NCBI GenBank assembly: GCA_045617945.1 | Contig: JAZLJS010000101.1 | Coordinates: 11,529 to 75,528, forward strand | Origin: Lachnospiraceae bacterium | GTDB lineage: Bacteria > Bacillota > Clostridia > Lachnospirales > Lachnospiraceae | Length of the DNA stretch: 64,000 bases | Direction of reading: 5' to 3' | In this document: piece after piece, positions 1 to 64,000 of the stretch | Layout of the letters: every line of letters starts with the position of its first letter | Numbering within the stretch: the stretch's first letter is position 1 | The notes under the pieces: generated by a model | The model's input: only the letters and a program-made list of their open reading frames with translations | Told to the model about the DNA's origin: nothing | The model's database searches: none | Program-made: the position numbers and the translations under genes

Positions 1-5
1 GAACA

Positions 6-2498
6 TTGTATGTTCGTAATCCTTCAGATGACAGCCGCACAAAGATAGTTGGACAATCCAAAACGCGTATTGAACTTACTCAGATTACGACAGCGGAATT
101 TATCGGTCACATAGAGGATTTGAATGCACATTACGATATGATTTATATCGGCTTAAATACCGGTGCAGGAATGACCAATCCTGTCGGCCGTATGAATACG
201 ATTACCGAAACGGACGGAACCGTACGGACAGATTATAACGACAGTAATATGAATTCCCTCATTTATTCGCATATGGGTGATTCGGTGCAGTCAAGTAACG
301 GAATGGGTCTATCAGGCGAATACCGTTACAGCGGAAATGATCTGACGGAAGAGAAGAAAAACGCATTGATTGAATATATCAAAGCGGGATTCCCGATATG
401 CCTGGCGGATGACTTTATCATTACCGAAGAGAAGACGGACGGAAGTACTAAAGAGAAGGTTAATGAGAAAGTTATTGATAATTCGTCCAACATGTATGAA
501 TTTGTTGCGAATGTGCTTGTTTCGGATTACGCATCTGATATGTTTGTCGTTTCCAATCTTACTTCAGACTTGTTCAATCTGTACCTGAATGATACCAATC
601 CGCTTCTTACGTTGGCGGATGATACACAGACCGCAACGGAAAACGTGATCCGCCTGACCAAGAAGGAAGACGGCAAGTACCACGCGATTATTGACTTTAT
701 CATTTACGAGAACGGTACGCAGGGATCATATGACTATGATTGCCGCCTGTATGCCGATACGAATATTGACGGCAAATTTGCCGATGCAAGCGGTGCCGGC
801 GAGAAGATTGTAATTACTCCATCGAACTTTGCGATACATAATATGAGCTCGGAGGGAGCCTCCTATCGTGACGGAAGATTCCGCTTAACACCGAATACAT
901 GGTACAGAGCCGATTATATTTTACCGGACGATTATGAAGGCTTGTTCCCGTGGCGTTTGCAGATTGTGCAGAATCGTGATGATGAATACGATGACAGACG
1001 TCGTGCGGATGCGGACGGATATTTTGAGGTGTTCTCGGAAGAGAAAACGCCGATCAGCATTTTGCAGCTTACAGCCGACCAGGGTTCGACATGGAACATG
1101 GAAGATTCGTATGCGGATACGGGCAGCAAGTTCTATCGCTATATGTCGGATGAACGTGTGAATTATGATGCAAGTATTACAACGCTTACTTTATCGGAAT
1201 TCTATACAAACGGTGGTGATGTACAGTCGATGCTTGCATATATGAATGGGTTTGATGTTGTTGTAATCGGATGTGCCAATGCCTACACCGGATTAACGGG
1301 TGAGGCCAAGTCGGCTATATACGAGTATATGCGTGCGGGTCGAAGCATTGTGTTTACGAATGATACGCTAGTGCCTGTAACTGCGGATATTCGTGACTTT
1401 CCGGGGGTGAACCGATTCTCGCATGACAAGACATATACGCCGCGCAGCAATCGGAATGAAACGTTGGAGGATGGCGCCGGTTACACGTACGGATATTTGA
1501 ATTACGGTATTCATTCCTCCAAATATGCGAATCTTGCGGACATCAAGACCGGTAGTGCCGAGTATGACAGAATGTTTGCGGATAATGTGAACAAAGGTCA
1601 GCTTATGATGTATCCTTATACGATTTCCGAACGTATAGATATCAGTACGGTGCATCCCGGCATTTATCAGCTGGATTTCATGCGGGATGATGATGCAGAC
1701 GGTAAAACGGACGTAACGGTCTGGTATACCATCGGCGGCTCTCAAAACACTGTGGAGAACGATGCATATAAGCGCAGTCCGAAGGATGCATCCAATAATT
1801 ACTACATGTTCAATAAGAGCAATATCAGCTATATGAATATCGGAAGCCGTGATGTGAACCTGTGTACCGATATGGAAATGAAGCTCTTTATTAATACGTT
1901 GATTGATACATATCGTGCAGGTGTGCATCCGCCGAAAGTTTCCATCGTGGAAAGTTATCACGAAGATGCGAGAAAAATACAGAATTTATACGTTTCATAT
2001 GATACAATTTATGCAACGTATACACAGAATATTCTGGATATTTCCGAGGATATGTATTTCAGAATCAAGGAAGTTCCTCTTACGGGCGTGAACGCAAAGT
2101 CACGCATCTCGTATTCTGCGAAGCTGTATGTGGAAGTTCCCGCCGGCACACCCGGTTGCGTCGTGCGCGGCTATCAGGGTAAGAACATTTATGCATTTCC
2201 GCTTGAAATAACAGAATTGTATTATCTGGCAGATGACGGCGTAACAGAGATTCCGGTTACGGATCTTAATAATCTTCTGCCCGAGAAGAATTACAAAACC
2301 AAGATTCCGATTCAGATTCTGGCTTCGGCCAATATGCTGTGGGATGAAACGGGCACGAATGCGATGACGCTCAATACCCGTCGTTTCTTTGTGGAAGCCA
2401 TTGAAAAGGTGGAGAATGATTATACCCACGCCAGCTTCAATCTGACGGCGCTTGACGATGCGAATCTTGTTCGTGTACAGATGTTTGATTTGGATTAA
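6..2498 (+). CDS. C-terminal 830+ aa of a large protein of unknown function (5' end probably outside the window)
   Basis: Longest ORF here, and the frame stays open to the window edge (first listed codon is TTG). Segments DMIYIGLN and FDVVVIGCANAY...AGRSIVFTND look like a GATase1/ThuA-like strand-helix pattern. No catalytic motif recognised. Confidence 0.6.
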   Translation: MYVRNPSDDSRTKIVGQSKTRIELTQITTAEFIGHIEDLNAHYDMIYIGLNTGAGMTNPVGRMNTITETDGTVRTDYNDSNMNSLIYSHMGDSVQSSNGMGLSGEYRYSGNDLTEEKKNALIEYIKAGFPICLADDFIITEEKTDGSTKEKVNEKVIDNSSNMYEFVANVLVSDYASDMFVVSNLTSDLFNLYLNDTNPLLTLADDTQTATENVIRLTKKEDGKYHAIIDFIIYENGTQGSYDYDCRLYADTNIDGKFADASGAGEKIVITPSNFAIHNMSSEGASYRDGRFRLTPNTWYRADYILPDDYEGLFPWRLQIVQNRDDEYDDRRRADADGYFEVFSEEKTPISILQLTADQGSTWNMEDSYADTGSKFYRYMSDERVNYDASITTLTLSEFYTNGGDVQSMLAYMNGFDVVVIGCANAYTGLTGEAKSAIYEYMRAGRSIVFTNDTLVPVTADIRDFPGVNRFSHDKTYTPRSNRNETLEDGAGYTYGYLNYGIHSSKYANLADIKTGSAEYDRMFADNVNKGQLMMYPYTISERIDISTVHPGIYQLDFMRDDDADGKTDVTVWYTIGGSQNTVENDAYKRSPKDASNNYYMFNKSNISYMNIGSRDVNLCTDMEMKLFINTLIDTYRAGVHPPKVSIVESYHEDARKIQNLYVSYDTIYATYTQNILDISEDMYFRIKEVPLTGVNAKSRISYSAKLYVEVPAGTPGCVVRGYQGKNIYAFPLEITELYYLADDGVTEIPVTDLNNLLPEKNYKTKIPIQILASANMLWDETGTNAMTLNTRRFFVEAIEKVENDYTHASFNLTALDDANLVRVQMFDLD

Positions 2499-2553
2499 AG
2501 GGATTGCTTTTGTAAGATTGTATTTGATTTGGATTAAAGGGATTGCTTTTGTA
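2484..2553. repeat. Tandem duplication, 31-nt exact copies with a 39-bp period
   Basis: TTTGATTTGGATTAAAGGGATTGCTTTTGTA occurs at 2484-2514 and 2523-2553. Copy 1 contains the TAA stop of the upstream ORF. Copy 2 ends on the A of the ATG at 2553. Confidence 0.9.
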
Positions 2554-3509
2554 TGATCGTGTTTCGTTTGCCTAAGGCATTAAGCCTTCAATATGAAAAG
2601 TCAATAGCAAGCTTTTACGACAATTTCGCCATGGACGGAACCTGCGTTATTATCGGAAACGAGCTGTTTGTTCTGGGTAATCCGCAAACTGTGCAGTTCC
2701 GTTTTAAACGACGCAAGGTGGATTATATGCATCCCGCAAGCGAGTGGGTATTTGATGCGAACCACAAGATTGGGCTTTTTGAGGAAGGCTCTATAAAGGA
2801 GCAGGTCCTGCAATGGATATTGATGCAGATTCGTATCTGGCAGCAGGTGGAACCGTTTGCGAACGAATATATGGCAGGAGCACTCCTTACGAAACTGAAC
2901 AAAGCACTCAAACCGTATGGCATTACGGCGGAAGGCTATTACGATGCGGGCGAGGAGCAGAGTTATGTGGCGTTCTTGTTTTGCGGTCAGGCATTTACTC
3001 TTGAAGAAATATTGAATATACTTGATGCAACGGATTATGCGAAGATGACCATGTTGCGTCGTAAAGCGGATTTGATGGAAGGTGAGCATTTGGCTGCACT
3101 TGGCAGACATGAGGATGCTATTCCGTATTTCCGCAAAGTGACGGATTTCGAAGAAGACGATTCGATAATGTATACGCTTGCAAACTTTGATCTGGGGGAT
3201 GCACTTTATTTTACGGATGATTGTGAGGGTGCTATTGCGGCATACAGAAAGTGTCGACTTCAGTACATTTCAGATCTGGATACATACTATATTCATATGG
3301 GACATGCATGTTTGGATGACCATATGAGAGAACATACGCAGATGGTAAAGGCGTATTGCCGTGGACAGTGGTGTGAGGCATACAGAAGTTCACATGTTGA
3401 GGATTACTGGCCTGCGAAACAGGAACTTGCGGATGATTGGGAAGACTATGAGAAGCAGTGTCTTACCATAGGAAAGTCAAAGGGGGCAAAGAGAGAAAAT
3501 GGCAGATGA
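2553..3509 (+). CDS. Hypothetical protein, possibly TPR-like in its C-terminal half
   Basis: 318-aa ORF with no competing frame. Helical-repeat-like stretches (LAALGRHEDAIPYFRKV, GDALYFTDDCEGAIAAYRKC). Its end overlaps the next ORF start by 11 nt. Confidence 0.55.
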   Translation: MIVFRLPKALSLQYEKSIASFYDNFAMDGTCVIIGNELFVLGNPQTVQFRFKRRKVDYMHPASEWVFDANHKIGLFEEGSIKEQVLQWILMQIRIWQQVEPFANEYMAGALLTKLNKALKPYGITAEGYYDAGEEQSYVAFLFCGQAFTLEEILNILDATDYAKMTMLRRKADLMEGEHLAALGRHEDAIPYFRKVTDFEEDDSIMYTLANFDLGDALYFTDDCEGAIAAYRKCRLQYISDLDTYYIHMGHACLDDHMREHTQMVKAYCRGQWCEAYRSSHVEDYWPAKQELADDWEDYEKQCLTIGKSKGAKRENGR

Positions 3510-4011
3510 CATTTTTTTACAGTTAGCGAATTTGGCCAAAACAAGTACATTTACAGTTGAAGAGTCTATCGAGGCGGCACATGATTATATTAGTACGGAT
3601 GAAATGATTGTACCGGATATCAAGCCGAAGAAGGCAGAGAACGGACGCCCGACGATTCTTGTAATTGATGATGACTTTTCTACGATTGATTTGATGAAGA
3701 TTTATTTGCAGCGCGATTACGAATATGTAGCGTATGCCAATCCGAAGGAAGCAATCTTCTATCTGAACAATCATATTCCCGACCTGATATTTATTGACAG
3801 TTACCTGACCATGATTAATACGCGCAAGGTTATGGATATTATTTGCAGCTATAAAGAATTGAGTGAGGTGCCGATATATTATCTGTGTGATTCGACGGAG
3901 ATTGGTGCCATTACGACGAAGTTACCTTCCCGCGTGAAGGCATGTATTTCACGACCGGTGAATCGCGGAGAATTGCAGGCGATTCTAGATGTGGAAGTGA
4001 AAGTAAAATAG
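3499..4011 (+). CDS. Atypical stand-alone receiver (REC)-like protein
   Basis: ILVIDDD acidic pair and DLIFIDSY phospho-acceptor-like Asp are present. The usual K-P of beta5 reads SRP. About 50 aa of N-terminal extension. Start overlaps the previous gene. Confidence 0.6.
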   Translation: MADDIFLQLANLAKTSTFTVEESIEAAHDYISTDEMIVPDIKPKKAENGRPTILVIDDDFSTIDLMKIYLQRDYEYVAYANPKEAIFYLNNHIPDLIFIDSYLTMINTRKVMDIICSYKELSEVPIYYLCDSTEIGAITTKLPSRVKACISRPVNRGELQAILDVEVKVK

Positions 4012-4108
4012 CGTCGGAAGCGTACATTTTTATTTTATTTTTACGGAGCGTATGATAGAATACACTTATAATTCTACACATTAATTCGTCAAAGTGATGA
4101 GGTGCCTT

Positions 4109-4462
4109 ATGGATTTACATGAATTTTATAAGGCTGTTGACGGCAGTTACGATGAGGTAATGGGTCGTCTGGCCAAAGAAGATCGTATTAAGAAATATGT
4201 GAAGATGTTTGAATCAGCCGAAGATTATAAGGAAATGCTTGCTGCACTTGCAGAGCAGCGTTACGAGGATGCGTTTCGCAGCGTCCATAATCTAAAAGGC
4301 GTTTCTCTTAATCTTGGTTTGGGTTGTCTGCAGAGCGTTAGCAGTGAGCTGTGTGAGCAACTGCGTCATGGTGCGCCTTCTTGCGATATTACCGCTATGG
4401 TAGATGCTGTTTCGGCTGCATATGAGAAGGTTATTGCGAATATTCAGAATTTGGATGTATAG
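4109..4462 (+). CDS. Histidine phosphotransfer (Hpt) domain protein
   Basis: Hpt signature VHNLKGVSLNLG (HxLKGxxxxxG). The ATG at 4109 is preceded by GAGGTG. The ORF track's longer start at 4094 is GTG. Confidence 0.75.
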   Translation: MDLHEFYKAVDGSYDEVMGRLAKEDRIKKYVKMFESAEDYKEMLAALAEQRYEDAFRSVHNLKGVSLNLGLGCLQSVSSELCEQLRHGAPSCDITAMVDAVSAAYEKVIANIQNLDV

Positions 4463-4471
4463 ACATGAATA

Positions 4472-4498
4472 CCGGTAGGCTTTCCTACCGGCATTTTT
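4472..4498 (+). terminator. Rho-independent terminator-like hairpin
   Basis: CCGGTAGG-cttt-CCTACCGG followed by CATTTTT, 10 nt after the Hpt stop. Confidence 0.6.
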
Positions 4499-4525
4499 GG
4501 ATAACAATAATAGGAGATTACATTA

Positions 4526-5602
4526 GTGGAAAAGATTCTTGTAATTGACGATATGGAAATCAATTTGGAGATTCTGGAAGGGATTCTGGAGGATTATTAT
4601 TGTGTCCTTAAGGCGCATGACGGATTGGAAGCAGTACAGTTGTTAGATGAGAATCCGGATATTTCTTTGATGCTTTTGGATTTGTGCATGCCCAGAATGG
4701 ATGGCTTTGGTGTGATGAATGCCATGAAGGAAAGCGGTATGTTGGGACGTATTCCCATCATCGTCATCACGGGTGATGACTCTCTTGACAATGAGAGGCG
4801 ATGCTATGACTATGGTGTGAGTGACTTTATACGTAAGCCGTTTAACAGTACGATTGTACGTCTCAGAGTCGGAAATATCGTCAAACTGTATTCTTACAAG
4901 AACAGTTTGGAGGATACGGTTGCGGAACAGACCGAAGATCTGAAGAAACAGTATCTGTTGGTAAAGGAACAGGCTACAAAGCTTGTCGAATCCAATCAGA
5001 AGATTATCGATATTCTCGGTACTGTCGTTGAATCTCGTAATTTAGAGAGCGGACAGCATATTCAGCGTGTGAAGAATTATACTGAGATTCTTGCGAAACA
5101 GGTGATGGCGGATTGTCCGGAATATGGGATTACACAGCATGCGATTGATGTAATGGTTCCTGCGAGTGCACTTCACGATGTCGGTAAGATTGCGATTCCC
5201 GACAATATTCTTTTGAAGCCGGGTCGATTAACTTCCGAGGAATTCGATGTTATGAAAAGTCATACAATCAGGGGTTGTGAGATACTGGATAATATTAAAG
5301 GTGCCTGGGATAAAGAGTACGCCAGAATGAGTTATGAGATTTGTCGCTATCATCACGAGAAATACGACGGCAAGGGTTATCCTGACGGTTTGGTAGGGGA
5401 CGATATTCCCATTGCGGCACAGATTGTATCTGTTGCAGATATATATGATGCTCTCGTGAATGAACGTTGCTATAAGGATGCTTTTTCCAAAGAAAAAGCT
5501 TTTGAAATGATAACGCAGGGAGAGTGCGGTGCATTTTCAGATAAACTTATGAATGCGTTTTCAAAGGTGCGCGAAGAGTTTGAAAAGGTTACGGTCGGAT
5601 AG
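4526..5602 (+). CDS. Response regulator with HD-GYP c-di-GMP phosphodiesterase domain (RpfG type)
   Basis: REC motifs (ILVIDD, LMLLDLCMPRMDG, IRKP). HD-GYP motifs ALHDVGKIAIPD and HHEKYDGKGYPDG. GTG start 9 nt after AGGAG. Confidence 0.85.
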   Translation: MEKILVIDDMEINLEILEGILEDYYCVLKAHDGLEAVQLLDENPDISLMLLDLCMPRMDGFGVMNAMKESGMLGRIPIIVITGDDSLDNERRCYDYGVSDFIRKPFNSTIVRLRVGNIVKLYSYKNSLEDTVAEQTEDLKKQYLLVKEQATKLVESNQKIIDILGTVVESRNLESGQHIQRVKNYTEILAKQVMADCPEYGITQHAIDVMVPASALHDVGKIAIPDNILLKPGRLTSEEFDVMKSHTIRGCEILDNIKGAWDKEYARMSYEICRYHHEKYDGKGYPDGLVGDDIPIAAQIVSVADIYDALVNERCYKDAFSKEKAFEMITQGECGAFSDKLMNAFSKVREEFEKVTVG

Positions 5603-5647
5603 AATGATTGGTGCTTTTGGTGACTTTCTGACGGGGGATAGGGAATA

Positions 5648-7966
5648 ATGGTAAATGTTGGTGTGTTATATGCAATCACAGCCGGTGTGGCTGCTATGGT
5701 GGTTGCAGTAATTTATAATCGTTTGAATGCAACAGGGTTTAAGGATCAGATTGATCAGAAACTGAGTTATTTGATCCGTTTTGTTCTTATATTCTGTATG
5801 GTTGATATGCTTTGGGGACTGTTGACGGCCAGATTGCATCCTGTTCTGATTAATCAATTCCTTTATTCGATATTTACGTATGCGTTTCATTGCGGTGCAG
5901 CTTTATCCTCATTTTTATGGTTCGGATATGTTATCCATTATTTGGATGAAGAACGTGCTGCTTCCATGAAAGTGTTGAATATTATTCGCGGAACGCTTTT
6001 GACAGTTCAGTTCTTGATTTTGATCAGTAATTTGTGGAATCACAAGTTCTTTTCCATTGATGCGGATGCACAGTACCATTCATATGTTTTGCGCAATACT
6101 ATGTTTTATCTTCAGTTTGCGTATTATATCGGACTTATTCTCAACGGAATCATTAAATGGATTTATTATGGCCGTAAGGGCAGAGTAGATCGTGTGTCGA
6201 AATACAAGACATCTATACTTTATTCCTGCGTTCCGTTGGCATTTGGTGTCGGCCAGATGTTATGGCCGGATGCAAGTATGTATTCGTTGGGATTTATGCT
6301 TACCTGTACGTTAATCTATTCGTTTAGTATTACTTCCGAAAGAGAAGGATATTTGCGTGACTTTTACAAGAAAGAAAACAGTAAGCTGATGGAACTGGCA
6401 GCAGGTCTTTCCGACGATAGTGAAGCGGTATATTTCGTGAATCTGGAAACAAATGAATACGAGACATATATCAACAGCCGAAATTACCAGGATGGGGTTA
6501 ATGCCAAGATTAATCACGGTAAGGATTTCTTCGAAGACCTGAAGAGTAATATCGGTATGGTTATTGCTCCCGAAGATCGGGATATGGTCACGAAAATGCT
6601 TATGAAGGAGTATGTTTTGGAAGAACTTTCGACCAAGCCTTCTTTTAGTTTTAACTACAAAATTGATGTGAATGGGCAGGAAAGGTATTATCTGATGAAG
6701 ATAGTCAAGCCTGTCGAAATGTCCGGTAAAAATATTGTTATCGGTGTATTTGATGATGATGAACGTGTCAGAAGCGAGATAGAACAACGCAGTCGTCTGC
6801 AGGAGGCGATGGAGCAGGCGGAACGTGCCAACCAGGCCAAGACGAACTTCCTGTTTAATATGAGCCATGATATTCGTACACCCATGAATGCGATTTTGGG
6901 ATTTACGGATCTTGCCAAGAAGCATATGGATGATCCGAAGTATTTATTGGATTGCCTGGATAAAGTGTCTGTATCCGGCAATCATCTGCTGGCATTGATT
7001 AATGATGTTCTTGATATGTCCCGTATTGAATCCGGTAAGCTTGTGATTAATTCCAAGAATGAGAATATTCGGGAACAAAGTGAAGAAATCGTCTCCATTA
7101 TGAAAGAGCTGGCGATTGCCAAGAGCATTGCGTTTAATCCGATTTATAAGGATTTGACGACGGAGTATGTTGTATGTGATGCGCTCCATTTGAATAAGAT
7201 TTTGATGAATATTCTTTCCAATGCAATAAAGTATACGCCGATGGGTGGACGTGTGGATTATATTATGGAGCAGATGCCAAATGATAATCCCGATAAGGCA
7301 ACGTTTAGGTTTGTTGTGCAGGATACCGGCGTAGGAATGAGTAAGGAATTTCTGGAACATGTTTTTGATGAATTCGAGCGCGAGTATTCTGCCACATTAA
7401 GCGGCGTGGAAGGAACAGGTCTCGGAATGTCTATTGTTAAACAGCTGGTGGATATGATGCAGGGTACTATCAATATTCAGAGTATCCGTGGTATCGGTAC
7501 AACAGTTGAGTGTATATTGACTTTCCCGAAGGGTGAGGTAATTGCTTCACAAGAGGATCAACACCGTGAAGATGAATCTGTTGATTTCACGGGTAAGCGT
7601 ATTCTCCTTGTAGATGATAATATTCTGAATCGTGAAATTGCGAATGATATTTTGCAGGATATGGGGGTTGAAGTTGAAACGGCCGATGACGGTGTAGATG
7701 CATGTGAGATGGTAGAGGCTGCTGCTCCCGGTTATTATAACCTGATTCTGATGGATGTTCAGATGCCTCGTATGGACGGTTATCAGGCAACTCGGAATAT
7801 TCGTGCATTATCGAATCCGGAGCTGGCAAACATTCCTATCGTAGCCATGACCGCTAACGCATTTGAAGAGGACAAGAAGAATGCCTTCGATTCCGGTATG
7901 AATGCCCACCTTGCGAAGCCAATTCATGTTGATCGATTGACTGAAGTGCTGAAAAGATATTTGTAA
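5648..7966 (+). CDS. Hybrid sensor histidine kinase/response regulator with multi-TM N-terminus
   Basis: H-box MSHDIRTPMNAILGF, N-box NILSNAIKYTP, G-boxes QDTGVGMS and GTGLGMS. C-terminal REC (ILLVDDN, LILMDVQMPRMDG, HLAKP). Confidence 0.9.
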   Translation: MVNVGVLYAITAGVAAMVVAVIYNRLNATGFKDQIDQKLSYLIRFVLIFCMVDMLWGLLTARLHPVLINQFLYSIFTYAFHCGAALSSFLWFGYVIHYLDEERAASMKVLNIIRGTLLTVQFLILISNLWNHKFFSIDADAQYHSYVLRNTMFYLQFAYYIGLILNGIIKWIYYGRKGRVDRVSKYKTSILYSCVPLAFGVGQMLWPDASMYSLGFMLTCTLIYSFSITSEREGYLRDFYKKENSKLMELAAGLSDDSEAVYFVNLETNEYETYINSRNYQDGVNAKINHGKDFFEDLKSNIGMVIAPEDRDMVTKMLMKEYVLEELSTKPSFSFNYKIDVNGQERYYLMKIVKPVEMSGKNIVIGVFDDDERVRSEIEQRSRLQEAMEQAERANQAKTNFLFNMSHDIRTPMNAILGFTDLAKKHMDDPKYLLDCLDKVSVSGNHLLALINDVLDMSRIESGKLVINSKNENIREQSEEIVSIMKELAIAKSIAFNPIYKDLTTEYVVCDALHLNKILMNILSNAIKYTPMGGRVDYIMEQMPNDNPDKATFRFVVQDTGVGMSKEFLEHVFDEFEREYSATLSGVEGTGLGMSIVKQLVDMMQGTINIQSIRGIGTTVECILTFPKGEVIASQEDQHREDESVDFTGKRILLVDDNILNREIANDILQDMGVEVETADDGVDACEMVEAAAPGYYNLILMDVQMPRMDGYQATRNIRALSNPELANIPIVAMTANAFEEDKKNAFDSGMNAHLAKPIHVDRLTEVLKRYL

Positions 7967-8072
7967 GGGTTGTGGATGGTGAAAGGCATACAGATGTTGC
8001 AAGGGTTGTGAATGGTGAAGGCATACAGATGTTGCGAGGGTTGTGAATGGTGAAAGGACCATAGTGTTGTAG
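7967..8072. repeat. Tandem repeat, about 35-36 bp x 3
   Basis: GGGTTGTG(G/A)ATGGTGAA(A)GGCATACAGATGTTGC(A/G)A units start at 7967, 8003 and 8038. The first follows the kinase TAA stop directly. Confidence 0.85.
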
Positions 8073-8100
8073 GACTTCGCAATTGAGTTGAAATAAATTA

Positions 8101-8130
8101 AAAGGAGATGCAAAATGCATCTCCTTTTAT
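8101..8130. terminator. Bidirectional terminator hairpin between the kinase (+) and tRNA-Arg (-)
   Basis: AAAGGAGATGCA-aaa-TGCATCTCCTTT, with a T run on the + strand and an A run (T run on the - strand) on the other side. Confidence 0.7.
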
Positions 8131-8132
8131 AG

Positions 8133-8206
8133 CGTGTGCTAGAGGATTCGAACCCCCGACCTTTTGGTCCGTAGCCAAACGCTCTATCCAGCTGAGCTAA
8201 GCACAC
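8133..8206 (-). tRNA. tRNA-Arg (anticodon ACG)
   Basis: Hand-folded cloverleaf, 74 nt. Acceptor GTGTGCT/AGCACAC, D arm GCTC..GAGC, anticodon stem TTTGG/CCAAA with loop CTACGGA, T loop TTCGAAT. Confidence 0.9.
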
Positions 8207-8314
8207 ACGTTACTCATCAGCAACGTTGTTATATTAGCACAGAGACATTCGTTCGTCAAGGATGAATTACATTCGACATATCTAAATCAAATGGTGGATT
8301 CTTTTTTTCAGAGA

Positions 8315-8423
8315 GATGAATCTATGCGGTTTCAAAGGATGGATTTATGCGGTTTTCAATGATGGATTTATGTGGTTTCAAAAGATGGATTTATGCGGTT
8401 TCAAAGGATGGATTTATGCGGTT
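8315..8423. repeat. Tandem repeat, 23 bp x about 4.7
   Basis: GATGGATTTATGCGGTTTCAAAG units at 8315, 8338, 8361, 8384 and 8407, with 0-4 mismatches per unit. Confidence 0.9.
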
Positions 8424-8475
8424 AAATGTTGCGCTGTGTTTTGATTATTTAGTGCTGTCTGTTGTATTACTTCAG

Positions 8476-8541
8476 CCTGGTGTGCATCTGGCGAGTATCT
8501 GGTGAGCGTCTGGTGAGTATCTGGTGAGCGTCTGATGAGTA
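8476..8541. repeat. Tandem repeat, 11 bp x 6 (22-bp higher order)
   Basis: TCTGGTGAG(C/T)(G/A) units run head to tail from 8476/8487 to 8541. Confidence 0.85.
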
Positions 8542-8641
8542 TTTGGTTATTTTGTTAAGGTTATGGTAAGATTATATTCAAGACACAGAAAGAATCTTTA
8601 TCCATAATTTAACAGTAAGAAGAAAAGAAAGGACGATTTAT

Positions 8642-9442
8642 ATGAAAAAAGAATTAAACGGAATAAAATTCTTTATGCCACTTATAGCTATTATTTGTGG
8701 ATTAGGTGGTGCATTTATTGCAGCAATTCCTCTGAAGTCTGATAATTTTGTTCTTTCCGAAAATCTGTTATCAATACTTCTGGAATCTGTTATTGTTGCC
8801 GTTACTATTTTTATAGCAATAAAATTTATACCTAAACTGTTTTCAAACTGCAGTAATTATTCAGTTAAAAAACCACAAGTTCCCATTATACTGGCTATAC
8901 TTCTCGTAATACCATTTATAAAAATACTTGAATATGATTTTATATATAAAATATCGTACGCAGAATCATCGAATATTGAAATACTACCGTTCATCGCTGA
9001 CTCTTTTCCGGAGACGCTTTTCGAGAGCATATCGGCTGTTTTATTAGCACCGGTATTGGAAGAACTTACCTTCAGATATATGGCATTAAGTCCATTCAAA
9101 AAACGCAGTTCCAGAATAATTGTACTAATCGTTGTTTCCTTAATATTTGGTCTTGTTCACAGTAGAAATTATATTGCAGTCACAATCGATGCCATTGTAT
9201 ATGGTATTATATTCCTCTCATCAAAGAACATAATCTATCCTATTATTTGCCATTCATTTTTCAATCTGACCAGTACAATATTTGGTATATTATCAACATT
9301 CAACATCACAAAAATAACATATACAAATGGTAGACCAATAGCTTTACTTTTTACTACAAATGCTCACATTTGCTTTGGTATATTGTTCTTTATTGGCATA
9401 ATTGTGTTGTGCTTATCCAACAAACGTAAATATTATATCTGA
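8642..9442 (+). CDS. CPBP family intramembrane glutamic endopeptidase (CAAX/Abi-type)
   Basis: Multi-TM protein with the three CPBP motifs: LEELTFRYM (EExxxR), FGLVHSRN (FxxxH), CHSFFNL (HxxxN). The gene is markedly AT-rich compared with its neighbours. Confidence 0.8.
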   Translation: MKKELNGIKFFMPLIAIICGLGGAFIAAIPLKSDNFVLSENLLSILLESVIVAVTIFIAIKFIPKLFSNCSNYSVKKPQVPIILAILLVIPFIKILEYDFIYKISYAESSNIEILPFIADSFPETLFESISAVLLAPVLEELTFRYMALSPFKKRSSRIIVLIVVSLIFGLVHSRNYIAVTIDAIVYGIIFLSSKNIIYPIICHSFFNLTSTIFGILSTFNITKITYTNGRPIALLFTTNAHICFGILFFIGIIVLCLSNKRKYYI

Positions 9443-9527
9443 ATGCAGTACATTCTGGAGTATCTCACCGGAAACGCTCGACTCGTAGAAATAGGATTCG
9501 GAGAATCACTCGTAGAAACACACTTTA

Positions 9528-9887
9528 TACCGATAAGATTTGCAAAAACGCGATTTTTATCGGTACGTTTTTACTCGAAAATTGAGCTGCGTACCGATAA
9601 GATTTGCAAAAACGCGATTTTTATCGGTACGTTTTTACTAAAAAAACGGGTTGCGTACCGATAAGATTTTTAAAAACTCAATTTTTATCGGTACAATCAG
9701 TCTATAAATGACGTTTTTCATACCGATAAGATTCTTACAAACGCAATTCTTATCGGTACGTGCGTTCTAAAATGTCATATTTTATACTGATAAGATTTCC
9801 CAAAACCCATTTCTTATCGGTACTTGCACCTCAGAACGACAAATTTCATACCGATAAAATTCCCCAAACCGCGATTCTTATCGGTAC
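9528..9887. repeat. Array of six 39-bp palindromic elements on a 64-65 bp period
   Basis: TACCGATAAGATT-N13-AATCTTATCGGTAC-like units at 9528, 9592, 9656, 9721, 9785 and 9849. Copies 1 and 2 are identical. The arms are conserved and the centres diverge. The 25-26 bp spacers are partly related to each other. Confidence 0.9.
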
Positions 9888-9935
9888 AAGCCGGCCGAAT
9901 CCTCCTCGGCATTCCGCAAAGACCGAAATTTATGA

Positions 9936-9956
9936 CATAATTCATGATGAATTATG
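9936..9956. promoter_or_regulatory. Perfect 21-bp palindrome (operator-like)
   Basis: CATAATTCAT-g-ATGAATTATG lies between the palindrome array and the GTPase gene. Confidence 0.4.
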
Positions 9957-10046
9957 TTTCATTTCATATCGTGATTGTATTATTATGAAGTTGATGTGTG
10001 AGCACAGAACCGACAAAGCAGAAGTGACAGTAAAGAAGCAGCAGTA

Positions 10047-10127
10047 CAGAAGCAACAATATAGAGCCACAATTCAATAGCAATAGCACAGAAGCAACAGT
10101 GCAGAAGCAACAATACAGAGCCACAAT
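10047..10127. repeat. 26-bp direct repeat x 2 within a T-poor, CA/GA-rich leader
   Basis: CAGAAGCAACAATA(T/C)AGAGCCACAAT at 10047-10072 and 10102-10127. The roughly 130 nt before the ATG at 10160 contain very few T on the + strand. Confidence 0.8.
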
Positions 10128-10159
10128 ACAAATAGCAACAGTTAGGATATTACAGAGTT

Positions 10160-12103
10160 ATGCATAATTTATGTATCAGCCTTTTGGGTCATGTGGATGC
10201 CGGCAAAACGACTTTGACGGAGTCCTTATTGTATATAAGCGGTGCGATTCGCAAGCAGGGTCGTGTTGATAATAAAGATGCTTTTTTGGATACTTACGCG
10301 GTGGAGAAACAGCGCGGTATTACGGTGTTTTCAAAATGTGCCAGATTGATAGCTCCGAATGAGCGACAGTTAATTCTACTGGATACTCCGGGGCACGTTG
10401 ACTTCTCGGCGGAAGCCGAGCGTACGGCGGCTGTACTGGACGCAGCTGTGCTTATTTTGGGTGGAATGGATATGGTGACGGGCCATGCGATTCGATTATG
10501 GAAGTTGCTTCGCCAAAGTCATGTTCCCACGTTCATTTTCGTTAACAAATCGGATTTGGCAGGATTTGACTATGACGAAATCATGGACAGCATACACAGA
10601 AATTTGTCCGATGCGGCGGTGGATTTCGGCGGATGCTTGCGTTCGCCAAATCAGAATATAAGTATTCAGAATGAAAATGGTCGCAATATCGATGCGCAAC
10701 GTTTGGCGCAGCGTGATGAAGATGCGGCATCCTGCGACGAGACGTTAATGGAGATTTTCCTGGAAAAAGGGATGCTTTCTGATGAGGATTTGGCGGATGC
10801 GATACATCGGGAAGCGATTTTTCCGTGCTTTTGCGGAAGCGCTTTGAATAATGTCGGAACCGAAGAATTGCTGGAGGCATTACAAAGGTATGTTTCTCCA
10901 CGCAATACGCAGCTTCCCGGAGATATTGTCGGGGATGGATTTACGGGGCGTGTTGTGAAGATTTCATATGATGATAAGGGGAATCGTGAAACACATCTGA
11001 AGGTGATTTCGGGAACTCTTAAGGTGAAGAGCCTTCTTATGGGAGAGAAAGTCAATGAAGTCCGGTTATACAACGGAGCGAAGTATACGAATTGCGATAC
11101 CGTTTGCAGCGGAGATTTCTGTGCGATACTGGGGCCGACGATGACCAAGGCTTTTACGGATGGATTCTTTGCGCCCGTTATGTCGTACAGCGTGCATTCT
11201 TCTTCCTGCGCCGATCCGATGAAGCTGTTGGCGATTATGCGTCGTATTGAGGATATGCAGCCAGAAATTGCTCTTTCTTATAACAGTACAACAAAGGATA
11301 TGCAGGTGATGCTGATGGGTGTGATGCAAACGGAAGTTTTGCAGCATCTGGTGGCAGATTTGTATCATGAAAGCATTGAATTTGATGATCCGCGTATTGC
11401 GTACAGAGAAACAATTGCGCAGACTACGTTTGGCATCGGCCATTATGAGCCGCTTCGCCATTTTGCGGATGTGCATCTTCGCATGGATCCGATGCCGGTT
11501 GGAAGCGGCTTATCCTACGCGACGGAGATTTCCGAAGATGATTTGGCGGGTAATTGGCAACGATTGATTCTGACACATTTGAAGGAGAAGGAGCATGTCG
11601 GTGTGCTGACCGGCAGTCCGATTACCGATATGCAAATTACGCTGATTGACGGAAAGGCGCATTTAAAGCATACGGAGGGCGGCGACTTTCGCGAAGCGAC
11701 GTACCGTGCTGTGCGACAGGGCTTAATGAAGGCGGAAAGTCACTTGCTTGAGCCGATTTATGAGTATACACTTACTGTTCCAACGGAGTGCGTCGGGCGT
11801 GCAATTACAGACCTGCAATTGATGAAGGCAGAACATGATGTAACGGCTGATGCGCAGGGCAACAGTATAATCACAGGAAAATGTCCTGTTTCCGAAATGA
11901 ATGGATATGAGATTACAATGCAGTCCTATACAAAAGGCAGGGGACGGTTGGAGCTTGCGGTTGCGGGATATGCGCTGTGCCATAATGAAGAGGAAGTGAT
12001 TGCGCAATTCGGGTACGATCCTGAGAGAGATACACAGAACCCGGTTGATTCCGTATTTTGCTCGCACGGAGCCGGGCATATTGTGAAGTGGAATGAACTG
12101 TGA
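10160..12103 (+). CDS. Translational GTPase of the EF-G / Tet(M)-Tet(O) ribosomal-protection family (divergent)
   Basis: 647 aa. G1 [16 protein letters not shown], G3 DTPGHVDF, G4 NKSD. The N-terminus is collinear with my recollection of Tet(M) ([21 protein letters not shown]), and the length fits RPPs. Confidence 0.75.
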   Translation: [647 protein letters not shown]

Positions 12104-12165
12104 AACTTGCGCAAATTGCGATACACTCTTTAAAACAACGAAAAAGCGTGAGCCAATGAGAATAA

Positions 12166-12525
12166 TTATAAAAATTTGCTTAAATGCGTTTTGATGGTCT
12201 CGAATGTTTCGTCGGAAATGTCGTGCTCGATCTTACAGGCGTCTTTTTGCGCGATATCCTCGCTGACGCCAATTCGTATAAGGGCTTCGGTAAGCAGTTT
12301 GTGACGCTCATACATTTTCTCGGCTATATCCAGACCTTTATTGGTTAATAAAAGATACCCGTTTGCGTCGGTTTCAATGCAACCGTCGTTTTTGAGGATG
12401 CTGACCGCACGCGAAACAGAGGGCTTGGAAAAGCCCATATATTCAGCCACATCTATGGATCGCACATCACCCTTCTGGGATAGAATGTGAATCGTTTCGA
12501 GATACATTTCACCGGATTCTTTCAT
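12166..12525 (-). CDS. DtxR/MntR-family metal-dependent transcriptional regulator (short form)
   Basis: Winged-HTH region MYLETIHILSQKG..VRSIDVAEYMGFSKPSVSRAVSILKNDG. I chose the internal ATG at 12525 because the longer ORF (to 12741) runs into the AraC gene. Confidence 0.75.
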   Translation of the reverse strand: MKESGEMYLETIHILSQKGDVRSIDVAEYMGFSKPSVSRAVSILKNDGCIETDANGYLLLTNKGLDIAEKMYERHKLLTEALIRIGVSEDIAQKDACKIEHDISDETFETIKTHLSKFL

Positions 12526-12622
12526 ATATGTTTGTCTGCCTTCTATTATGCACGTTTTGGCGCCGGCGATAATTCCGGCATAGAATATCCTTTCTTCACC
12601 TGCGAAATTTGGAGTGCAATAA

Positions 12623-13501
12623 TTACTCCTTACGCTGGTACTGCAGCCGACGCTGCTTTGGCGTGATATTGCGGAATTTCTTGTATGTTTTGATAAAATG
12701 GGAACTGTCGGTAAATCCCATTTCCTGACTGATATAATCAAGCGGGTAGTCTGTAAACAGGAGCATGTCGTCCGCCTTGCAGATGCGGATAAACTCTATA
12801 TATTCTTTACATGTCTTGCCGTATATTTCGCGGAAACGTTTCGCAAAGTAGGAATAACTCATATTACACATCACGGCCAGATCTTCTACCAGAATATTAT
12901 CGCCGGAGTGCGCATCGATATATTCCGTAATGTTATCGATGTCGGCATCGGTATCTTTGGTGACCGGAGCAGTTTTGGGAGAAAATCCTTTGGCAGCCCA
13001 GACGCGCAACAAATGAACGATGATTGCGCAAATAAGCGAATGCACCTGTATATCGTAGCCGTACTCCTTGGAATTCAGTTCATTAATGCAGGCATTGAAG
13101 AAATAATCTATCGGTATTCCGGCAAGCTCGTCTGCATGGAAAATGGGGGATACCGCTGAAGAAGTACGAACGGTTTCCAAAATGGATGCAATTCTCGGCG
13201 TATAACTGCTGTTTACGGTAAGCATGTTGGCATCAAACTTAATTACATCATATTTGAGTGCAACATGTGTTGTTGCATATACGGAATGAACCACCTTCGG
13301 TGGAAAAATCAGGAGATCGCCTGTTTCTACAGAGTAACTGCGATCGTCATATTCCATCATTCCGCATCCTTCCGTTACATATATAATTTCTGCAAAGTAG
13401 TGCCAATGCGGCTTGATCGGTGCGCCAAGCATACGTATGTCCTGTTTGAACGCTTCGTACGGATTGTTAATCGCATCGCTGTTTTCAAAAAGAAAATGCA
13501 T
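12623..13501 (-). CDS. AraC family transcriptional regulator (cupin N-domain plus HTH)
   Basis: N-terminal cupin-like region (PHWHYFAEIIYV, GDLLIFPPKVVH). C-terminal AraC HTH (MSYSYFAKRFREIYG, GFTDSSHFIKTYKKF). Confidence 0.85.
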   Translation of the reverse strand: MHFLFENSDAINNPYEAFKQDIRMLGAPIKPHWHYFAEIIYVTEGCGMMEYDDRSYSVETGDLLIFPPKVVHSVYATTHVALKYDVIKFDANMLTVNSSYTPRIASILETVRTSSAVSPIFHADELAGIPIDYFFNACINELNSKEYGYDIQVHSLICAIIVHLLRVWAAKGFSPKTAPVTKDTDADIDNITEYIDAHSGDNILVEDLAVMCNMSYSYFAKRFREIYGKTCKEYIEFIRICKADDMLLFTDYPLDYISQEMGFTDSSHFIKTYKKFRNITPKQRRLQYQRKE

Positions 13502-13627
13502 TGTCTTATACCTCAGCTAATAGATTTTTACGATTTTTCCATATGAACATTATAGCACTAATTACGGCATAGTGATACATTAATGTTGTTTTTGAAGATA
13601 AATGTTATAAAAGTTGGTATTGACAGC

Positions 13628-13748
13628 GTAAGAAACAGTATATGAAGTTTCGTAAGAAACAGTGTTTGAAACAGTATATGAAGTTTCATAAGAAACAGTG
13701 TTTGAAATCGTATATGAAATTGCGTTGGAAATAGTGTATGAAATTGTC
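13628..13748. repeat. Degenerate tandem repeats (12-nt core, 24/36-bp higher order) in the AraC/GH divergent intergenic region
   Basis: GTAAGAAACAG-TGTTTGAAACAG-TATATGAAGTTTC blocks are repeated. The core GAAACAGT(A/G)T(A/T)TGAA occurs about six times. Confidence 0.8.
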
Positions 13749-13770
13749 TTAGATACAGCGGGAGAGCTAT

Positions 13771-14712
13771 ATGAGCAGATTATTGAATCATCCTATACAT
13801 GCTGTAACATTTGGTGCGTTTTGCCCGAATTCGAAATTGTCGTCAGAGGAAGCTCGTGAAAGTTTCCTGAAGTTAACGGCGAAAACAGGATGTAATACGA
13901 TTACACTTGTTCCTAATGGATTGCAGGAACGTGCGCAGAGTGAAACAATTCGATATGATATGAATGCTACATGCTCGGATGAGGAACTGGGGGCATTTAT
14001 TGACTTTGCACATGAAAACGGTGTGAGTGTTATCTTGAAACCAACCGTGAATTGCATGGACGGAACATGGAGAGCACATATTTGCTTTTTTGAAAGGGAT
14101 GTGCCGTGCGAACCGAAGTGGAGCAACTGGTTTGCTTCCTATACGGAATTTCAGATGCATTATGCGCGTATTGCCGAAGAACATGGATGCGAGATGTTTA
14201 TCCCGGGCTGTGAGATGGTGCAATCCGAGCATCGCGAGGCAGAGTGGCGTAAGCTTATTACGGATTTGAGGACGGTTTATTCCGGACCTATCGCATATAA
14301 TACGGATAAATATCAGGAAGATATGGTTACCTGGTGGGATGCGGTGGACTATATTGCTTCCAGCGGATATTATCCGATCGATGATTGGGATGAACAGCTT
14401 GCAAGAATTAAGGGTGTTGTCGAAAAGTTTAAGAAGCCGTTTTTCTTTGCTGAGATGGGATGTATGTCTACAGTCGGTTCTTCGAAGGTGCCGAATGATT
14501 GGAGTATGCAGGGCAAAGTTGATTTGCAGGAACAGAAACGGTGGTACGAAACCGCATTTTCGGCTATAGCAAAGGAAGAATGGATTGTCGGTACATGTTT
14601 GTGGGATTGGCCGATTCATCTTTATATGGCAGCAGAGGGTATGAGTGATAAATCATATTCCGTATATGCAAAACCGGCATGTGATGTTGTCGCGAAATAC
14701 TATAAGAAATGA
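13771..14712 (+). CDS. Intracellular clan GH-A (TIM-barrel) glycoside hydrolase, GH113/GH5-like (possible beta-mannanase/mannosidase)
   Basis: 313 aa with no signal peptide. Candidate catalytic Glu contexts are FIPGCEMV and FFFAEMGC. Overall resemblance to small GH113-type enzymes is from memory only. Confidence 0.5.
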   Translation: MSRLLNHPIHAVTFGAFCPNSKLSSEEARESFLKLTAKTGCNTITLVPNGLQERAQSETIRYDMNATCSDEELGAFIDFAHENGVSVILKPTVNCMDGTWRAHICFFERDVPCEPKWSNWFASYTEFQMHYARIAEEHGCEMFIPGCEMVQSEHREAEWRKLITDLRTVYSGPIAYNTDKYQEDMVTWWDAVDYIASSGYYPIDDWDEQLARIKGVVEKFKKPFFFAEMGCMSTVGSSKVPNDWSMQGKVDLQEQKRWYETAFSAIAKEEWIVGTCLWDWPIHLYMAAEGMSDKSYSVYAKPACDVVAKYYKK

Positions 14713-14744
14713 AGAGAATAGAATAACTCACACGTGCAGATTGA

Positions 14745-14781
14745 AGCTCACAGGATATTTCTTGTGAGCTTTTATTTTTTT
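14745..14781 (+). terminator. Rho-independent terminator
   Basis: AGCTCACAGG-atattt-CTTGTGAGCT followed by TTTATTTTTTT. Confidence 0.7.
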
Positions 14782-14931
14782 CCACAAATTTTTCACACAT
14801 TTTTTTTCTATTCGTGGTATAGTATATTACGTGTGGCCAAGACACAAGATGTTGTGATTAGGATACATATAGCGAGATAGCGATCTCGCATTCCATATTT
14901 CCCCTATATTAATTAAGAATGAGGTTCCCCC

Positions 14932-16746
14932 ATGCAGCAAGATGAGAAAAAATTGAAGAAAAATGAGAAGCTTTCGAAGGATGTGGTTGCAGAAACGGAA
15001 GCATCTTTAGTGGAAAATGCAGTTTCGGAAGACAATGATATTTCGGAAAACGATATTATTTCCGAAAATGATGCAATTCCTGAGAATGATGCAGTTTCGG
15101 AAGATAAAGCAGCTCTCCCGGTTTCGGAGAATAGAAAAGTTCGAAAAGAAAAGAGTGCAGAGCAGATTGAAAAAGATCGGAAGACCAAAGAACGTGAACG
15201 GGGTGTTAAAGCACAGAAACGTGCTTCCAAGTTTGTTCGTTTCCTAAAAAGGAGAAAAGGGCTTCTGATTTTTCTTGTGATAGTCCTTCTACTGTTCCTG
15301 GGGTATAAGTATGTGAATCGTAAATCACAGGAAGCGCTTGCGGCATTGACAACTCCCACGCAGGAAGTGGATTCGGTGCAGAAGATGGACCTTTCAAGTA
15401 GAATTGCGACAACGGGAACCATTATCAGCCCGGAGACCAGAACGCTTACGTCGGTACTGAACGGCAAAACAATCACTGCCGTAAATGCGGAAGTAGGCGA
15501 CAAGGTGTATGCGGGTGATATTCTTGTGACTTTTTCTACGGATGACATTAACCGTTCCATCAAGGAACTCGAGGAAGATATTGTAAAGAGTGCACAGCGC
15601 GATACGATTGACTCGCAGGATTACTCACGTGATTATGTTTATTCATACGGTACGCAGGCATATAATCTGTCCAAGGCAGCGGAGAGAGTGGACCAGGCGT
15701 TGAAGGATCTGTACAATGCGTGCGACGGATACGGCGATGCCAGAAGAGCCAAAGAGAAGTATCTGAATGAGGGCGGCGCCGATCAGATGACAATTGATAA
15801 TCTGGATGCGCAGATTTCGGCAGCATATGTGAAGGAAGAAGCGGCACAGACGGCATATGATTCGGCGGTTGCGGAACAGGCGGAAGCACTTCGTAATGCA
15901 ACCAACAGTATGTCGATGGCAGATTCTACTTTCCAGAAGAATACATTGAACGCGGGATCTTCAACAGAAGATTTGCAGCGTAAACTTGAAGAATATCAGG
16001 ATTCTCTTGCCGATTATGTTGTGACTTCTCCGATAGACGGTATTGTTACGGCAGTAAATGTGCAGGCTGAGAATGGTTTTGCCGGCGGCCAGCTGATGAC
16101 GATTCAGAACGTTGATTCATATGTGGTTACAACGGAAATTGATGAATATGATATTCCCGACGTGCAGGTGGGGCAGCAGGTAATTATCAAGACAGATGCG
16201 ACGCGTGATGATGAACTTGCCGGTACGGTATCGTTTGTATCGCCTACGGCAACCGTAGCGCAGGGAAGTAATGCTACTACATATCAGGTAAAGATTGATA
16301 TCGATACGATGGACAATCGTATTAAGCTCGGTATGTCGGCGAAGCTGAATATTATTACGGAACAGCATTTTGGCGTATTGGCGGTTCGCTATGACGCACT
16401 TGGTGAAGATCAGGATGGTAATCCGGTGATTTATATTCGCGATGAAAGCGCTGTTGATGCGACTGCTCCTCAGGCGGACGGACGTGGTGAATCCATTTCT
16501 GTTGTCAGTGTGGACGGACAGCAGGTAGGTGGTAAGAAACCGAAGAAGGATGCGACTGTGGATCCGTTAACACAGAAGATCCCTACCAAAGAGGTTCCGG
16601 TTCGTATCGGTGTAGTTGGTGATTATTATACTGAAGTTATTTCACCGGATATTTACGACGGGATGGAGATTATCGTTCCTGAGTCAGAGAAGACCAAGAG
16701 CCCGCTTGAACAGCTGATGGAGAGCCTTGGCGGCCCGGTTAGGTAA
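14932..16746 (+). CDS. Efflux transporter periplasmic adaptor (HlyD/MacA-like) with a long charged N-terminal extension
   Basis: TM helix LLIFLVIVLLLFLGY. Lipoyl/beta-barrel-type segments (YAGDILVTF, VTSPIDGIVTAVNV, VGQQVIIKTDA). The first 100 or so aa are SE(N/D)D repeats followed by a K/R-rich stretch. Confidence 0.8.
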   Translation: MQQDEKKLKKNEKLSKDVVAETEASLVENAVSEDNDISENDIISENDAIPENDAVSEDKAALPVSENRKVRKEKSAEQIEKDRKTKERERGVKAQKRASKFVRFLKRRKGLLIFLVIVLLLFLGYKYVNRKSQEALAALTTPTQEVDSVQKMDLSSRIATTGTIISPETRTLTSVLNGKTITAVNAEVGDKVYAGDILVTFSTDDINRSIKELEEDIVKSAQRDTIDSQDYSRDYVYSYGTQAYNLSKAAERVDQALKDLYNACDGYGDARRAKEKYLNEGGADQMTIDNLDAQISAAYVKEEAAQTAYDSAVAEQAEALRNATNSMSMADSTFQKNTLNAGSSTEDLQRKLEEYQDSLADYVVTSPIDGIVTAVNVQAENGFAGGQLMTIQNVDSYVVTTEIDEYDIPDVQVGQQVIIKTDATRDDELAGTVSFVSPTATVAQGSNATTYQVKIDIDTMDNRIKLGMSAKLNIITEQHFGVLAVRYDALGEDQDGNPVIYIRDESAVDATAPQADGRGESISVVSVDGQQVGGKKPKKDATVDPLTQKIPTKEVPVRIGVVGDYYTEVISPDIYDGMEIIVPESEKTKSPLEQLMESLGGPVR

Positions 16747-16761
16747 TAAAGGAGCGGGAAC

Positions 16762-17481
16762 ATGTCAGAAGGCAGAGTTATTATAGATATGCATAATATC
16801 GTGAAACGCTACTTTATCGGGCAACCGAATGAGCTTGAGGTGCTTCACGGAATAGATTTGAAAGTGCGCGAGGGCGAGTTTGTTGCAATTGTTGGGCAGT
16901 CCGGTTCCGGTAAATCAACACTTATGAATATGATTGGGGCACTGGACCTTCCGACGGAAGGCTCATATACGCTGGACGGTGTGGATATGTTTGATGCGAA
17001 TCAGGACGAACTTTCGGCGATTCGTTGTCGTAAGATTGGATTTGTATTTCAAACATATAATCTGGTGGCGCGTACATCGGCACTTCGGAACGTTGAACTT
17101 CCCATGCTGTATGCCAAGATGTCGAGACATCAGCGTAACATTCGTGCCAAACAACTTCTGGATATGATGGGTATGGGCGACCGTATGTATCATAAGTCGG
17201 ACGAGCTTTCGGGTGGACAGAAACAACGAGTTGCCATTGCACGTGCGATGGCTAATGATCCGGCTATTATTCTTGCGGATGAGCCGACAGGTGCGCTGGA
17301 CTCCGCTACAGGCAGATTGATTATGGATATCTTTCATAAACTTAACAAAGAACAGGGCAAGACGATTGTTCTGATCACACATTCCCCGGAATTGGCTGAG
17401 GAATGTGAGCGTATTCTGACGCTGAAAGACGGCATGATCACCGGAGAGAGAAAGGGGAGTGGTAAGCGTGTTACTTCTTGA
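16762..17481 (+). CDS. ABC transporter ATP-binding protein (MacB/LolD type)
   Basis: Walker [10 protein letters not shown], signature LSGGQKQR, Walker B ILADEPT. Confidence 0.9.
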
Positions 17482-18748
17482 GAATATTGCACTGGCTATT
17501 TCATCTCTCCTGTCAAACAAGATGCGTGCTTTGCTGACGATGCTTGGAATTATTATCGGTATCGCTTCGGTTATTGCAATAGAAACGGTCGGTAATTCTC
17601 TGACCAATTCCTTTACATCAGAGATGGATTCCATGGGCGCCAACAATATTACTGTCGGCATACAATACAAACCTACAGAGGAAGAAACAACCGACTCGGG
17701 TATGACTTTTAGGGGACCCGAGAGGCAACGTGCAGCAACGGAAGATGATTTGGTAACGGATGAAATGCTGATGGACTACATTACGGAATTCCGTGACGAT
17801 ATACAGGACGTTTCCATATCGTCGAATTTGGGAAACGGCGAGGTTACGGTAGGCAATCATTCTGCCAAGGTCAGCGTAGTCGGCGGCAATCAGGGGTATT
17901 TTGCCGATGCCGATCTTACGATACTTGCAGGACACGAATTGGATGAAAAGGCATTTCGTGAGGGTAAAGGTGTATGCCTTGTGTCGGATTATCTGGTTGA
18001 TAAGCTTTACAAAGGTGAGAAAGAGAAGGCCTTGGGCGAAACCGTGGAAGCGGTTATCGGCAACAAATTCTATTCTTATACGATCGTCGGAGTCTATGAG
18101 TATGTAAGCAATGGGTTTAGTATGGAGTCGAGCGACAACAGAACGACAGATTTGTATACAGCCGTGAAATCAATTCAGAACAAGACACATGTGAAGGGCT
18201 ATGCTTCTTTTACCGTTATGATAGAAAACGGCGTGGATACGGATGATTTTATGAAGCGTACAGAGACATTCTTTGATAAATATTATCATCAGAATGACTA
18301 TTTTAAGATTTCCTGTTCTTCAATGAAGTCCCTAATCGGTTCGCTAACGGACATGCTGGATAAGATTTCTCTCGCGATTTCTATTATTGCAGGAATTTCG
18401 CTTTTGGTAGGCGGTATCGGTGTAATGAACATTATGCTGGTGTCCATTTCCGAGCGTACCCGTGAGATTGGTACCCGAAAAGCGCTTGGAGCAACAAACG
18501 CATCCATCCGCACGCAGTTTATCGTTGAATCCGTTGTGATGTGTTTAATTGGTGGCGTTTTCGGAATTATCGTAGGAGTGTTGGGCGGTTCATTTGGCGC
18601 GGAGAAGCTGGGTTATGCGGCAGCACCTTCCGTAAAGTCAATCGTAGTGTCGGTTCTGTTCTCCCTGTTTATCGGTGTATTCTTTGGGTTCTATCCGGCG
18701 AATAAGGCCGCTAAGATGAATCCGATTGATGCATTGAGATATGAGTAG
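17459..18748 (+). CDS. ABC transporter permease, FtsX/MacB family
   Basis: [31 protein letters not shown]-terminus, large extracytoplasmic loop, C-terminal FtsX helices (REIGTRKALGA). The start is uncertain; GTG at 17468 is equally plausible. Confidence 0.85.
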   Translation: MVSVLLLENIALAISSLLSNKMRALLTMLGIIIGIASVIAIETVGNSLTNSFTSEMDSMGANNITVGIQYKPTEEETTDSGMTFRGPERQRAATEDDLVTDEMLMDYITEFRDDIQDVSISSNLGNGEVTVGNHSAKVSVVGGNQGYFADADLTILAGHELDEKAFREGKGVCLVSDYLVDKLYKGEKEKALGETVEAVIGNKFYSYTIVGVYEYVSNGFSMESSDNRTTDLYTAVKSIQNKTHVKGYASFTVMIENGVDTDDFMKRTETFFDKYYHQNDYFKISCSSMKSLIGSLTDMLDKISLAISIIAGISLLVGGIGVMNIMLVSISERTREIGTRKALGATNASIRTQFIVESVVMCLIGGVFGIIVGVLGGSFGAEKLGYAAAPSVKSIVVSVLFSLFIGVFFGFYPANKAAKMNPIDALRYE

Positions 18749-18786
18749 GCTTAGAGGTTCATTAAATAATTGCATATAAATAGAAT

Positions 18787-18816
18787 GAGGCCCGACGTTA
18801 TGTCGGACCTCTTTTG
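18787..18816. terminator. Terminator hairpin between convergent genes
   Basis: GAGGCCCGAC-gttat-GTCGGACCTC (one mismatch) followed by TTTT. Confidence 0.6.
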
Positions 18817-18852
18817 CCTTTCGGCGCACATTGTGATCAAAAAGGGCGGAGA

Positions 18853-21291
18853 TTACCCCATGATTACTTCAACATTATATTGTTTCTTGCCGGCTTCGTA
18901 AGGAATAACCGTTCCGGAAACTTCCTTGCCATCAACGATCAACTTCGCAACACCCTTTTCAACATCGCTCGGGTTCTTAACATTGATGTTGTAGATAGCA
19001 TCACGATATTCACGTGTGATGGTAAAGTCACCAAATCCCTTAGGTGTACAAGGATTGATGGACAGACCCTTATGTGTGGGATAAACACCCAGAATGTATT
19101 GGAAGATGTTTACAAATGTCCATGCTGCACAACCGGTTAACCAGGAGTTCTTGCCTTCACCGTGGAACTTCGCATCGCATCCTGCAACCATCTGGCAGTA
19201 GATGTAAGGCTCAGTACGATGAATCTCACTGATTTCTTCTGTGTAAGCGGGGCAGGTCTCCTTGTAAATCTGGAATGCTCTGTCACCACGTCCGACAACT
19301 GTTTCTGCGATGGATACCCAAGGGTTGTTATGACAGAAGATACCGGCATTCTCTTTATATCCGGGCGGATATGAGGAAACTTCACCGAGTTCTTCGTGAT
19401 ATCTTGTATAAGCGGGCTGTAAAAGAACGATACCGTATTTGGTTTCCAGTCTGTTCTTGACGGAATCAAGAGCCTTTACTGCTTCACCTGTTTCAACACC
19501 GACACCTGCGAGTACGCAGAAGCCTTGCGGCTCGATATAAATCTGACCTTCTTCACATTCCTTGGAACCGACTTTGTTACCGTAGGAATCATATGCACGG
19601 ATGAACCATTCACCGTCCCAGCCTGCATCTGTAAGAAGCAAATCCTTCATTGCTGCGGATTCTTTCTCGGCACGAACTGCTTCGTCTTCATTACCTACGA
19701 GACGGCACAGGTCTGCATATTCCTGACCGTATTTAACGAACATACCTGCGATGAATACGGATTCGGCAACAGGTCCTTCGGAAGGACCGAATGTCTGGAA
19801 GGATTCGCCGGGCTGTGTGCTGTGGCAGTTTAAGTTCAGGCAATCGTTCCAGTCTGCACGACCAATCAAAGGAAGTTTATGAGGTCCTCTGTGTGTATTG
19901 ATATACTCGAAAGATCTTCTCAAATGTTCCATCAAAGGCTGGGCAAGTTCTTCGTTATTATCAAAAGGAACCTTTTCATCCAAAACTGTGAGGTCACCTG
20001 TTTCACGAACATATGCGGAAACAGCGGCAATCAACCACAACGGATCATCGTTAAATCCGGAACCGATGTCTGAGTTACCTCTCTTTGTAAGGGGCTGGTA
20101 CTGATGGTATGCACGACCGTCTTCGAACTGAGTTGCAGCGATATCGAGAATACGCTGACGAGCTCTGTCGGGGATCAGATGCATGAATCCAAGAAGATCC
20201 TGACAGGAATCTCTGAAGCCCATACCACGTCCGATTCCGGATTCATAATAAGAAGCGGAACGGGACATATTGAATGTAACCATGCACTGGTACTGGTTCC
20301 AAATATTAACCATACGATTGACTTTGTCATTAGCGCTTTCTACATGGCACTTGGACAACAGTTTCTTCCAGTATTCGTTAAGTTCTGCAAAAGCCTTATC
20401 AACATCAGCATCACTCTTGTAGCGATTGAGCATATCGAAAGCTTTTGTCTTGTTGATGATACCGTAGCTTTCCCATTTGTCATCTTCGGCGTTTTCGATA
20501 TAACCGAGAACAAATACGAATGTCTTGCTCTCACCGGGTTGTAAGGAAACGTTGATCTGATGAGAAGCAATGGGATACCAGCCGGATGCAATACTGTTGT
20601 TGCATTTGCCGTTCTTGATAGCTTCCGGTGCATCGGGTCCGTTGTATACGCCAAGGAATTCGTCACGGCTTGTGTCGAATCCGTCAATCGGTGTATTAAC
20701 GGAGTAGATTGCGTAGTGATTACGACGCTCTCTGTATTCTGTCTTATGGAAAATCGTGGAGTCGACAACTTCTACTTCGCCTGTAGACAAATTACGCTGG
20801 AAGTTCTTCATGTCGTCATCAGCATTCCACAAACACCATTCTACATAAGAAAAGAGCTGCAGATTCTTGGCTGCTTTTGAATTATTGGTAATCGTCAGCT
20901 TGGAAACTTCACAATTATCATTCATGGGAACAAATGTCAGAACTGTGGCCTGAACATCATTCTTCTGTGAAGTGAATTTGCTGTAGCCGATACCGTGACG
21001 GCATTCATATGCATCAAGTTCTGTCTTAACGGGCTGCCAACCGGGATTCCATACGGTATCACCATCTTTGATATAGAAGTATTTACCGTTTGTGTCGGTA
21101 GGACAGGAATTGTAGCGGTAACGGGTAAGTCTTAATAATTTAGCGTCTTTGTAAAAAGTATAACCGCCGCATGTGTTGGAGATTAAGCTGAAGAACTCAT
21201 TGCATCCGAGGTAGTTAATCCAGGGAAGGGGAGTTCTGGGTGTTGTGATGACGTATTCAGCATTCGCATCATCAAAATAACCGAATTTCAT
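18853..21291 (-). CDS. GH94 cellobiose/cellodextrin phosphorylase
   Basis: From the ATG at 21291 the protein starts [29 protein letters not shown], the canonical cellobiose phosphorylase N-terminus. 812 aa. The 35 aa upstream in the ORF track are discarded. Confidence 0.85.
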
Positions 21292-21352
21292 ATTTGTCAC
21301 TCCATTCTGTAGGTTAATATAGTAGGTTGCAAGGTTGATTTTACTATCAAGT

Positions 21353-21363
21353 AAACGATTAAG
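21353..21363. promoter_or_regulatory. Candidate LacI-type operator half/motif, copy 1
   Basis: AAACGATTAAG (within GTAAACGATTAAG) in the GH94/lacI divergent region. It partly resembles TGTAAACGTTTACA-type operators. Confidence 0.25.
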
Positions 21364-21549
21364 TAAGTTGATAAAAAAAATAACCCCCGATGGCATAAGT
21401 ATATCGAATCATATGTTGTAAATCAACATCAAAATGTGAAAAAAGAGTACTTTTTTGCAAAATCAACAATTTTGCATTATGAAAATGTCACAAAAAAACA
21501 AATAGTTAGTTGAAAAAAATAGGAAAAAGTGTTATTTTTTAGTAAACGA

Positions 21550-21560
21550 AAACGATTAAG
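21550..21560. promoter_or_regulatory. Candidate LacI-type operator half/motif, copy 2
   Basis: An exact second copy of AAACGATTAAG, 53 nt upstream of the LacI-family gene start. Confidence 0.25.
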
Positions 21561-21612
21561 AAATTTTTTGATATAAACAAATTGTCTATTACGAACCGGA
21601 AGAGGATAACGT

Positions 21613-22617
21613 ATGGTATCAATGAAAGATATTGCCCAAAAGTGTGGTGTTTCTGTTGCTACAGTCAGCAAGGCATTAAATGACCACAGTGATATTGGGG
21701 AAGAAACCAAGAATCAGATTCGACAGATGGCGCAGGAAATGGGATATTTTCCGAACAGTTTTGCCAGAGCATTGAAGACGAAGCGTACCTATAATTTGGG
21801 TGTGCTGTTTGTTGATGACTCTTCCAGTGGTTTGACGCATGACTATTTTGCTCACGTTTTGGATTCGTTTAAGCGTTATGCCGAGAATAATGGGTATGAT
21901 ATTACATTTATTAACGGTCAGATTCGCAATAATATGAATTATTTGGAACACAGCCGTTATCGTGGCGTTGATGGCGTTGTTATCGCCTGTGTCGACTTCG
22001 ATGATTCGAATGTTTTGGAGTTGATTCGAAGCGATCTACCGGTAGTTACGATTGACCATGTTTTTGATGATCGTATTTCCGTTGTCAGTGATAACGCCGG
22101 CGGCATGCAGGAATTGACGGAATATGTATGTGCCTGCGGACACCGTCGAATCGCATATATTCACGGTGATGATACGGCTCCGACCAGAAACCGTGTGGCA
22201 AGTTTCTATAAGGTCCTTGCGGGTTACGGTGTTACACCGCCTGATGAATATGTATGTCCTTCTACATACCGTAATTCATCGATGGCATGGCGTTATACCA
22301 AGAAACTGTTACAGCTTCCCGAGCGCCCGACATGTATTCTGTATCCGGATGACTTTTCCTGTATAGGAGGAATCAATGCTATTACAGAGGAAGGCCTTCG
22401 AATTCCGGAGGATATTTCCGTAGCCGGATACGACGGCAGCTATGTATCCAGAATTTTCAGCCCTAAGATTACGACAATGGTGCAGGACACCGGTGAGATC
22501 GGTCGTATCGCGGCGGAGAAGCTGATTTCGATGATTGAGAGTCCGAAGAGTACGATTATAGAGAAGATAGTTGTTCCGGGAACATTGTATGTAGGCGCAT
22601 CGGTCGGACCGGTGTAG
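21613..22617 (+). CDS. LacI family transcriptional regulator
   Basis: N-terminal HTH MKDIAQKCGVSVATVSKALN followed by a periplasmic-binding-protein-like sugar-binding core. Confidence 0.9.
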   Translation: MVSMKDIAQKCGVSVATVSKALNDHSDIGEETKNQIRQMAQEMGYFPNSFARALKTKRTYNLGVLFVDDSSSGLTHDYFAHVLDSFKRYAENNGYDITFINGQIRNNMNYLEHSRYRGVDGVVIACVDFDDSNVLELIRSDLPVVTIDHVFDDRISVVSDNAGGMQELTEYVCACGHRRIAYIHGDDTAPTRNRVASFYKVLAGYGVTPPDEYVCPSTYRNSSMAWRYTKKLLQLPERPTCILYPDDFSCIGGINAITEEGLRIPEDISVAGYDGSYVSRIFSPKITTMVQDTGEIGRIAAEKLISMIESPKSTIIEKIVVPGTLYVGASVGPV

Positions 22618-22630
22618 ATAAGGAGGGGTT

Positions 22631-24139
22631 ATGTACAAATTATTTGTTAATCCGGCAGTGAAAAAGGGGCATATTAATCCTGAATTGCAGGGACATTTTT
22701 CCGAACATTTGGGACGTTGTATTTACGGCGGTTTGTATGTTGGAGAGAATTCGGATATTCCCAATACAAATGGCATACGAAATGATGTTGTGGAAGCTCT
22801 TCGCGAAATGAAGATTCCGGTTCTGCGTTGGCCGGGCGGATGCTTTGCAGATGAGTATCACTGGAAGGACGGAATCGGTCCGAAAGAGAATCGCAAGAAG
22901 ATGATAAATACGCATTGGGGCGGTGTCGTTGAGGACAACAGCTTTGGTACGCATGAGTATATGGAATTGTGCCGCCAGCTCGGATGTAAGAGCTATGTGA
23001 ACGGAAACGTCGGCAGCGGAACTGTTCAGGAGATGAGCGAATGGGTGGAATATATGACTTTTGAAGGCGTTTCTCCCATGGCGGATATGAGAGCGCAGAA
23101 TGGTCATAAGGATTCCTGGGATTTGAATTATTTCTGCGTAGGAAACGAGAACTGGGGTTGCGGCGGCAATATGCTTCCGGAATATTATGCGAACTTGTAC
23201 AGACGTTATCAGACTTATGTGCGCAATTATGATAGTAACAAACATATTTTCAAGATTTGTTGCGGTCCGAATGCCGATGATTACGATTGGACGGATACAG
23301 TTATGAAACAATGTTTCAAAAAGTCACCCGATTCCGTTCACGGCTTTATGGATGGACTGTCGCTTCACTATTATACGGTGCCGAAAACATGGGAAACCAA
23401 GGGCGGAGCTACGGGATTTGACGAGGAAACGTATTATCAGACGCTTAAGAAGACATTGTATATGGAAGAATTAGTTTCGCGTCATACGGCAATCATGGAT
23501 AAGTATGATAAGGAACATAAGGTGGCTCTTGTTGTGGACGAATGGGGTACCTGGTACGATGTTGAGCCCGGAACGAATCCCGGATTCTTATATCAGCAGA
23601 ATACGATGCGTGATGCGATTGTTGCGGGCATTAACCTGAATATCTTCAACAAGCATTGTGATCGCGTGAAGATGGCGAATATTGCGCAGCTTGTCAATGT
23701 TTTGCAGTCAGTGATCCTGACCGAAGGCGACAAGATGGTGAAAACTCCGACGTATTATGCATTTAAGATGTACAGCTGCCATCAGGATGCAGAGCTTTTG
23801 GACAGCTTTATCCAAACCGATATGATTGGAACCGATGAGACCAAGGTTCCCAATCTTTGTGAATCGGTTTCTGTTTCGGAAGACGGAACGATCAATATGA
23901 CGATTGTGAATCTGTCGAATCGTGATTTGTATGAAGTGGAAAGTGTATTTGCGGATGCAAAAGTCACAGGCGTGAAGGGTGATATTCTTACGGCCGAGAT
24001 GGGTGCGCACAATACTTTTGATTGTCCGGATGCAGTGGGAACAAAAGAGTTTTCCGATTATTCGTTTGATGGAAACAGGATTATGATGAAGATACCGGCA
24101 TGCTCAATTGTTGCATTGAATGTGAAGGTTGCTGAATAG
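22631..24139 (+). CDS. GH51 alpha-L-arabinofuranosidase
   Basis: 502 aa. The N-terminus [25 protein letters not shown]...[15 protein letters not shown] and the GNENWGCGG catalytic region are typical of AbfA-type GH51. Confidence 0.85.
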
Positions 24140-24178
24140 GAGGCGCCGGGATAATATTGAAATAATGGCAAACTTGGA

Positions 24179-24460
24179 ATGATCATGGAACAAGAAGGAA
24201 AAACAGCAGATTCGTTGAGGGTATGCTATCGGTGCCTGATTCGTGAGATGATGGATTCTACAAACTATTATGAACGAATCGGTAAATATATCGATGCAAT
24301 TTCCACAGATGAGAAGGCTTCAAAGGAATTGTACGAGGAAAGATTGAATATATGCAGGCAATGTGCAGACCTTTTGGAAGGAACATGTAATTCTTGCGGG
24401 TGTTATGTGGAACTTCGGGCAGCTTCCGATAAATCCTATTGCCCCAATAAAAAATGGTAG
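24179..24460 (+). CDS. Small cysteine-rich protein (putative metal-binding), function unknown
   Basis: 93 aa with CYRC, CRQC, CNSCGC and CP motifs. Its stop codon lies in the stem of the following terminator. Confidence 0.55.
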   Translation: MIMEQEGKTADSLRVCYRCLIREMMDSTNYYERIGKYIDAISTDEKASKELYEERLNICRQCADLLEGTCNSCGCYVELRAASDKSYCPNKKW

Positions 24461-24481
24461 CGAAAATTCGCTACCATTTTT
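24456..24481. terminator. Terminator hairpin
   Basis: GGTAGCGA-aaat-TCGCTACC followed by ATTTTTG. Confidence 0.7.
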
Positions 24482-24495
24482 GTATGTATGCAATT

Positions 24496-24583
24496 ACAGG
24501 CAAGTCATGTCACTTTTATAGACAAGTCATACCACTTCTATAGGCGAGCCATACCACTTCTACAGGCGAGCTACGCCGCTTTT
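24496..24583. repeat. Tandem repeat, 22 bp x 4, seeded in the 3' end of the malic enzyme gene
   Basis: Units at 24496, 24518, 24540 and 24562 (A(C/T)AGGCGAGC(C/T)A(T/C)(A/G)CC(A/G)CTT(C/T)T). Unit 4 encodes the last residues (SGVARL) and the stop sits at the unit 3/4 boundary. Confidence 0.85.
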
Positions 24584-25732
24584 ACGGGCAGCTTCTGCAA
24601 CTGCCTCTGCAACTGCTTTTGTAACGTTCGCATTAAAACTGTCGGGAATGATGTAATCGGCACGAAGCTCTTTTTCGGATACATTTCCGGCGATGGCATA
24701 AGCTGCGGCAAGCTTCATTTCATCATTGATATCTTTTGCACGAACATCCAATGCACCGCGGAATATTCCGGGGAATGCCAATACGTTATTAATCTGATTC
24801 GGATAATCACTTCGGCCTGTCGCCATGATTGCAACACCTGCAGCTTTGGCAATGTCGGGCATAATCTCGGGAACGGGATTGGCCATTGCAAAAACAATCG
24901 GATCTTTGGCCATTTTCTTAACCATTTCTTCTGTCAAAACTCCGGGAGCAGATACGCCGATAAATACATCCGCGCCTTCGATAACGTCAGCAAGCAAACC
25001 TTTCTTCATGCTGCGGTTGGAGATGGCAGCCATCTCGGCTTTGATCGGATTCAGATGATCGCGGCCTTCGTAAATGGCACCCTTCTTATCGCACAGAATT
25101 ACATTCTTTAATCCTGTCTTCATCAGAAGCTTTGTAATGGCGATGCCGGCAGCACCGGAACCATTGACAACGACTTCGATATCTTCAATATTCTTATGAA
25201 CGAGCTTTAACGCATTGATCAGTCCTGCCAGAACAACAACGGCTGTTCCGTGCTGATCATCGTGGAAAATGGGAATATCGCAACGTTCTTTTAGTTTCTT
25301 CTCAATCTCAAAACATCTCGGAGCAGCAATATCTTCGAGATTGACACCACCGAATGAGCCGGCAAGAAGTGCAACCGTGTTGACGATTTCATCAACATCC
25401 TTGGAACGGATACATAACGGAAACGCGTCAACATTTCCGAAACGTTTGAATAATACACATTTGCCTTCCATGACGGGCATTCCCGCCTCCGGTCCGATGT
25501 CGCCCAATCCCAAAACGGCTGTGCCGTCGGTTACTACGGCAACGAGATTGGCACGTCTTGTGTACGTGTATGATAATTCGGTGTCTTTTTGAATCTCCAG
25601 GCAGGGCTGCGCAACACCGGGTGTGTAAGCAACTGCCAGATCGGCCATAGTATCAACCTTGGCGCGATAATTAACTTCGATTTTTCCTTGCCATTCTTTG
25701 TGCTTTTCTAAAGCCAGTTCTTTGACGTCCAT
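24560..25732 (-). CDS. NAD(P)-dependent malic enzyme (oxaloacetate-decarboxylating)
   Basis: 390 aa. Typical short-form malic enzyme segments (AVAYTPGVAQPC, VAVVTDGTAVLGLGDIG, FGGVNLEDI, VVNGSGAAGIA). Confidence 0.9.
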   Translation of the reverse strand: MDVKELALEKHKEWQGKIEVNYRAKVDTMADLAVAYTPGVAQPCLEIQKDTELSYTYTRRANLVAVVTDGTAVLGLGDIGPEAGMPVMEGKCVLFKRFGNVDAFPLCIRSKDVDEIVNTVALLAGSFGGVNLEDIAAPRCFEIEKKLKERCDIPIFHDDQHGTAVVVLAGLINALKLVHKNIEDIEVVVNGSGAAGIAITKLLMKTGLKNVILCDKKGAIYEGRDHLNPIKAEMAAISNRSMKKGLLADVIEGADVFIGVSAPGVLTEEMVKKMAKDPIVFAMANPVPEIMPDIAKAAGVAIMATGRSDYPNQINNVLAFPGIFRGALDVRAKDINDEMKLAAAYAIAGNVSEKELRADYIIPDSFNANVTKAVAEAVAEAARKSGVARL

Positions 25733-25990
25733 AGTAATCTCCGTTTCACCTGTGAAATCAGGACTGTTTATCCTTTTTGTTTTTAGACAGTACAGTAGCC
25801 CGATGGGGGAACCAACGGGCTACGATGAGGGGAGTATAAATAATTAATAAGGGGTCGTAATTGAGAATCGTTTGAAGGGGAGATTCTCGCTTACAGGTGT
25901 TATTATATTATATGATTTTGGAAAAAACAACCGATTTTGGAAAATAGTATGTAAGAATTTTTCAGTAACAAGATGTTGTAGAATTATGGT

Positions 25991-27922
25991 ATGATAAGGC
26001 TTATGAGAATCTTATTAGTGGCAATAAACAGCAAATATATTCATTCCAACCCTGCCGTATATGACCTCAGGGCTTATACTATAGCACACTTTTTTGAGGA
26101 TTGCGATACTACATATCCCGCTGACGCGAAAGTCACTCGTTCCGAGAATATGCCCGACATCCTGATTCGTGAATATACTATTAATCAGCCGCTAATGGAT
26201 ATTGCACGTGACATTTACAGGAATAAGCCGGATGTTTTGGCGTTCTCCTGTTATATTTGGAATATCGAAACCGTATCGCAGCTTTTGGGAATCCTTCATA
26301 AGATAATGCCTGATGTACCGATTTGGCTGGGCGGTCCCGAAGTAAGCTATGATGTTGCGAAAGACTCCGAAGTTGCAAGAAATTCTGCGAAGCATCCTTT
26401 GAACTTTGATGGAAATTCTGTGGAGCGTTCTATGAACTCTGACGGATATTCAGATGTAAGGGGAATTATCTGCGGCGAAGGCGAGAAGAGTTTTTGCAGA
26501 CTTGTAAGAGCATATGCCTGCGGACAGCAGGATGACCTGCCGCACGTTCTTTATCCTGACAGTGAACTGTCTATGGATGATCTTCCGTTTCCTTATGAAG
26601 ATACCGAACCGTTTCGCAACCGTATTATATATTACGAAACCAGTCGCGGCTGCCCATACGCATGTAGCTACTGCCTTTCCGCAGGCGAGCGACTTTTGGG
26701 GACAGGACAACAAACTGCAGGTGAGCGACTTTTGGGGATAGGACAACAAACTGCGGGCGAGCGACTTTCGCCCTTGGGCGGGGACTGCAACAGTCGTATA
26801 AAGTTTCGCAGCCTGTCGCTTGTTTATAAGGAATTGCAACATTTTCTGGATGCGCGTGTGCCGCTTGTAAAGTTTGTGGATCGTACGTTTAACTGTAATC
26901 ATGCGCATGCCATGGGCATCTGGGAATATTTGAGCGATCATGATAATGGGGTAACGACGTTTCATTTTGAGATTGCGGGTGAGATCCTGACGGAGGAAGA
27001 GATAGCGTTGCTGTCAACGCTTCGAAAAGGGCTGGTGCAGTTGGAAATCGGCGTGCAGACTGTTAATTCCGAGACTTTGCGTGCTATTTGCAGAGCATCC
27101 GATCCCGGGAAATTGCGCAGAATTGTGGCAAAACTCCTCGCGCCGGCGAACATACATATTCATCTTGACCTGATTGCCGGGTTGCCGTTTGAGAATCTGG
27201 CATCGTTCCGTCATTCCTTTGACGAAGTGTATTCGATGGGCGGGCATGATTTGCAGCTTGGATTTTTGAAACTTTTGAAGGGGTCGCCGTTATATGAGCG
27301 GGCCCAAGAGTATGGAATTGTCTGCTCGGACTGCGCACCGTATGAGGTGCTGTATACAAAGTGGCTGTCGTTTGATGACATCCTTTTGCTTAAGAGCGTA
27401 GAGGAAATGGTGGAAGTATACCATAACAGTCTGCAGTTTATGAATACGATGGCCTATTTGGAGAGCCGATTCGATTCACCGTTTTGTATATATGAAGAAC
27501 TGGCGGTATATTATAGAGGAAACGGACTGGATGAACGCTCGCATAATCGGTTTGCCAGATATGAAATATTGCGGGATTGGTGGCTTGATAAGCATCCCGA
27601 AGATGATGCGGTATTTACGGAGATTCTTCTTACGGATATGTATCTTCGTGAGAATGTGAAGAACCGTCCTGCATATGGAAAGAACGGTGAGGTTGTTGCG
27701 CGGGAGTATCGGATGTTTTTTGAAAACCGCGGTTACGAAGAGTTCCTGCATGATTACGCTGATTATTCGCCGACCCAGGTGTCCCATATGGTACATATAG
27801 AGAAGGTCGGTGCGGCGGGCCATATTTTGTTTGATTACAGAGAACGCAATCCCATTACGGGGAATGCTACGACATATTATATAGAAGAGAAGGATTGGAG
27901 AAGGTTATGCAATACAAATTGA
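25991..27922 (+). CDS. B12-binding domain radical SAM protein (DUF4080-type C-terminus)
   Basis: MRILLVAINSKYIHSNPAVYDLRAY N-terminus. CxxxCxxC motif CPYACSYC. Carries an unusual repeat insertion right after that motif. Confidence 0.8.
   Translation: MIRLMRILLVAINSKYIHSNPAVYDLRAYTIAHFFEDCDTTYPADAKVTRSENMPDILIREYTINQPLMDIARDIYRNKPDVLAFSCYIWNIETVSQLLGILHKIMPDVPIWLGGPEVSYDVAKDSEVARNSAKHPLNFDGNSVERSMNSDGYSDVRGIICGEGEKSFCRLVRAYACGQQDDLPHVLYPDSELSMDDLPFPYEDTEPFRNRIIYYETSRGCPYACSYCLSAGERLLGTGQQTAGERLLGIGQQTAGERLSPLGGDCNSRIKFRSLSLVYKELQHFLDARVPLVKFVDRTFNCNHAHAMGIWEYLSDHDNGVTTFHFEIAGEILTEEEIALLSTLRKGLVQLEIGVQTVNSETLRAICRASDPGKLRRIVAKLLAPANIHIHLDLIAGLPFENLASFRHSFDEVYSMGGHDLQLGFLKLLKGSPLYERAQEYGIVCSDCAPYEVLYTKWLSFDDILLLKSVEEMVEVYHNSLQFMNTMAYLESRFDSPFCIYEELAVYYRGNGLDERSHNRFARYEILRDWWLDKHPEDDAVFTEILLTDMYLRENVKNRPAYGKNGEVVAREYRMFFENRGYEEFLHDYADYSPTQVSHMVHIEKVGAAGHILFDYRERNPITGNATTYYIEEKDWRRLCNTN
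26681..26785 (+). repeat. In-frame 36-bp tandem repeat (about 2.9 copies) inside the radical SAM CDS
   Basis: GCAGGCGAGCGACTTTTGGGGACAGGACAACAAACT at 26681 and 26717, plus a diverged third copy. It encodes AGERLLGTGQQT-AGERLLGIGQQT-AGERLSPLGGD. Confidence 0.9.
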
Positions 27923-29052
27923 TTGCTCCCTGTCATTTCGGCATGGAGGCGGTATTAAAGAAAGAGATTGCCGATCTCGGATATGAAATTGTTGAAGTAC
28001 AGGATGGGCGTGTGACTTTTGCGGCCGATGAGGCCGGAATTGCCAGATCCAATATATTTCTGCGCACCGCGGAGCGAATCCTTATGCAGACGGCGGATTT
28101 TGTGGCGACAACATATGATGAACTGTTTGAAGGGATAAAGTCAGTCGACTGGTCACAGTTTATTCCGGAAGACGGCAGATTCTGGGTGGCGAAGGCGGCC
28201 AGCGTGAAGAGCAAACTGTTTTCTCCGTCCGATATCCAGTCGATTATTAAGAAAGCGATGGTCGAAAGCATGAAGCGCTCGTACCATACGGACTGGTTTC
28301 CCGAGGATGGGAATGACTTTCCCTTCAGGGTGTTCCTTAATAAGGACAGAGTAACGGTCGGGCTGGATACTTCCGGAGAATCTCTGCATAAGCGCGGATA
28401 TCGAAAGCTTGTCAGTAAAGCGCCTGTGGCGGAAAACCTTGCGGCGGCGATGATTGCGCTTACCCCGTGGAATAGGGACCGAATTCTGGTGGACCCGTTT
28501 TGCGGTTGCGGAACGATTCCGATTGAGGCGGCGATGATTGCGGCAAATATCGCACCGGGTGCCAATCGCGAATTTACTGCGGAGAAATGGACGAACATTA
28601 TTCCGAGAAAGTGTTGGTATGCGGCAGTGGAAGAGGCGAATGATCTTATGGATTTGTCTGTTCGCCCGGATATTCAGGGATATGACATCGACGGTGAGAT
28701 GATAAAGGCCGCGAAGCAGAATGCGGCGCTTGCGGGCGTTGACGAAATGATTCATTTCCAGAAACGTCCGGTGGCGGAACTGTCGCATCCGAAGAAATAC
28801 GGTTTCCTGATTACGAATCCGCCATACGGCGAACGAATCGGTGAAACAGCAGAACTGATTCAACTTTATAAAGAATTGGGACAGGCATTTAATGAGCGGC
28901 TGGATTGCTGGTCCGCGTATATCATCAGTGGTTATGCGGATGTTGAGAAGTATATGGGCAGAAAGGCCGACAAGAATCGCAAGATTTACAACGGCATGAT
29001 GAAGACATATTATTATCAGTTTCTTGGCCCATACAAGAGTAAGAGGAAATGA
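27907..29052 (+). CDS. THUMP domain class I SAM-dependent RNA methyltransferase (RlmL/YpsC-like)
   Basis: NPPYGERIG motif and DPFCGCGTIPIEA SAM-binding region. ATG at 27907 is preceded by GGAGAAGG. Overlaps the preceding gene's end. Confidence 0.8.
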   Translation: MQYKLIAPCHFGMEAVLKKEIADLGYEIVEVQDGRVTFAADEAGIARSNIFLRTAERILMQTADFVATTYDELFEGIKSVDWSQFIPEDGRFWVAKAASVKSKLFSPSDIQSIIKKAMVESMKRSYHTDWFPEDGNDFPFRVFLNKDRVTVGLDTSGESLHKRGYRKLVSKAPVAENLAAAMIALTPWNRDRILVDPFCGCGTIPIEAAMIAANIAPGANREFTAEKWTNIIPRKCWYAAVEEANDLMDLSVRPDIQGYDIDGEMIKAAKQNAALAGVDEMIHFQKRPVAELSHPKKYGFLITNPPYGERIGETAELIQLYKELGQAFNERLDCWSAYIISGYADVEKYMGRKADKNRKIYNGMMKTYYYQFLGPYKSKRK

Positions 29053-29651
29053 AGATGGATGTGATTTTTGCTACGGGAAATGAAAACAAATTAAAGGAGA
29101 TCAAAGCAGTTCTGGAGGGAACGGGACTTTCGGTGATATCCATGAAAGAAGCGGGTGTGTTCCGGGACATCGACGAGACCGGGACGACCTTTGAAGAGAA
29201 TGCATTAATCAAAGCTGAAACTATACGAAACGCAACAGGCAAACTGACGCTGGCGGATGATTCGGGATTGGTTATTGATGCTTTGGGTGGCGAACCGGGC
29301 ATATATTCATCGAGATATTTGGGTGAAGATACACCGTATGATGTTAAAAACGGCATTATTTTGGAGAGAATGGCTGATGTTCCCGAAGAAAAGCGCAGCG
29401 CTCGATTTGTTTGTGCGATAGCGATTGCGTATCCCGATGGAACAAGCGAAGTGGTTCGCGGCGTTATGGAAGGCCGCATTGCCTATGAAATCGCAGGCGA
29501 GAATGGATTCGGTTACGACCCGATTTTCTTCCTTCCCAAGATGGGATGCACTTCGGCCGAGATTCCGATGGAAGAGAAGAACGCCATAAGTCACAGAGGA
29601 AAAGGTCTGCGACTTATGAAGGAGAGATTGGCTGCGCGTGGATTGATTTGA
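29049..29651 (+). CDS. rdgB: RdgB/HAM1 non-canonical purine NTP pyrophosphatase
   Basis: VIFATGNENKLKEI, DSGLVIDALGGEPGIYS, FGYDPIF, ISHRGKG. ATGA start/stop overlap with the upstream gene. Confidence 0.9.
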   Translation: MKMDVIFATGNENKLKEIKAVLEGTGLSVISMKEAGVFRDIDETGTTFEENALIKAETIRNATGKLTLADDSGLVIDALGGEPGIYSSRYLGEDTPYDVKNGIILERMADVPEEKRSARFVCAIAIAYPDGTSEVVRGVMEGRIAYEIAGENGFGYDPIFFLPKMGCTSAEIPMEEKNAISHRGKGLRLMKERLAARGLI

Positions 29652-29758
29652 TTCGGGATGTAAAAGTAGGGATTGTTCTTATGGTTGATGGATTGCTTAT
29701 ATGCATGGTGGATTGTTTCTGTGCCTGAAGTATTGAGATGTATGAGGAATTCGGTAAG

Positions 29759-30238
29759 ATGAAGGTTTTAATTGTCAGTGATACACATGGATATGACAGT
29801 AATATGTACGAAGTCATTCAGCGGGAAGAACCGTTTGACATGATGGTACATTGCGGAGATATTGAATCCGGTTATTCGCGACTTCGCTCCGTGGTGGATT
29901 GTTCGCTCCATGTGGTGGCCGGAAATAATGATTTTTGTGCCGAACTTTTGCGGACGGATGTTTTTCGAATGATGAATCATAAGGTTCTTTTGGTGCATGG
30001 ACACAGGCAACGCGTGCATTATGGCCTTTTGGATCTGTCGTATATGGCACGGGAGAATGATGCGGATATTGTTATGTTCGGACATACGCACGTGCCGCTT
30101 ATTGAAACGGTTGACGGTATTCTTTTTCTTAATCCCGGGTCGCTTACCTACCCGAGACAGTCGGGTAATCGTTACAGCTACATTGTTCTGCAGGGCAATC
30201 AGACAGATATTACAGATGCGCAGATTAAGTATCTCTAA
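29759..30238 (+). CDS. YfcE/MJ0936-family metallophosphoesterase
   Basis: MKVLIVSDTHG, HCGD, AGNND, VHGH and GHTH motifs. I chose the internal ATG at 29759. Confidence 0.85.
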   Translation: MKVLIVSDTHGYDSNMYEVIQREEPFDMMVHCGDIESGYSRLRSVVDCSLHVVAGNNDFCAELLRTDVFRMMNHKVLLVHGHRQRVHYGLLDLSYMARENDADIVMFGHTHVPLIETVDGILFLNPGSLTYPRQSGNRYSYIVLQGNQTDITDAQIKYL

Positions 30239-30278
30239 TATAAAGTCATAGAAGCGAAATTATCATTGCAAAATTTTG

Positions 30279-30307
30279 TTGACATAGTAAATTGCCTATA
30301 ATATAAT
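30279..30307 (+). promoter_or_regulatory. Consensus sigma-A-type promoter for the tRNA cluster
   Basis: TTGACA (30279-30284), a 17-nt spacer, then TATAAT (30302-30307), about 47 nt upstream of tRNA-Pro. Confidence 0.7.
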
Positions 30308-30353
30308 GATTTGTGCGTCGCGAGCGGGTAGCGGCAAGCAGGCAGCACTCTTT

Positions 30354-30428
30354 CGGGGTGTGGCTCAGCTTGGCTAGAGCGCCTGGTTTGGGACCAGGAG
30401 GTCGCAGGTTCGAATCCTGTCACCCCGA
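30354..30428 (+). tRNA. tRNA-Pro (anticodon TGG)
   Basis: Hand-folded, 75 nt. Acceptor CGGGGTG/CACCCCG, anticodon stem CCTGG/CCAGG with loop TTTGGGA, T loop TTCGAAT. Confidence 0.9.
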
Positions 30429-30435
30429 TGTATAT

Positions 30436-30509
<74 letters not shown>

Positions 30510-30583
30510 TTTGATTTGCAGAACATGAACAAATGCGACGTAGTCAGTTATTTCTGTTTGCAAATCGTGTTTGTTATGTATAT

Positions 30584-30658
<75 letters not shown>

Positions 30659-30717
30659 CTGCCAATAAGAATAATTGTTGGCGCCTTTGATTGGACGCAT
30701 TTCCGATTCAATCGCGT

Positions 30718-30789
30718 ACGGCTATCGCCAAGCGGTAAGGCACAGGGTTTTGATCCCTGCATTCGCTGGTTCGAATCCAGCTAGCCGTG
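30718..30789 (+). tRNA. tRNA-Gln (anticodon TTG)
   Basis: Hand-folded, 72 nt. Acceptor ACGGCTA/TAGCCGT, D arm GCC-AAGCGGTAA-GGC, anticodon stem CAGGG/CCCTG with loop TTTTGAT. Confidence 0.9.
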
Positions 30790-30806
30790 TTGGCACAAGC
30801 CAGAAT

Positions 30807-30879
30807 GGGATACTAGCTCAGTCGGTAGAGCACCTGACTTTTAATCAGGTTGTCGGGGGTTCGAATCCCCCGTGTCTCA
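30807..30879 (+). tRNA. tRNA-Lys (anticodon TTT)
   Basis: Hand-folded, 73 nt. Acceptor GGGATAC/GTGTCTC (with G-U pairs), anticodon stem CCTGA/TCAGG with loop CTTTTAA. Confidence 0.9.
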
Positions 30880-30890
30880 CGAACGAAAAA

Positions 30891-30935
30891 CCCTTGAATT
30901 TACTGCGGTAGACAGTTGTTCAAGGGCTTTTTTAT
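30891..30935 (+). terminator. Terminator after the tRNA cluster
   Basis: CCCTTGAA ... TTCAAGGG (20-nt loop) followed by CTTTTTTAT. Confidence 0.6.
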
Positions 30936-31005
30936 ACCGATTTTTACTTAACGCATTAATTTATTTTTCTTTCTTTATGACGAATAAGATTTGAATCCGA
31001 GAGTA

Positions 31006-31014
31006 TGGTATAAT
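31006..31014 (+). promoter_or_regulatory. Extended -10 promoter element upstream of the permease gene
   Basis: TGGTATAAT (TGnTATAAT) about 100 nt upstream of the ATG at 31113. The nearby TTGAAT is only 12 nt away, so it is not a proper -35. Confidence 0.35.
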
Positions 31015-31112
31015 TGTTATGTTTCAATGATGTACGCTTGAACGAATGTAAATCAATTGCAAGTAATACGTATTCGTGTGCGTTGTGTGTTTTTATTGTT
31101 AGAGGTGCGATC

Positions 31113-32426
31113 ATGGACAAATACTTTAAACTTACTGAGAACGGTAGTAATATTCGGACCGAGATTTTTGCCGGACTTACGACTTTTATGACAATGGCAT
31201 ATGTGCTTGTATTGAATCCTACATTCCTGTCAGCAACCGGAATGGATTGGAATAAAGCATTTTCTGCAACGGTTATTTCTTCGTTATTTGCGTGTTTGGT
31301 GATGGGATTGTATGCAAATCTTCCGTTTGCATTGGGACCGGGTGTCGGAATCAGCGCTTTCTTTTCTTATACCGTTTGCATTGGCATGGGATATTCCTGG
31401 AAGTTTGGGCTGACCGCGGTTTTTATAGAAGGAATCATATTCTTACTGATGTCGGTTTTCAAAATCCGTGAAGCAATTGTGGACAGTGTTCCGTTGTTTC
31501 TGAAGAAAGCAATCAGCGTCGGAATAGGTTTTTTTGTTGCATTTATTGGACTAAAGAATGCAGGGATTGTTGTGGCAGATGAAAGCAATTTTGTTAAGCT
31601 CTCACCAAACTGGTTGTCGGGGAGTTCGTTAGTTGCACTTATAGGACTTCTATTGACAGGCACATTATTGATCCGAAAGGTAAAAGGCGCATTACTGTTG
31701 GGAATGTTTATTACGACAATCATTGGCATTCCGTTTGGTGTCACTACTTACGCAGGTGGCAGTTATTGGCCAACTTCTCCGTATTTTTTCGATTTTGCAT
31801 TTGACGAGATTATGGCGAATGGTAAATCTATTATAGATTTTCTGGTTATTACGTTCGTCTTTCTGTTCAATGATATGTTTGATACGGTAGGAACCTTAAT
31901 AGGTTGTGCAGGCAAGTCAGGAATGGTCCGTGAAGATGGAAGTATTCCCAACTGCGGGAAAGCGTTGTTTGCAGATGCTGTCGGTACAACGGTGGGTTCG
32001 ATTTTGGGAACATCAACGATTTCCACATTTGTTGAATCATCGGCCGGTGTTGTTGCCGGAGGGCGTACCGGTCTTACTGCATTTGTAACGGCGGTTTTGT
32101 TCGGCTTGTCACTGTTTCTGTCCCCGATTTTTGCATCAATTCCGTCGGCAGCAACAGCTCCCATTCTGGTAATTGTCGGTGTGATGATGGCTGAGCCGGT
32201 GCGGGATATTGATTTTACTCAGGATATGGCTGAAGCGATTTCTGCATTTTTGACAATCATTATTATGGTGTGTACTTCGAACATTTCTAATGGAATAATG
32301 TTCGGAATCATCGGCTATGTTATTTTGAAAATTCTTAGCGGTCGCGTTCGTGAGATCAGTAAAATGGTTTGGGTATCATTCGGTATGTTCGTGTTTAATG
32401 CTGTAATGACGATTTTATCGTTCTAA
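31113..32426 (+). CDS. NCS2-family purine (adenine/guanine/hypoxanthine) permease, AzgA/PbuG type
   Basis: From the ATG at 31113: MDKYFKLTENGSNIRTEIFAGLTTFMTMAYVLVLNP, the typical N-terminus of this family. 12-14 TM segments. Confidence 0.85.
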   Translation: MDKYFKLTENGSNIRTEIFAGLTTFMTMAYVLVLNPTFLSATGMDWNKAFSATVISSLFACLVMGLYANLPFALGPGVGISAFFSYTVCIGMGYSWKFGLTAVFIEGIIFLLMSVFKIREAIVDSVPLFLKKAISVGIGFFVAFIGLKNAGIVVADESNFVKLSPNWLSGSSLVALIGLLLTGTLLIRKVKGALLLGMFITTIIGIPFGVTTYAGGSYWPTSPYFFDFAFDEIMANGKSIIDFLVITFVFLFNDMFDTVGTLIGCAGKSGMVREDGSIPNCGKALFADAVGTTVGSILGTSTISTFVESSAGVVAGGRTGLTAFVTAVLFGLSLFLSPIFASIPSAATAPILVIVGVMMAEPVRDIDFTQDMAEAISAFLTIIIMVCTSNISNGIMFGIIGYVILKILSGRVREISKMVWVSFGMFVFNAVMTILSF

Positions 32427-32533
32427 TAGCAGCAGAAAGTCGAGGTACAACAGGTTCTTTTTTATAGAAAAGAGGAGTGCTTTCTGGGTTTTGCGAGGTA
32501 GTATGCAGCATTCCTGTGAAATGGAGCGTTAGT

Positions 32534-34654
32534 ATGATTAATTTGCTTATTATTCAAAATTTATCTGAAATTCAGAATAATTCATATTGTGATACGTCGG
32601 GTTTGTGGAATCGTTTTGACAAAAAGTGTGTGTTTATTACCCGCGATAATTTGGATATATTATCTCAATCAATTGATGATAGCCAGTGCATTGTGTTTGC
32701 TTCGAACTGTCTTCGAGATGAGCAGATTTTGAAGGCATTTATGTCCGATGAGATTCGGAAAAAAATGGCAGATTTCGTCAAAAGAGGGAACAGCTGTCTG
32801 TTTCTTCATCAATTGATGCCTGATGGAACCGAATTGAATTTGTTTGATGGAATTGACGAACTTAGCTTCACAATTAAGAAGAATGCGGATAAAAACGGTA
32901 ATGGTTTGCTGGAGTTTTCTTCTTCTTTGTATTTGGCATATCAATGCTTCCCTAATGAACTTGATTTGAAAGAAATATATAACCGTTCGAGAGAATTTGT
33001 GTTTGTGCCAGGGATATTTTGGCATACGTATTACTCTCCGTCAATGATGTTTAATGCGATTCTTGAAGACTCAGATCATAATATTTTGATTAGCGTAGCC
33101 AAGAATTATCCTGTGATTTATGCCAGCATGATTCTTGATTGGCAGCTTCAAAAGGAACTTTTGGAGAATTTGATTACGAATCTTTATAGTGGTGGGAAAT
33201 GCATAGGTATTGTACATGATAAAGAGAATAAGGATATTTCCTATATGGAACTTACCAATTCCCTAAATGAGAGAAAGGTATGTTTCTATGTATATGATGC
33301 TTCTTCAGAAGCGGATCTTTTGCTTATGCGAAAAAGAATTGATTCCAAATGCCATTCGATGATTCTTTTAGATACGGATGTATTGGATTTGAATGGTGAG
33401 ATTTATGAAAAGTGTTATAAACAAGGTATTAATTGTATCCGTATAAATGCAGATTCATTACATGAATATGATAAAACGTTGGTTTGGCATGATAATTATC
33501 AGGCCAGTTATCAGATGCTTACCCAACTGGAAATAGAAGTTCAAAAAGTACTTGGTAATATGCTAATAGAGAATAGTTTTTCCACTACAATACAAGTGCT
33601 TAAGTTATTGCTTGATAGTGGGAAACCTTCCGGTAATTATGAAATTGAAAAACTTCAAATCGTGATGGATTATATTGAAAAACATCTTATGAGTGATGGG
33701 TCATATGATTATACATTTGGCGCAACGTGTAGAATGCTATGGTTTTTTAAACGTATTTGTAAGCAAAACAATCCGATTGTAGCAAAGCGGATTGCTGCGG
33801 CTAAAGCGTGGTTGAAGAATATGAATACGGATTTGTTCAGACCTCGAGAACTGATTGAATTAGCGTATGCTTGTGATGAGGATTTGAATAGTGCGCTTGA
33901 AAAATGTTTTCAATATGATTTAGATGCGGAAGCCACGGTTTATGATCTTATTGAAATGGGATCCTTGGCGCAAAAACAACAGCGATATGATTTGGAACGA
34001 ATATGTATAGAAAAACTGGTTGCACGTAAGGAGTCAATTGGGTATTCCGAAGATGAACTGATGAAGTTCTGTATGATTTTGACCCGCTTTATCGCGAAAG
34101 GCAGATTTATCAATGCAGAAGAAAAGGATAAATATTCAGCGCTCTTGGTTTCAGGAATAAGTGATTTGCAGAGCTGGGATCCGATAGGTAAAAACATTGC
34201 GAAGAATATTGAAAAGTGCCTCTTGTTTATTGAATATGAGAAATTGATTCATCATCCGATTGATACAATATTAAAGCTGCATGAAGTGGGCGATGGAAGC
34301 ATTTCGGCCAAATTACATGATCATGTCAGTATGATTGAAGATTATCGTGTTGATGTTTATGTTCAAGGAAAGCAAATTGAAAATTTGCGAAATAAGAACA
34401 GGAATCTTTCTGTATTTAAGAATGCATTTTGGATTGCAGTGATTTGCATGATCCCGATAATATATCTTAGTATCTGGTTATTGGTTTGGTTAGGGGAAAA
34501 TGCTAAACTGGGCGAGATGTTTCGTGATATAATTGTTTCCTACTGGCAATATCATACGGTCCTTGTGTCAGCATTGGTAGCGGCTACATCCGGAATTGTC
34601 AGCCGGATTATCAAGAAGAACTCTGAAAAGCATTTGGACGAATTGGAGAAATAA
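32534..34654 (+). CDS. Orphan 706-aa protein with two C-terminal TM helices; no family recognised
   Basis: ATG at 32534 lies 7 nt after GGAG. AT-rich. N-terminal strand/helix region (QCIVFASNCL...GNSCLFLHQLM), a central helical-repeat region (SDGSYDYTFGATCRMLWFF), and C-terminal FWIAVICMIPIIYLSIWLLVWL and TVLVSALVAATSGIV. Confidence 0.7.
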   Translation: MINLLIIQNLSEIQNNSYCDTSGLWNRFDKKCVFITRDNLDILSQSIDDSQCIVFASNCLRDEQILKAFMSDEIRKKMADFVKRGNSCLFLHQLMPDGTELNLFDGIDELSFTIKKNADKNGNGLLEFSSSLYLAYQCFPNELDLKEIYNRSREFVFVPGIFWHTYYSPSMMFNAILEDSDHNILISVAKNYPVIYASMILDWQLQKELLENLITNLYSGGKCIGIVHDKENKDISYMELTNSLNERKVCFYVYDASSEADLLLMRKRIDSKCHSMILLDTDVLDLNGEIYEKCYKQGINCIRINADSLHEYDKTLVWHDNYQASYQMLTQLEIEVQKVLGNMLIENSFSTTIQVLKLLLDSGKPSGNYEIEKLQIVMDYIEKHLMSDGSYDYTFGATCRMLWFFKRICKQNNPIVAKRIAAAKAWLKNMNTDLFRPRELIELAYACDEDLNSALEKCFQYDLDAEATVYDLIEMGSLAQKQQRYDLERICIEKLVARKESIGYSEDELMKFCMILTRFIAKGRFINAEEKDKYSALLVSGISDLQSWDPIGKNIAKNIEKCLLFIEYEKLIHHPIDTILKLHEVGDGSISAKLHDHVSMIEDYRVDVYVQGKQIENLRNKNRNLSVFKNAFWIAVICMIPIIYLSIWLLVWLGENAKLGEMFRDIIVSYWQYHTVLVSALVAATSGIVSRIIKKNSEKHLDELEK

Positions 34655-35497
34655 ATGTTTATTGTTTTAGGCGTAATTTTTGGTGTTTTTGTGGCAATAA
34701 CAAAAGGAATAGATACTTCAATCAATAAGTCTCTTATGGGAACCACTTCAGCGATTGATCATTCGCTGTATCGTATTCTTTTTGTTACACCTGTTTTGTT
34801 TATTGCAGCTCTTTTTCATTGGCAGATTTCAGTGGCATCTATAGGATGGTTATTGGCATATGGGGGCTTGGAAACTGTTAATATATTAACCCATCAGCTT
34901 GCGATTAAATCATTGAATTCTGTACATGCTGAGATTTTGTCCAAATCCAAGTCACTTACAACTTACATATTGAGTTTGATTTTGGTTGTTGAAAGCGTAT
35001 CGGTAAAAGGTGTCCTGGGCATTGTTATATTTACGGCCGGTATGCTGATTACTATTGATTTTAAGGAATTGGACTGGAAGAAATTCAGTTCTTTTCAGGG
35101 ATATTTGTTTGAGATAATTTCTGTTCTGGCGAGGACCATAAAGCCGTTTATTCTTTATAAATTGTTATCAGAGGGCTCTATTAGTAATGAAGTGCTGGCC
35201 TTTTTGAGTATGCCGATTGCCTTTGTGTTTATTTGGATTATTTTCAGACCTAAACTTAGTTTCAAATCAATTAACGTGAAGGGATATGTTGCACAGGCAA
35301 TAATTGTAGGCCTTTCTATGATTGCGTCCGGATATGCCATTTTATACGCCGGTGCTGTGATAACTTCAATGGTTGAAAATCTGTCGATATTTGTGGTTTG
35401 CATTATTTCATATTTCATGGTAAAGAAAAAACCCGAATATACGGTATGGATTGGCGCGACATTGGCGATTATCGGTGTGATTTTGGTATCGGTCTAG
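34655..35497 (+). CDS. Polytopic membrane protein, DMT/EamA-like (about 10 TM)
   Basis: 280 aa, hydrophobic throughout, with a two-halves organisation. The ATG directly abuts the TAA of the upstream ORF (34652-34654 / 34655). Confidence 0.6.
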   Translation: MFIVLGVIFGVFVAITKGIDTSINKSLMGTTSAIDHSLYRILFVTPVLFIAALFHWQISVASIGWLLAYGGLETVNILTHQLAIKSLNSVHAEILSKSKSLTTYILSLILVVESVSVKGVLGIVIFTAGMLITIDFKELDWKKFSSFQGYLFEIISVLARTIKPFILYKLLSEGSISNEVLAFLSMPIAFVFIWIIFRPKLSFKSINVKGYVAQAIIVGLSMIASGYAILYAGAVITSMVENLSIFVVCIISYFMVKKKPEYTVWIGATLAIIGVILVSV

Positions 35498-35630
35498 TTT
35501 CTTTTTGAAAATATGATTGATTTGAATAGAGAAAAGTTTTTGTTAGTTGAATTGATTGGGGAAGTTCTTGTTTTTCAAATTCATTTATGATACTATTCTC
35601 TTGCAATAAGCTTTAAGGAGGTATATTACT

Positions 35631-35801
35631 ATGGCATTTGTTGTTGATGATAGCGCATGTGTAGGTTGCGGTGCTTGTGAAGGCGCTTGCCCTACAGGAG
35701 CAATTAAAGTAGAAGGAACAGCATCTATCAATCCTGATGATTGTGTAAGCTGTGGCGCTTGTGCAGGAACATGCCCTTGTGGCGCTATTAACGAAGGTTA
35801 A
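35631..35801 (+). CDS. 2x[4Fe-4S] clostridial-type ferredoxin (56 aa; too short for the ORF track)
   Basis: My translation: MAFVVDDSACVGCGACEGACPTGAIKVEGTASINPDDCVSCGACAGTCPCGAINEG. It has two CxxCxxCxxxCP motifs. AAGGAGG lies 9 nt upstream. Confidence 0.9.
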   Translation: MAFVVDDSACVGCGACEGACPTGAIKVEGTASINPDDCVSCGACAGTCPCGAINEG

Positions 35802-35828
35802 TATTTAAATTTCCTGAAATTTTTGAAA

Positions 35829-35858
35829 GGGAATCGGCGATGCCGGTTCCCTTTTTTG
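35829..35858 (+). terminator. Rho-independent terminator after the ferredoxin gene
   Basis: GGGAAtCGGC-gat-GCCGgTTCCC followed by TTTTTTG. Confidence 0.75.
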
Positions 35859-36031
35859 TTATGGCGACGAAGAGAATAGACTTCGTGCTTGCACGAAAGG
35901 ATATTCGACGACCGCTAATCATAGATGCTGCTCGCGAAGCGGATTCCGAATGATAAGGAATTCGGAGAGTTCCGATAACAAAAATATAATTTGCAAGCGA
36001 CGCATGCCTGTTTGCATCACTCATTGTGGCC

Positions 36032-36080
36032 GGAATATGTTGTGGATGAATGGAATATGTTGTGGATTAACGGAATATGC
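36032..36080. repeat. Tandem repeat, 20 bp x about 2.5
   Basis: GGAATATGTTGTGGAT(G/T)AA(T/C) is repeated. Confidence 0.8.
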
Positions 36081-36146
36081 GCGTTTGGTTTACATAAAGT
36101 CACATGTGCTTTCGTGTCCTGTGTCTGGAGAAAGAAATCTGAGTTC

Positions 36147-36335
36147 ATAGACACAAAATGGTTTACATAATTCCGCACCACCAAACGATTCAGGTCGCTT
36201 TTGTGTCTGAAATGATAAAAAACGGAATCTAGACACAAAATTAGTAAAACATCAAGTTTACATAAAATCACCCATTTCATTTTTGTGTCTACGCAGCTTT
36301 AAAATCTGTTATAGACACAATTATAGTTTACATAA
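36147..36335. repeat. Cluster of AGACACAA/TTGTGTCT inverted motifs and GTTTACATAA direct motifs
   Basis: TTTTGTGTCT-N22-AGACACAAAA (36199-36240) and TTGTGTCT-N22-AGACACAA (36283-36320). GTTTACATAA at 36161, 36256 and 36326, with another copy at 36088. Confidence 0.8.
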
Positions 36336-36360
36336 CGCAAACCTGCATTACAATCCGAGT

Positions 36361-36417
36361 GAAATTACGATAATATGGATCGAAATTACGATAATATGGA
36401 TTGAAATTCAATAATCG
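36361..36417. repeat. Tandem repeat, 21 bp x about 2.7
   Basis: GAAATTACGATAATATGGAT(C/T) at 36361 and 36382, plus a partial third copy. Confidence 0.85.
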
Positions 36418-36579
36418 GCTTGACATATTGTGTATTGATGATATCATATTGATATCAAAAATAATCATTGTGTTCCAAACATATATCAGAAACGCCGCAA
36501 ACATAGCATCGCTACGCAGCAAATAGATGCTTTGGAACATTTTGAGTAGATCGGTATGAGACGTGAAAGGAGTTTTATT

Positions 36580-37560
36580 ATGGAAGAGAAAATGTTAAAC
36601 GGTAAAAAGAACGGAATGGCAATGCTTTTATTACTTATTTTATTGATGGCAGGATCAATTGCAGGAATGATATTCGGCGGCGTGAATGGATGGGGATGGC
36701 TGGTCGCTCTGTCGATAATCATATTGATTACATCATTTATTTTGTTGGCCGGTTTGACGGTATTGAAGCCGCAGGAGGCGGTTGTCCTTACTTTGTTCGG
36801 TAATTATGTCGGAACATTGAAAGGTGAAGGTTTCTACTATGTAAATCCTTTTTGCAGTGCTGTGAATCCTGCAGCGAGAACGCGTCTTTCTCAAAGCGGC
36901 GATGTAAGAGATAATTCTGCGGCAACAGCTGCTGCAGAAGGATCTTCCAAGAAACTTTCATTGAAGATAATGACCTTGAATAATTCCCGGCAGAAAATCA
37001 ACGATTGCCTCGGTAATCCTGTTGAAATCGGTATTGCGGTTACATGGAGAATTGTTGATACGGCTAAAGCAGTATTTAACGTAGAGAATTACAAAGAATT
37101 CTTATCATTGCAGTGCGATACCGCACTTCGTAACATTGTTCGTATTTATCCTTATGATGTTGCTGAAAATGTGGATACAACAGGTGACGGAATTGCAGAT
37201 GAAGGTTCTCTTCGCGGATCCAGTGAAGTAGTTGCGGCCAGAATTAAGGAAGAGATTCAGAAACGTGTTGAGGAAGCCGGTATTGAAATTGTAGAGTCCA
37301 GAATTACTTATCTTGCATATGCACCTGAAATTGCTGCTGTTATGTTGCAGCGCCAGCAGGCTTCCGCTATTATTGATGCCAGAAAGATGATTGTTGATGG
37401 TGCCGTTGGTATGGTGGAGATGGCAATCGATCGATTGAATGAAGGCGGTCGCGTAGATCTTGATGAAGAACGTAAGGCTGCGATGGTATCGAATCTGCTG
37501 GTTGTTCTGTGCGGCAATCATGATGCTCAACCTATTGTGAATTCCGGAAGCTTATATTAA
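36580..37560 (+). CDS. SPFH/band-7 domain membrane protein
   Basis: ATG at 36580 lies 7 nt after AAAGGAG. Two N-terminal TM helices. SPFH core ([54 protein letters not shown]) and a C-terminal coiled region. Confidence 0.8.
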
Positions 37561-37665
37561 TGTAATGCGGGAGCAATCTCTTGTATATTACAGCTTGTAT
37601 ATTACAGACTTAGATAAGCATTACTAATTCGGAGAATTGCAGATTCTGCGAATAAAATGAGCATG

Positions 37666-37745
37666 AATTTGCAATAAACATAGTTTGCAATAAACACAGT
37701 TTGCAATAAACACAGTTTGCAATAACCACAGTTTGCAATAATCAG
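37666..37745. repeat. Tandem repeat, 16 bp x 5, directly upstream of the RHH gene
   Basis: A(G/A)TTTGCAATAA(A/C/T)CA(C/T/G) units at 37666, 37682, 37698, 37714 and 37730. The last ends 16 nt before the ATG at 37762. Confidence 0.9.
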
Positions 37746-37761
37746 AAATGGAGAAACTGTT

Positions 37762-37977
37762 ATGCCCGAAAAGAACAGTGAAAATGGCAAAAAACAGATA
37801 CCGCTCAGACTCAGCGCGAAGTTGTATGATGCAATCGCGGCGTGGGCAGAAGATGATTTTCGGTCCGTGAATGGTCAAATCGAATATTTGCTGTCAGAAT
37901 GTGTGCGACAGCGCAAGAAGAACGGTAAATATGTGTCAGACGAACTCGATGTTCCGCCTGAACTTGATATTCATTGA
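37762..37977 (+). CDS. Arc/MetJ-type ribbon-helix-helix DNA-binding protein
   Basis: 71 aa. KQIPLRLSAKLYDAIAAWAEDDFRSVNGQIEYLL fits the RHH pattern (beta-strand RL, helix, RSxN, helix). Confidence 0.7.
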   Translation: MPEKNSENGKKQIPLRLSAKLYDAIAAWAEDDFRSVNGQIEYLLSECVRQRKKNGKYVSDELDVPPELDIH

Positions 37978-37980
37978 ATG

Positions 37981-38086
37981 AGGAGAGTTTCCCTTTTTTA
38001 TAAGTAAGCTGGAGCTTATTACGCGAAATTGAAAGGAGAGTTTCCTTTTTCCATAAGTAAAATGGAACTTATTGCGCGAAATTGAA
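37981..38086. repeat. Direct duplication, 53 bp x 2
   Basis: AGGAGAGTTTCC(C)TTTTT..ATAAGTAA..TGGA..CTTATT.CGCGAAATTGAA at 37981-38033 and 38034-38086, with about 45 of 53 positions identical by eye. Confidence 0.85.
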
Positions 38087-38108
38087 AAGAGAGTAAGGAG
38101 AGAAAGTT

Positions 38109-38996
38109 ATGGATGCGAATGCTACTGTCTCAAGTATTGCTGTTGCGGCAATGATATTTACGTTGGTTGTATCAATCGGTGTTCCGATTGTATTGATGAT
38201 TGTTTGGAAAGTCAAAACAAAAGCATCGTTGGTTCCTTTTGTAATCGGTGCCGGAACTTTTATTGTATTTGCATTAATTCTTGAATCTATTATGCATCAG
38301 ATTGTCCTGGGGGCAACGGGTGATTCCATAACCGGTAATGTTTGGCTGTATGCACTGTACGGCGGCCTTGCGGCAGGTGTTTTTGAAGAGACCGGACGGT
38401 TGGTGTCAATGAAATTTCTGATGAAGAAAAGCCTGAGCAAGGAAAACGGCATCATGTACGGTATCGGACATGGCGGAATAGAGGCCATTATTATTATCGG
38501 ATTATCGTATATCAGTAATCTTGCCATGACCTTTGTCATTAACTCAGGTATGGTTGATACGATCAAAACAGGAATTCCTGAGGCGGATCAGGCGGTGATG
38601 CAGGCGGTGGATGCGCTGGTTACGACGCCTGCTTGGCAGTTCGCATGTGCCGGAATAGAGCGAGTGAGTGCGATTACGTTGCACATTTGCCTTTCCTATT
38701 TCGTATATCGTGCGGTTAAGGATTCCAAATGGATTTATTATATATTGGCAGTTGCCATTCATGCATTTGTTGATGCCGGAACTGTTTTGCTGTTAGGAAC
38801 GAGTGCGGGTGTCCTTCTGGTTGAAGTACTGCTTATTGTTTTTGATGTGATCCTGGTTGTAATTGTGGTTCGTATCTATCGTGCAGAGAAAGTCATATCC
38901 CCAGAGGGATCGCCTTACGATATTATTGAAGGCATTTCCGAGGAAACGCTTCAAAATGGTAAAGAAAATATTGATGCAGACAATTCGGAGGAATAG
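38109..38996 (+). CDS. YhfC-family intramembrane (glutamic-type) metalloprotease
   Basis: Multi-TM protein with GVFEETGRLVSMKF, ERVSAITLHICLSYFVY and AIHAFVD motifs characteristic of YhfC/CPBP-related proteases. Confidence 0.75.
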   Translation: MDANATVSSIAVAAMIFTLVVSIGVPIVLMIVWKVKTKASLVPFVIGAGTFIVFALILESIMHQIVLGATGDSITGNVWLYALYGGLAAGVFEETGRLVSMKFLMKKSLSKENGIMYGIGHGGIEAIIIIGLSYISNLAMTFVINSGMVDTIKTGIPEADQAVMQAVDALVTTPAWQFACAGIERVSAITLHICLSYFVYRAVKDSKWIYYILAVAIHAFVDAGTVLLLGTSAGVLLVEVLLIVFDVILVVIVVRIYRAEKVISPEGSPYDIIEGISEETLQNGKENIDADNSEE

Positions 38997-39165
38997 CCTC
39001 AAATTAATAACGAAAATATGAATGACGATATTAATGAATAGTAACCAACGTAAAGAAATTGATGTGAAGTGGTGTGCTGAGACAGGTTGCGTTAATTTCT
39101 GAATTAGATTTGAAAAATCCCCCAAAGTTTATTACAATATATGTAGTGTACCTTGGGGGTTTTCT

Positions 39166-41373
39166 ATGGCTATTTTTTTGTGGATGTTAACAGCAATTAC
39201 GGTCTGCCTGGCAGGTATGGAAGTGCTGTATGTATACAAACAGAGTCCGACTCGCGAGTCGAAACTTTTACAGTTGGTGTGCTTTTGTAACCTTATTCAG
39301 GCTACAGGAAACATGGAAGCGGTCATAGGACAGACTTCGGAAGCATGTTATACCGGCTTGATAATCACATATTTCGGCGGATCGCATGTTGCGTTGTTTT
39401 TCCTTCTTCTGATGTGTGAGATTGTTCATGTTAACTTGCCGAAGTGGTTTATAACGCTGTCTACTGCAATTGATGTTATCTTCATCGGACTGGCAGTTTT
39501 CGAGGATAAGCTTCATTTCTATTACAGAAGCATTTCTTACGATACAAGCGGATTGATCAGCTCCCGTACGGTTGATTTTGCGCCGGGGTTCTATGTATAT
39601 CTTGGCTTTCTTGTATCTTATTTTATTGTTATTTTGGCAATTATTATTAAAGCCCGTGCAAGAAACGCGACGGAATTCGCGCGTGTGTTCAAAGCTGTTC
39701 GAGGTTTTATGTTTGCGGCGTTTTTTTCATACGGTGGGTCGCTTGTTTCTACGATATTCAAACTACGGTATGATTTTACGGCAGCAGGTCTTTCCATCGG
39801 TTTGCTGCTCTTGATTTTGCTTGTTTATAAGTATCGTGTATATCCGATGCGTCAGGATGCCGAGGATACAATACTGAATCAGATAAACGATGTGCTCCTT
39901 TCCTATGACAAGGATGGTCACCTTATATATTGCAACAAGCGTGCGCAGGATGTTCTTCATATTGAGACGGAATTTATGTACGGAATGCCGGTGGATGATG
40001 TCAGTGATGATCTGAGCCGGGTATTGATGCTTGCTCCGGAAGAGCAGATTACGCTTGATAATCACATTTATTCCTGTTCATTGTTCAAATTTGATACGGA
40101 AGATGGCGGCACGGGTATTATTCGCTGGCTAAGGGATATTACTTTGGAGCAAAGTCAGGTAAACGAAATGATACGACTGAAGGAGGAAGCTGATCATGCC
40201 AATGAGGCCAAGTCGGTGTTCCTGGCCAGAATGTCGCATGAGATTCGTACACCGATTAATGCCATCATTGGAATGGATGAGTTGATTCTTCGAGAAGCAC
40301 AGGAAGAGTCGATTAAGAACTACGGCGTTAATATTATGAGAGCCGGCAAAACGCTTCTGTCATTAATCAGTGATGTACTTGACTTTTCCAAAATGGAAGC
40401 AGGCAAGATGTCAATTGTTGAAGATGAGTACAGCTTGTCCGCAATGTTGCGTGATTTGTCACTGATGATTCGCATGCGCGCAGAGAAGAAGGGACTTACG
40501 TATCATTTGAACGCACCACAGGATTTGCCGGAGAAACTGTTCGGTGATGAATTGCGAGTTCGACAGATTATTACGAATGTTCTTACAAATGCCGTGAAAT
40601 ATACGCAGAGCGGCAGCATTATGATGAGCGTGGAAGCGCTTCCGACAGGAAGCGACAAGATAGAGATGCTTGTTTCAATAAAGGATACGGGTGTTGGAAT
40701 CAAGGAAGAAGATATACCGAAACTGTTCACGTCATTTGACCGCATTGAAAATGCGGAGACTCATAAGACGGAAGGCAGCGGTCTGGGCCTTAACATTACC
40801 GATAATTTGATTCGGTTAATGGGCGGCCGGATGACGGTTAAGAGTAAATACGGAGAAGGCAGTGAATTTATATTGATTATTCCGCAGCATGTGCATGGTA
40901 CGGAAACGGTTGGCGTAATTAGTGATCAGATCAGTGAATCCGAGATGAACCGTGATAAGAATCGAATTAAGTTCAGGGCTCCCGAAGCGCATATTCTGGT
41001 GGTGGATGATAATCGTGTGAACAGAACATTGTCTAAAGCATTTTTGAAAGGTACCGATATTCTTGTTGACGAAGCGGATTGCGGTCAGAAATGTTTGGAT
41101 ATGATTCGCGACACAGCATATGATTTGATATTGATGGATCACAGAATGCCGGGATTATCCGGTGTTGAGACACTTCAGATGATGCGTATGAATACCGACC
41201 ATAAATGCGTGGGTGTTCCGGTGATTATTATGACGGCCGATGTTGGAGAAGATCGGCAATCGTATTTCTTAAGAATGGGATTTGCGGCATATATCGGTAA
41301 GCCGATGAACGCGGTGGAGTATGAGAATCTTGTCAGAACATATTTGCCGCAGGAGAGGGTTATTTTGTTGTAA
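39166..41373 (+). CDS. Hybrid sensor histidine kinase/response regulator (multi-TM plus PAS-like sensor)
   Basis: H-box MSHEIRTPINAIIGM, N-box NVLTNAVKYT, G-boxes KDTGVGI and GSGLGLNI. REC (ILVVDDNRVN, LILMDHRMPGLSG, YIGKP). Confidence 0.9.
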   Translation: MAIFLWMLTAITVCLAGMEVLYVYKQSPTRESKLLQLVCFCNLIQATGNMEAVIGQTSEACYTGLIITYFGGSHVALFFLLLMCEIVHVNLPKWFITLSTAIDVIFIGLAVFEDKLHFYYRSISYDTSGLISSRTVDFAPGFYVYLGFLVSYFIVILAIIIKARARNATEFARVFKAVRGFMFAAFFSYGGSLVSTIFKLRYDFTAAGLSIGLLLLILLVYKYRVYPMRQDAEDTILNQINDVLLSYDKDGHLIYCNKRAQDVLHIETEFMYGMPVDDVSDDLSRVLMLAPEEQITLDNHIYSCSLFKFDTEDGGTGIIRWLRDITLEQSQVNEMIRLKEEADHANEAKSVFLARMSHEIRTPINAIIGMDELILREAQEESIKNYGVNIMRAGKTLLSLISDVLDFSKMEAGKMSIVEDEYSLSAMLRDLSLMIRMRAEKKGLTYHLNAPQDLPEKLFGDELRVRQIITNVLTNAVKYTQSGSIMMSVEALPTGSDKIEMLVSIKDTGVGIKEEDIPKLFTSFDRIENAETHKTEGSGLGLNITDNLIRLMGGRMTVKSKYGEGSEFILIIPQHVHGTETVGVISDQISESEMNRDKNRIKFRAPEAHILVVDDNRVNRTLSKAFLKGTDILVDEADCGQKCLDMIRDTAYDLILMDHRMPGLSGVETLQMMRMNTDHKCVGVPVIIMTADVGEDRQSYFLRMGFAAYIGKPMNAVEYENLVRTYLPQERVILL

Positions 41374-41399
41374 TTCATTACAATACGGGGGTAGTGTTA

Positions 41400-43304
41400 A
41401 TGAAGAATAAGAAAATTGCAGTATTTGCCAATGGATGGAGTGGAGAATTTCTTAAATATGTATTGGAAGGTATCCGCAAAGAAGCTGCCAAGGACGGAGT
41501 GGATATTTTCGTATATATGACATATATATTCTTCATGGATGATCCTTTGCAGAGCAAATGCCAGTTGAATATATTCCATCTTCCGAATCCGAAAGATTAT
41601 GACGGTGCAATCATGTTGACCAATACATTTAATCTTTCTGATGAGCAGGAACGAATCCGCGCCCTTTTTCAACGAGCGGGTGTTCCGATGATTTCTACCG
41701 AAGTGAAGGTGCCTGGTATGGCATACATGGGAACCGGTAATTATCAGGGCGTTTATGAACTGGCCGAGCATTTGATTACTGTCCATAATGTGAAGAACGT
41801 CGTATACTTAAGCGGGATTAAAGGAAATGAGGAATGTGCAATCCGTAAGCGTGCGCTTTGCGATGCGTTGAAGGCACACGGACTTACGTTGACGGATACG
41901 TTACAGGGCGATTTTGGATTCTATACGGGTTATATACTGACCAAGCAGTGGGTTCAAAGCGGTAAGGAGATTCCCGATGCATTTGTTTGTGCAAACGATC
42001 ACTCGGCGATCGGGGTTTCTGCAGCGTTGTATGAAATGGGAATCAAGGTTCCCGAACAGGTTATTGTTACGGGATTTGACCGTATTACGGAAGCGATTTC
42101 TTCATTCCCGATGATTGCTTCGGTAACGAGACGATGGGATAAATTCGGCGAGAATGTATACCATGAATTATGCAAGCAGATGGAGAATCTGAATCCGGAA
42201 TTTGAGCTGGTAACTGATTCGGAGTTTGTTCCGGCAGAAAGCTGTGGCTGTAAACCGTCTGAGGAAGCAATTCATGCCCGTTATGAAATTGTACGAAATG
42301 CATATTCTTCGAGAATTTATTCGGAGAGATTGGATATTTTCTTTCAGAGCATGCGTCTGGAACTTGCTAAGGTTGAATCCAAAGAGGAGTTTCATGAAGT
42401 GGCTACGAAACTGTTTGGCGCGAATGACTTTCTCGGAGATGATTTTGCGATTTGCGTGGAACCGGCATTTTTCGAGTTGGACGACGAGAGCTATCCTCAG
42501 CGAATTCGAGGTTACAGCAATGTGATGGATGTGTTGTATGAGAAACGCGCCGGAAAAGCAATGCCTCTTCGTCAGTTCCATACCAAGGAGATTATACCGA
42601 ATTATCATAAAGCTCCGAATGACTCCAATATTTATTTCCTCGTTCCGTTGAACAATCTGCAATATATTATCGGATATGTGGTTGTTAAGAACGACGCGGG
42701 AATGATTTATGACCAGACTTTCCGTAACTGGATTATGAATATGAACACGACGTTTATTAACGTTCGACAGTATATTTTTGCGCAGGAGAGCAATCGTAAG
42801 TTGAAAGAGATTTACATGATGGATTTCCTGTCAAATATGTATAATCGTACGGGTTGCGAGAAGGTGATTTTCCAGCATGTAGAGGATGAGAAGGCTGAGG
42901 GTCGAAGCGTTCTCCTGTTATTTGCGGATATTAACTGCATGAAGAAGATTAATGATGAACATGGCCATTTAATGGGAGATCTCGCAATAAAGATTACAGC
43001 TGATGCAATGCGAAAGTCATTGCCGGACGGTTGGTTATTGGGGCGCTACGGTGGTGATGAATTTGTGGCTGTCGGACCGTGCCTGGATGAGGAAACAACT
43101 ATTGCACAGAAAAATGCCCTGGATGTTTCCATGAAGCGATATATTGAGAAACTATCATTAAGTTTTCCGTTGTCGGCAAGCGTCGGATTCTCTGTTGCGA
43201 GACCGGATGAAGAAAAGAGCATTGAAGAATATATCAGTGAAGCAGATGAGTCCATGTATGATGAGAAACAGAAAGCCCATCAGCAAATGGGATTTTCGGA
43301 ATAG
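41400..43304 (+). CDS. Diguanylate cyclase with N-terminal LacI/PBP-type (sugar-binding-like) domain
   Basis: N-terminal KKIAVFANGWSGEF... periplasmic-binding-fold pattern without a signal peptide. C-terminal GGDEF domain with an intact RYGGDEF. Confidence 0.8.
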   Translation: MKNKKIAVFANGWSGEFLKYVLEGIRKEAAKDGVDIFVYMTYIFFMDDPLQSKCQLNIFHLPNPKDYDGAIMLTNTFNLSDEQERIRALFQRAGVPMISTEVKVPGMAYMGTGNYQGVYELAEHLITVHNVKNVVYLSGIKGNEECAIRKRALCDALKAHGLTLTDTLQGDFGFYTGYILTKQWVQSGKEIPDAFVCANDHSAIGVSAALYEMGIKVPEQVIVTGFDRITEAISSFPMIASVTRRWDKFGENVYHELCKQMENLNPEFELVTDSEFVPAESCGCKPSEEAIHARYEIVRNAYSSRIYSERLDIFFQSMRLELAKVESKEEFHEVATKLFGANDFLGDDFAICVEPAFFELDDESYPQRIRGYSNVMDVLYEKRAGKAMPLRQFHTKEIIPNYHKAPNDSNIYFLVPLNNLQYIIGYVVVKNDAGMIYDQTFRNWIMNMNTTFINVRQYIFAQESNRKLKEIYMMDFLSNMYNRTGCEKVIFQHVEDEKAEGRSVLLLFADINCMKKINDEHGHLMGDLAIKITADAMRKSLPDGWLLGRYGGDEFVAVGPCLDEETTIAQKNALDVSMKRYIEKLSLSFPLSASVGFSVARPDEEKSIEEYISEADESMYDEKQKAHQQMGFSE

Positions 43305-43315
43305 GATGTGATGTA

Positions 43316-43723
43316 ATGCTTGAATTTGATGAATTTACCCAGAAGGATTTGCAAACGGTAACATCTGCCATCGAAGAATATATGGAAAGCATGGGGGCTC
43401 CGATGCGGGCGACTTCACAGGTGATGATTGCATTGGATGAAATACTTAGTAATATTGTGAAGTTTGCATATCCGGGAACTGTTGGATACGCGTCGGTTGA
43501 TTATGAACCATTGCCCGATTCGAATGGTATTCGAATTGTGTTTACCGATTATGGCGTGCCGTATAATCCGCTTTTGCAGGAAGATCCTGATATTACTCTT
43601 TCGGCTCGGGAACGCGAAGCTGGTGGATTGGGAATATTCATGGTTAAGAAAACCATGAGCGATATAACATATAGGTATGAGGATAATAAAAATATTCTTA
43701 CTATAATAAAGTTATTTGCATAA
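43316..43723 (+). CDS. SpoIIAB/RsbW-like anti-sigma-type serine kinase (HATPase_c_2)
   Basis: 135 aa. N-box-like ALDEILSNIVKFAY, G1-like TDYGVPYNP, G2-like GGLGIFMVKK. Confidence 0.75.
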   Translation: MLEFDEFTQKDLQTVTSAIEEYMESMGAPMRATSQVMIALDEILSNIVKFAYPGTVGYASVDYEPLPDSNGIRIVFTDYGVPYNPLLQEDPDITLSAREREAGGLGIFMVKKTMSDITYRYEDNKNILTIIKLFA

Positions 43724-43735
43724 AGGAGAGGAAAA

Positions 43736-44035
43736 ATGAACATTACTCAGAACAAGGAAGAAACCAAGTTAACAATTGCATTGGAAGGTCGTTTGGATAC
43801 GACAACAGCGCCTTCACTTGAGGAAGTGACGAGTTCTGCACTTGTCGATGTAAAGGAATTGATTTTTGATTTTTCGCAGCTTGAGTACATTTCTTCTGCA
43901 GGACTTCGTGTTATTCTTGCCGCTCAGAAGACAATGAACAAACAGGGCGAGATGAAAGTTGTAAAGGCAAACGAGAACATTAAGGAAATCTTCGATATTA
44001 CGGGATTTTCGGATATTATTACATTGGAAGACTGA
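43736..44035 (+). CDS. STAS-domain anti-sigma-factor antagonist (SpoIIAA/RsbV-like)
   Basis: 99 aa. LEGRLDTTTAP... and LEYISSAGLRVIL with a candidate phosphorylatable Ser. Confidence 0.8.
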   Translation: MNITQNKEETKLTIALEGRLDTTTAPSLEEVTSSALVDVKELIFDFSQLEYISSAGLRVILAAQKTMNKQGEMKVVKANENIKEIFDITGFSDIITLED

Positions 44036-44051
44036 TTGAGAGAACAGTTAC

Positions 44052-46034
44052 GTGAGTAAGAAAAGAGTTCGAAAGATAAAACGGTTGAGAAGACGGCACG
44101 TTTGGCCGCATTTATTTCTTTCACTGCTTGTGTTGATTGTTTTTAACGGTGCTTTCGTTGCGTCGGCATATCTCTTTTTTGAGAATACTTTGGAGAATAA
44201 GGTTATTTCGGGATATCAACGTATCGCGATGATCGCCGATGTTTTGAATCGTCAAAACAGTGATGAGTACATTACACAGAACCTTTTCAGCATCCGGTCA
44301 ATTATTCCGGAGATTGCATCGCTATGCGTGGTTGATGCGAATAATAAGTGTACACAGCATATCGGAACACAATTTCCGAACCTTAATGAGGCCCAGAATT
44401 TGTTGGCGTCCGGGCAGGAAATGACTTTGATTCCGTTAACGGAGGAATTGTTTATTGTTACAGACTCCGGTTCGCTGGTGATTAATCCTGCAACCGTGCA
44501 AGAGAATGTTCGTGATGTCCATGTACAGTTTGAGCGTCTTTCTTATCAGGAGGAATCGGCAACATGGAAGGCCGAAAGCTGTTGGTTTATTGTTCCTTAC
44601 GGGGAAAAGGGCGAGAAATTATGCGTTTTGTGTGATGTCGCCGTTACAAATTATGAGATAAACAGCATTGCGGTGGCATCCTTGATTGCCCTTACCCTGG
44701 CCGGATTGCTATGTCTGCATCAGATATGGGAAGTTGTAAAGATTCTGAATGATCGCCGCAAGATTCGTAAGCTTGTATACACCGATTTTTCGACCGGGGC
44801 GATGAACAGAATCTTTTTCCGTGATACGGGAGATAAACTGCTTCGGAGAAGACTCTACAGACAATATGCTGTTGTGCAGCTGCAGATGGAGAAGTACAGA
44901 AATTATTGCATGTACTATTCCGAGGAAAAGGGCGAGGATTTGCTGGAGAGAATCCAGGAATACCTTGTGAAGTTTATTAATCACAGAGAGTGCGTTGCGC
45001 ATATTGAGGCGGCTGATTTTGCACTTCTTTTGATGTACACGAATGAGACGGAATTGAATCAGCGGATAAACGGCCTGATGCAGTCCTTAAAGGGTCTGAT
45101 ACCGACCAATAAGGATTGCTTTTTGGCGGGTGTATCTGCCTGCGGTCACGAAAATGATGTAATGCATTATTATATAGAAGCAGGTGTTGCACGCCATTCC
45201 ATCAGGGATGATTCCGAAACCCGGATCTTGTGGTTTAATGAAGACCTGAAGGCTACACAGATATGGGAACGCAAGGTGGAAGACGATATGGAAGGCGCGT
45301 TATCAAGACACGAATTCCAATTGTTCATTCAGCCGAAGTACAGTGCCAAGGAAGAGAAAATTGCAGGCGGCGAGGCACTTATTCGTTGGATGCATCCGAC
45401 AGAAGGTTTTGTGTCACCCGGCCGTTTTATTCCTATATTTGAGAATAACGGATTTATTACCAAAATAGATGATTATATGATTAGCGCACTTGCTGCGGCA
45501 CAGGCCAAATGGTTGTCGGAAGGCAAGCCGATTGTCCCGATTTCCGTAAATGTATCGCGCGTTCATTTTATGCGCGATGATCTTGCGGAGCATATCTGTT
45601 CGCTTGTGGATGCATATAATGTTCCACATGAATATATTGAACTGGAACTTACCGAGAGCGCATTCTTCGATGACAAAGATGTTTTGTTACGTATTGTAAA
45701 GAAAATGCAATCGTACGGCTTCCACGTATCGATGGATGACTTTGGCTCGGGATATTCATCTCTGAATTCATTAAAGGAATTGCCGCTGAATGTAATCAAA
45801 CTCGATGCCGAATTCTTCAGAGGTTCGGATGATTTGATTGAGAGATCCAAAGTCATTGTGCGCAATACGATTGAACTGGCGAAGGAACTGGGAATGACGA
45901 TTGTCGCCGAGGGCGTTGAATACCGTGAGCAGGTTGACTTTTTGGCATCCATTGATTGCGATTTGATTCAAGGTTTCTATTTTGACAAGCCGATGCCGGC
46001 ACAGGAATTTGCCAAGAAAGCGTTCGGAGAATAA
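44052..46034 (+). CDS. Membrane-anchored degenerate-GGDEF / EAL c-di-GMP phosphodiesterase
   Basis: GTG start. Two TM helices flank an extracytoplasmic-looking domain. The GGDEF position reads IEAADF. EAL motifs are intact (EALIRW, ELTES, DDFGSGYSSL, EGVE, QGF). Confidence 0.85.
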   Translation: MSKKRVRKIKRLRRRHVWPHLFLSLLVLIVFNGAFVASAYLFFENTLENKVISGYQRIAMIADVLNRQNSDEYITQNLFSIRSIIPEIASLCVVDANNKCTQHIGTQFPNLNEAQNLLASGQEMTLIPLTEELFIVTDSGSLVINPATVQENVRDVHVQFERLSYQEESATWKAESCWFIVPYGEKGEKLCVLCDVAVTNYEINSIAVASLIALTLAGLLCLHQIWEVVKILNDRRKIRKLVYTDFSTGAMNRIFFRDTGDKLLRRRLYRQYAVVQLQMEKYRNYCMYYSEEKGEDLLERIQEYLVKFINHRECVAHIEAADFALLLMYTNETELNQRINGLMQSLKGLIPTNKDCFLAGVSACGHENDVMHYYIEAGVARHSIRDDSETRILWFNEDLKATQIWERKVEDDMEGALSRHEFQLFIQPKYSAKEEKIAGGEALIRWMHPTEGFVSPGRFIPIFENNGFITKIDDYMISALAAAQAKWLSEGKPIVPISVNVSRVHFMRDDLAEHICSLVDAYNVPHEYIELELTESAFFDDKDVLLRIVKKMQSYGFHVSMDDFGSGYSSLNSLKELPLNVIKLDAEFFRGSDDLIERSKVIVRNTIELAKELGMTIVAEGVEYREQVDFLASIDCDLIQGFYFDKPMPAQEFAKKAFGE

Positions 46035-46168
46035 GGATTATATGTGCAAAAAGTACATAAAAGTAAAATTTGTGCGTATAAATGTAAAAGAATTGTATTC
46101 TCATTGATATGGGGAATGATTAAAATGACACTAGTATTTGTGCAAGTTGTTGGATGAAGGAAGATAAA

Positions 46169-46726
46169 ATGAAGAAATTTAGTCTTTATTCGATAATAGG
46201 CGCGATCCTCATGATGGGCACACTGCTGGTGGGCTGCGGATCACAGAAAGTGGAATCTCCCGTAGTTGGTAAGTGGGCATACATCCACGATGAGACGACA
46301 GAAATTTTGAATGTTTCCGCGAACGGAACGGCTGTATATAAAGGTGATAAGTACAAAGTTGCCGATGAAAACGGATTTCTGATTTTATCCGGAACGGGCA
46401 AAGATAAGCTGAAACTTCGGTACGAGATATCCGGTGAAGATTTATATTTATACGAACCGGCCTTCTATACATTCGAAGGCAGCGAGGATCCGGAAGGCTT
46501 AATTGGAAAGTGGTCCAATCCCACAACCAAATGGAGCTTTGAGTTCTATGATGACGGTACATTCCGTGAGGACGGATATTTCCCCGGTTATTATATGCTC
46601 GATGAAGCAACATCATCTTTTAAGCTGGCATACGAAGATCATTTTGAGGATACGACCTGTTATTACAATATAGAAGGCAGAGAACTTACAGTCGAATATC
46701 CTTGGCGCATGATTCGAATGAAATAG
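46169..46726 (+). CDS. Small lipoprotein of unknown function
   Basis: Signal peptide with lipobox LLVGCGS. I chose the ATG at 46169, after GAAGGA. Confidence 0.65.
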   Translation: MKKFSLYSIIGAILMMGTLLVGCGSQKVESPVVGKWAYIHDETTEILNVSANGTAVYKGDKYKVADENGFLILSGTGKDKLKLRYEISGEDLYLYEPAFYTFEGSEDPEGLIGKWSNPTTKWSFEFYDDGTFREDGYFPGYYMLDEATSSFKLAYEDHFEDTTCYYNIEGRELTVEYPWRMIRMK

Positions 46727-46822
46727 GTGCCGAATGAATAAGTGTGATTGCGCAAAGCGCTTCACGGGGCAATGCAAGGGCGTTGCTCAAATATATTTTT
46801 TTATTTTCATAGGAGGGATAAT

Positions 46823-48178
46823 ATGAAAAAGAAAGTACTTGCAACTCTTATGGCAGTTTGCATGGTAGCATCTTTGGCAGCATGTGGCGAAGCAGCAGCT
46901 CCCGCACCTGCAGCTGAGGCTCCCGCTGCTGTAGAAGAAACAAAAGAAGAAGCTCCCGCAGCTGAAGAAGCTCCCGCAGCTGAAGAAGAAGTAGTAGAAG
47001 AAGCTGCTGCTGAATCTTTCGATCTTACAATGTGGTGTATCGCTACTGAGTCTGACTCTAACCGTCATTCTTATGAAGCAGCTATCGCTGATGTAACAGC
47101 TAACCATCCTGAAATCAACTTCTCATGGGAAGCAATCGAAAACGAAGCTTACAAGACAAAGATTAAAGCAGCTGTTGCAGCTGATGATATGCCGGACATC
47201 TTCTTTACATGGTCTTGCGCATTCCTTGGTGATTTCGTTGACGCTGGTCGTGTTTACTGCCTCGATGATGAATATGCTAACTGGGCATCTTCTCTTCCTG
47301 AAGTTATGACAGGTAACACAACTTACAACGGAAGCCATTATGGTGTTCCCCTTACAATGAACATCGTTGGTTTGTTCGCTAACATGGATCTTCTTGGCCA
47401 GGTTGGTTATGATGAAGTTCCCGGAACATACGAAGAGTTCATCGCTTGCTGTGACGCTCTTAAGGCTGCTGACATTATGCCTTTCGGTTGTGCTGGTAAG
47501 GAAACATGGTGTGTAACTGAGTATCTTGAGTCTGTTATTGAGAAATCCGTTGGTGCTGATGCCCTTAACGATATCTTCCTTGGCAGAGCTACATGGGCTA
47601 ACCCCGATGTTGCAGCTGCTGTTGATACATTCCAGGGTATGGTAAACGATGGTTACTTTGATCCTTCAGGTGCTGCTCTTTCTAACGACGAAGTTAAGCA
47701 GAACTTCATCGATGGCAAGTATGCATTCTACATGAACGGAACATGGAACTGTGCAGACTTCGCTAATGCTGGTATCAATTGTAAGGTTGCTGAATTCCCT
47801 GTAATCAATGCTGATGCAGCTTCTTTGGGACAGCTTATCGGTGGACCTTCAGATACATTGGCAGTTGCAGCTTCCTCTGAGCATGCAGCAGAAGCAGCAG
47901 CATTCACATTCGAACTTGGTAAGGAAATCTGCCACTATGGTTACCTTGATGGTTGTGGTCTTCCCGCTTGGACACCTGACTACGACACAAGCTCTATCAA
48001 TCCTTTGACAAATGCAGTTTCTGATATCTGTGCTAACGCTAAGAGCTATGTTCTCTTTGGTGATACAGCTCAGAACGCTGACGATGCAGCTACATACCTT
48101 GATTATGTTTCACAGGTTTACACATGCGACATCGACGGTCAGGGCTTTATTGATGGACTTGCTGCTGATATCAGATAA
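46823..48178 (+). CDS. ABC transporter extracellular solute-binding lipoprotein (carbohydrate, family 1)
   Basis: MKKKVLATLMAVCMVASLAACGE lipobox, A/E/P-rich linker, then an SBP fold. ATG at 46823 follows AGGAGGG. Confidence 0.85.
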   Translation: MKKKVLATLMAVCMVASLAACGEAAAPAPAAEAPAAVEETKEEAPAAEEAPAAEEEVVEEAAAESFDLTMWCIATESDSNRHSYEAAIADVTANHPEINFSWEAIENEAYKTKIKAAVAADDMPDIFFTWSCAFLGDFVDAGRVYCLDDEYANWASSLPEVMTGNTTYNGSHYGVPLTMNIVGLFANMDLLGQVGYDEVPGTYEEFIACCDALKAADIMPFGCAGKETWCVTEYLESVIEKSVGADALNDIFLGRATWANPDVAAAVDTFQGMVNDGYFDPSGAALSNDEVKQNFIDGKYAFYMNGTWNCADFANAGINCKVAEFPVINADAASLGQLIGGPSDTLAVAASSEHAAEAAAFTFELGKEICHYGYLDGCGLPAWTPDYDTSSINPLTNAVSDICANAKSYVLFGDTAQNADDAATYLDYVSQVYTCDIDGQGFIDGLAADIR

Positions 48179-48217
48179 TTTCACCTAATATTAGTTGCAA
48201 TTTTAATTGACTAATTT

Positions 48218-48267
48218 GGTGGCTTCCCGATTCTCCGTTGGGAGTCGGGCGGCCACCATTTTTTTTT
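48218..48267 (+). terminator. Strong hairpin plus T9 (terminator/attenuator) between the SBP and permease genes
   Basis: GGTGGC..CCCGA.TCTCC-gtt-GGGAG.TCGGG..GCCACC followed by ATTTTTTTTT. Confidence 0.75.
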
Positions 48268-48280
48268 GGAAGGATCAGTT

Positions 48281-49165
48281 ATGCGTAAAAAGAAATTGAC
48301 CACTGCAAGAGACGTATTCTTATTTTTACTTCCCGCTATTATTTTGTTCGGCGGAATTCTGATCGCGCCTATTGTCATGTCATGCTATTACAGCTTTTTT
48401 GACTGGCATTTGGTTAAGGGTAATCAAGGATTTGTAGGTCTTGAGAACTACAAAGAATTGTTTACCAGTAATTCGATTGCTTTTTCAAAAGCAATAGGTA
48501 ATTCGCTTTTGTTGGCATTCCTTTCGGTTTTCATTCAGTTACCTATCTCTCTTGGATTAGCGCTTTTGCTCGGTAGAAAGATTAAAGGTGAAAGAGTATT
48601 CCTTTCCATTTTCTTCTTACCGGTACTTATTTCAACAGTTGTTATCGGCCAGTTGTGGTTAAAGATCTATAACCCGAACTATGGCCTTTTGAATGTAGCC
48701 TTGGTTGGCTTGGGATTTGACAAATTTACCGACTTCACATGGTTGACGGATAAGACTGCAATATGGGCATGTTTCATTCCGACCTTGTGGCAATATGTCG
48801 GTTATCATATGTTATTGATGTATGCAGGCGTTAAATCGGTTCCGACCGATTATCGTGAAGCTGCTAAGATTGATGGTGCCACTGAGAGCCAGGTTAACAG
48901 ATATATCGTTATTCCTTACATTAAGGGTATCCTTAAGGTTAGCGTTATTTTCGCTGTTACCGGTTCCCTCAAGTCTTACGATATGATTAAGGTTTTGTTA
49001 GGTGGCCAGAAACACAGTCCTGTAGAAGTTCCTACAACACGATTGATCAATCAGATTATTGAACGAAACAAAGTCGGAACAGGTAGTTCTATCGCAGTAA
49101 TGCTGATTATTCTTTGCTTTGCATTTGCGTTGATTATTGGCAGAGTATTTAGGGAGGATGATTAA
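48281..49165 (+). CDS. Carbohydrate ABC transporter permease (MalF/BPD type)
   Basis: Six-TM permease with an EAA-loop-like REAAKIDGATESQ. ATG at 48281 follows GGAAGGA. Confidence 0.85.
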   Translation: MRKKKLTTARDVFLFLLPAIILFGGILIAPIVMSCYYSFFDWHLVKGNQGFVGLENYKELFTSNSIAFSKAIGNSLLLAFLSVFIQLPISLGLALLLGRKIKGERVFLSIFFLPVLISTVVIGQLWLKIYNPNYGLLNVALVGLGFDKFTDFTWLTDKTAIWACFIPTLWQYVGYHMLLMYAGVKSVPTDYREAAKIDGATESQVNRYIVIPYIKGILKVSVIFAVTGSLKSYDMIKVLLGGQKHSPVEVPTTRLINQIIERNKVGTGSSIAVMLIILCFAFALIIGRVFREDD

Positions 49166-49167
49166 CA

Positions 49168-50037
49168 ATGGCGAAAGACAGAAATAGCGAAATGGAATAT
49201 ACCATTAAGAAAACCAGTAAAGCCCGTATTGTTATTACTTACATTTTCCTTGTAATCTGGGCTGTTATTAACTTGTTCCCCATTTACTGGATGTTCACAT
49301 TCTCTTTGAAAGATAATTCCGAAATTTTCGGTGCGAATGTTGCAGGTCTTCCTACAAAATGGTTGTGGAGCAACTATGCTTCTGCTTGGAATACCGGTGA
49401 TATGCCGAGATTCTTTGTAAACAGTATCGTTATTACGATTGTAACGATTGCACTTACATTGATTGCTTCTATTATGGCAACGTATGCAATCACGCGAATC
49501 AACTGGAGAGGCTCCAAACTTACAAACAGTTTCTTTATGTTGGGACTTACAATTCCGGTTCACTCGGCATTGATTCCTATTTATAAGGTACTCATTAAGA
49601 CGAATCTTACCAACAGTTATGCTGCTTTGATTTTGCCGTATGCGGCATTTTCACTTGCAATGGGTATCTTAATTTGTACAGGATTTATGCAGGAGATTCC
49701 CAAAGATATTGATGAAGCTGCTTATATCGATGGTTCCGGTCGATGGGGCACCTTCTTCAAGATTATTGTACCGCTTATGAAACCGGCTGTTGCAACGGTA
49801 TCCATTTATACATTCCTTCAGAGTTGGAATGAATTTATGTTTGCCAGCATCTTCAACACCAAGAGTGTCTATATGACGATTCCTGCCGGTGTTCAGCAGT
49901 TGTTCGGTTCCTATACGACAGACTGGGGCCCGATCGGTGCGGCACTTTCAATTGCAACATTCCCGACGATTTTTGCTTACATCTTCCTGAACAGAAAGAT
50001 TCAGGACAGCTTTATTGCCGGTGCTGTAAAGGGTTGA
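49168..50037 (+). CDS. Carbohydrate ABC transporter permease (MalG type)
   Basis: EAA-loop DEAAYIDGSGRWGTFFKI, six TM helices. Starts 2 nt after the upstream stop. Confidence 0.85.
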   Translation: MAKDRNSEMEYTIKKTSKARIVITYIFLVIWAVINLFPIYWMFTFSLKDNSEIFGANVAGLPTKWLWSNYASAWNTGDMPRFFVNSIVITIVTIALTLIASIMATYAITRINWRGSKLTNSFFMLGLTIPVHSALIPIYKVLIKTNLTNSYAALILPYAAFSLAMGILICTGFMQEIPKDIDEAAYIDGSGRWGTFFKIIVPLMKPAVATVSIYTFLQSWNEFMFASIFNTKSVYMTIPAGVQQLFGSYTTDWGPIGAALSIATFPTIFAYIFLNRKIQDSFIAGAVKG

Positions 50038-50102
50038 TGTATATGTGCTCAATAGTGTGAGTATGTTGAATTTACAAGTGAATAGTTCGATAGAATTATT
50101 GA

Positions 50103-50134
50103 AAACCTGCCCAACTTTTTGGGCGGGTTTTTTT
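50103..50134 (+). terminator. Rho-independent terminator
   Basis: AAACCTGCCC-aacttttt-GGGCGGGTTT running into TTTTTTT. Confidence 0.75.
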
Positions 50135-50144
50135 ATTTGCTATA

Positions 50145-51956
50145 ATGCCGCCAAGGAATTACAATAAACGTATGAATATTTTGCGAATCAGAGATATGAA
50201 ACAGAATATGAAATCAACAGAAAGTCACACGACCATTGTTAAGCTCGTAGGGATAATATTTGGAACTGTGTGTGCTCTTTTTCTGTTGGCATTTATCATC
50301 TCTGCATTTCTTATTAAATCCAGAACAGATATGGATTACGAGATCCGAACAGCAGAAACCAGATTGAATAATATCGGCGCGAATATAGAGGCGACATTGG
50401 ACAATTACAAGGACTTATCACGTCTGGTAATGTTAAACGAGGTCGTCATGAAGTTTTTCCGTGCATTAAGCGTAGATGCCGGAATGATTAACGATGCCCG
50501 CTTTGGCGTTATGGATATTATGAATGTTTCCGATAACCTTGATTCGGTTATTCTTATACGAAATGATTATTCGTATATGAATAATGGACGTAGTATATAC
50601 TTGTTTGATACAGATATGATGCGTACCGATGAGTGGCGCAATATTTATCTCGACAAGAGGGGCGGCGCGGTTGTATCAATTAATGCGAGCAATGCTGTTG
50701 CCAGACAAGACGGGGCTCCGCTTATTACAATCGGTCGAGCGGTATATGATATCAATTCGCAGAAGCAAAAGGGAATGATGCTTCTTGACTTTACAACGGG
50801 AATGCTCGATCGAATTATTAAGTCGCAAGGGAATTCGGATGTTTGTATTATGACTGTGGACGGTAAATATTTGTCGGGCAAGAAGGATCTTGTGCAATAT
50901 TTTTCACCGGAATATGCATCGGAGGATATTGTTCATGAAGAACATGGATACATATTTAAGAAGCGCATGATTAGTGCAATGTCTGTAAAGGATACTCCAT
51001 TTGTAATTATTTGTGAAACAAGTGCGGACAGTGATACTGTACCGAAGGAAATTCTTTTAAGCTTTGTACTGTTAATAGTCGCATTTCTTATTTCCGTTGG
51101 AATAACAGCTCTGTCTGTTATGCGTAATTTTACAAGACCTATATTGAATCTGACCAAAGCGATGGAAGAAACCAAGAAGTCCGGCTGGCTGAAGAAGGTT
51201 GATGTATCGATGCCGAACAATGAAATCGGTATTTTGGCAGACAGTTATAACGGCATGATAGAATATCTGAATGATATGTTTAACCGCCTTTTGGAGAATG
51301 AGAAGGAGATTCAAAAGGCAGAAATGCGTGTCCTGCAGGAACAAATCAAGCCCCATTTTTTGTATAATTCATTGGAGTGCATTAATTGCATGGCGCTGGA
51401 AGAGGGTGCAGAGAGCGTTCAAAAGGCTATAGAGACGCTGGGAAGCTTTTATCGCAATTCATTAAGTAAAGGAAATCGCGAGATTCCCATGAAACGTGAA
51501 ATCAGTATAATAAAGGATTATTTGTATTTGCAGCGACTTCGTTACGGTGACGATTTGGCGGATAGCTATGATGTGGCCGAGGATACAGTTGAGTTGTATG
51601 TTCCGAAGCTCATTTTACAGCCGCTTGTTGAGAATAGTATATATCATGGAATTCGCTTAAAGGGTGAAGAAGGCATTATTCGTGTTTCTTCACGGATTGA
51701 AGACGGAGAATTGCATCTTTATGTGTATGATACCGGTGTGGGAATGAGCGAGGAAGCTATAGCGGAGGCGCTTGCGCCGTCTGTTAAGCCGGATTCACGT
51801 AAGGACGAAGCATTGCACGGTTTCGGATTGCGCGGAACGATTGAACGTGTAAGATATTACAGTAACCGAGAAGATGCTGTACAAATCCGAAGTGAGTTGG
51901 GAGAATATACCGAGATTGAAATGATTTTGCCTATAATGCGAAAGGAGAGCTACTGA
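50145..51956 (+). CDS. Sensor histidine kinase, YesM/LytS-like (HAMP plus His_kinase plus HATPase)
   Basis: Two TM helices around an extracellular domain. HAMP. HFLYNSLECINCMA phosphoacceptor box, VENSIYHG N-box, DTGVGM. The start is uncertain (alternative ATGs at 50172 and 50199). Confidence 0.8.
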   Translation: MPPRNYNKRMNILRIRDMKQNMKSTESHTTIVKLVGIIFGTVCALFLLAFIISAFLIKSRTDMDYEIRTAETRLNNIGANIEATLDNYKDLSRLVMLNEVVMKFFRALSVDAGMINDARFGVMDIMNVSDNLDSVILIRNDYSYMNNGRSIYLFDTDMMRTDEWRNIYLDKRGGAVVSINASNAVARQDGAPLITIGRAVYDINSQKQKGMMLLDFTTGMLDRIIKSQGNSDVCIMTVDGKYLSGKKDLVQYFSPEYASEDIVHEEHGYIFKKRMISAMSVKDTPFVIICETSADSDTVPKEILLSFVLLIVAFLISVGITALSVMRNFTRPILNLTKAMEETKKSGWLKKVDVSMPNNEIGILADSYNGMIEYLNDMFNRLLENEKEIQKAEMRVLQEQIKPHFLYNSLECINCMALEEGAESVQKAIETLGSFYRNSLSKGNREIPMKREISIIKDYLYLQRLRYGDDLADSYDVAEDTVELYVPKLILQPLVENSIYHGIRLKGEEGIIRVSSRIEDGELHLYVYDTGVGMSEEAIAEALAPSVKPDSRKDEALHGFGLRGTIERVRYYSNREDAVQIRSELGEYTEIEMILPIMRKESY

Positions 51957-51958
51957 CC

Positions 51959-52705
51959 ATGCATCGTGTAATGATTATTGATGATGAGCCTACCGCAAGA
52001 AAATTGTTGATTAAGTCGATAGACTGGGCAGCATATGACCTTGAAATTGTGGGTGAGGCAGCAAACGGAATAGAAGCAATCAATGTAATTGATGAGATGA
52101 AGCCGGATTTGGCTTTTGTGGATATTTCGATGCCGTTTATGGATGGAATATCGTTTACGGAGATTGCAACGGAACGTTATCCGAACTTGATTATTATTAT
52201 TCTGACAGCATTTGATGAGTTTGAAAATGCAAGGAAATGTGTTCGACTGCCGGTTTTGGATTATCTTTTGAAACCGATTGTCCGTGAAGAAGTAGAGGAT
52301 GCTCTGCGTGCGGCTAATAAGAAGCTTTCTGCCATGGAAGACAGGAAAGGACGTGAGTCCCGCGATGATGCACCGCCCACAGAGTCCTCTTCCATGGATC
52401 AGATAGAGAAGTATCTGATTAGTAATTATACGGATTCCACGATTAATCTTGCTTCGGTTTCCTTGAAATTTGGGTTTAACCCCAGCTATCTCAGCCGTAA
52501 GTTTAAACAGGATATAGGAAAAAGTTTTGTTGAGTACTTGACGGAAAAGCGTATGGAAAAGGCTGTTGAGCTGGCGGAAAACAATGTGAAAATGTTCTGT
52601 GCGGCCGAGGAAGTCGGTATTCCCGATCCGAATTATTTCGGACGATGTTTCAAGAAATATACCGGGGTCAGTTACTCGGAGTATGCAGCCAAGAATAAAA
52701 AGTGA
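51959..52705 (+). CDS. Response regulator with AraC-type HTH output (YesN-like)
   Basis: REC (VMIIDDE, LAFVDISMPFMDG, LLKP) plus an AraC HTH (GFNPSYLSRKFKQ, IPDPNYFGRCFKKY). Confidence 0.85.
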   Translation: MHRVMIIDDEPTARKLLIKSIDWAAYDLEIVGEAANGIEAINVIDEMKPDLAFVDISMPFMDGISFTEIATERYPNLIIIILTAFDEFENARKCVRLPVLDYLLKPIVREEVEDALRAANKKLSAMEDRKGRESRDDAPPTESSSMDQIEKYLISNYTDSTINLASVSLKFGFNPSYLSRKFKQDIGKSFVEYLTEKRMEKAVELAENNVKMFCAAEEVGIPDPNYFGRCFKKYTGVSYSEYAAKNKK

Positions 52706-52720
52706 TGATTTGTGGGGTGA

Positions 52721-53998
52721 ATGATGAACGACGGTTTTAAGCGTTTCGATATGAAAAAGCCGCCTATTATGTGCAGATGGTTTTTAAAGCCGATTGCGTG
52801 GGCAATTGTATTTCCGGGTATTTGGAAGCATCATACCCATATTACAAAGATTGGCATGGAAGGCATTAAGCCGCCTTATATTCTGTTGGGCAATCATAAT
52901 GCGTTCTTTGATATGAATGTTTCATCGGCTGCGACTTTCCCGCATTTTGGGAATTATGTGGTAGCCATAGACGGATATATCGGACGCGAATGGCTGCTGC
53001 GAAATATAGGGTGTATCTGCAAGCGTAAATTTACAAATGATGTAATGATACTTCGACATATCAAGACGGTTTTGCATCGGAAGGGAATTGCGGCGATTTA
53101 TCCCGAGGCGCGCTATTCCCTGTGCGGAACGACAGCACCGCTTCCGGAGTCTTTGGGTAAATTGTGTAAGATGATGGATGTTCCGGTGGTTACGCTGATA
53201 TGCCACGGACATCATATTAATCATCCGTTTTGGAATACGCGCCACGAGCGCAAAGTCACACCGACCGAGGCTACAATGAAGATGTTTTTGACGCGCGATG
53301 AAGTGCGTAGTTTGACGGTTGATGAGATAAACGCGCGGTTGGTTGAAGAATTTCAGTATGATGACTTTGCCTGGCAGGCAGATAATAAGGTGAAAGTGGA
53401 TTGCAAGGACCGTGCGGAGGGGCTGGAGAAGATATTGTACCAGTGCCCGCATTGTCTGAAGGAATTCCAAATGCGTACGGCGAAACATTTGTTGTCCTGC
53501 ATTTCCTGCGGCAAGTCTTGGGCCATGAATGAGTATGGCAAATTGCAGGCACTAGAGGGAGATACGGAATTTGATCATATTCCCGACTGGTACGAGTGGG
53601 AACGTAAGAATGTACGTCGCGAAGTAGAGGAAGGACGTTATTCGTCGGGTGAACTGCCTGTTTATGTGAAGAGTCTTCCCAATGCAAAAGGGTACATAAA
53701 GCTGGGAAACGGAACGATGATTCACGATATGAACGGATTCCACGTTAAGGTAAAGGATGAGAATGGTCATGAATACGAGATGGAAAAGAGCGTTTCCTCA
53801 CAGTATTCCTGTCATGTGGAATATGAATATCTGTTTAAGGACGGTGACTGTGTTGACCTGAACACATTGACGGATACATGGTATACCTATCCGTATGACA
53901 AGCCGTTTTCCGTTACGAAGATGGCTCTCGCAACTGAGGAGCTGTATTACGATTACAGAAAGAAATCCGGCCGGCCGTGTAAACCGGGGCTGGCATAA
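52721..53998 (+). CDS. Lysophospholipid/glycerol-3-phosphate acyltransferase family protein (PlsC-like) with C-terminal extension
   Basis: HX4D motif GNHNAFFD, then IYPEARYS. Internal zinc-ribbon-like CPHC...CISC. Confidence 0.7.
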   Translation: MMNDGFKRFDMKKPPIMCRWFLKPIAWAIVFPGIWKHHTHITKIGMEGIKPPYILLGNHNAFFDMNVSSAATFPHFGNYVVAIDGYIGREWLLRNIGCICKRKFTNDVMILRHIKTVLHRKGIAAIYPEARYSLCGTTAPLPESLGKLCKMMDVPVVTLICHGHHINHPFWNTRHERKVTPTEATMKMFLTRDEVRSLTVDEINARLVEEFQYDDFAWQADNKVKVDCKDRAEGLEKILYQCPHCLKEFQMRTAKHLLSCISCGKSWAMNEYGKLQALEGDTEFDHIPDWYEWERKNVRREVEEGRYSSGELPVYVKSLPNAKGYIKLGNGTMIHDMNGFHVKVKDENGHEYEMEKSVSSQYSCHVEYEYLFKDGDCVDLNTLTDTWYTYPYDKPFSVTKMALATEELYYDYRKKSGRPCKPGLA

Positions 53999-54022
53999 TT
54001 ATTTACGAAAGAGGATTGGTGT

Positions 54023-54670
54023 ATGAAAGACATACATATTACACGAGACCAGGTAAAGACAATATATGATGCGAAATTCTTAAAGATGTTTGATCTGCAG
54101 TATGCCGAGGGACGTCATTATTATAATGCCACACGTCGGAGCGCGGAGAATCTGGTTGCGCTTAAATCGGAAGAAGAATTTCAAAAGATGCTTCCGGATG
54201 CGGTTACTATTGCGGTTATCGTAACACTTCCGAATGATGAACCGAAGCTTCTGTTATCATACGAATACAGATATCCCGTGAGTCAGTTTTTACTTAGCCC
54301 TGTGGCGGGATTGATTGATGAGGAAGATATCGCTGCACCCAATCCGCTTGTTTCGGCAGCAATTCGTGAGATTAAGGAAGAATGCGGTCTGACGGTTAAA
54401 GAGTCTGATTCGGTGGAAGTAATTAATCCGTGCGCATTTTCTTCGCCGGGAATGACGGATGAGAGCAATGCATTTTTGTGTGCCCGGATCACCGTTTCTG
54501 ACCTTAGTGAGATGAATCAGGATGGTGCTGTCGGCGGCGAAGTCTTTGATGGATTCGAACTTTTGACGAAGGATGAAGCGAAGAAATTGTTTGCTGCCGG
54601 CAGAGATAAGAACGGTAATTTCTTCTCGCTGGCAACGTGGGCTGTTTTGGCATATTTTGCGAATTGTTGA
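54023..54670 (+). CDS. NUDIX hydrolase
   Basis: Nudix box GLIDEEDIAAPNPLVSAAIREIKEECGL (Gx5Ex7REUxEExGU-like). Confidence 0.8.
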   Translation: MKDIHITRDQVKTIYDAKFLKMFDLQYAEGRHYYNATRRSAENLVALKSEEEFQKMLPDAVTIAVIVTLPNDEPKLLLSYEYRYPVSQFLLSPVAGLIDEEDIAAPNPLVSAAIREIKEECGLTVKESDSVEVINPCAFSSPGMTDESNAFLCARITVSDLSEMNQDGAVGGEVFDGFELLTKDEAKKLFAAGRDKNGNFFSLATWAVLAYFANC

Positions 54671-54768
54671 TTTGGTGTATCTGCGAAGTTTGTTTTTGCA
54701 AATTGTTGATGTATTTGTGAAGAATATTTTGCGAATTGTTGATTTGGTGTATCCGTGAAGAATATTTG
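54652..54768. repeat. Tandem duplication (about 36-bp unit x 3; 30-nt exact copies 72 bp apart) across a stop codon and the next start
   Basis: ATATTTTGCGAATTGTTGATTTGGTGTATC at 54652-54681 and 54724-54753. Copy 1 contains the last codons and TGA of the NUDIX gene. Copy 2 ends 1 nt before the GTG at 54755. Confidence 0.9.
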
Positions 54769-56272
54769 GAAATTGATTGGAAAGTGCATATTGGTTCTTG
54801 TCCCGGTGCTTCTGATTGCGCTTTATGCCGCGGCTAATTTCATGGCATACGCAGATTCGGAAGCTCCTTATTATGTGTGGAATCGTGAGGTTACCACATC
54901 TGTACAGGATGGCCCTGTTGATGTGATGATTCTGGGAGATTCTGCGGCAAATGCTGCATTTATGCCGGAACTTCTGTCTGAATCCACAGTGAATCTGGCC
55001 CTTGGCGGAACCACACCGTTGGAAAATTACTATGTGTTCACCGAGTGGCTTGCGCATAATGCTCCTCCGAAAGATTTGTTTATTGCATTTTCCGATTTGC
55101 ATATGCGTAAAGCAAATTGTTTCTGGGAGCGAACGATGTATTCGCATCGATTTACGCCTTCGGAGAATTATCGGATGATTCGCGAAGCGGCCAAGTATCA
55201 TGATGAAACGATTGCGCATCGCGGATGGCCGGCAGATTATCTGGCGTATGAATTGTACATGCCGGGGAAGTATATCACTTCGCTAACGGCAGCAGGTTTC
55301 AATAAGCGATTGGAGGACAATCGGTTCTATAAAGAAGAGATAGAGGTGTGCGGCGGTCGCTATATTGCACGTGGAAACACGGAGTGGGCAGCCGAGGCGC
55401 AAACGCTCGATGAATATGTTGTTTCCGATTTGATGGATTGTTATTATCGTCGAATTATTGACCTTGCGATTACGAACGGATGTCGTGTGCATGTAATCAA
55501 GCTTCCGTCACCGAATTGTGTGTTTACCGCATATACGTACATCGAACAGTGTAATGCATATTATGACGGCTTAAAGGAGAGTTACCCTGATATTACGGTG
55601 GATTGGTGGGGCGCATATGAGCCGTTTAGATTTTTTGATGATGTTCATATGAATACACATGGTGCGAGACTCTTTTCCACAGAACTTCGTGCCAAATATC
55701 AGGAATGTTTTACAGCTTCGGGTGATTCATCAGAAAGTGTCGCTGTGAACGCTTTATCTGAAAGTACAGCTTCGAACGATTCATCAGAAAGTGTCGCTGT
55801 GGCGGTTTCGGCGAATTTCGGTGCGCAGGGCGGTCGTAGTCTTGTTGCACGAAATAATGACATTTCTGCCGAAAATTACAAGGAGGAAATGGTGTATTGG
55901 ATTGACGGGCAGGACTACAGTCTGGTAGTTATGGATCCGACCGGGGAGATGGGAGAAGTGTTTTCCACATCAATTGCGGTATTGCAGGATCTTGATATGA
56001 AGAGTTACGCGCAGAATTCGGTATACATTGCACCACCGCATGCTGTGGCACGAGGCCTTGATATTGACGGAATGGCTGTGCCGGGTGCTTATATAATCGA
56101 TGGATTTGAGGGCGCATCCGAGAATTTTGCTGTGACTTTTGACGGGCAGTCCGTAACGATCATGTGCCCGGACGGAAGCAGTGAATTGTTGGATATGTAT
56201 GGTGAATATACGTTGTCAATGTGCGTTGTAGATAATTGCAGCGGCAAGATCTTATGCCGCAAGGATTTCTGA
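54755..56272 (+). CDS. Membrane-anchored SGNH/GDSL-like hydrolase or acyltransferase-accessory protein
   Basis: N-terminal TM helix. VMILGDSAANAAF (block I) and DDVHMNTHG (block V, DxxH). Internal SSESVAV repeat. GTG start with no clear RBS. Confidence 0.55.
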   Translation: MKNIWKLIGKCILVLVPVLLIALYAAANFMAYADSEAPYYVWNREVTTSVQDGPVDVMILGDSAANAAFMPELLSESTVNLALGGTTPLENYYVFTEWLAHNAPPKDLFIAFSDLHMRKANCFWERTMYSHRFTPSENYRMIREAAKYHDETIAHRGWPADYLAYELYMPGKYITSLTAAGFNKRLEDNRFYKEEIEVCGGRYIARGNTEWAAEAQTLDEYVVSDLMDCYYRRIIDLAITNGCRVHVIKLPSPNCVFTAYTYIEQCNAYYDGLKESYPDITVDWWGAYEPFRFFDDVHMNTHGARLFSTELRAKYQECFTASGDSSESVAVNALSESTASNDSSESVAVAVSANFGAQGGRSLVARNNDISAENYKEEMVYWIDGQDYSLVVMDPTGEMGEVFSTSIAVLQDLDMKSYAQNSVYIAPPHAVARGLDIDGMAVPGAYIIDGFEGASENFAVTFDGQSVTIMCPDGSSELLDMYGEYTLSMCVVDNCSGKILCRKDF

Positions 56273-56351
56273 TTATTGAAACAGAAAATTGTGTTCTGTT
56301 ATATTCGGAGCACTTGTGATTAAGTAAGTGAAATGGAGGATAGTGATTTAT

Positions 56352-57599
56352 ATGAGAAAAGTCATTGTATGTTGTCTTTCGTTAGCCATTGCGGCATCTT
56401 TATGTGCCTGCACGGTTGATGTGCATGTGAGCGAAGCCCCACAGGCCGGAATGAATGAAGAGACAGATGCCGGGATGAGTGAAGAGAAGGATGCCGGAAC
56501 AGGTGCTGAATCGTCGGTCGGAATGAATGAAGAGCAGGCTACGGAGGTATTGGAAACAGAGCCTATGTCTATCGAATACGAGGATAAGTTTGGAAGTGTA
56601 TACGGACAGGATACGATTGAAGAATTTATCGCGCGCGGCTTTGAATTCGGCGACAGTCTTGATGTGGAATTCAGTAACGGCAAGCATTTTGAGGATATTC
56701 CGTTTTACAGCGGATATTTTACGAGAAACGGAGAAATGCTTTTGGTTGGATATCAGGGATATCCGCATATTTGCTTTGCAAGTAATAATGGCGATGGTAT
56801 GCGCGAGATCTTAAATGCCGATGAAGATACAGATACGATGGTTGTGCGGTTACACGAGAAGGCAAAGTATATTGATATTCAAAACGCGATGGCGATGACA
56901 TATTCCTCTGAGCGGAGTGACTTTTCTTCGGATGCAGAATTCGCAAACTTCCGTGAAGTGAAAGTTGGTGGTTTGGCATCGGGCAGAATGTATCGATCTG
57001 CATCGCCGTGTGATGACAGTTATCATCGTGCACCGTATGTGAATGACTTGTGTGAGGAGAATGGTATTTCATTCATCATGGACTTGGCGGATAATGAGGA
57101 TGACATTCAAGCACATTTGCAAAATGATACACTAAACAATACGTATTGGCGAAACCTGTATGAGCAGGGCTCTGTATGTGCAATGGGCATGTCTACGGCT
57201 TATTACACGGATAAAAATAAGCAGAAGCTGGCCGATGGGATTCGCGCATTGCTGGCATCCGACGGCCCGTTTTTGGTGCATTGTACCGAGGGAAAGGACA
57301 GGACCGGATTTATCTGTCTTTTGCTTGAATCGCTTGCCGGTGCATCACTAGATGAACTTGAAGCAGATTATATGGAGACCTATGATAATTATTTTGGCAT
57401 CACAGAGGAAACGAATCCTGTATCATACGATGCATATTTATCGTTAAAATTGGGAGATATGTATCGTCTTTTGTTGCAGCAGGATGACATTTCGGATGTG
57501 ACGGGCGAAGAACTGACACAGGGTGTAAGAGATTATCTGATGAGCACGGGACTTTCGGAAGACGAGGTAGATAAACTTAAGGAACGGTTGTGTGATTAG
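56352..57599 (+). CDS. Lipoprotein with protein-tyrosine/dual-specificity phosphatase-like domain
   Basis: Lipobox SLCAC, acidic low-complexity linker, CX5R active-site loop HCTEGKDRTG. Confidence 0.75.
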   Translation: MRKVIVCCLSLAIAASLCACTVDVHVSEAPQAGMNEETDAGMSEEKDAGTGAESSVGMNEEQATEVLETEPMSIEYEDKFGSVYGQDTIEEFIARGFEFGDSLDVEFSNGKHFEDIPFYSGYFTRNGEMLLVGYQGYPHICFASNNGDGMREILNADEDTDTMVVRLHEKAKYIDIQNAMAMTYSSERSDFSSDAEFANFREVKVGGLASGRMYRSASPCDDSYHRAPYVNDLCEENGISFIMDLADNEDDIQAHLQNDTLNNTYWRNLYEQGSVCAMGMSTAYYTDKNKQKLADGIRALLASDGPFLVHCTEGKDRTGFICLLLESLAGASLDELEADYMETYDNYFGITEETNPVSYDAYLSLKLGDMYRLLLQQDDISDVTGEELTQGVRDYLMSTGLSEDEVDKLKERLCD

Positions 57600-57600
57600 G

Positions 57601-58785
57601 ATGAGCAAGAACTATAAACAGACATTAACCGCGTGTTATTTGGGGTTTGTGACCCAGGCAATTTGTGCCAATTTTGCCCCGTTGTTGTTTCTTACTTTTC
57701 ATAGTGAGTATGGGATAAGCTTTGCATCGTTGGCATTGATTTCTACTGTGTTTTTCTTTACGCAGCTTCTGGTTGATCTGGTATGCACAAAACTTGTGGA
57801 TATTATCGGGTACAGAACCTGCGTGGTAGCCGCGGAAGTCACATCGGCACTTGGACTTGCGGGTTTTGCATTCATTCCGAATTTATTGCCGACTCCTTTT
57901 TCCGGAATTATTTTATGCGTGATCATATATGCTATCGGAAGCGGACTTACCGAAGTCTTGGTAAGCCCGATTGTGGAGGCATGTCCATTTGATAATAAAG
58001 AAGCGACCATGAGTTTGTTGCACTCATTCTATTGCTGGGGAAGCGTGGGCGTAATCCTCGGGTCAACCGTTTTCTTCGCATTGTTCGGGGTAGAGAATTG
58101 GAAGATCCTGGCAGTTTTATGGGCGCTTGTTCCTATGGTTAATATATATAATTTTGCTGTTTGTCCTATCGAACGCCTTGTTGAAGACGGAGAGGGTATG
58201 ACGGTTCGAGAGCTTTTCTCGACGAAGATTTTTTGGGTGTTTATCATCTTAATGATATGTGCCGGTTCATCCGAACTGGCCATGGCACAGTGGGCTTCTG
58301 CATTTGCGGAGTCTGCACTTGGCGTTTCCAAAACAATCGGTGACTTGGCGGGACCATGTGGATTTGCGATATGCATGGGAATCAGTCGTGCGTTGTACGG
58401 AAAGTATGGTGAACGGATTGATTTGACGACATTTATGGTATTTTCCGGTCTGCTGTGTCTGGGCTGTTATTTACTGGCGGCGTTGGCACAGATTCCGATA
58501 TTGGGACTTGTGGGATGCGCGCTTTGCGGATTCTCCGTAGGCATTATGTGGCCGGGCTCCATTAGCATTTCTTCGCGTATCCTCAAAAAGGGCGGGACTG
58601 CATTGTTTGCGCTTTTGGCACTTGCGGGCGATCTGGGAGGTTCTCTCGGACCGGCAATTGTAGGATTGTTTTCGCAGAGGGCGGGAGAAAATCTGCAGGC
58701 CGGGGTGCTATATGGTATCGGATTTCCGATAGTGCTGGTATTGTGTGTTTTGTATATTCGAAGACAAAAGAAAGCGGAGTCCTAA
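57601..58785 (+). CDS. MFS transporter
   Basis: About 12 TM helices in a two-halves organisation. Its stop overlaps the stop of the convergent kinase gene (CTAA, 58782-58785). Confidence 0.75.
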   Translation: MSKNYKQTLTACYLGFVTQAICANFAPLLFLTFHSEYGISFASLALISTVFFFTQLLVDLVCTKLVDIIGYRTCVVAAEVTSALGLAGFAFIPNLLPTPFSGIILCVIIYAIGSGLTEVLVSPIVEACPFDNKEATMSLLHSFYCWGSVGVILGSTVFFALFGVENWKILAVLWALVPMVNIYNFAVCPIERLVEDGEGMTVRELFSTKIFWVFIILMICAGSSELAMAQWASAFAESALGVSKTIGDLAGPCGFAICMGISRALYGKYGERIDLTTFMVFSGLLCLGCYLLAALAQIPILGLVGCALCGFSVGIMWPGSISISSRILKKGGTALFALLALAGDLGGSLGPAIVGLFSQRAGENLQAGVLYGIGFPIVLVLCVLYIRRQKKAES

Positions 58786-61274
58786 GACAGCGCTTTCTTG
58801 ACTTTCTCTATCAGTTGTGCAGGATTAATCGGCTTGGAAATGTAGTCGCTAAATCCCATATTTATATATTGTTCGACAGCACCGAGCATAGCATTTGCGG
58901 TTTGTACGATTACCGGAGTATCGATATTCATGCCATCTTGCTGTGCTCGAATTCTTTGCAGTGTTTCTTCACCATCCATTTCAGGCATCATATGATCCAT
59001 GAGGATTAAGTCATATTTGGTCTTGGCTGTGTATTCCAGTGCTTCGGCACCGCTTGTTGCAAGATCCAGATTGACTTCGGTCTTTTTCAAAAGTCCCTTC
59101 AGTACGCGCAAATTGACGGAAGTATCATCAACTGCAAGGATGTGAGCATTCGGAGCCTTGAAGACTTCGGGTTCTTCCTTCTTGATCTCGACTTTCTGCT
59201 CAACATATTCCAGATCATCGGTTGTTTCGCTGCCACACATTTTCTGTGTAATGTAAGCGGTAAAGGTGGAGCCTTCGCCATATGTGCTCTTAACATCAAT
59301 ATCGCCGTTCATTAATTCCGTCAGCATTTTGGACAGCGGAAGCCCTAGCCCTGTTCCTTGTACAGTGCGATTGACTTTCTCATTCAGACGACGGAAAGTT
59401 GTAAACAGATGCGGAATATCTTCGGGTTTGATGCCTTGACCGCTGTCTTCGACGGACATATACAGACAAATGTTATCGTCGGCAAGATCCTTCCAATCAA
59501 TCAAAACGTGAATGAAGCCCTTCTCCGTATATTTGATGGAATTGGAGATTAAGTTGTTCAGAATCTGGCGGACACGTGCCTCGTCACCGAACAGTTTGCA
59601 GGGAATCGGCTTGGCAAAGTTCACGGAAAAATCGAGATTCTTCTGATGTGCAGAATTCGAATTTATCATGAAACATTCACGAATGATGGAAACAAGATTA
59701 TACTCTGCTTCGTTCAAATCCAATTTGCCGGATTCGATCTTGGACAAATCAAGAATATTATTAATAATTGAAAGCAAAATATGGCCGGTAGTGTCGATAT
59801 CCTCGGCATATTTGAGGATGGCCGGCTCGGTACATTCTTTGAGAATAATGGAATTCATGCCCAACACGCCGTTTAGCGGTGTACGCATCTCATGGGACAT
59901 ATTGGTCAAAAAGACGCTCTTGGCTTCGCTGGCTGCTTTGCTGGCGGCGCTCTTCTTGGCTTCTTCAAGCATTTCGTAACGTAGGCAGTTTACGCAGTTT
60001 TCCTTGGTGTTGAATCCATTGTAAATGGCGTCAACCATTTGCGTACAGGAATCGTAGCCGCAACTGGAGCAATTGATTTTGCGCTCTGCACTTGTTTGCT
60101 TGCCCATGGATTCGAAGATGGCGTCGCGTTCTTCGTCAGTCGGCGTGGTATAGCCACAATGTGCGGACAAATCGGTATATATTCTGAGAAAGTCACTCAA
60201 CTCAAGATCGGCAAACTGCTCGTTCAGTTTCGCAAGGCGTTCTTCTTTGGAAAGTGACGGATCCCATGGATTGTCCTGATTGGATTGTTTGATTGCGTTG
60301 CGAATATGCATCTGTGAGAAGAGTACAAAGTCATGCTCGTTCTTCTCGGGATCACATCCGGTGCCGTAAATACAACCGTTGGAGCAGTTTAAGGCATCTA
60401 CCAGAATAAACGGAGCTATCTTGTTCTTGAGAATGGATTTGTTCTTCTCCAGATAATGGTACATGCGCTTCTCACCATCCATCTGGCGGACAAAAGCATC
60501 CTCGCCCAAGAACCAGCGAATGTTCTCGGTCAGACCGCCGGGCATAGGGTATACGCTTCCCAAACCGTACGGAACTTCATCGGTACAGGTAGATGGAATG
60601 CGGGGATGTGACTTTATGTATTGTATTAAATGTTTGAATGTGATGTTATAGCTGACGCGCCCTTCGTTAACGGGATCGTCAATTTCCATCTTCTTGGCAA
60701 TGCAAGGAGAGATGAATGCCAGAGAATCAGTGATGTTCATGTGTTTCTTGGCATAGATGGCAGCACACATCAACGGACTTTGAACGGGAATCAGGCAGTC
60801 AATCAATTCCGGAAGATGTCGTTCAACGTAGCTGACAACAGCCGGACAAGGTTGAGAGATTCCACCTTTAAAGTCATACTTCTGTATATAATTGATGTAT
60901 CCCCATGTGGCAATATCGGCACCAAACGATACGTTAATAAAGCGGTTTACACCGCAGGAACGCAAATAGCCGAGAAAGATGGGGTATTCGTTGGGATAGT
61001 TTGCTTTGAAGGCGGGTGCAATGAGAACCGAGATTTGTTTGCCGTTCTGCAAATCTTCGAAGAATCTCTCGGTATCGTCGCGGAATTCTCGAGCATGATG
61101 TTCACAAACATCCAGGCAGGCACCACAGCCGACGCAACGATTGGCGTCAACACGAATTTTGTGCACTCCGTTTTCTTCTACAGCAACACAAGCTCCGTTG
61201 GAGGAGCAAACACTGATACATCTGTTGCATCCGATACAATTGTCATTTGTGTAAATAAGTGAATTAGTAAGCAT
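58782..61274 (-). CDS. Hybrid histidine kinase/response regulator with N-terminal ferredoxin plus [FeFe]-hydrogenase-like (H-cluster-type) sensor domain
   Basis: 2x CxxCxxCxxxC (CIGCNRCISVC, CVGCGACLDVC). Hydrogenase-like motifs SQPCPAV, SPCIAKKME, NCSNGCIYG. CSSCGYDSCTQMVDAI Fe-S motif. H-box MSHEMRTPLNGVLGM. REC ILAVDD / LILMDHMMPEMDG. I chose the ATG at 61274; a TTG at 61292 is possible. Confidence 0.85.
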   Translation of the reverse strand: MLTNSLIYTNDNCIGCNRCISVCSSNGACVAVEENGVHKIRVDANRCVGCGACLDVCEHHAREFRDDTERFFEDLQNGKQISVLIAPAFKANYPNEYPIFLGYLRSCGVNRFINVSFGADIATWGYINYIQKYDFKGGISQPCPAVVSYVERHLPELIDCLIPVQSPLMCAAIYAKKHMNITDSLAFISPCIAKKMEIDDPVNEGRVSYNITFKHLIQYIKSHPRIPSTCTDEVPYGLGSVYPMPGGLTENIRWFLGEDAFVRQMDGEKRMYHYLEKNKSILKNKIAPFILVDALNCSNGCIYGTGCDPEKNEHDFVLFSQMHIRNAIKQSNQDNPWDPSLSKEERLAKLNEQFADLELSDFLRIYTDLSAHCGYTTPTDEERDAIFESMGKQTSAERKINCSSCGYDSCTQMVDAIYNGFNTKENCVNCLRYEMLEEAKKSAASKAASEAKSVFLTNMSHEMRTPLNGVLGMNSIILKECTEPAILKYAEDIDTTGHILLSIINNILDLSKIESGKLDLNEAEYNLVSIIRECFMINSNSAHQKNLDFSVNFAKPIPCKLFGDEARVRQILNNLISNSIKYTEKGFIHVLIDWKDLADDNICLYMSVEDSGQGIKPEDIPHLFTTFRRLNEKVNRTVQGTGLGLPLSKMLTELMNGDIDVKSTYGEGSTFTAYITQKMCGSETTDDLEYVEQKVEIKKEEPEVFKAPNAHILAVDDTSVNLRVLKGLLKKTEVNLDLATSGAEALEYTAKTKYDLILMDHMMPEMDGEETLQRIRAQQDGMNIDTPVIVQTANAMLGAVEQYINMGFSDYISKPINPAQLIEKVKKALS

Positions 61275-61394
61275 ACTATCAGAATACCACAATGAGGCAG
61301 GAATACAAGAAATATTCAGCGTGAAATTGAAATTTCGGTGTTGTAAATTTATAATAATCGTGTAAATCTTTTGCAGATATTAGGGAGACCGAAC

Positions 61395-61649
61395 GTGAAT
61401 AGAGGAATTAAACGGGTGGGGGTATTGGCAGTGAGTATTATATCGATGCTTTCATTTTTGAGCGGATGCGGTAAGGCCGGTAATAACGGTGAAACCGTAA
61501 CACTTACCGAAGGTGCGGAACTGGTTGGTTTGTATATGACGCATCAGGGGATGGCAATGGAACCGCATTACATTTTGCGAATAAATGGTCCCTTGGGGAC
61601 GGGGTTAGGGGGTCATTTTTCCTTGGAACGAGTTGATTTGAATAAGTAA
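61395..61649 (+). CDS. Short lipoprotein-like ORF, possibly truncated
   Basis: GTG at 61395 lies 7 nt after AGGGAG. Signal peptide with lipobox FLSGCGK. The last 20 or so codons run through direct-repeat copy 1. Confidence 0.45.
   Translation: MNRGIKRVGVLAVSIISMLSFLSGCGKAGNNGETVTLTEGAELVGLYMTHQGMAMEPHYILRINGPLGTGLGGHFSLERVDLNK
61586..61618. repeat. 33-bp direct repeat, copy 1 (upstream of the CAT-family gene)
   Basis: TGGTCCCTTGGGGACGGGGTTAGGGGGTCATTT. It matches 62303-62335 at 32 of 33 positions. Confidence 0.95.
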
Positions 61650-61659
61650 AGGAGTAGGT

Positions 61660-62298
61660 ATGCGGGAAATAGATTTGGAATCATGGGAGCGCAAGAGCTT
61701 ATATGAAGGTTATATGGGATTTGATCGCGGATGTTTTAACATTACCGTGAAGATTCCGGCGCAGGAAACATATGATTATTGCAAAAGTCATGGGATTTCG
61801 TTTTTTCTGGCATCTTTATACGGAATAGCGCGAACGGCGAATGAGGTTGAGAACTTCAAATATCGAGAACTTTCGGAGGGCCATGTGGCAATTATGGATC
61901 CTGTGAATATTGTGACTCCTATCGATATAGGAAATGATTTGTTTAAAGAGATGGAGATGCGCTACTATCCGGAATTCGGGCAATTTGTGGAGGAAGCGAA
62001 CAAGGTTATTGCGTCGGCTAAGGGCCGCACGGATGCTTCGATGGGAGATTGCGACGAATATTCAATGATTGTCAGTTGTGTACCATGGATTCATTTTGAA
62101 GCATTGACACTTCCGGATTATACTTTTCGGCAGAGCACGCCGATCATTACGTACGGTCGCCTGAAGGACGGTGAGATACCTGTTAATATTCGCGCGCATC
62201 ATGCATTCATAGATGGTAAGCATGTCAGCCATTTTGTGGATCTGCTTGGCAAAATATGGGGGGAATCCTGCGGAATATTTGAATTCTTGAACTCTTGA
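61660..62298 (+). CDS. CAT-family (CatA-like) O-acetyltransferase
   Basis: 212 aa, collinear with type-A chloramphenicol acetyltransferases: W-x-R near the N-terminus, PWIHF, and the catalytic region AHHAFIDGKHVSHF (compare HHAVCDGFHV). AAAGGAG RBS. Confidence 0.75.
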   Translation: MREIDLESWERKSLYEGYMGFDRGCFNITVKIPAQETYDYCKSHGISFFLASLYGIARTANEVENFKYRELSEGHVAIMDPVNIVTPIDIGNDLFKEMEMRYYPEFGQFVEEANKVIASAKGRTDASMGDCDEYSMIVSCVPWIHFEALTLPDYTFRQSTPIITYGRLKDGEIPVNIRAHHAFIDGKHVSHFVDLLGKIWGESCGIFEFLNS

Positions 62299-62302
62299 GG
62301 TG

Positions 62303-62335
62303 TGGTCTCTTGGGGACGGGGTTAGGGGGTCATTT
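62303..62335. repeat. 33-bp direct repeat, copy 2 (downstream of the CAT-family gene, carrying the SD of the GNAT gene)
   Basis: TGGTCTCTTGGGGACGGGGTTAGGGGGTCATTT ends immediately before the ATG at 62336. Confidence 0.95.
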
Positions 62336-63181
62336 ATGAAGAAAGAATATTTTACAATTTTCGATGCTTGTTTTCCGAACATGAAGATTTCCTATGAAAT
62401 CTTTTGCGAACTGCTGCATGCAGATGATTGTGTTTGTTTTGAAAGCAAGGTTGATAATGAAATTTGTGCATTTGCCATTGTTGAAGATTCAGCGATTCGT
62501 CTTTTGTGTGTAAGCCCTTCAAAACAAAGGCGGGGTATTGGAACTGCGTTGTTTGCCGACATAGAAAAATATGCCGAAAGCAAAGGCTTTGACGAATTGC
62601 TTACCGGTGGTGTGTCCTCTAAACTGTTTATTGGCGCGACATCCGAAAGCTGGGGATTTTTTGAAAAAATGGGATTTGTATCCGTTGGCGGATGTGATGA
62701 AATGCTTCTTTTGTTGGATGACTTTCATTTTGATCAGCTTACATTGCACGGTAGCGATGTTGCCGAATATGGATGGTTTCAAGGGGATATGAACGACATC
62801 AGGTCTGCTGTTGCGCAGGTAAATGAGAATTGGGTACAGTTTTATACACAGCCCGATAATATATATGTTGCAACGGTGAACGGTGAAATCGCCAGTTTCT
62901 GTTTGGTTGATACCAATTGTCGGAATTATTTGACAGACAAGTATGGGAAAGTCGGAATGCCGGGGTGTGTTGGCTCAGTTCCCAAGTTCAGGGATAAAGG
63001 AATTGCTCTTGAAATGATTGCCAGAGTGACGGATTATCTAAAAGATCAAGGGATGGATATTTCTTTCATTTTCTTTACCGGAGTGGCAAAATGGTACGAA
63101 AAAATCGGGTACCGTACGTTTCTTTCGGAATGTTTTGGAGTAAAACGGCTGGACATTAGTAATCGGAGAATAAACCAGTGA
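62336..63181 (+). CDS. GNAT family N-acetyltransferase (two-domain)
   Basis: Acetyl-CoA motif VSPSKQRRGIGTALF. I chose the ATG at 62336 after AGGGGG. The upstream 12 codons in the ORF track lie in the repeat. Confidence 0.75.
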   Translation: MKKEYFTIFDACFPNMKISYEIFCELLHADDCVCFESKVDNEICAFAIVEDSAIRLLCVSPSKQRRGIGTALFADIEKYAESKGFDELLTGGVSSKLFIGATSESWGFFEKMGFVSVGGCDEMLLLLDDFHFDQLTLHGSDVAEYGWFQGDMNDIRSAVAQVNENWVQFYTQPDNIYVATVNGEIASFCLVDTNCRNYLTDKYGKVGMPGCVGSVPKFRDKGIALEMIARVTDYLKDQGMDISFIFFTGVAKWYEKIGYRTFLSECFGVKRLDISNRRINQ

Positions 63182-63345
63182 AATATGCAATTATATCAGA
63201 TATACATGGGAATGTTTACGCTTTGAATGCCGTATTGGAGGATGCAGAAGAGTATGCGAATGAGATTGGCGATTCGCAAAGCCCCTATTCTGTAGAAACT
63301 TGGGAACAGGCCTTCTACAGCCGGAAAGGACCTTTGTGGAAATAA
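63178..63345 (+). pseudogene. Remnant of a metallophosphoesterase gene (55 codons)
   Basis: My translation: VKYAIISDIHGNVYALNAVLEDAEEY... It has the N-terminal DxHG motif of calcineurin-like phosphoesterases but stops after 55 codons. The GTG overlaps the GNAT stop. Confidence 0.5.
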
Positions 63346-63405
63346 TTGTTGAGGCAGTGACTTTTCGCCATATTAATTACGTTGTTTTGTGAAATGGAGA
63401 GAATT

Positions 63406-63834
63406 ATGTTTAGTTATGTTTGGCCGTTGGGGCTTGTGGTTTTATCAAATGTTTTTTACCAGATTTGTGCAAAGTCAGTTCCCGATAGAATGAATCCGTT
63501 CGCGTCATTGACGATAACATATGTAGTAGGTGCGCTTGCATCGTTTATTATGTATTTTGTCTTAAACAGGGGCGGAAACATTACTGAAGAGTATCGGAAG
63601 GCCAATTGGGCGCCGTTTGTCTTGGGACTTGTTATTGTTGGTTTGGAAGTGGGCTACATTTATGCATATAAGGCAGGGTGGCCGGTAAGCGTTGCCCAAA
63701 TTGTACAAGCGGCGGTTTTGGCGGTTATATTGATATTTGTTGGATATATGCTTTATAAAGAAGCGATCACATGGAACAAAATAGTTGGAATTATTGTTTG
63801 CCTGGCCGGATTAGGGTTGATTAACTTAAAATAG
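63406..63834 (+). CDS. Small EamA/DMT-type membrane protein (single 5-TM half)
   Basis: 142 aa from the ATG at 63406 (after GGAGAG). Hydrophobic helices ending IVGIIVCLAGLGLINLK, typical of EamA domains. Confidence 0.65.
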   Translation: MFSYVWPLGLVVLSNVFYQICAKSVPDRMNPFASLTITYVVGALASFIMYFVLNRGGNITEEYRKANWAPFVLGLVIVGLEVGYIYAYKAGWPVSVAQIVQAAVLAVILIFVGYMLYKEAITWNKIVGIIVCLAGLGLINLK

Positions 63835-64000
63835 TTTTGCAGAAAGCATGTATTTCATCAATCCTTGCGGCAACGTCTTCTTTGTGTTCAACGGAAACCA
63901 GACCCAATTTGCCGCATGATTCAATCTCCAGATGACCGTGAAAATGTTCAATGCTGCTAATGATTCGCTCACATTCAGGCATGCTTGGACCAGTTCTCAA
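63821..64000 (-). CDS. 3' end of an unidentified gene that continues beyond the window
   Basis: My reverse-strand translation is open for 59 codons to the window edge (...PECERIISSIEHFHGHLEIESCGKLGLVSVEHKEDVAARIDEIHAFCKTILS*). The stop lies at 63821-63823 and overlaps the + gene by 14 nt. Confidence 0.3.
   Translation of the reverse strand: MRTGPSMPECERIISSIEHFHGHLEIESCGKLGLVSVEHKEDVAARIDEIHAFCKTILS

Follow-up and report, generated by a model that had tools for sequence, protein, structure and literature searches.

What does a partner-switching pair control when its genes lie between those for making and for breaking down c-di-GMP? The locus considered here, part of a window of 64,000 nucleotides (the whole stretch of DNA that was analysed) from a Clostridia genome of gut or rumen, raises this question, since its kinase and STAS genes are enclosed by a diguanylate cyclase and a phosphodiesterase. 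The sequence-only reading had proposed that such a pair may gate the flanking enzymes rather than a sigma factor. The placement indeed suggests that the switch controls those enzymes. That one operon links local c-di-GMP turnover to a phospho-switch working independently of sigma factors is a reading which we put forward tentatively, at somewhat less than an even chance.

A compact five-gene locus

The five open reading frames share one strand, and Pfam bears out the domain architecture described for each of them (Table 1). They are as close-set as had been claimed, with intergenic gaps of, in order, 20/26, 11, 12 and 16 nt. The kinase and STAS genes are preceded by Shine-Dalgarno-like sequences, and a sequence scan for terminator-like hairpins found none at the junctions between the five genes. 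With a single promoter-like site followed by tightly packed genes, the cluster looks like one operon. The candidate operon promoter is a consensus match only; sigma-70-like sites are no more numerous in the region than in shuffled sequence.

Table 1. Features of the locus (positions in the window)
Feature	Position	Strand	Evidence
Candidate promoter, sigma-70-like match TTGAAA-17-TACAAT	39110..39138	+	10/12 consensus match; 28 nt 5' of first gene
Hybrid sensor histidine kinase, HisKA_7TM-PAS-HisKA-HATPase_c-Response_reg	39166..41373	+	Pfam
PBP-GGDEF diguanylate cyclase, Peripla_BP_3/1/4 + GGDEF	41394..43304	+	Pfam
RsbW/SpoIIAB-type serine kinase, 135 aa, HATPase_c_2	43316..43723	+	Pfam, 66 bits
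STAS protein, 99 aa, single domain, anti-sigma-antagonist type	43736..44035	+	Pfam STAS, 60 bits
Membrane c-di-GMP phosphodiesterase, two TM segments, degenerate GGDEF, EAL	44052..46034	+	Pfam, TM segments, motifs

The hybrid histidine kinase carries H358 in SHEIRTP (HisKA) and D659 in DHRMPG (receiver); Pfam adds 7TM and PAS domains to the histidine kinase and receiver already recognized. It has no Hpt domain, and the other cluster proteins have no receiver domain. Its family is rich in paralogues: nearly all genomes of the genus have 4–18 matches, among which no orthologue exceeds 36% identity.

The cyclase, whose true start is likely the ATG at 41400, consists of a LacI-type periplasmic-binding-protein-fold sensor (aa 1–300), a middle region outside any assigned domain and a GGDEF domain with an intact motif (aa 553–557, nt 43050–43064). 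It had been described as lacking a signal peptide; no hydrophobic segment is present, and judged by its sequence the protein is cytoplasmic. Inspection by eye found no RxxD I-site five residues before the GGDEF motif. In the phosphodiesterase, TM1 (aa 17–44) and TM2 (aa 202–229) enclose an extracytoplasmic loop of ~160 aa. Its GGDEF motif is degenerate (IEAADF, aa 318–323, nt 45003–45020) and the catalytic motifs of the EAL domain are kept (EALIRW at nt 45372–45389, ELTES, DDFGSG, KLD and EGVE), in line with the earlier description. Both enzymes are predicted to be active.

The assignment of the enclosed pair holds as well. The ATP motifs of the kinase are intact (N-box E42/N46, D78xG80, G103-G-L-G106) and invariant across 27 family members, and the profile of the family matches RsbW (6m36, E=2e-7) and SpoIIAB (~2e-5). 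The best PDB folds for its AlphaFold model (pLDDT 89) are SpoIIAB (TM 0.73–0.74) and RsbW. The STAS protein passes the 'anti-sigma factor antagonist' model TIGR00377 (71.8 bits, cut-off 53.5), and its ISSAGL motif (aa 52–57) holds the predicted phospho-acceptor Ser54 (nt 43895–43897). Aligned to SpoIIAA (1auz), this residue pairs with the leading Ser of DSSGL; we take that Ser to be Ser58, the known phospho-site. These results support a genuine RsbW/SpoIIAB-type kinase with a phosphorylatable STAS protein.

Partners encoded elsewhere in the genome

The genome (2.69 Mb, 99.5% complete; ~2,500 genes as estimated from its size) contains nine sigma-70-family genes, namely RpoD, a second RpoD-like, FliA/WhiG, SigH-like and five ECF-sized ones, none of which passes a SigB/F/G model. 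As had been stated, neither a sigma factor nor a PP2C phosphatase is encoded in the cluster, and the same is true for the rest of the contig. Genome-wide the statement stands for SigB/F/G-type sigma factors but not for the phosphatase: besides a PrpC/PrkC pair there is exactly one RsbU/SpoIIE-type PP2C, a dCache-HAMP-PP2C membrane protein without a receiver domain on contig C2. Because its homologues in congeners (45–56% identity) adjoin or are fused to kinase homologues, it is likely the missing partner of the pair. A search for a cognate sigma factor and phosphatase at other sites thus returned a cognate-looking phosphatase and no sigma factor of the SigB/F/G class. The genome encodes no other free kinase of this family.

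Only 23 c-di-GMP genes are present in these 2.69 Mb, yet they occupy both flanks of the pair. By simple arithmetic on ~2,500 genes, random placement would give this with p ~1e-4, a value for a case chosen after the fact out of a very large scan.

Conservation of the arrangement

Is the arrangement maintained in relatives? The five-gene order, whose conservation had been proposed as a check, was found in no other genome among those searched, and for this reason control of the c-di-GMP enzymes is suggested, not shown. The nearest kinase homologues (56–59% identity) belong to stand-alone STAS–kinase pairs, which counts against the c-di-GMP reading. Across 36 congeners the best kinase match has 48% identity and lies beside STAS and/or PP2C genes, with a GGDEF gene nearby only rarely. 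Of the operons at 100 kinase-family loci, 65 contain a PP2C, 63 a STAS, four (the background rate) c-di-GMP genes and one a sigma factor. Enrichment of c-di-GMP genes is seen neither inside these operons (4/378 versus 9/688 outside, Fisher p=0.73) nor at distances of up to 3 kb (six loci in 640 kb versus seven in 905 kb). In favour of the c-di-GMP reading, GGDEF or EAL genes are co-operonic with PP2C, kinase or STAS genes of the family in four other lineages, independently (L094, L113, L137, L149).

The enzymes themselves lead to a similar picture. The cyclase family is large in Lachnospiraceae (416 matches at E<=1e-20, the best at 62% identity), and the nearest homologues of this cyclase (55–62% identity) are stand-alone genes with unrelated neighbours. 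The sole clear orthologue of the phosphodiesterase, full-length and 50% identical in one congener, has no adjoining STAS or kinase gene and likewise unrelated neighbours. Both observations count against the c-di-GMP reading, as does the fact that young operons often join unrelated genes. Compared with orthologues that lack an adjoining STAS or kinase gene, cyclase and phosphodiesterase match in length and have no extra or docking domain. A conserved link to c-di-GMP finds no support in comparative genomics.

Comparison with known partner switches

Control of cyclases by partner switches is established elsewhere (PMC5085249, PMC8457831, PMC12143880). Given the examples of STAS control over cyclases in HsbA–HsbD, BgrV–BgrR, SiaC–SiaD and Moorella MtT–MtG, the c-di-GMP reading is plausible. 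In the HptB–HsbR–HsbA–HsbD system of Pseudomonas aeruginosa, the STAS protein HsbA, phosphorylated on Ser56, binds the cyclase HsbD encoded nearby (Valentini et al. 2016, PMC5085249). The present locus shares a STAS gene with a phospho-serine site, here the predicted Ser54, close to a cyclase gene, and also hybrid histidine kinases upstream. The output of the HptB system, c-di-GMP, biofilm and motility, would be shared in its c-di-GMP part if the switch acts as proposed here; in P. aeruginosa, further targets of HsbA and HsbR are FlgM and RpoS (PMC5085249). The analogy drawn by the sequence-only reading fails in its details. HsbR unites REC, PP2C and kinase in a single protein, with the Hpt protein HptB feeding into it, whereas here the kinase is free, the PP2C is encoded apart from it on another contig as a dCache-HAMP membrane sensor, and the cluster is linked to neither an Hpt nor a REC-PP2C gene. 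HsbD is a membrane cyclase, unlike the cytoplasmic cyclase with its LacI-type PBP sensor, and here a phosphodiesterase also flanks the pair.

SiaABCD, also from P. aeruginosa, regulates its cyclase through direct binding, with a PP2C, a kinase and a small phosphoprotein (Chen et al. 2020/2021, PMC8457831). Like the present cluster it has no sigma factor, and it has switch components co-operonic with the cyclase, but its PP2C is not outside the operon, and SiaC is a DUF1987 protein of STAS-like fold with phospho-Thr68, not a Pfam STAS protein. In PDB fold comparison the kinase is closer to SpoIIAB/RsbW (TM 0.68–0.74) than to SiaB (0.62). SiaC binds the stalk of SiaD. In Sinorhizobium meliloti, the STAS protein BgrV controls the cyclase BgrR by its phospho-state (Baena et al. 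2019, as cited in PMC8457831); by the description given there, this proteobacterial module differs in its additional BgrS/T/U/W and in having no phosphodiesterase.

The proposed 'Firmicute analogue' needs correction, since a partial precedent is the stressosome MtR/MtS/MtT/MtX of Moorella thermoacetica, in which STAS proteins hold an RsbT-type kinase that acts on the cyclase MtG (Quin et al. 2012, as cited in PMC12143880). As described in the citing paper, a Firmicute HATPase_c_2 kinase controls not a sigma cascade but a GGDEF cyclase, much like the target proposed here, and the present kinase is about the length of RsbT. The Moorella system needs RsbR- and RsbS-type STAS proteins and a cyclase with an RsbU N-terminal docking domain, and has a linked PP2C (MtX); here there is one small STAS protein, Pfam finds no RsbU_N domain on cyclase or phosphodiesterase, and the PP2C is unlinked.

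With SpoIIAB–SpoIIAA and RsbW–RsbV of Bacillus the pair shares folds, motifs, profile matches and adjoining genes. In contrast to this likeness, the sequence kinship of the kinase is remote (phmmer finds no match among PDB chains at E<=1, and the RsbW equivalog model gives 27.6 bits against a cut-off of 145), and a SigF/SigB-class sigma factor is neither adjacent nor present elsewhere in the genome.

How the switch might work, and what else it might do

If the pair does control its neighbours, the kinase would phosphorylate Ser54 of the STAS protein, and the C2 phosphatase would strip this phosphate upon binding an extracellular ligand. One phospho-form of the STAS protein may then bind the cyclase and/or the phosphodiesterase, comparable to HsbA–HsbD, BgrV–BgrR and SiaC–SiaD, and shift the balance between c-di-GMP synthesis and breakdown. 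Alternatively, the kinase freed from the STAS protein could itself act on one of the enzymes, as MtT does on MtG. The LacI-type domain of the cyclase might add a cytoplasmic sugar signal, and the phosphodiesterase and the 7TM hybrid kinase membrane signals.

The genome also holds other candidate switch partners, a STAS–acyl-CoA-ligase fusion and transporters with RsbW-like domains, which count against the c-di-GMP reading. The pair could merely be co-expressed with its neighbours and have its true partners elsewhere, with metabolite activation or export as output, an explanation that we consider nearly as probable as the c-di-GMP reading. Kinase and C2 phosphatase would then set the phospho-state of the free STAS protein and of the STAS domain that, on contig C13, is fused with an AMP-dependent (acyl-CoA-type) ligase, and the free STAS protein would dock on RsbW-like domains of two MatE and one SDF transporters. 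Indeed, the 628-aa AMP-binding enzyme on C13 begins with a second STAS domain that has the same YISSAGLR motif, and its gene is followed by an HD/Tyr-phosphatase-like and a MatE gene. Weak HATPase_c_2-like domains occur on the transporters (MatE on C71, E=1e-5, and C80, 4e-3; SDF on C68, 8e-3), but they fall below the Pfam cut-off and two are without the N-box Asn. In relatives, 12 of the 100 loci encode proteins of at least 450 aa with a kinase-family domain and neither PP2C nor STAS, and both of the two checked start with a MatE domain. MatE genes are co-operonic in 11 loci, an enrichment that is not significant (p=0.21). STAS–APH-like kinase fusions are enriched (15 loci, OR 4.5, p=0.003), and GH3 adenylating enzymes occur in three. 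This explanation is compatible with the c-di-GMP reading, but leaves the 11–16-nt spacing exactly between cyclase and phosphodiesterase unexplained.

A classical switch, in which the kinase would restrain a sigma factor encoded elsewhere (FliA/WhiG, SigH-like, the second RpoD-like or an ECF) and the STAS protein would be the antagonist of this anti-sigma factor, appears improbable, even though the kinase is nearest to the anti-sigma factors SpoIIAB, RsbW and UsfX in fold and profile. The group-3 sigma factor FliA/WhiG (272.8 bits on TIGR02479) would, as a target, also tie the switch to motility; it is, however, present in 37/37 genomes of the genus, seven of them without a kinase match, and a complete genome of another family (G047) has three kinase matches and no FliA above cut-off. 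An ECF-type sigma gene lies directly upstream of the kinase at one family locus (L091), and a divergent ECF sigma operon near the closest STAS–kinase pairs; against this, sigma genes are not enriched (1/378 versus 6/688), with that single co-operonic case in 100 loci, and SigB/F/G-class sigma factors are missing from the genome. Against a classical switch also speak the fusion of a quarter of the family kinases with membrane sensor PP2Cs and the spread of the family to bins labelled Coriobacteriia, Treponema and Bacteroidota, which differ in sigma repertoire. There is similarly little to make us expect that the partner, modulated by the STAS protein or the kinase, is the adjacent 7TM hybrid kinase or its phosphorelay, with cyclase and phosphodiesterase downstream or parallel. 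Histidine kinase genes are not enriched in family operons (4/378 versus 6/688, p=0.50), while REC-domain genes are marginally so (11/378 versus 9/688, p=0.056). The HptB-to-HsbR route is absent, because the C2 phosphatase lacks a receiver domain. For such a phosphorelay speak the stand-alone Hpt proteins of this genome, the only Hpt present and unlinked to the cluster, one of them ~35 kb upstream in the window, as well as a PP2C–kinase fusion with REC and histidine kinase genes (L103) and three loci (L106, L112, L125) with STAS, kinase, PAS-HK-REC-Hpt and REC in one operon and a divergent TM-PP2C, but the histidine kinase here differs in its input (7TM, no Hpt domain) and has many paralogues per genome. 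The three loci come from MAGs, of which two bear the label Clostridia and one is a Muribaculaceae bin.

Gene cluster and operon features

The five co-directional open reading frames of the cluster are as a sequence-only reading had described them, since order, domain architectures, motifs and tight spacing all agree in every detail with our Pfam and NCBIfam profiles, translations, and motif and hydropathy script. The genes are separated by 20 (or 26), 11, 12 and 16 nt, with junctions at 41373/41394, 43304/43316, 43723/43736 and 44035/44052, and no terminator-like hairpin was found at any of these. The kinase and STAS genes are each preceded by a Shine-Dalgarno-like sequence, and 431 nt, holding the kinase gene alone, lie between the end of the cyclase gene and the start of the STAS gene. 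The top promoter-like match (10/12) stops 28 nt short of the first gene; no riboswitch or other known RNA was found in the cluster's leader, and the window yields tRNAs only.

Both c-di-GMP enzymes are predicted to be catalytically competent. The cyclase, in which the hydropathy script found no hydrophobic segment, has an intact active-site motif, RYGGDEF at residues 551-557, and a PF00990 score of 93.2 bits. In the phosphodiesterase (PF00563, 206 bits) EAL and the motifs that bind metal and substrate (ExTE, DDFGxG, KxD, EGVE, QG) are all present: EALIRW, ELTES, DDFGSG, KLD and EGVE were found by the script and LIQG was spotted by eye in the translation.

Two features of the surroundings deserve mention. 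The kinase-STAS segment is flanked by an exact direct repeat, GGGATTTTCGGA, with one copy in the last codons of the cyclase gene (..GFSE*) and the other shortly before the STAS gene ends (..GFSD..). About 0.08 such repeats are expected per 1.6 kb, and this one may be a scar of recombination or a product of chance; the cyclase is also without the charged C-terminal tail of 10-15 residues seen in its orthologues. Directly downstream of the cluster lies a carbohydrate-uptake locus that might be a source of ligand for the cytoplasmic PBP-GGDEF sensor.

Coordinates and domain content of the cluster, its surroundings and the loci compared with it
Feature	Location	Strand	Size	Domains and remarks
Hybrid histidine kinase	window 39166-46034, first gene	+		7TM input (HisKA_7TM), PAS, HisKA, HATPase_c, receiver (Pfam/NCBIfam)
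Cyclase	window 39166-46034, second gene	+	636 aa	LacI-type periplasmic-binding-protein (PBP) fold (aa 1-300), GGDEF
Kinase	window 39166-46034, third gene	+	135 aa	HATPase_c_2
STAS protein	window 39166-46034, fourth gene	+	99 aa	passes TIGR00377 'anti-sigma factor antagonist'
Phosphodiesterase	window 39166-46034, fifth gene	+	660 aa	two TM segments, degenerate GGDEF (IEAADF), EAL
Direct repeat GGGATTTTCGGA	window 43289-43300 and 44002-44013		12 nt	
Carbohydrate-uptake locus	window 46154-52705	+		190-aa lipoprotein, sugar-type ABC solute-binding protein, two permeases, dCache-HAMP-His_kinase (YesM-type) sensor, REC-AraC (YesN-type) regulator
Stand-alone Hpt domain	window ~4211-4417	+	125-aa open frame	PF01627, 34.6 bits
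RsbU-type phosphatase	C2:13467-15476 (region C2:6017-15476)		669 aa	TM-dCache-HAMP-PP2C; PP2C domain aa 430-669
STAS-ligase	C13:183140-185026 (L158:5141-7027)	-	628 aa	STAS, AMP-binding, AMP-binding_C (AMP-dependent ligase)
MatE transporter	C71:~46.9-48.7 kb		602 aa	C-terminal RsbW-like domain, E=1e-5
MatE transporter	C80:~0.9-2.6 kb		570 aa	C-terminal RsbW-like domain, E=4e-3
SDF symporter	C68:~6.2-7.8 kb		550 aa	N-terminal RsbW-like domain, E=8e-3
Operon with unorthodox kinase (three MAG loci)	L106:9216-14778, L112:8765-14599, L125:9584-14640			STAS, 135-aa kinase, PAS-HK-REC-Hpt (about 755 aa), single-domain REC
MscS-type mechanosensitive channel	L049:8502-9878		~458 aa	extra C-terminal domain

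Kinase and STAS protein as a predicted partner-switching pair

The kinase scores 66.1 bits against PF13581 (gathering cut-off 27.4). In an alignment with 26 homologues (27 members) its residues E42/N46 of the N-box, D78-x-G80 and G103-G-L-G106 are invariant, and these Bergerat ATP-binding motifs (N-box E..N, DxG, GxxG) line up with those of RsbW and SpoIIAB. A phmmer search of the PDB with the single sequence found nothing, and only the family profile and a fold search placed the protein: the profile reached RsbW (6m36) at E=2e-7 and SpoIIAB at about 2e-5 over almost the full length. An anti-sigma-kinase fold is likewise predicted by the AlphaFold model (pLDDT 89.1, pTM 0.82), whose top PDB folds are SpoIIAB (1til, 1l0o; TM 0.73-0.74), RsbW (6m37) and UsfX, with a range of 0.68-0.74, while SiaB is less close at 0.62. 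The RsbW equivalog model gives the kinase no more than 27.6 bits, and we regard it as a remote member of the family.

The single-domain STAS protein scores 71.8 bits on TIGR00377 (cut-off 53.45) and 59.7 bits on PF01740 (cut-off 22.6). Its Ser54 stands opposite the first serine of DSSGL in SpoIIAA (1auz, 1th8) and of DSTGL in RsbV (6m36), which puts a hydroxyl residue at the conserved phospho-acceptor position; the facing residue of SpoIIAA is the known phospho-serine. Given these motifs, the profile and fold matches and the Ser54 alignment, both proteins look competent for phosphorylation-based switching.

The probable cognate phosphatase and other candidate partners in the genome

The genome assembly (2.69 Mb, 99.5% complete) contains two PP2C matches, the PrpC partner of a PASTA kinase and an RsbU-type protein on another contig, C2, just upstream of rpsB. 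The lack of a PP2C phosphatase noted in the sequence-only reading is therefore a property of the locus and not of the genome. In congeners, homologues of the C2 protein, 45-56% identical over HAMP-PP2C, are encoded directly upstream of kinase homologues or fused to them, and on account of this neighbourhood the C2 protein is the probable cognate phosphatase of the kinase. The genome has just one copy each of the free kinase, the free STAS protein and the RsbU-type phosphatase; genetics in it would be unconfounded by redundancy, and it is a handy, clean setting in which to look for the output of a widespread, unstudied and sigma-less partner-switch family.

The C2 phosphatase gene overlaps by 4 nt that of a membrane protein (805 aa, MFS domain at the C-terminus), and a 403-aa ABC_sub_bind-like secreted protein is encoded upstream of the latter. 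An 896-aa PBP-degenerate GGDEF-EAL protein, a paralogue of the window cyclase's sensor, is encoded 4.7 kb upstream, likewise on the same strand as the phosphatase. On the other side follow rpsB and tsf, and in the congener genome G014 (locus L055) a kinase-then-STAS pair is found 1.6 kb downstream of tsf.

The genome holds 23 c-di-GMP genes, encoding 22 GGDEF and 10 EAL proteins. By our arithmetic, and for a case chosen post hoc, random placement would flank the sole free kinase/STAS pair with such genes on both sides with a probability of about 1e-4. Small-ORF Hpt matches number three, one of them under the Pfam cut-off; the one in the window might serve the many hybrid kinases as a partner in phosphorelay.

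Conservation of the gene order and survey of the kinase family

Whether the five-gene order is conserved, a question raised by the sequence-only reading, is answered in the negative: no second instance appeared when we anchored in turn on kinase, cyclase, phosphodiesterase and hybrid kinase. The closest kinase homologues, only 56-59% identical, belong to stand-alone STAS-then-kinase pairs, and in 36 congeners the best match (48%) lies beside or is fused to STAS and/or a sensor PP2C. For the cyclase, the closest homologues are of equal length and 55-62% identical, and they are single genes in unrelated surroundings. The phosphodiesterase has one clear orthologue, in a congener (50% identity), with an unrelated gene as upstream neighbour, and the hybrid kinase, whose family is represented by many paralogues in each genome, has none above 36% identity. 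An apparent sign of insertion, the synteny of a close homologue's cyclase with the window's acyltransferase, was rejected, as the acyltransferases are not orthologous (37% identity versus 58% elsewhere).

The kinase family comprises 812 clusters at E<=1e-5, with at least 589 confirmed stretches in representative genomes. We surveyed 100 loci, 80 from representative genomes and 20 from congeners, defining putative operons as co-directional genes with gaps of at most 150 nt and measuring enrichment against the remaining genes of the same loci. PP2C and STAS genes are co-operonic with the kinase family at 65 and 63 of the 100 loci, GGDEF/EAL genes and histidine kinase genes (hybrid or ordinary) at four each, and a sigma factor gene at one. 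Across these loci the family operons are enriched neither in c-di-GMP genes (4/378 versus 9/688, p=0.73) nor in sigma genes (1/378 versus 6/688), and histidine kinase genes show no enrichment beside the family. From these counts it follows that the family is a PP2C-kinase-STAS triad without a conserved linked output. Four other lineages (L094, L113, L137, L149) have independently brought a GGDEF/EAL gene into an operon of this kind, at no more than the background rate; the arrangement in the window is a one-off. What the survey delineates is a widespread partner-switch family of gut anaerobes that has neither a linked sigma factor nor a known output.

Near the window kinase's nearest homologues at four loci (L011, L067, L069, L071), a small operon on the opposite strand encodes an ECF-type sigma factor (173 aa) together with two other proteins, of 70 and 168 aa. 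Peptidase_C39/ABC exporter genes are also found there, and the whole neighbourhood may be synteny common to one lineage.

Comparison with known systems

Control of cyclases by STAS-type proteins is established. HsbA~P binds HsbD (PMC5085249, section 9), and SiaD is activated by unphosphorylated SiaC and BgrR controlled by BgrV (PMC8457831). For the Firmicute Moorella thermoacetica, PMC12143880, citing Quin 2012, has an RsbT-type kinase control the GGDEF protein MtG through an RsbU N-terminal domain.

The locus resembles HptB-HsbR-HsbA-HsbD in having a gene for a diguanylate cyclase beside its STAS gene. Unlike that system, it has no REC-PP2C-kinase protein (HsbR), the kinase being a free protein; the C2 phosphatase bears dCache-HAMP and no REC, and Hpt proteins are present in the genome but unlinked. 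An HptB-type route through REC-PP2C or Hpt is thus absent from the cluster. In contrast to SiaABCD, the switch protein belongs to Pfam STAS and not to DUF1987 (SiaC), and the operon lacks a PP2C. A stressosome would have two STAS proteins, a sensor-bearing RsbR-like one and RsbS, alongside RsbT, and its output protein would carry an RsbU_N docking domain, whereas the cluster has one small STAS, and neither its cyclase nor its phosphodiesterase matches RsbU_N. The locus shares the logic of all three systems without the defining features of each, and is best described as working like known STAS-cyclase systems while being a member of none.

An operon conserved at three MAG loci (L106, L112, L125), with a multi-TM PP2C gene divergent from it, is more similar to the HptB system than the window cluster is.

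Candidate targets of the switch

The explanation we prefer, tentatively and at less than even confidence, is a sigma-independent phospho-switch, made up of the kinase, Ser54 of the STAS protein and the unlinked dCache-HAMP-PP2C, that would act on one or both of the flanking enzymes, the cyclase and the phosphodiesterase. The sequence-only reading had proposed such gating as a Firmicute analogue of the HptB cascade, an interpretation that is partly supported; operon structure and precedent speak for it, and are our grounds for it, but the comparative evidence does not. Should the flanking enzymes indeed be gated, STAS-based control of c-di-GMP would reach beyond Proteobacteria to gut Firmicutes of the Lachnospiraceae type; to our knowledge it has been demonstrated for HsbD, BgrR and SiaD only. 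The wiring would also be new, joining a free RsbW-type kinase to an unlinked, extracellular-sensing PP2C and bringing a cytoplasmic, sugar-sensing cyclase under joint control with a membrane phosphodiesterase.

Targets elsewhere in the genome, which we consider somewhat unlikely, would be a STAS-ligase fusion and RsbW-like domains fused to transporters. The genome's second STAS domain carries the identical YISSAGLR phospho-site motif and forms the N-terminus of an AMP-binding ligase, not of a SulP transporter; the ligase gene is followed on the same strand by genes for a 495-aa HD and Tyr-phosphatase-like protein and a 434-aa MatE transporter. This STAS-ligase is a possible second substrate of kinase and PP2C. 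Three transporters, two MatE and one SDF, carry weak RsbW-like (HATPase_c_2) domains, and at 12 of the 100 loci relatives encode long proteins (at least 450 aa) with a kinase-family domain, most of them adjoining PP2C, kinase or STAS genes; the two inspected are MatE transporters. Fusions of STAS to an APH-like kinase occur at 15 loci and are enriched in family operons (OR 4.5, p=0.003), APH-like genes being the sole extra partner significantly enriched there, and adenylating GH3 enzymes and ABC exporters recur as well. Together with the HK-REC-Hpt loci, the ligase and these fusions suggest that outputs of the switch vary by lineage and that credible rival targets exist. The adjacent hybrid kinase is itself such a candidate, favoured by the HK-REC-Hpt loci; the absence of histidine kinase enrichment in the survey leaves it very unlikely. 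A sigma factor is the usual object of such a pair, and the genome has nine sigma-70-family genes (RpoD, a second RpoD-like gene, FliA/WhiG, a SigH-like gene and five of ECF size). The phyletic pattern of FliA does not discriminate, since of the 61 relatives only a few, outside the genus, are without it. None of the nine passes the SigB/F/G-class model and none lies on the cluster's contig, so the lack of a sigma factor stressed in the sequence-only reading stands for the locus; no SigB/SigF-class partner, usually adjacent, was found in the genome for the kinase to act on as an anti-sigma factor, and we hold an unlinked sigma factor to be a very unlikely target.

A broader reading, which we think quite unlikely, sets the kinase, STAS protein and sensor-PP2C within a very large, sigma-less and unstudied family of gut and rumen anaerobes in which phospho-STAS serves as a general adaptor, freshly rewired here onto c-di-GMP turnover. 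Phospho-STAS would join any partner that is encoded locally or bears an RsbW-like or STAS domain: elsewhere MatE or SDF transporters, APH-like kinases, adenylating enzymes, ABC exporters and hybrid kinases, and in this one species the cyclase and phosphodiesterase. If so, this would be the first STAS/kinase pair reciprocally gating both a synthase and a hydrolase.

Fusions of STAS with APH (PF01636, aminoglycoside-phosphotransferase-like) are seen at L050, L056, L078, L099, L104, L129, L142, L156 and other loci, and some also carry an RsbW-like kinase, as in a 525-aa STAS-APH-HATPase_c_2 protein. At L049 and seven other loci the STAS and kinase genes are separated by the gene for an MscS-type mechanosensitive channel.

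Follow-up and report, generated by a model that had tools for sequence, protein, structure and literature searches.

On the minus strand of the 64-kb stretch of DNA analysed here (the window), an open reading frame at 58782..61292 encodes 836 amino acids when counted from a TTG codon, and the ATG at 61274 gives an 830-residue protein whose N-terminus matches those of its orthologues. This protein comprises, in order, a 2x[4Fe-4S] ferredoxin domain, an [FeFe]-hydrogenase H-domain, a Cx2Cx4Cx16C motif, and HisKA, HATPase_c and receiver domains (Table 1; all motif coordinates were confirmed by re-translation). A full-length homologue search recovered an identical sequence from a public protein collection (P0271). 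The gene product is predicted from these features to be a soluble, cytoplasmic hybrid histidine kinase with a non-catalytic [FeFe]-hydrogenase-like input domain.

Table 1 Features of the sensor kinase gene, in window coordinates.
Feature	Position	Strand	Basis
Complete CDS, sensor-hybrid histidine kinase, 830 aa + stop	58782..61274	-	ORF, Pfam, re-translation
N-terminal ferredoxin-like domain, aa 7-62	61089..61256	-	Pfam Fer4_6/7/21 (Fer4-type dicluster)
H-domain, Pfam Fe_hyd_lg_C (PF02906), aa 80-304	60363..61037	-	88 bits, E 1e-24, cutoff 22.1
L1 counterpart SQPCPAV, on TSCCPxW	60837..60857	-	HMMER alignments
L2 counterpart SPCIAKKME, on MPCxxKxxE	60684..60710	-	HMMER alignments, conservation
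L3 counterpart NCSNGCIYG, on MxCxxGCxxG	60363..60389	-	HMMER alignments, family profile, conservation
Cx2Cx4Cx16C motif, Cys402/405/410/427, predicted accessory [4Fe-4S] site	59994..60071	-	Pfam, motif definition of PMC8163306
Linker aa 428-451, start of predicted helix aa 428-480	59922..59993	-	Full-length AF2 model, pLDDT 82.6
HisKA dimerisation/phosphoacceptor domain, aa 452-516	59727..59921	-	Pfam; His461 at 59892-59894
HATPase_c catalytic domain, aa 563-675	59250..59588	-	Pfam; N, G1, G2 boxes
Receiver, Response_reg aa 712-826, C-terminal	58797..59141	-	Pfam; phospho-acceptor Asp760 at 58995-58997

Two CxxCxxCxxxC motifs in the ferredoxin-like domain (Cys13/16/19/23 and Cys47/50/53/57) are predicted to bind a pair of [4Fe-4S] F-clusters. 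The H-domain has the hydrogenase fold: its AF2 model matched TmHydA, CpI, CbA5H and DdH with a Foldseek probability of 1.0 and TMq values of 0.55-0.60, and the family profile covers CpI 135-535 as a single unbroken alignment. The H-cluster motifs were placed by five independent HMMER alignments, with TmHydA (7p5h), CbA5H, TkHydA1 and CpI as solved structures. This brought the four Cys ligands into register, with C143/C191/C297/C301 corresponding to CpI C300/C355/C499/C503. In L1 (CpI numbering throughout), Cys143 takes the place of the [4Fe-4S]H ligand Cys300 and Pro142 replaces the proton-relay Cys299; in L2, Ser189, Cys191, Lys194 and Glu197 fall on Met353, Cys355, Lys358 and Glu361; in L3, Leu295, just before NCSNGCIYG, falls on Met497, Cys297 on Cys499 and Cys301 on the bridging Cys503. 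The Pro142 position adjoins the adt bridgehead. A first-pass annotation of this DNA had assigned the same three motifs, with all four H-cluster cysteines retained, the L1 relay Cys exchanged for Pro and the L3 Met for Leu, and had named alignment to CpI as a check; the alignments to CpI and other solved hydrogenases bear these assignments out, and Pfam Fer4-type matches agree with the two N-terminal ferredoxin-type motifs that it described. Retention of the four cysteines and the Lys358 and Glu361 equivalents does not by itself prove that a [2Fe] subcluster is present.

Elsewhere the domain departs from catalytic enzymes. TSCCPxW with Cys299 and the Met353/Met497 frame of group A/B enzymes are absent (P142; Ser189/Leu295), a further [2Fe]-pocket difference is seen in Leu168 at the Gln325 position, and in the alignment the group-A proton pathway is missing (E279 to Y126, E282 to N128, R286 to K132, S319 to I162, C299 to P142). 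NCBIfam models of catalytic hydrogenases all scored far under their cutoffs (TIGR04105, the best, 124 bits vs 450; TIGR02512, 81 vs 406). The kept fold and ligands, together with the low activity that TmHydS retains, might suggest a catalytically competent hydrogenase that was fused to a kinase by chance and mainly produces or takes up H2. However, the replacement of Cys299 and four other proton-pathway residues, the sub-cutoff scores, and the joining of this module to MCP and c-di-GMP domains as well, which is sensible for a sensor only, make this extremely improbable; we rejected it on the proton-pathway loss and the NCBIfam scores.

Downstream of the H-domain, CSSCGYDSCTQMVDAIYNGFNTKENC fits Cx2Cx4Cx16C exactly, a motif reported for group C/D sensory hydrogenases (PMC8163306). 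The Pfam FeS model (PF04060) scored 20.7 bits at aa 399-428, slightly below its cutoff of 23, and 30-34 bits in relatives. In the full-length AF2 model, an unbroken helix (aa 428-480) runs from the last cluster cysteine, Cys427, into the DHp helix that bears His461. Counted from the last cluster Cys to the phospho-His, the spacing is 34 in 133 of 169 HK-fused relatives, the commonest value, and among 50%-identity representatives it takes values of 31, 34, 38, 41/42, 45, 48/49, 52 and others; since these are so scattered, a clean heptad rule for linker length cannot be claimed and was dropped.

The kinase has its H-box His461 and intact N (574-583), G1 (610-615) and G2 (640-645) ATP-binding boxes, the acidic pocket and Lys of the receiver are all there (Asp716/717, Asp760, Lys814), and the PDB hybrid kinase 7p8e matched at 177 bits. 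With all catalytic residues located, the first-pass description of a complete HisKA/HATPase core followed by a receiver stands, as does that of an Fe-S motif between H-domain and kinase, now confirmed as Cx2Cx4Cx16C, and that of a gene with no adjoining output regulator: neither a response regulator nor an Hpt gene lies beside it. That annotation mentioned the missing regulator only, not the missing Hpt. Pfam found no Hpt domain in the protein, and there is none in the adjoining genes; a hybrid kinase of this kind would therefore need an unlinked Hpt and regulator. Relatives of ~1050 aa in the Lachnospiraceae (P0296 and P0315, annotated 'response regulator'; sensor-HisKA-HATPase-REC-Hpt) have the same fusion and junction, ~50% full-length identity and the same taxa, but carry a C-terminal Hpt and lie in multi-kinase clusters that also encode a small receiver protein, neither of which is found with the ~830-aa proteins. 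A standalone Hpt in the window (4094..4462, 54 kb from the kinase gene) was discarded as a partner, as it bears no detectable resemblance to the fused Hpt of these relatives and nothing ties the two together.

The fusion is widespread: of the 150 best representatives of 50%-identity clusters, about 95 have the same sensor-kinase arrangement, orthologues of ~830 aa exist at 64-74% identity, and the hosts of the relatives are Lachnospiraceae-type fermenters. MCP, GGDEF, GGDEF-EAL and HD-GYP outputs are found joined to the same input module as well, which also occurs in sigma54 activators. Because it is joined to so many different signalling outputs, the module behaves as a sensor or input domain. 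In a tree of sensor modules, the ~830-aa clade had a bootstrap of 21/30, and its placement relative to the MCP-fused and Hpt-bearing clades only 9-13/30, at which an independent fusion event for this clade cannot be asserted. Conservation was measured over 104 divergent sensor modules taken from 50%-identity clusters, the lowest ~29% identical. All 16 predicted cluster-ligating cysteines, Cys143 included, are invariant (104/104), the Lys358 and Glu361 equivalents are kept in ~100, and Pro stands at the Cys299 position in 84.

The kinase gene is an orphan, and its neighbourhood is not conserved. The neighbours of orthologues at 74%, 70% and 65% identity are unlike those in the window and unlike one another; genes for a 7TM hybrid kinase and a PBP-GGDEF protein beside two orthologues were considered as synteny and set aside, being 37% and 29% identical to the window copies and not orthologous. 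Neither hydE/F/G maturases nor a catalytic hydrogenase were found within the window, and the genes around the kinase gene and around the orthologues examined include no hydrogenase genes. Such an orphan gene with uninformative neighbours could be taken to encode a decayed input domain, the H-domain being a structural relic and the kinase controlled otherwise. This is highly improbable given the complete conservation of the 16 cysteines and of many pocket residues down to ~29% identity, an intact ORF, and orthologues at the identities given above.

Genome surveys, as the first-pass annotation noted, had already proposed putative sensory group C enzymes with a histidine-kinase-linked subclass. 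Since 2016, HydDB has included two subgroups of putative sensory [FeFe]-hydrogenases, "histidine kinase-linked" (C1) and "chemotactic" (C2) (PMC5037454). Like C1, the window protein combines a hydrogenase-like sensor with a histidine kinase for putative H2 sensing in Clostridia (PMC5037454), although in one described C1 example, from Vallitalea guaymasensis, the hydrogenase is separate and encoded near the kinase, whereas here everything, including the receiver, is one polypeptide. In sequence, the sensor module is closest to the MCP-fused C2-like proteins (~650 aa), with 60-64% identity over aa 1-438; they share its ligands, its Cx2Cx4Cx16C motif and its Pro, Ser and Leu at the Cys299, Met353 and Met497 positions, but end in an MCP signalling domain rather than HisKA-HATPase-receiver. 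The protein thus appears to fall between the subgroups, C1-like by output domain and beside C2 by nearest sensor sequences.

The studied sensory hydrogenases TmHydS (group C, M2f; Thermotoga maritima) and TamHydS (group D, M2e; Thermoanaerobacter mathranii) were compared by published description. Like the window protein, they have the N-terminal 2x[4Fe-4S] domain, an H-domain and Cx2Cx4Cx16C, and lack both Cys299 and the group-A proton pathway, whose absence is a hallmark of groups C and D (PMC8163306). TamHydS, a protein with no fused output, carries the same M353S/M497L pair, and it binds [2Fe]adt and is reactive towards H2 (PMC8163306). TmHydS also lacks the proton-relay Cys, as the first reading had it, but the literature gives Ala at this position together with a PAS domain, in contrast to the Pro and fused hybrid kinase seen here; Pro is found there in ~10% of HydDB sensory sequences. 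Furthermore, the TmHydS and TamHydS genes lie beside hydrogenase operons and HydS of R. albus adjoins hydrogenase genes, unlike the window gene and its orthologues. Since Pfam found no PAS domain after the C-terminal cluster and there is no neighbouring hydrogenase operon, the window protein is, on sequence grounds, not of the HydS (C3, M2f) subtype. It carries the marks of the HydS-like group C/D proteins that we looked for, namely Fe-S domains, a lost proton pathway and a signalling fusion, and the gene is another member of a widespread, already catalogued family of putative H2/redox sensors of gut and rumen Clostridia. A parallel in principle is HoxBC/HoxJ, where a low-activity regulatory [NiFe]-hydrogenase (group 2b) reports H2 to a kinase; that system is experimentally proven, has an unrelated metal site and fold, and keeps sensor and kinase as separate subunits.

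What does the kinase sense? The first-pass annotation proposed H2 or redox state, and both stand as candidate functions. We lean slightly towards a HydS-like H2-sensing input with two F-clusters, an H-cluster site and a C-terminal [4Fe-4S] site, for which the 16 conserved cysteines, the hydrogenase fold, the helix from Cys427 to His461 and the complete kinase residues all speak. In the rumen and gut, where fermentation is under the control of H2, Clostridia also harbour group C hydrogenases in abundance and express them. Against it stand the lack of hydE/F/G or a catalytic hydrogenase in the window, a gene unlinked to hydrogenases, and the report that [2Fe] insertion into a prototypical enzyme suffered when Leu occupied the Met497 position. 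A rather unlikely alternative is an Fe-S-only redox sensor whose H-domain would hold [4Fe-4S] but no [2Fe], and whose kinase would be tuned by cluster reduction or loss, reading the ferredoxin/NAD(P)H pool or O2/NO damage. In its favour, all four [4Fe-4S] sites predicted along the chain are strictly conserved, the loci of the gene and its orthologues have no tie to hydrogenases or maturases, and the [2Fe]-pocket residues (Pro142, Ser189, Leu295, and Leu168 for Gln325) are unlike those of catalytic enzymes. Eukaryotic Nar1-type proteins have the same Cys ligands and are not known to have a [2Fe] site. A Clostridium genome survey threw out group C2 matches as unvalidated hydrogenases. However, the bridging-Cys motif, Lys358/Glu361 and the CN-binding loop's Ala-Pro are conserved as strictly as the cluster ligands; a plain ferredoxin-type sensor would have no use for such residues. 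Moreover, TmHydS and TamHydS bind [2Fe] and react with H2 despite equally non-canonical pockets, and the hosts belong to a group of fermenters rich in [FeFe]-hydrogenases.

If the kinase does sense H2, the H-domain, which by sequence keeps the four Cys and the Lys/Glu pair that hold an H-cluster, would receive its [2Fe] subcluster from the HydEFG maturases of the organism. With Pro in place of the proton-relay Cys and none of the group-A proton pathway left, H2 would then be bound and slowly split rather than turned over. A conformational change passing through the C-terminal Fe-S domain and the helix (aa 428-480) to the DHp could tune autophosphorylation of His461, although H2 does not reduce TamHydS's C-terminal cluster and the route of signal transmission is therefore uncertain. 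From His461 the phosphoryl group would pass to Asp760 of the fused receiver, on to an unlinked Hpt and finally to some response regulator. As the sister proteins drive chemotaxis (MCP) and c-di-GMP enzymes, we speculate that the output is probably an adjustment of lifestyle or fermentation to H2 build-up, not necessarily of hydrogenase expression. More tentatively, and with somewhat less confidence than in the H2-sensing kinase itself, the Pro-type Fer4/H-domain/Cx2Cx4Cx16C module may act as a dedicated H2 receptor without turnover for every major Lachnospiraceae signalling output, these being hybrid kinases, chemoreceptors, c-di-GMP cyclases and phosphodiesterases, and sigma54 activators.

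The window gene itself brings no new principle, as the fusion is widespread and C1 and C2 are already in HydDB. H2 sensing by group C [FeFe]-hydrogenases has been in question since it was first proposed, with TmHydS and TamHydS the only studied examples and neither having a measurable output activity; a single-polypeptide sensor-kinase would make H2 dependence directly readable as autophosphorylation. In the rumen and gut, habitats in which the family is abundant, the partial pressure of H2 directs fermentation and the formation of methane. If the module is indeed an H2 receptor, its kinase-fused form could be the first to prove [FeFe]-based H2 sensing, and H2 would be a general behavioural cue for gut and rumen fermenters, acting on taxis, biofilm and fermentation mode.

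The kinase gene is the sole long open reading frame of the interval 58782..61292 (-) and, from an ATG at 61274, encodes an 830-amino acid protein whose N-terminus agrees with those of its orthologues. Every coordinate of the protein was verified by translation. Pfam and motif checks bore out the domain order proposed in the first-pass annotation, namely ferredoxin-type motifs, a hydrogenase-like domain, an Fe-S motif, a HisKA/HATPase core and a receiver. The C-terminal motif of the sensor module has the exact form Cx2Cx4Cx16C, while the H, N, G1 and G2 boxes of the kinase and the Asp/Asp/Asp/Lys residues of the receiver are all intact.

Features of the hydrogenase-like kinase, its H-cluster site relative to the catalytic [FeFe]-hydrogenase CpI, and the phosphorelay/c-di-GMP cluster 3499..7966
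Feature	Position	Strand	Remarks
Two-cluster ferredoxin domain	aa 7-62		Pfam
Fe_hyd_lg_C	aa 80-304		Pfam, 88 bits, E 1e-24
PF04060 'FeS'	aa 399-428		Pfam, weak match
HisKA	aa 452-516		Pfam
HATPase_c	aa 563-675		Pfam
Response_reg	aa 712-826		Pfam
CpI Cys299 equivalent	Pro142		proton relay
CpI Cys300 equivalent	Cys143		H-cluster ligand
CpI Met353 equivalent	Ser189		frames [2Fe] site
CpI Cys355 equivalent	Cys191		H-cluster ligand
CpI Lys358 equivalent	Lys194		pairs with Glu361
CpI Glu361 equivalent	Glu197		pairs with Lys358
CpI Met497 equivalent	Leu295		frames [2Fe] site
CpI Cys499 equivalent	Cys297		H-cluster ligand
CpI Cys503 equivalent	Cys301		bridging Cys
Receiver protein	3499-4011	+	cluster 3499..7966
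Standalone Hpt	4094-4462	+	cluster 3499..7966; only Hpt in window
REC-HD-GYP	4526-5602	+	cluster 3499..7966
Hybrid histidine kinase	5648-7966	+	cluster 3499..7966

The equivalences to CpI come from aligning the protein with HMMER to five [FeFe]-hydrogenases of solved structure, and these alignments upheld the earlier assignment of the H-cluster motifs, including the replacement of Cys by Pro in L1 and of Met by Leu in L3. The family profile covers CpI residues 135-535 in one unbroken alignment, in which the other residues of the group A proton pathway are all swapped (E279 to Tyr126, E282 to Asn128, R286 to Lys132 and S319 to Ile162). When an AlphaFold2 model of amino acids 1-440 (pLDDT 74) was compared with known structures using Foldseek, it matched the [FeFe]-hydrogenases TmHydA, CpI, CbA5H, TkHydA1 and DdH with a probability of 1.0 and query-normalised TM scores of 0.55-0.60. 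A catalytic role was rejected on the proton pathway and on low scores against the NCBIfam models of catalytic hydrogenases (124 bits for the best model, whose cutoff is 450). In a model of the full-length protein (pLDDT 82.6), a single unbroken helix (428-480) starts right after the last cluster cysteine, includes His461, the phosphoryl acceptor, and precedes the second DHp helix; this predicted continuity argues for a connection of the signalling-helix type between input and kinase.

HydDB (2016) divides the sensory group C enzymes into histidine-kinase-linked (C1), chemotactic (C2) and phosphatase-linked (C3) subgroups, each marked as putative (PMC5037454). Groups C and D have in common an N-terminal two-cluster domain and a C-terminal Cx2Cx4Cx16C motif, and lack both Cys299 and the group A proton pathway (PMC8163306). 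In the HydDB sensory set the Cys299 position is occupied by Ala in 43%, Cys in 17%, and Pro and Ser in ~10% each. The Thermotoga maritima sensor TmHydS has Ala, Gly and Ser at the Cys299, Met353 and Met497 positions, whereas our protein has Pro, Ser and Leu; the Ser/Leu pair at the two Met positions is shared with TamHydS from Thermoanaerobacter mathranii. Since H2 does not reduce the C-terminal cluster of TamHydS, this cluster is more likely to be structural than to relay the signal by redox chemistry. To our knowledge, neither subgroup C1 nor subgroup C2 includes a protein that has been studied. C2 matches were even dropped from one genome survey as unvalidated hydrogenases, and in one described C1 case the sensor and kinase are separate genes, in contrast to the single polypeptide found here.

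A full-length database search returned an identical protein (P0271 from NCBI), ten orthologues of ~830 amino acids (64-74% identity), and more than 100 Lachnospiraceae proteins of ~1050 amino acids (~50% identity) that carry an extra C-terminal Hpt and are annotated merely as 'response regulator'. Since a word-indexed search with amino acids 1-438 missed P0271, the top match of the full-length query, the absence of a 100% match there proves nothing. For the sensor module, the nearest relatives are ~650-amino acid proteins, 60-64% identical, that carry an MCP signalling domain behind the same module; their names derive from MAGs of Lachnospiraceae, Butyrivibrio, Roseburia and Eubacterium. In an exhaustive search of 50%-identity representatives, ~95 of the best 150 had HisKA-HATPase after the sensor and, in most cases, a receiver as well. 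Four further proteins (P0138, P0144, P0161 and P0174) join the Fer4/Fe_hyd_lg_C/FeS module to GGDEF, GGDEF-EAL or HD-GYP domains, and a survey of Clostridiales sigma54 activators (enhancer-binding proteins) lists Fer4, Fe_hyd_lg_C and FeS among their N-terminal regulatory domains (PMC6615313). Among its [FeFe] subtypes, HydDB names only those linked to histidine kinases, MCPs and phosphatases, not these GGDEF, GGDEF-EAL and HD-GYP fusions.

Conservation was assessed in 104 sensor modules with 29-64% identity to the window protein. The eight F-cluster, four H-cluster and four C-terminal-motif cysteines are invariant (104/104), and the equivalents of Lys358 and Glu361 almost so. Pro occupies the Cys299 position in 84 modules, Ala in 8 and Ser in 6, and nearly every module has Leu at the Met497 position. 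Such conservation makes a decayed input domain very unlikely. Together with the free exchange of output domains, it is the pattern that would be expected of a cofactor-bearing input domain.

It is very likely that the protein acts in the cytoplasm as a hybrid kinase and that its input module, derived from a hydrogenase and bearing metalloclusters, belongs to the putative sensory group C. As for the signal, H2 is a reasonably probable candidate. Three points favour it: residues with no use outside an H-cluster environment show the same strict conservation as the cluster ligands, [2Fe] is bound by the characterised relatives, and the hosts depend on H2-producing fermentation. A redox sensor bearing Fe-S clusters only is a less probable, though still plausible, alternative. 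Both TmHydS and TamHydS take up a synthetic [2Fe] cofactor, and their reaction with H2 is slow (PMC8163306).

As the first-pass annotation had stated, neither a response regulator nor an Hpt lies beside the kinase gene. An MFS transporter gene (+) converges on the kinase gene (-), the two stop codons sharing 4 nt (58782..58785) with no terminator-like hairpin between them; the other flank holds a small ORF in divergent orientation and, beyond it, genes for CAT-like and GNAT acetyltransferases. The neighbours of three orthologues are unlike these and unlike one another's. When essentially every ORF of appreciable size was scanned with Pfam, neither a hydrogenase nor HydE/F/G maturases came up within the 64-kb window. 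The only radical SAM enzyme found there is a B12-binding protein (25991..27922, +), whose Pfam matches (B12-binding, Radical_SAM, DUF4080) give no sign of a HydE or HydG maturase.

Since the protein itself lacks an Hpt, an unlinked phosphotransfer protein and regulator would be required. The nearest regulators, an AraC-type pair at 50145-52705 and those of the REC/Hpt/REC-HD-GYP/hybrid-kinase cluster, are parts of other systems; the standalone Hpt of that cluster is a conceivable, but unsupported, partner. The ~1050-amino acid relatives are encoded inside multi-kinase clusters that also specify a small receiver protein and, in one case, a REC-HD-GYP protein. At two relatives' loci (L057, 12245..18473; L085, 1151..11918), several hybrid kinases, one of them DegV-fused, precede a ~250-amino acid protein with a C-terminal receiver, which suggests that several kinases converge on one regulator.

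Elsewhere in the window, a second signalling cluster (39166..46034, +) encodes a 7TM-receptor hybrid kinase, whose core shares 42% identity with the kinase part of our protein, as well as a PBP-GGDEF, a 135-amino acid HATPase_c_2 and a GGDEF-EAL protein. The 32-36 kb stretch has a G+C of 0.37, against ~0.44 elsewhere, and may be acquired DNA; within it, a 725-amino acid ORF without a Pfam match lies at 32477..34654 (+). Further ORFs of 135-505 amino acids without a Pfam family lie at 54755..56272, 2553..3509, 46154..46726 and 9760..10167 (all +), the 505-amino acid one having a hydrophobic N-terminal segment and a short internal Ser-rich repeat (SGDSSESVAV... / SNDSSESVAV...). The window also encodes GH94, GH113, an arabinofuranosidase and a sugar ABC transporter; together with the taxa in which the relatives occur, these sugar genes suggest a fibre-degrading member of the rumen or gut Lachnospiraceae as the host.

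Public data contain many proteins of this architecture, the HydDB group C subtypes already cover sensory hydrogenases of this type linked to histidine kinases and MCPs, and both Pro at Cys299 and the Ser/Leu pair in place of the two Met residues have been described before. As a sensor and kinase in one polypeptide, the protein is the most tractable system in which to test [FeFe]-based H2 sensing, and the pairing of the sensor module with outputs for chemotaxis and c-di-GMP signalling hints at H2 as a behavioural cue in such bacteria.

Follow-up and report, generated by a model that had tools for sequence, protein, structure and literature searches.

Two probable solo copies of a dispersed REP-like element flank a CatA-like acyltransferase gene in a Lachnospiraceae bacterium

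The two 33-bp direct repeats that bracket a gene for an acyltransferase of the chloramphenicol acetyltransferase (CAT) fold in a Lachnospiraceae bacterium are probably solo copies of a REP-like element, which reside in the two spacers flanking this gene, the first copy being also the join of a rearrangement. An earlier note on the same 64-kb stretch of DNA (hereafter, the window) had interpreted the gene with its repeats as a cassette inserted at, or with duplication of, the 33-bp site. Part of that interpretation holds, namely, a rearrangement took place at copy 1, where a lipoprotein gene is left as a remnant, and repeats of this kind sit at breakpoints elsewhere. The other part does not hold: the 33-mer is neither a duplicated target nor an attachment site of a CAT cassette but a dispersed sequence, present in at least seven other Lachnospiraceae genomes and 28 metagenome contigs, that travels with a gene for a RAYT-like transposase. 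The patch in question consists of the following features:

61327..61355, + strand: promoter-like site TTGAAA-17-TATAAT upstream of the lipoprotein remnant (an 11/12 consensus match only)
61395..61585, + strand: 5' remnant of a lipoprotein gene, ~64 codons (signal peptide, lipobox LSGC, ~40 residues)
61586..61618, + strand: REP-like element, copy 1, 30-nt core TGGTCCCTTGGGGACGGGGTTAGGGGGTCA plus TTT (nhmmer E = 8.6e-10), at the junction with the truncated lipoprotein gene
61619..61659, + strand: 41-nt leader, in which the AAGGAG ribosome-binding site (RBS) of the CAT-like gene overlaps the stop codon of the remnant, TAA at 61647-61649
61660..62298, + strand: predicted CatA-like (CAT-fold) O-acyltransferase gene, 212 codons, motif HHAFIDG (PF00302, 74 bits)
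62303..62335, + strand: REP-like element, copy 2 (nhmmer E = 1e-8), 5 nt past the CAT stop codon, its last base directly preceding the GNAT start codon ATG
62336..63181, + strand: two-domain GNAT N-acetyltransferase gene, 281 aa (Acetyltransf_1, _7, _9, _10)
63178..63345, + strand: 55-codon ORF, its N-terminal part matching the N-terminus of calcineurin-like phosphoesterases (Metallophos_2, PF12850)

The repeat, TGGTC(C/T)CTTGGGGACGGGGTTAGGGGGTCATTT, is found, as had been claimed, at 61586-61618 and 62303-62335, on the + strand in both cases, with 32 of the 33 positions identical (C/T at position 6). At up to three mismatches, there are exactly two matches in the 64 kb; dinucleotide-preserving shuffles (n = 100) yielded 0, that is, none is expected by chance, and a profile search revealed no further copy, degenerate or otherwise, in the whole window. 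On neither side does the likeness between the two sites extend beyond the 33 nt. Between the copies there is, in agreement with the earlier description, nothing but the 41-nt leader with its RBS, the 212-codon gene and 4 nt (GGTG) after its stop codon; the leader does not resemble the sequence that precedes the nearest CAT homologue (locus L011; L numbers designate loci fetched for comparison). Copy 2 agrees in 33/33 positions with a copy at 1608-1640 of L008, a locus from an unrelated horse-gut genome, and is thus closer to that copy than to copy 1, so that the near-identity of the two window copies is no sign of duplication, either at insertion or in the recent past. The 30-nt core of copy 1, in turn, is identical in copies from L003, L006 and L025. 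A target-site duplication, or an att site created upon insertion, would be specific to the insertion site; here, identical 30-33-mers are present in other genomes.

The suspicion that the lipoprotein ORF with copy 1 at its 3' end is too short proved well founded. Residues 5-66 match the N-termini of lipoproteins of 189-367 aa with 57-60% identity, and the homology stops at 61583-61592, which is the left edge of copy 1. The ORF reads on through copy 1 to the TAA stop and so encodes 92 aa, with copy 1 as its 3' part, and the missing remainder of the gene is absent throughout the window. Thus, as judged from these alignments, the lipoprotein gene is cut at copy 1, around codon 64; since the ORF is a remnant broken at this very point, copy 1 is a junction at which a rearrangement occurred. 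The 55-codon ORF, whose start overlaps the GNAT stop codon and whose residues 1-44 align with positions 1-47 of 154 of PF12850 (E = 7e-4, below the cut-off), may be a second gene remnant that marks the right edge of the rearranged patch. The promoter-like site upstream of the lipoprotein remnant likely drives a transcript covering the remnant, the CAT-like gene and the GNAT gene; a search of the + strand from this site to position 63500 revealed no terminator-like sequence.

Copy 2, as had also been noted, abuts the GNAT ATG, and its GGGGG run now occupies the Shine-Dalgarno position of the GNAT gene. This ATG (62336) is the same start as in homologues with 74-77% identity. When the 30-nt core of copy 2 is removed in silico, a canonical GAGGTG Shine-Dalgarno sequence is left in front of the ATG, which is consistent with the insertion of a REP into a pre-existing spacer between the CAT-like and GNAT genes. 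The site, 5 nt after the CAT stop codon, is the habitual one for this repeat family, a few nucleotides 3' of a co-oriented gene.

The earlier note had held that the cassette would be refuted if the repeat turned out to be a common genome-wide intergenic motif unrelated to gene gain, and this is largely what was found: a profile search recovered 102 copies in 40 sources, almost all of them extragenic. The 24-nt core is present exactly in 10 stretches of seven Lachnospiraceae genomes, and the 28 metagenome contigs carry the 21-nt core. The repeat is, accordingly, a dispersed REP-like element common to rumen and hindgut Lachnospiraceae. Most of the copies flagged as lying inside genes are cases of ORFs reading through a repeat, an exception being the copy at 1226 of L038, which lies within a 463-aa ORF. 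About 23 copies are found -2 to 52 nt past the stop codon of a co-oriented ORF, although both orientations relative to genes occur. Copies are arranged in inverted doublets in 10 loci (L005, L016, L019, L027, L028, L029, L030, L033, L041 and L042) and in runs that fill consecutive intergenic spacers in L001, L008, L033 and L042; in L008, the spacer-filling copies are antisense to the genes, and tandem doublets are present as well. Exact 24-mer cores number 1-4 per representative genome, and the window has two copies per 64 kb, which suggests a low copy number per genome, tens at most. With so few copies, it is improbable that both would lie beside one gene unless copies cluster or the gene came along with them, an observation that goes against the REP reading.

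The unit of ~30 nt, TGRNCY-CTTGGGGACGGGGTTAG-GGGGTCA, often followed by T-runs, contains an invariant G-rich centre of 17 nt. Its terminal arms, TGA-N-CC and GG-N-TCA, pair at a mean of 5.1/7 positions, with no significant covariation between the arms (220/2000 permutations reach the observed value), and solo units fold at -1.2 to -4.1 kcal/mol (z = -1.5 and -2.4), no better than shuffles; a single unit is a weak palindrome only. The inverted doublet of L005, by comparison, folds at -35.8 kcal/mol (z = -11.3). The first four bases of a unit are TG(A/G)N and the last three are TCA; neither GT(A/G)G nor CGTC forms its head, CGTC being confined to the interior of the C-rich strand. The repeat had no match in Rfam, whether at the gathering thresholds or with E relaxed to 10, and a literature search for the sequence itself yielded no match in the papers searched. 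Several other identities were considered and rejected. The repeat core is absent from viral contigs, which speaks against phage origin; a CRISPR-like array is contradicted by the gene that separates the two copies, which are 717 nt apart, and by the inverted orientation of the doublets elsewhere; and with three G-runs per unit, a solo unit is unable to form an intramolecular four-run quadruplex.

In relatives, not in the window, the repeat is associated with a transposase. A gene for a 256-aa transposase lies beside copies in six loci: in L002, L004, L009 and L039, it is flanked by inverted (+ and -) copies ~880 nt apart, whereas in L015, where the gene is cut by the locus end, and in L042, a repeat copy adjoins it. 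The protein matches Pfam Y1_Tnp with 51-54 bits (cut-off 23) and NCBIfam REP_Tyr_transpos with 65.5 bits, below the cut-off of 80, and its best match among solved structures is 4ER8, TnpA-REP of E. coli (E = 0.002). Across five full-length copies of the protein, the motifs H-I-H and YIHNNPVK do not vary; the C-terminus is extended by ~110 aa that include a helix-turn-helix. As judged by these matches, the repeat travels in relatives with an IS200-like (RAYT-type) Y1/HUH transposase. The transposase-repeat unit occupies different contexts in sequences that are 98-99% identical.

The copies often coincide, in alignments of related genomes, with breaks of gene order. Specifically, in a 95%-identical block of L001 and L015, two L001 copies lie within about 20 nt of the points at which the homology is lost; it stops at the outer arm of the repeat in L009 versus L039 (99%) and in L002 versus L015 (98%), and at repeat doublets in L016 versus L042. 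This makes a tie between the repeats and gene gain or loss plausible. REP-mediated gene capture, the idea of the earlier note in another form, is an alternative, whereby the leader-CAT-repeat unit, or the whole repeat-CAT-repeat-GNAT patch, was moved by recombination between repeats that served as crossover sites, RecA-dependent or transposase-catalysed, the empty site having had one copy. Such capture would fit the junction at copy 1, the breakpoints between 95-99%-identical relatives, the position of both copies in the 64 kb around one gene, and the lack of CAT-GNAT adjacency in any relative examined. Repeats flanking other genes were found as direct pairs around single ORFs in L023 and L040 and, counting accessory-type genes, also in L001, and segments consisting of a repeat plus its flank are duplicated in L007 (99 nt) and L040 (about 55 nt).

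Nevertheless, gene capture seems rather unlikely for the window. Neither an empty site nor another location of the CAT unit was found. The nearest CAT homologue (L011, 71% identical) is in a different context without a repeat nearby, and the CAT gene, with a GC content of 0.438 versus 0.43 for the window, bears no compositional sign of foreign origin. Removal of copy 2 yields a normal Shine-Dalgarno-to-ATG junction. The antisense copies and tandem doublets that fill spacers in L008 look like the spread of a repeat rather than the capture of a cassette, and capture alone does not account for the missing 3' part of the lipoprotein gene. No protein identical to the window CAT or GNAT protein is on record; the six GNAT homologues (74-77% identical) each have a context of their own and lack a REP nearby, and the histidine-kinase orthologues (70-74% identical) have no gene order in common with the window on either side. 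Thus, no empty or alternative state of the site was found among the nearest CAT, GNAT and histidine-kinase relatives (70-77% identical), and, with no gene order shared, the ancestral site is not reconstructable from them. Nor did an in-silico search reveal empty sites for the 54 repeat copies among the fetched loci; the sole candidate, from the comparison of L001 with L015, is, in fact, a filled site with an 11-nt duplication.

The integron-type cassette, or one moved by some other site-specific recombinase, with the 33-mer as an attC-like site, would account for a single promoterless-looking gene between direct repeats, and GTTAGGG within the repeat resembles the core of attC. An attC site spans about 57-141 nt as an imperfect inverted repeat, has GTTRRRY as its core and is accompanied by a nearby gene for an IntI integrase. 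However, GTTAGGG does not fit GTTRRRY; the element, at 30-33 nt, is devoid of the extended imperfect palindrome of the attC type; no integrase, recombinase or transposase gene is present in the 44-64 kb part of the window (17 kb upstream and 1.7 kb downstream); and the partner in relatives is a Y1/HUH transposase rather than a tyrosine recombinase. This possibility is essentially refuted.

The gene between the repeats appears to encode a CatA-like acyltransferase but no bona fide CatA. Like CatA-like family 1 and type A CATs, its product has a CAT fold and a catalytic motif of the form HHxxxDG; in alignments to solved CATs, the best matches being 9xc8 and 2i9d (E about 1e-24), HHAFIDG falls in the active-site region. 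In contrast, its scores are about half the family cut-offs or lower, with 154.9 bits for NCBIfam CatA_like_1 (NF033155; cut-off 300) and 87.8 bits for chloram_CatA (NF000491; equivalog cut-off 270). Its identity to plasmid-borne CATs is at most 35%, and it was rejected as a known plasmid CAT. Chloramphenicol resistance should not be assumed for this gene, and its product would be expected to lack activity on chloramphenicol if it resembles the other CatA-like family 1 proteins.

A different view is that the repeat is a cis-acting RNA or protein-binding signal, such as an operator or an mRNA-stabilizing or translation element, which recurs owing to selection rather than mobility. The 21-nt G-rich core is invariant although the transposases of these genomes are only 62-80% identical, many copies are sense-oriented just 3' of genes, and copy 2 provides the G-run in the Shine-Dalgarno position; all this speaks for a signal. 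On the other hand, the lack of an Rfam family match and of covariation support for a structure, the occurrence of copies in both orientations and in inverted and tandem doublets, and their position around the transposase gene and at gene-order breakpoints make it very unlikely that this is what the repeat primarily is. As a secondary role, cis action would agree with the REP explanation, to which it is no true alternative.

Under the REP explanation, which we prefer, copy 2 would have come to occupy the short CAT-GNAT spacer, and a rearrangement with its join at copy 1 would have removed the lipoprotein gene beyond the first 64 codons and brought the CAT-like and GNAT genes downstream of the lipoprotein promoter, from which both genes would now be co-transcribed. 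The transposase would spread the repeats via single-stranded DNA intermediates, and recombination or one-ended transposase events at the repeats would cause the rearrangements. As there is no RAYT-like gene in the 64-kb window, the part of the source genome that was read, we infer mobilization in the source organism itself from the relatives. The REP-like element and the HUH transposase might even constitute a gene-shuffling system in which single accessory genes, such as those for acetyltransferases, an esterase, lipoproteins and small unknown proteins, are bounded by repeats, and joining, either catalysed by the transposase or from repeat to repeat, moves or swaps gene-sized segments. We regard this as unlikely; if true, repeat-CAT-repeat would be an exchangeable module, with an integron-like outcome achieved via a single-strand transposase.

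Taken together, these results remove a false lead, inasmuch as no new resistance-gene cassette is delimited by the repeats and the gene is no bona fide CAT, and document in Lachnospiraceae of the rumen and hindgut a system of the REP/RAYT type, with unusual features: the invariant G-rich centre, the lack of a GTAG head and the helix-turn-helix added to the transposase. Should accessory-gene exchange be driven by the repeats, these would be useful for marking genome plasticity among gut Firmicutes and would be a tractable case of HUH transposases reshaping genomes.

The closest known counterpart is the REP/REPIN-RAYT system (see also Bertels and Rainey 2011, PMC3116915), in which RAYT genes are flanked by inverted REPs (Nunvar 2010, PMC2817692) and REPs are mostly located downstream of genes (Di Nocera 2013, PMC3733652). 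The Lachnospiraceae element resembles it in being an extragenic repeat of ~30 nt, in forming inverted doublets that fold into long hairpins, in the two inverted copies that flank a Y1/HUH transposase gene in relatives, and in the clustering of copies and their sites just downstream of genes. It differs in that one end of a REP is, by definition, a GT(A/G)G (or CGTC) head (PMC2817692, PMC3733652), whereas the unit described here, a weak palindrome whose G-rich central 17 nt are invariant, has no such head. The transposase differs from RAYTs by the additional C-terminal region of ~110 aa with the helix-turn-helix and by falling below the NCBIfam RAYT cut-off; unlike a domesticated RAYT, the transposase-repeat unit is more IS-like, as its contexts differ in 98-99%-identical sequences. 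The abundance criterion for REPs is about 100 or more copies per genome, whereas the Lachnospiraceae repeat seems to reach tens at most, not hundreds. In this low-copy habit it is reminiscent of Group 1 RAYTs, which are likewise found in Clostridia and are accompanied by low-copy flanking 16-mers (Bertels 2017, PMC5581495). Around some RAYT genes, inverted repeats of a non-GTAG kind have been described, which belong to moderately abundant families (PMC3733652), and the arrangement described here, a transposase gene bounded by non-GTAG inverted repeats that also make up a moderately abundant dispersed family, is similar, although Firmicutes are not mentioned in the text of that paper for those families.

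With IS200/IS605 elements and their miniature derivatives, the system shares the transposase superfamily (Pfam Y1_Tnp) and the spread of a short non-autonomous derivative through the genome; it would be expected also to share the recognition of short structured ends. The ends of IS200/IS605 elements are dissimilar subterminal hairpins on one strand; the Lachnospiraceae gene, in contrast, is bounded by inverted copies of one element, and the best structural relative of its product is TnpA-REP, not IS608 TnpA. Finally, the single genes separated by a recurring short element, sometimes in runs (L001, the window), are reminiscent of integron cassettes, but there is neither an integrase nor an attC architecture; the copies occur in both orientations and as doublets, and their partner is an HUH transposase.

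The sequence TGGTC(C/T)CTTGGGGACGGGGTTAGGGGGTCATTT lies on the + strand at 61586-61618 (copy 1) and 62303-62335 (copy 2); the two copies are identical at 32 of 33 positions, and the likeness between their sites ends exactly at the 33-nt borders. A search of the 64-kb window with up to three mismatches allowed returns no further match (and none at all in 100 shuffles), and with a profile that draws on numerous members of the family the result is again these two copies alone. The re-reading of the sequence, the mismatch search and the shuffles bear out everything that an earlier note had stated on coordinates, identity and gene layout.

Features of the patch around the two repeat copies
61371-61649: 92-aa lipoprotein-like ORF, a remnant that ends in copy 1
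3' of copy 1, + strand: 41-nt leader with AAGGAG, containing the CAT ribosome-binding site
61660-62298: CAT-fold ORF of 212 codons
Between the CAT ORF and copy 2: spacer of 4 nt
62336 (ATG): two-domain GNAT gene; copy 2 directly abuts the ATG
63178-63345: ORF remnant of 55 codons, its start overlapping the GNAT stop, its N-terminal part matching the N-terminus of Metallophos_2 phosphoesterase

Residues 5-66 of the 92-aa ORF match the N-termini of lipoproteins of 189-367 aa (HMMER, 1.84 billion representatives), and this homology stops at 61583-61592, that is, at the left edge of copy 1 (61586). Since the remainder of the lipoprotein gene is absent from the whole window, copy 1 is the junction of a deletion or fusion, not of a simple insertion. 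With the second remnant, at whose break no repeat is seen, located just 3' of the GNAT gene, the patch has the order lipoprotein remnant, repeat, CAT, repeat, GNAT-phosphoesterase remnant.

At 61327-61355 there is a strong promoter-like site, TTGAAA-17-TATAAT, no terminator-like site is found on the + strand between it and the GNAT gene, and the stop codon of the remnant ORF (61647-61649) falls within the CAT ribosome-binding site. This combination suggests that the lipoprotein promoter probably drives transcription of the CAT and GNAT genes and that translation of CAT is coupled to the remnant ORF. The G-run of copy 2 now sits at the Shine-Dalgarno position of the GNAT gene. The CAT ORF has the fold of CAT enzymes (PF00302) and carries HHAFIDG, the motif of the active site; it scores 87.8 against NCBIfam chloram_CatA (cut-off 270) and 154.9 against CatA_like_1 (cut-off 300), and is at most 35% identical to plasmid-borne CATs. 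Chloramphenicol resistance should not be assumed from such a CAT-like gene.

The repeat is a dispersed element. An exact core of 24 nt recurs in 10 stretches from seven different Lachnospiraceae genomes (those of the isolate XPB1003 and of MAGs from rumen, goat and horse, with four contigs from one MAG), and a 21-nt core in 28 metagenome contigs and in no viral contig; a profile search of all fetched sequence yielded 102 copies from 40 sources. In the unit, of about 30 nt, the left arm TG(A/G)N(C)C varies and the G-rich centre CTTGGGGACGGGGTTAG is invariant; the right arm is GGGGTCA, often with T- or A-runs 3' of it. A copy in L008, a horse-gut MAG stretch among the related loci (L-numbers) that were fetched, matches copy 2 at 33 of 33 positions, and L003, L006 and L025 have copies whose 30-nt core equals that of copy 1. 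Judging from these matches, the 32/33 identity of the window copies is normal family conservation and not a sign of copying at insertion; the notion that the 33-mer was duplicated locally when a cassette was inserted is contradicted by the copies in other genomes. Compared with the orthologous L015 copy (~835), the L001 copy at ~1020-1040 shows an 11-nt tandem duplication in its left arm (CCCTTGGGTGA-CCCTTGGGGAC). Called ORFs extend across the repeat in several frames (61371-61649 in the window; L004 1344-1736; L008 1488-1784 and 2241-2498; L009 1031-2176), producing recurring peptide strings at protein ends, e.g. PLGTGLGGHF, WSLGDGVRGSF and DPLTPSPRD, which could yield spurious protein-family links in databases.

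Nearly all copies are extragenic, and about 23 of them lie at -2 to 52 nt past the stop codon of a co-oriented ORF; copy 2, at 5 nt past the CAT stop, occupies a position typical of the family. REPs in general are reported to lie at such post-stop positions (PMC3733652). Inverted doublets are formed by many of the copies; the one in L005 folds at -35.8 kcal/mol (z = -11). The solo unit is a weak palindrome with arms that pair at 5.1 of 7 positions; its folds are not better than those of shuffles, the covariation of its arms does not go beyond that of permuted arms, and a GTAG or CGTC head is absent from it. By these features, the repeat is REP-like in behaviour but not by the sequence criterion of a GTAG or CGTC head. 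Copies cluster, and consecutive spacers are often filled.

Clustered copies in related loci
L001: three direct copies, each 5' of one gene (esterase, membrane protein, GNAT)
L008: three spacers in a row that hold seven copies, antisense to genes
L033: nine copies
L042: fourteen copies around a transposase gene
L023: direct pair bracketing one ORF, a lipoprotein
L040: direct pair bracketing one 197-aa ORF of unknown function, with a BrnT/BrnA-like toxin-antitoxin pair directly upstream

Given these direct copies beside single genes, a gene between two direct copies, as in the window, is a recurrent pattern of the family.

The partner of the repeat appears, from sequence comparison, to be an IS200-like transposase of the RAYT (REP-associated tyrosine transposase) type. 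A 256-aa gene is enclosed by inverted copies ~880 nt apart in L002, L004, L009 and L039, and is adjoined by a copy in L015, where the locus end cuts it, and in L042 (L004 670-1437; L002 1145-1912; L009 2233-3000; L039 286-1053, - strand; L042 6046-6813, - strand); the window contains no such gene. RAYTs are defined by a transposase gene that has a short dispersed repeat, in inverted copies, on both sides (PMC2817692); RAYT genes have also been described whose flanking inverted repeats are not of the GTAG kind and belong to moderately abundant families (PMC3733652), and RAYTs of Group 1 are known from Clostridia, where the 16-mers that flank them are low in copy number (PMC5581495). The 256-aa protein scores 51-54 bits against Pfam Y1_Tnp (cut-off 23) and 65.5 bits, below the cut-off of 80, against the NCBIfam model 'REP-associated tyrosine transposase'; its sole significant relative of solved structure is E. 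coli TnpA-REP (4ER8, E = 0.002). H-I-H and YIHNNPVK are invariant in five transposase copies that are 62-80% identical. Unlike classical RAYTs, including E. coli TnpA-REP, the protein is extended at its C-terminus by a conserved ~110 aa that end in a helix-turn-helix (KGLTxKQIARLMDxSxSTVKR); this extension might read the invariant G-rich repeat centre. This non-palindromic centre (GGGGACGGGGTTAGGGGG, 18-21 nt) is identical across genomes whose transposases are only 62-80% identical, and is better conserved than the transposase, while the arms vary.

Copies of the family are also found where related loci diverge. A 95%-identical block (membrane gene, repeat, GNAT) is common to L001 and L015, and its ends lie within ~20 nt of two L001 copies; at these ends L015 has unrelated sequence and no repeat. 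In the pairs L009/L039 (99%) and L002/L015 (98%), identity begins at the repeat core and continues into the transposase gene; past the outer arm of the repeat the sequences are unrelated. The L016/L042 homology stops at repeat doublets, and duplicated repeat-plus-flank segments occur in L007 and L040. The L007 duplication (4476-4574 and 7419-7517, also in L032; 99 nt, 96% identical) takes in, besides a repeat, ~70 nt from the 3' end of a 433-aa gene encoded on the other strand; here a gene fragment has been copied along with the repeat. In L040 (1053-1110 and 1757-1840), the repeat and the same ~25-nt spacer stand on each side of the 197-aa ORF, and the second site runs on into an inverted partial copy.

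The inference of the earlier note, that the CAT gene is a single-gene cassette inserted at the repeats, is thus supported in part: copy 1 is a true breakpoint, family copies mark breaks in gene order, and both repeat copies of the 64 kb flank the CAT gene. Against a CAT-specific cassette, the repeat is a family element and not a site-specific duplication, the GC content of the CAT gene is ordinary (0.438 vs 0.43 in the window), and no recombinase lies nearby. Moreover, removal of the 30-nt core from copy 2 leaves ...TCTTGAGGTG joined to TTTATG, with a canonical GAGGTG Shine-Dalgarno before the native GNAT start, as would be expected if the repeat had entered an existing CAT-GNAT spacer. We consider it probable that the patch represents REP-like elements in adjacent spacers plus repeat-linked rearrangement; repeat-mediated capture of the CAT unit seems rather unlikely. 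The nearest CAT homologue (71% identical) has a small GNAT gene on one side, a MarR-like gene on the other and no repeat, and six GNAT homologues (74-77% identical) are found in six different contexts, all without repeats. One of them (74% identical; L049 176-3322) is immediately preceded by a tyrosine integrase and by an IS91-family (Y2) transposase, which suggests that the GNAT acetyltransferase gene is itself often moved. A reading in which the HUH transposase moves single genes, bounded by repeats, as exchangeable modules seems improbable.

No gene order is common to the window and the orthologues of its histidine kinase. The latter (58782-61292, - strand) is an 836-aa hybrid kinase in which a sensor resembling Fe-only hydrogenase, with 4Fe-4S ferredoxin motifs, is followed by HisKA, HATPase and receiver domains; its homologues number thousands in Lachnospiraceae, many being longer, with an added Hpt domain. 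The Rfam matches in the window are tRNA genes only, namely five at 30353-30880 (Pro, Arg, His, Gln, Lys) and a lone tRNA-Arg at 8132-8206.

REP/RAYT systems and REP-associated rearrangements are already known, and no paper in the searched literature matched the sequence of the repeat. What is new here is a REP/RAYT member in rumen and hindgut Lachnospiraceae that, as compared to REP/RAYT systems, is atypical in its invariant G-rich centre, the lack of a GTAG head, the weak palindrome, the apparently low copy number and the helix-turn-helix extension of its transposase.
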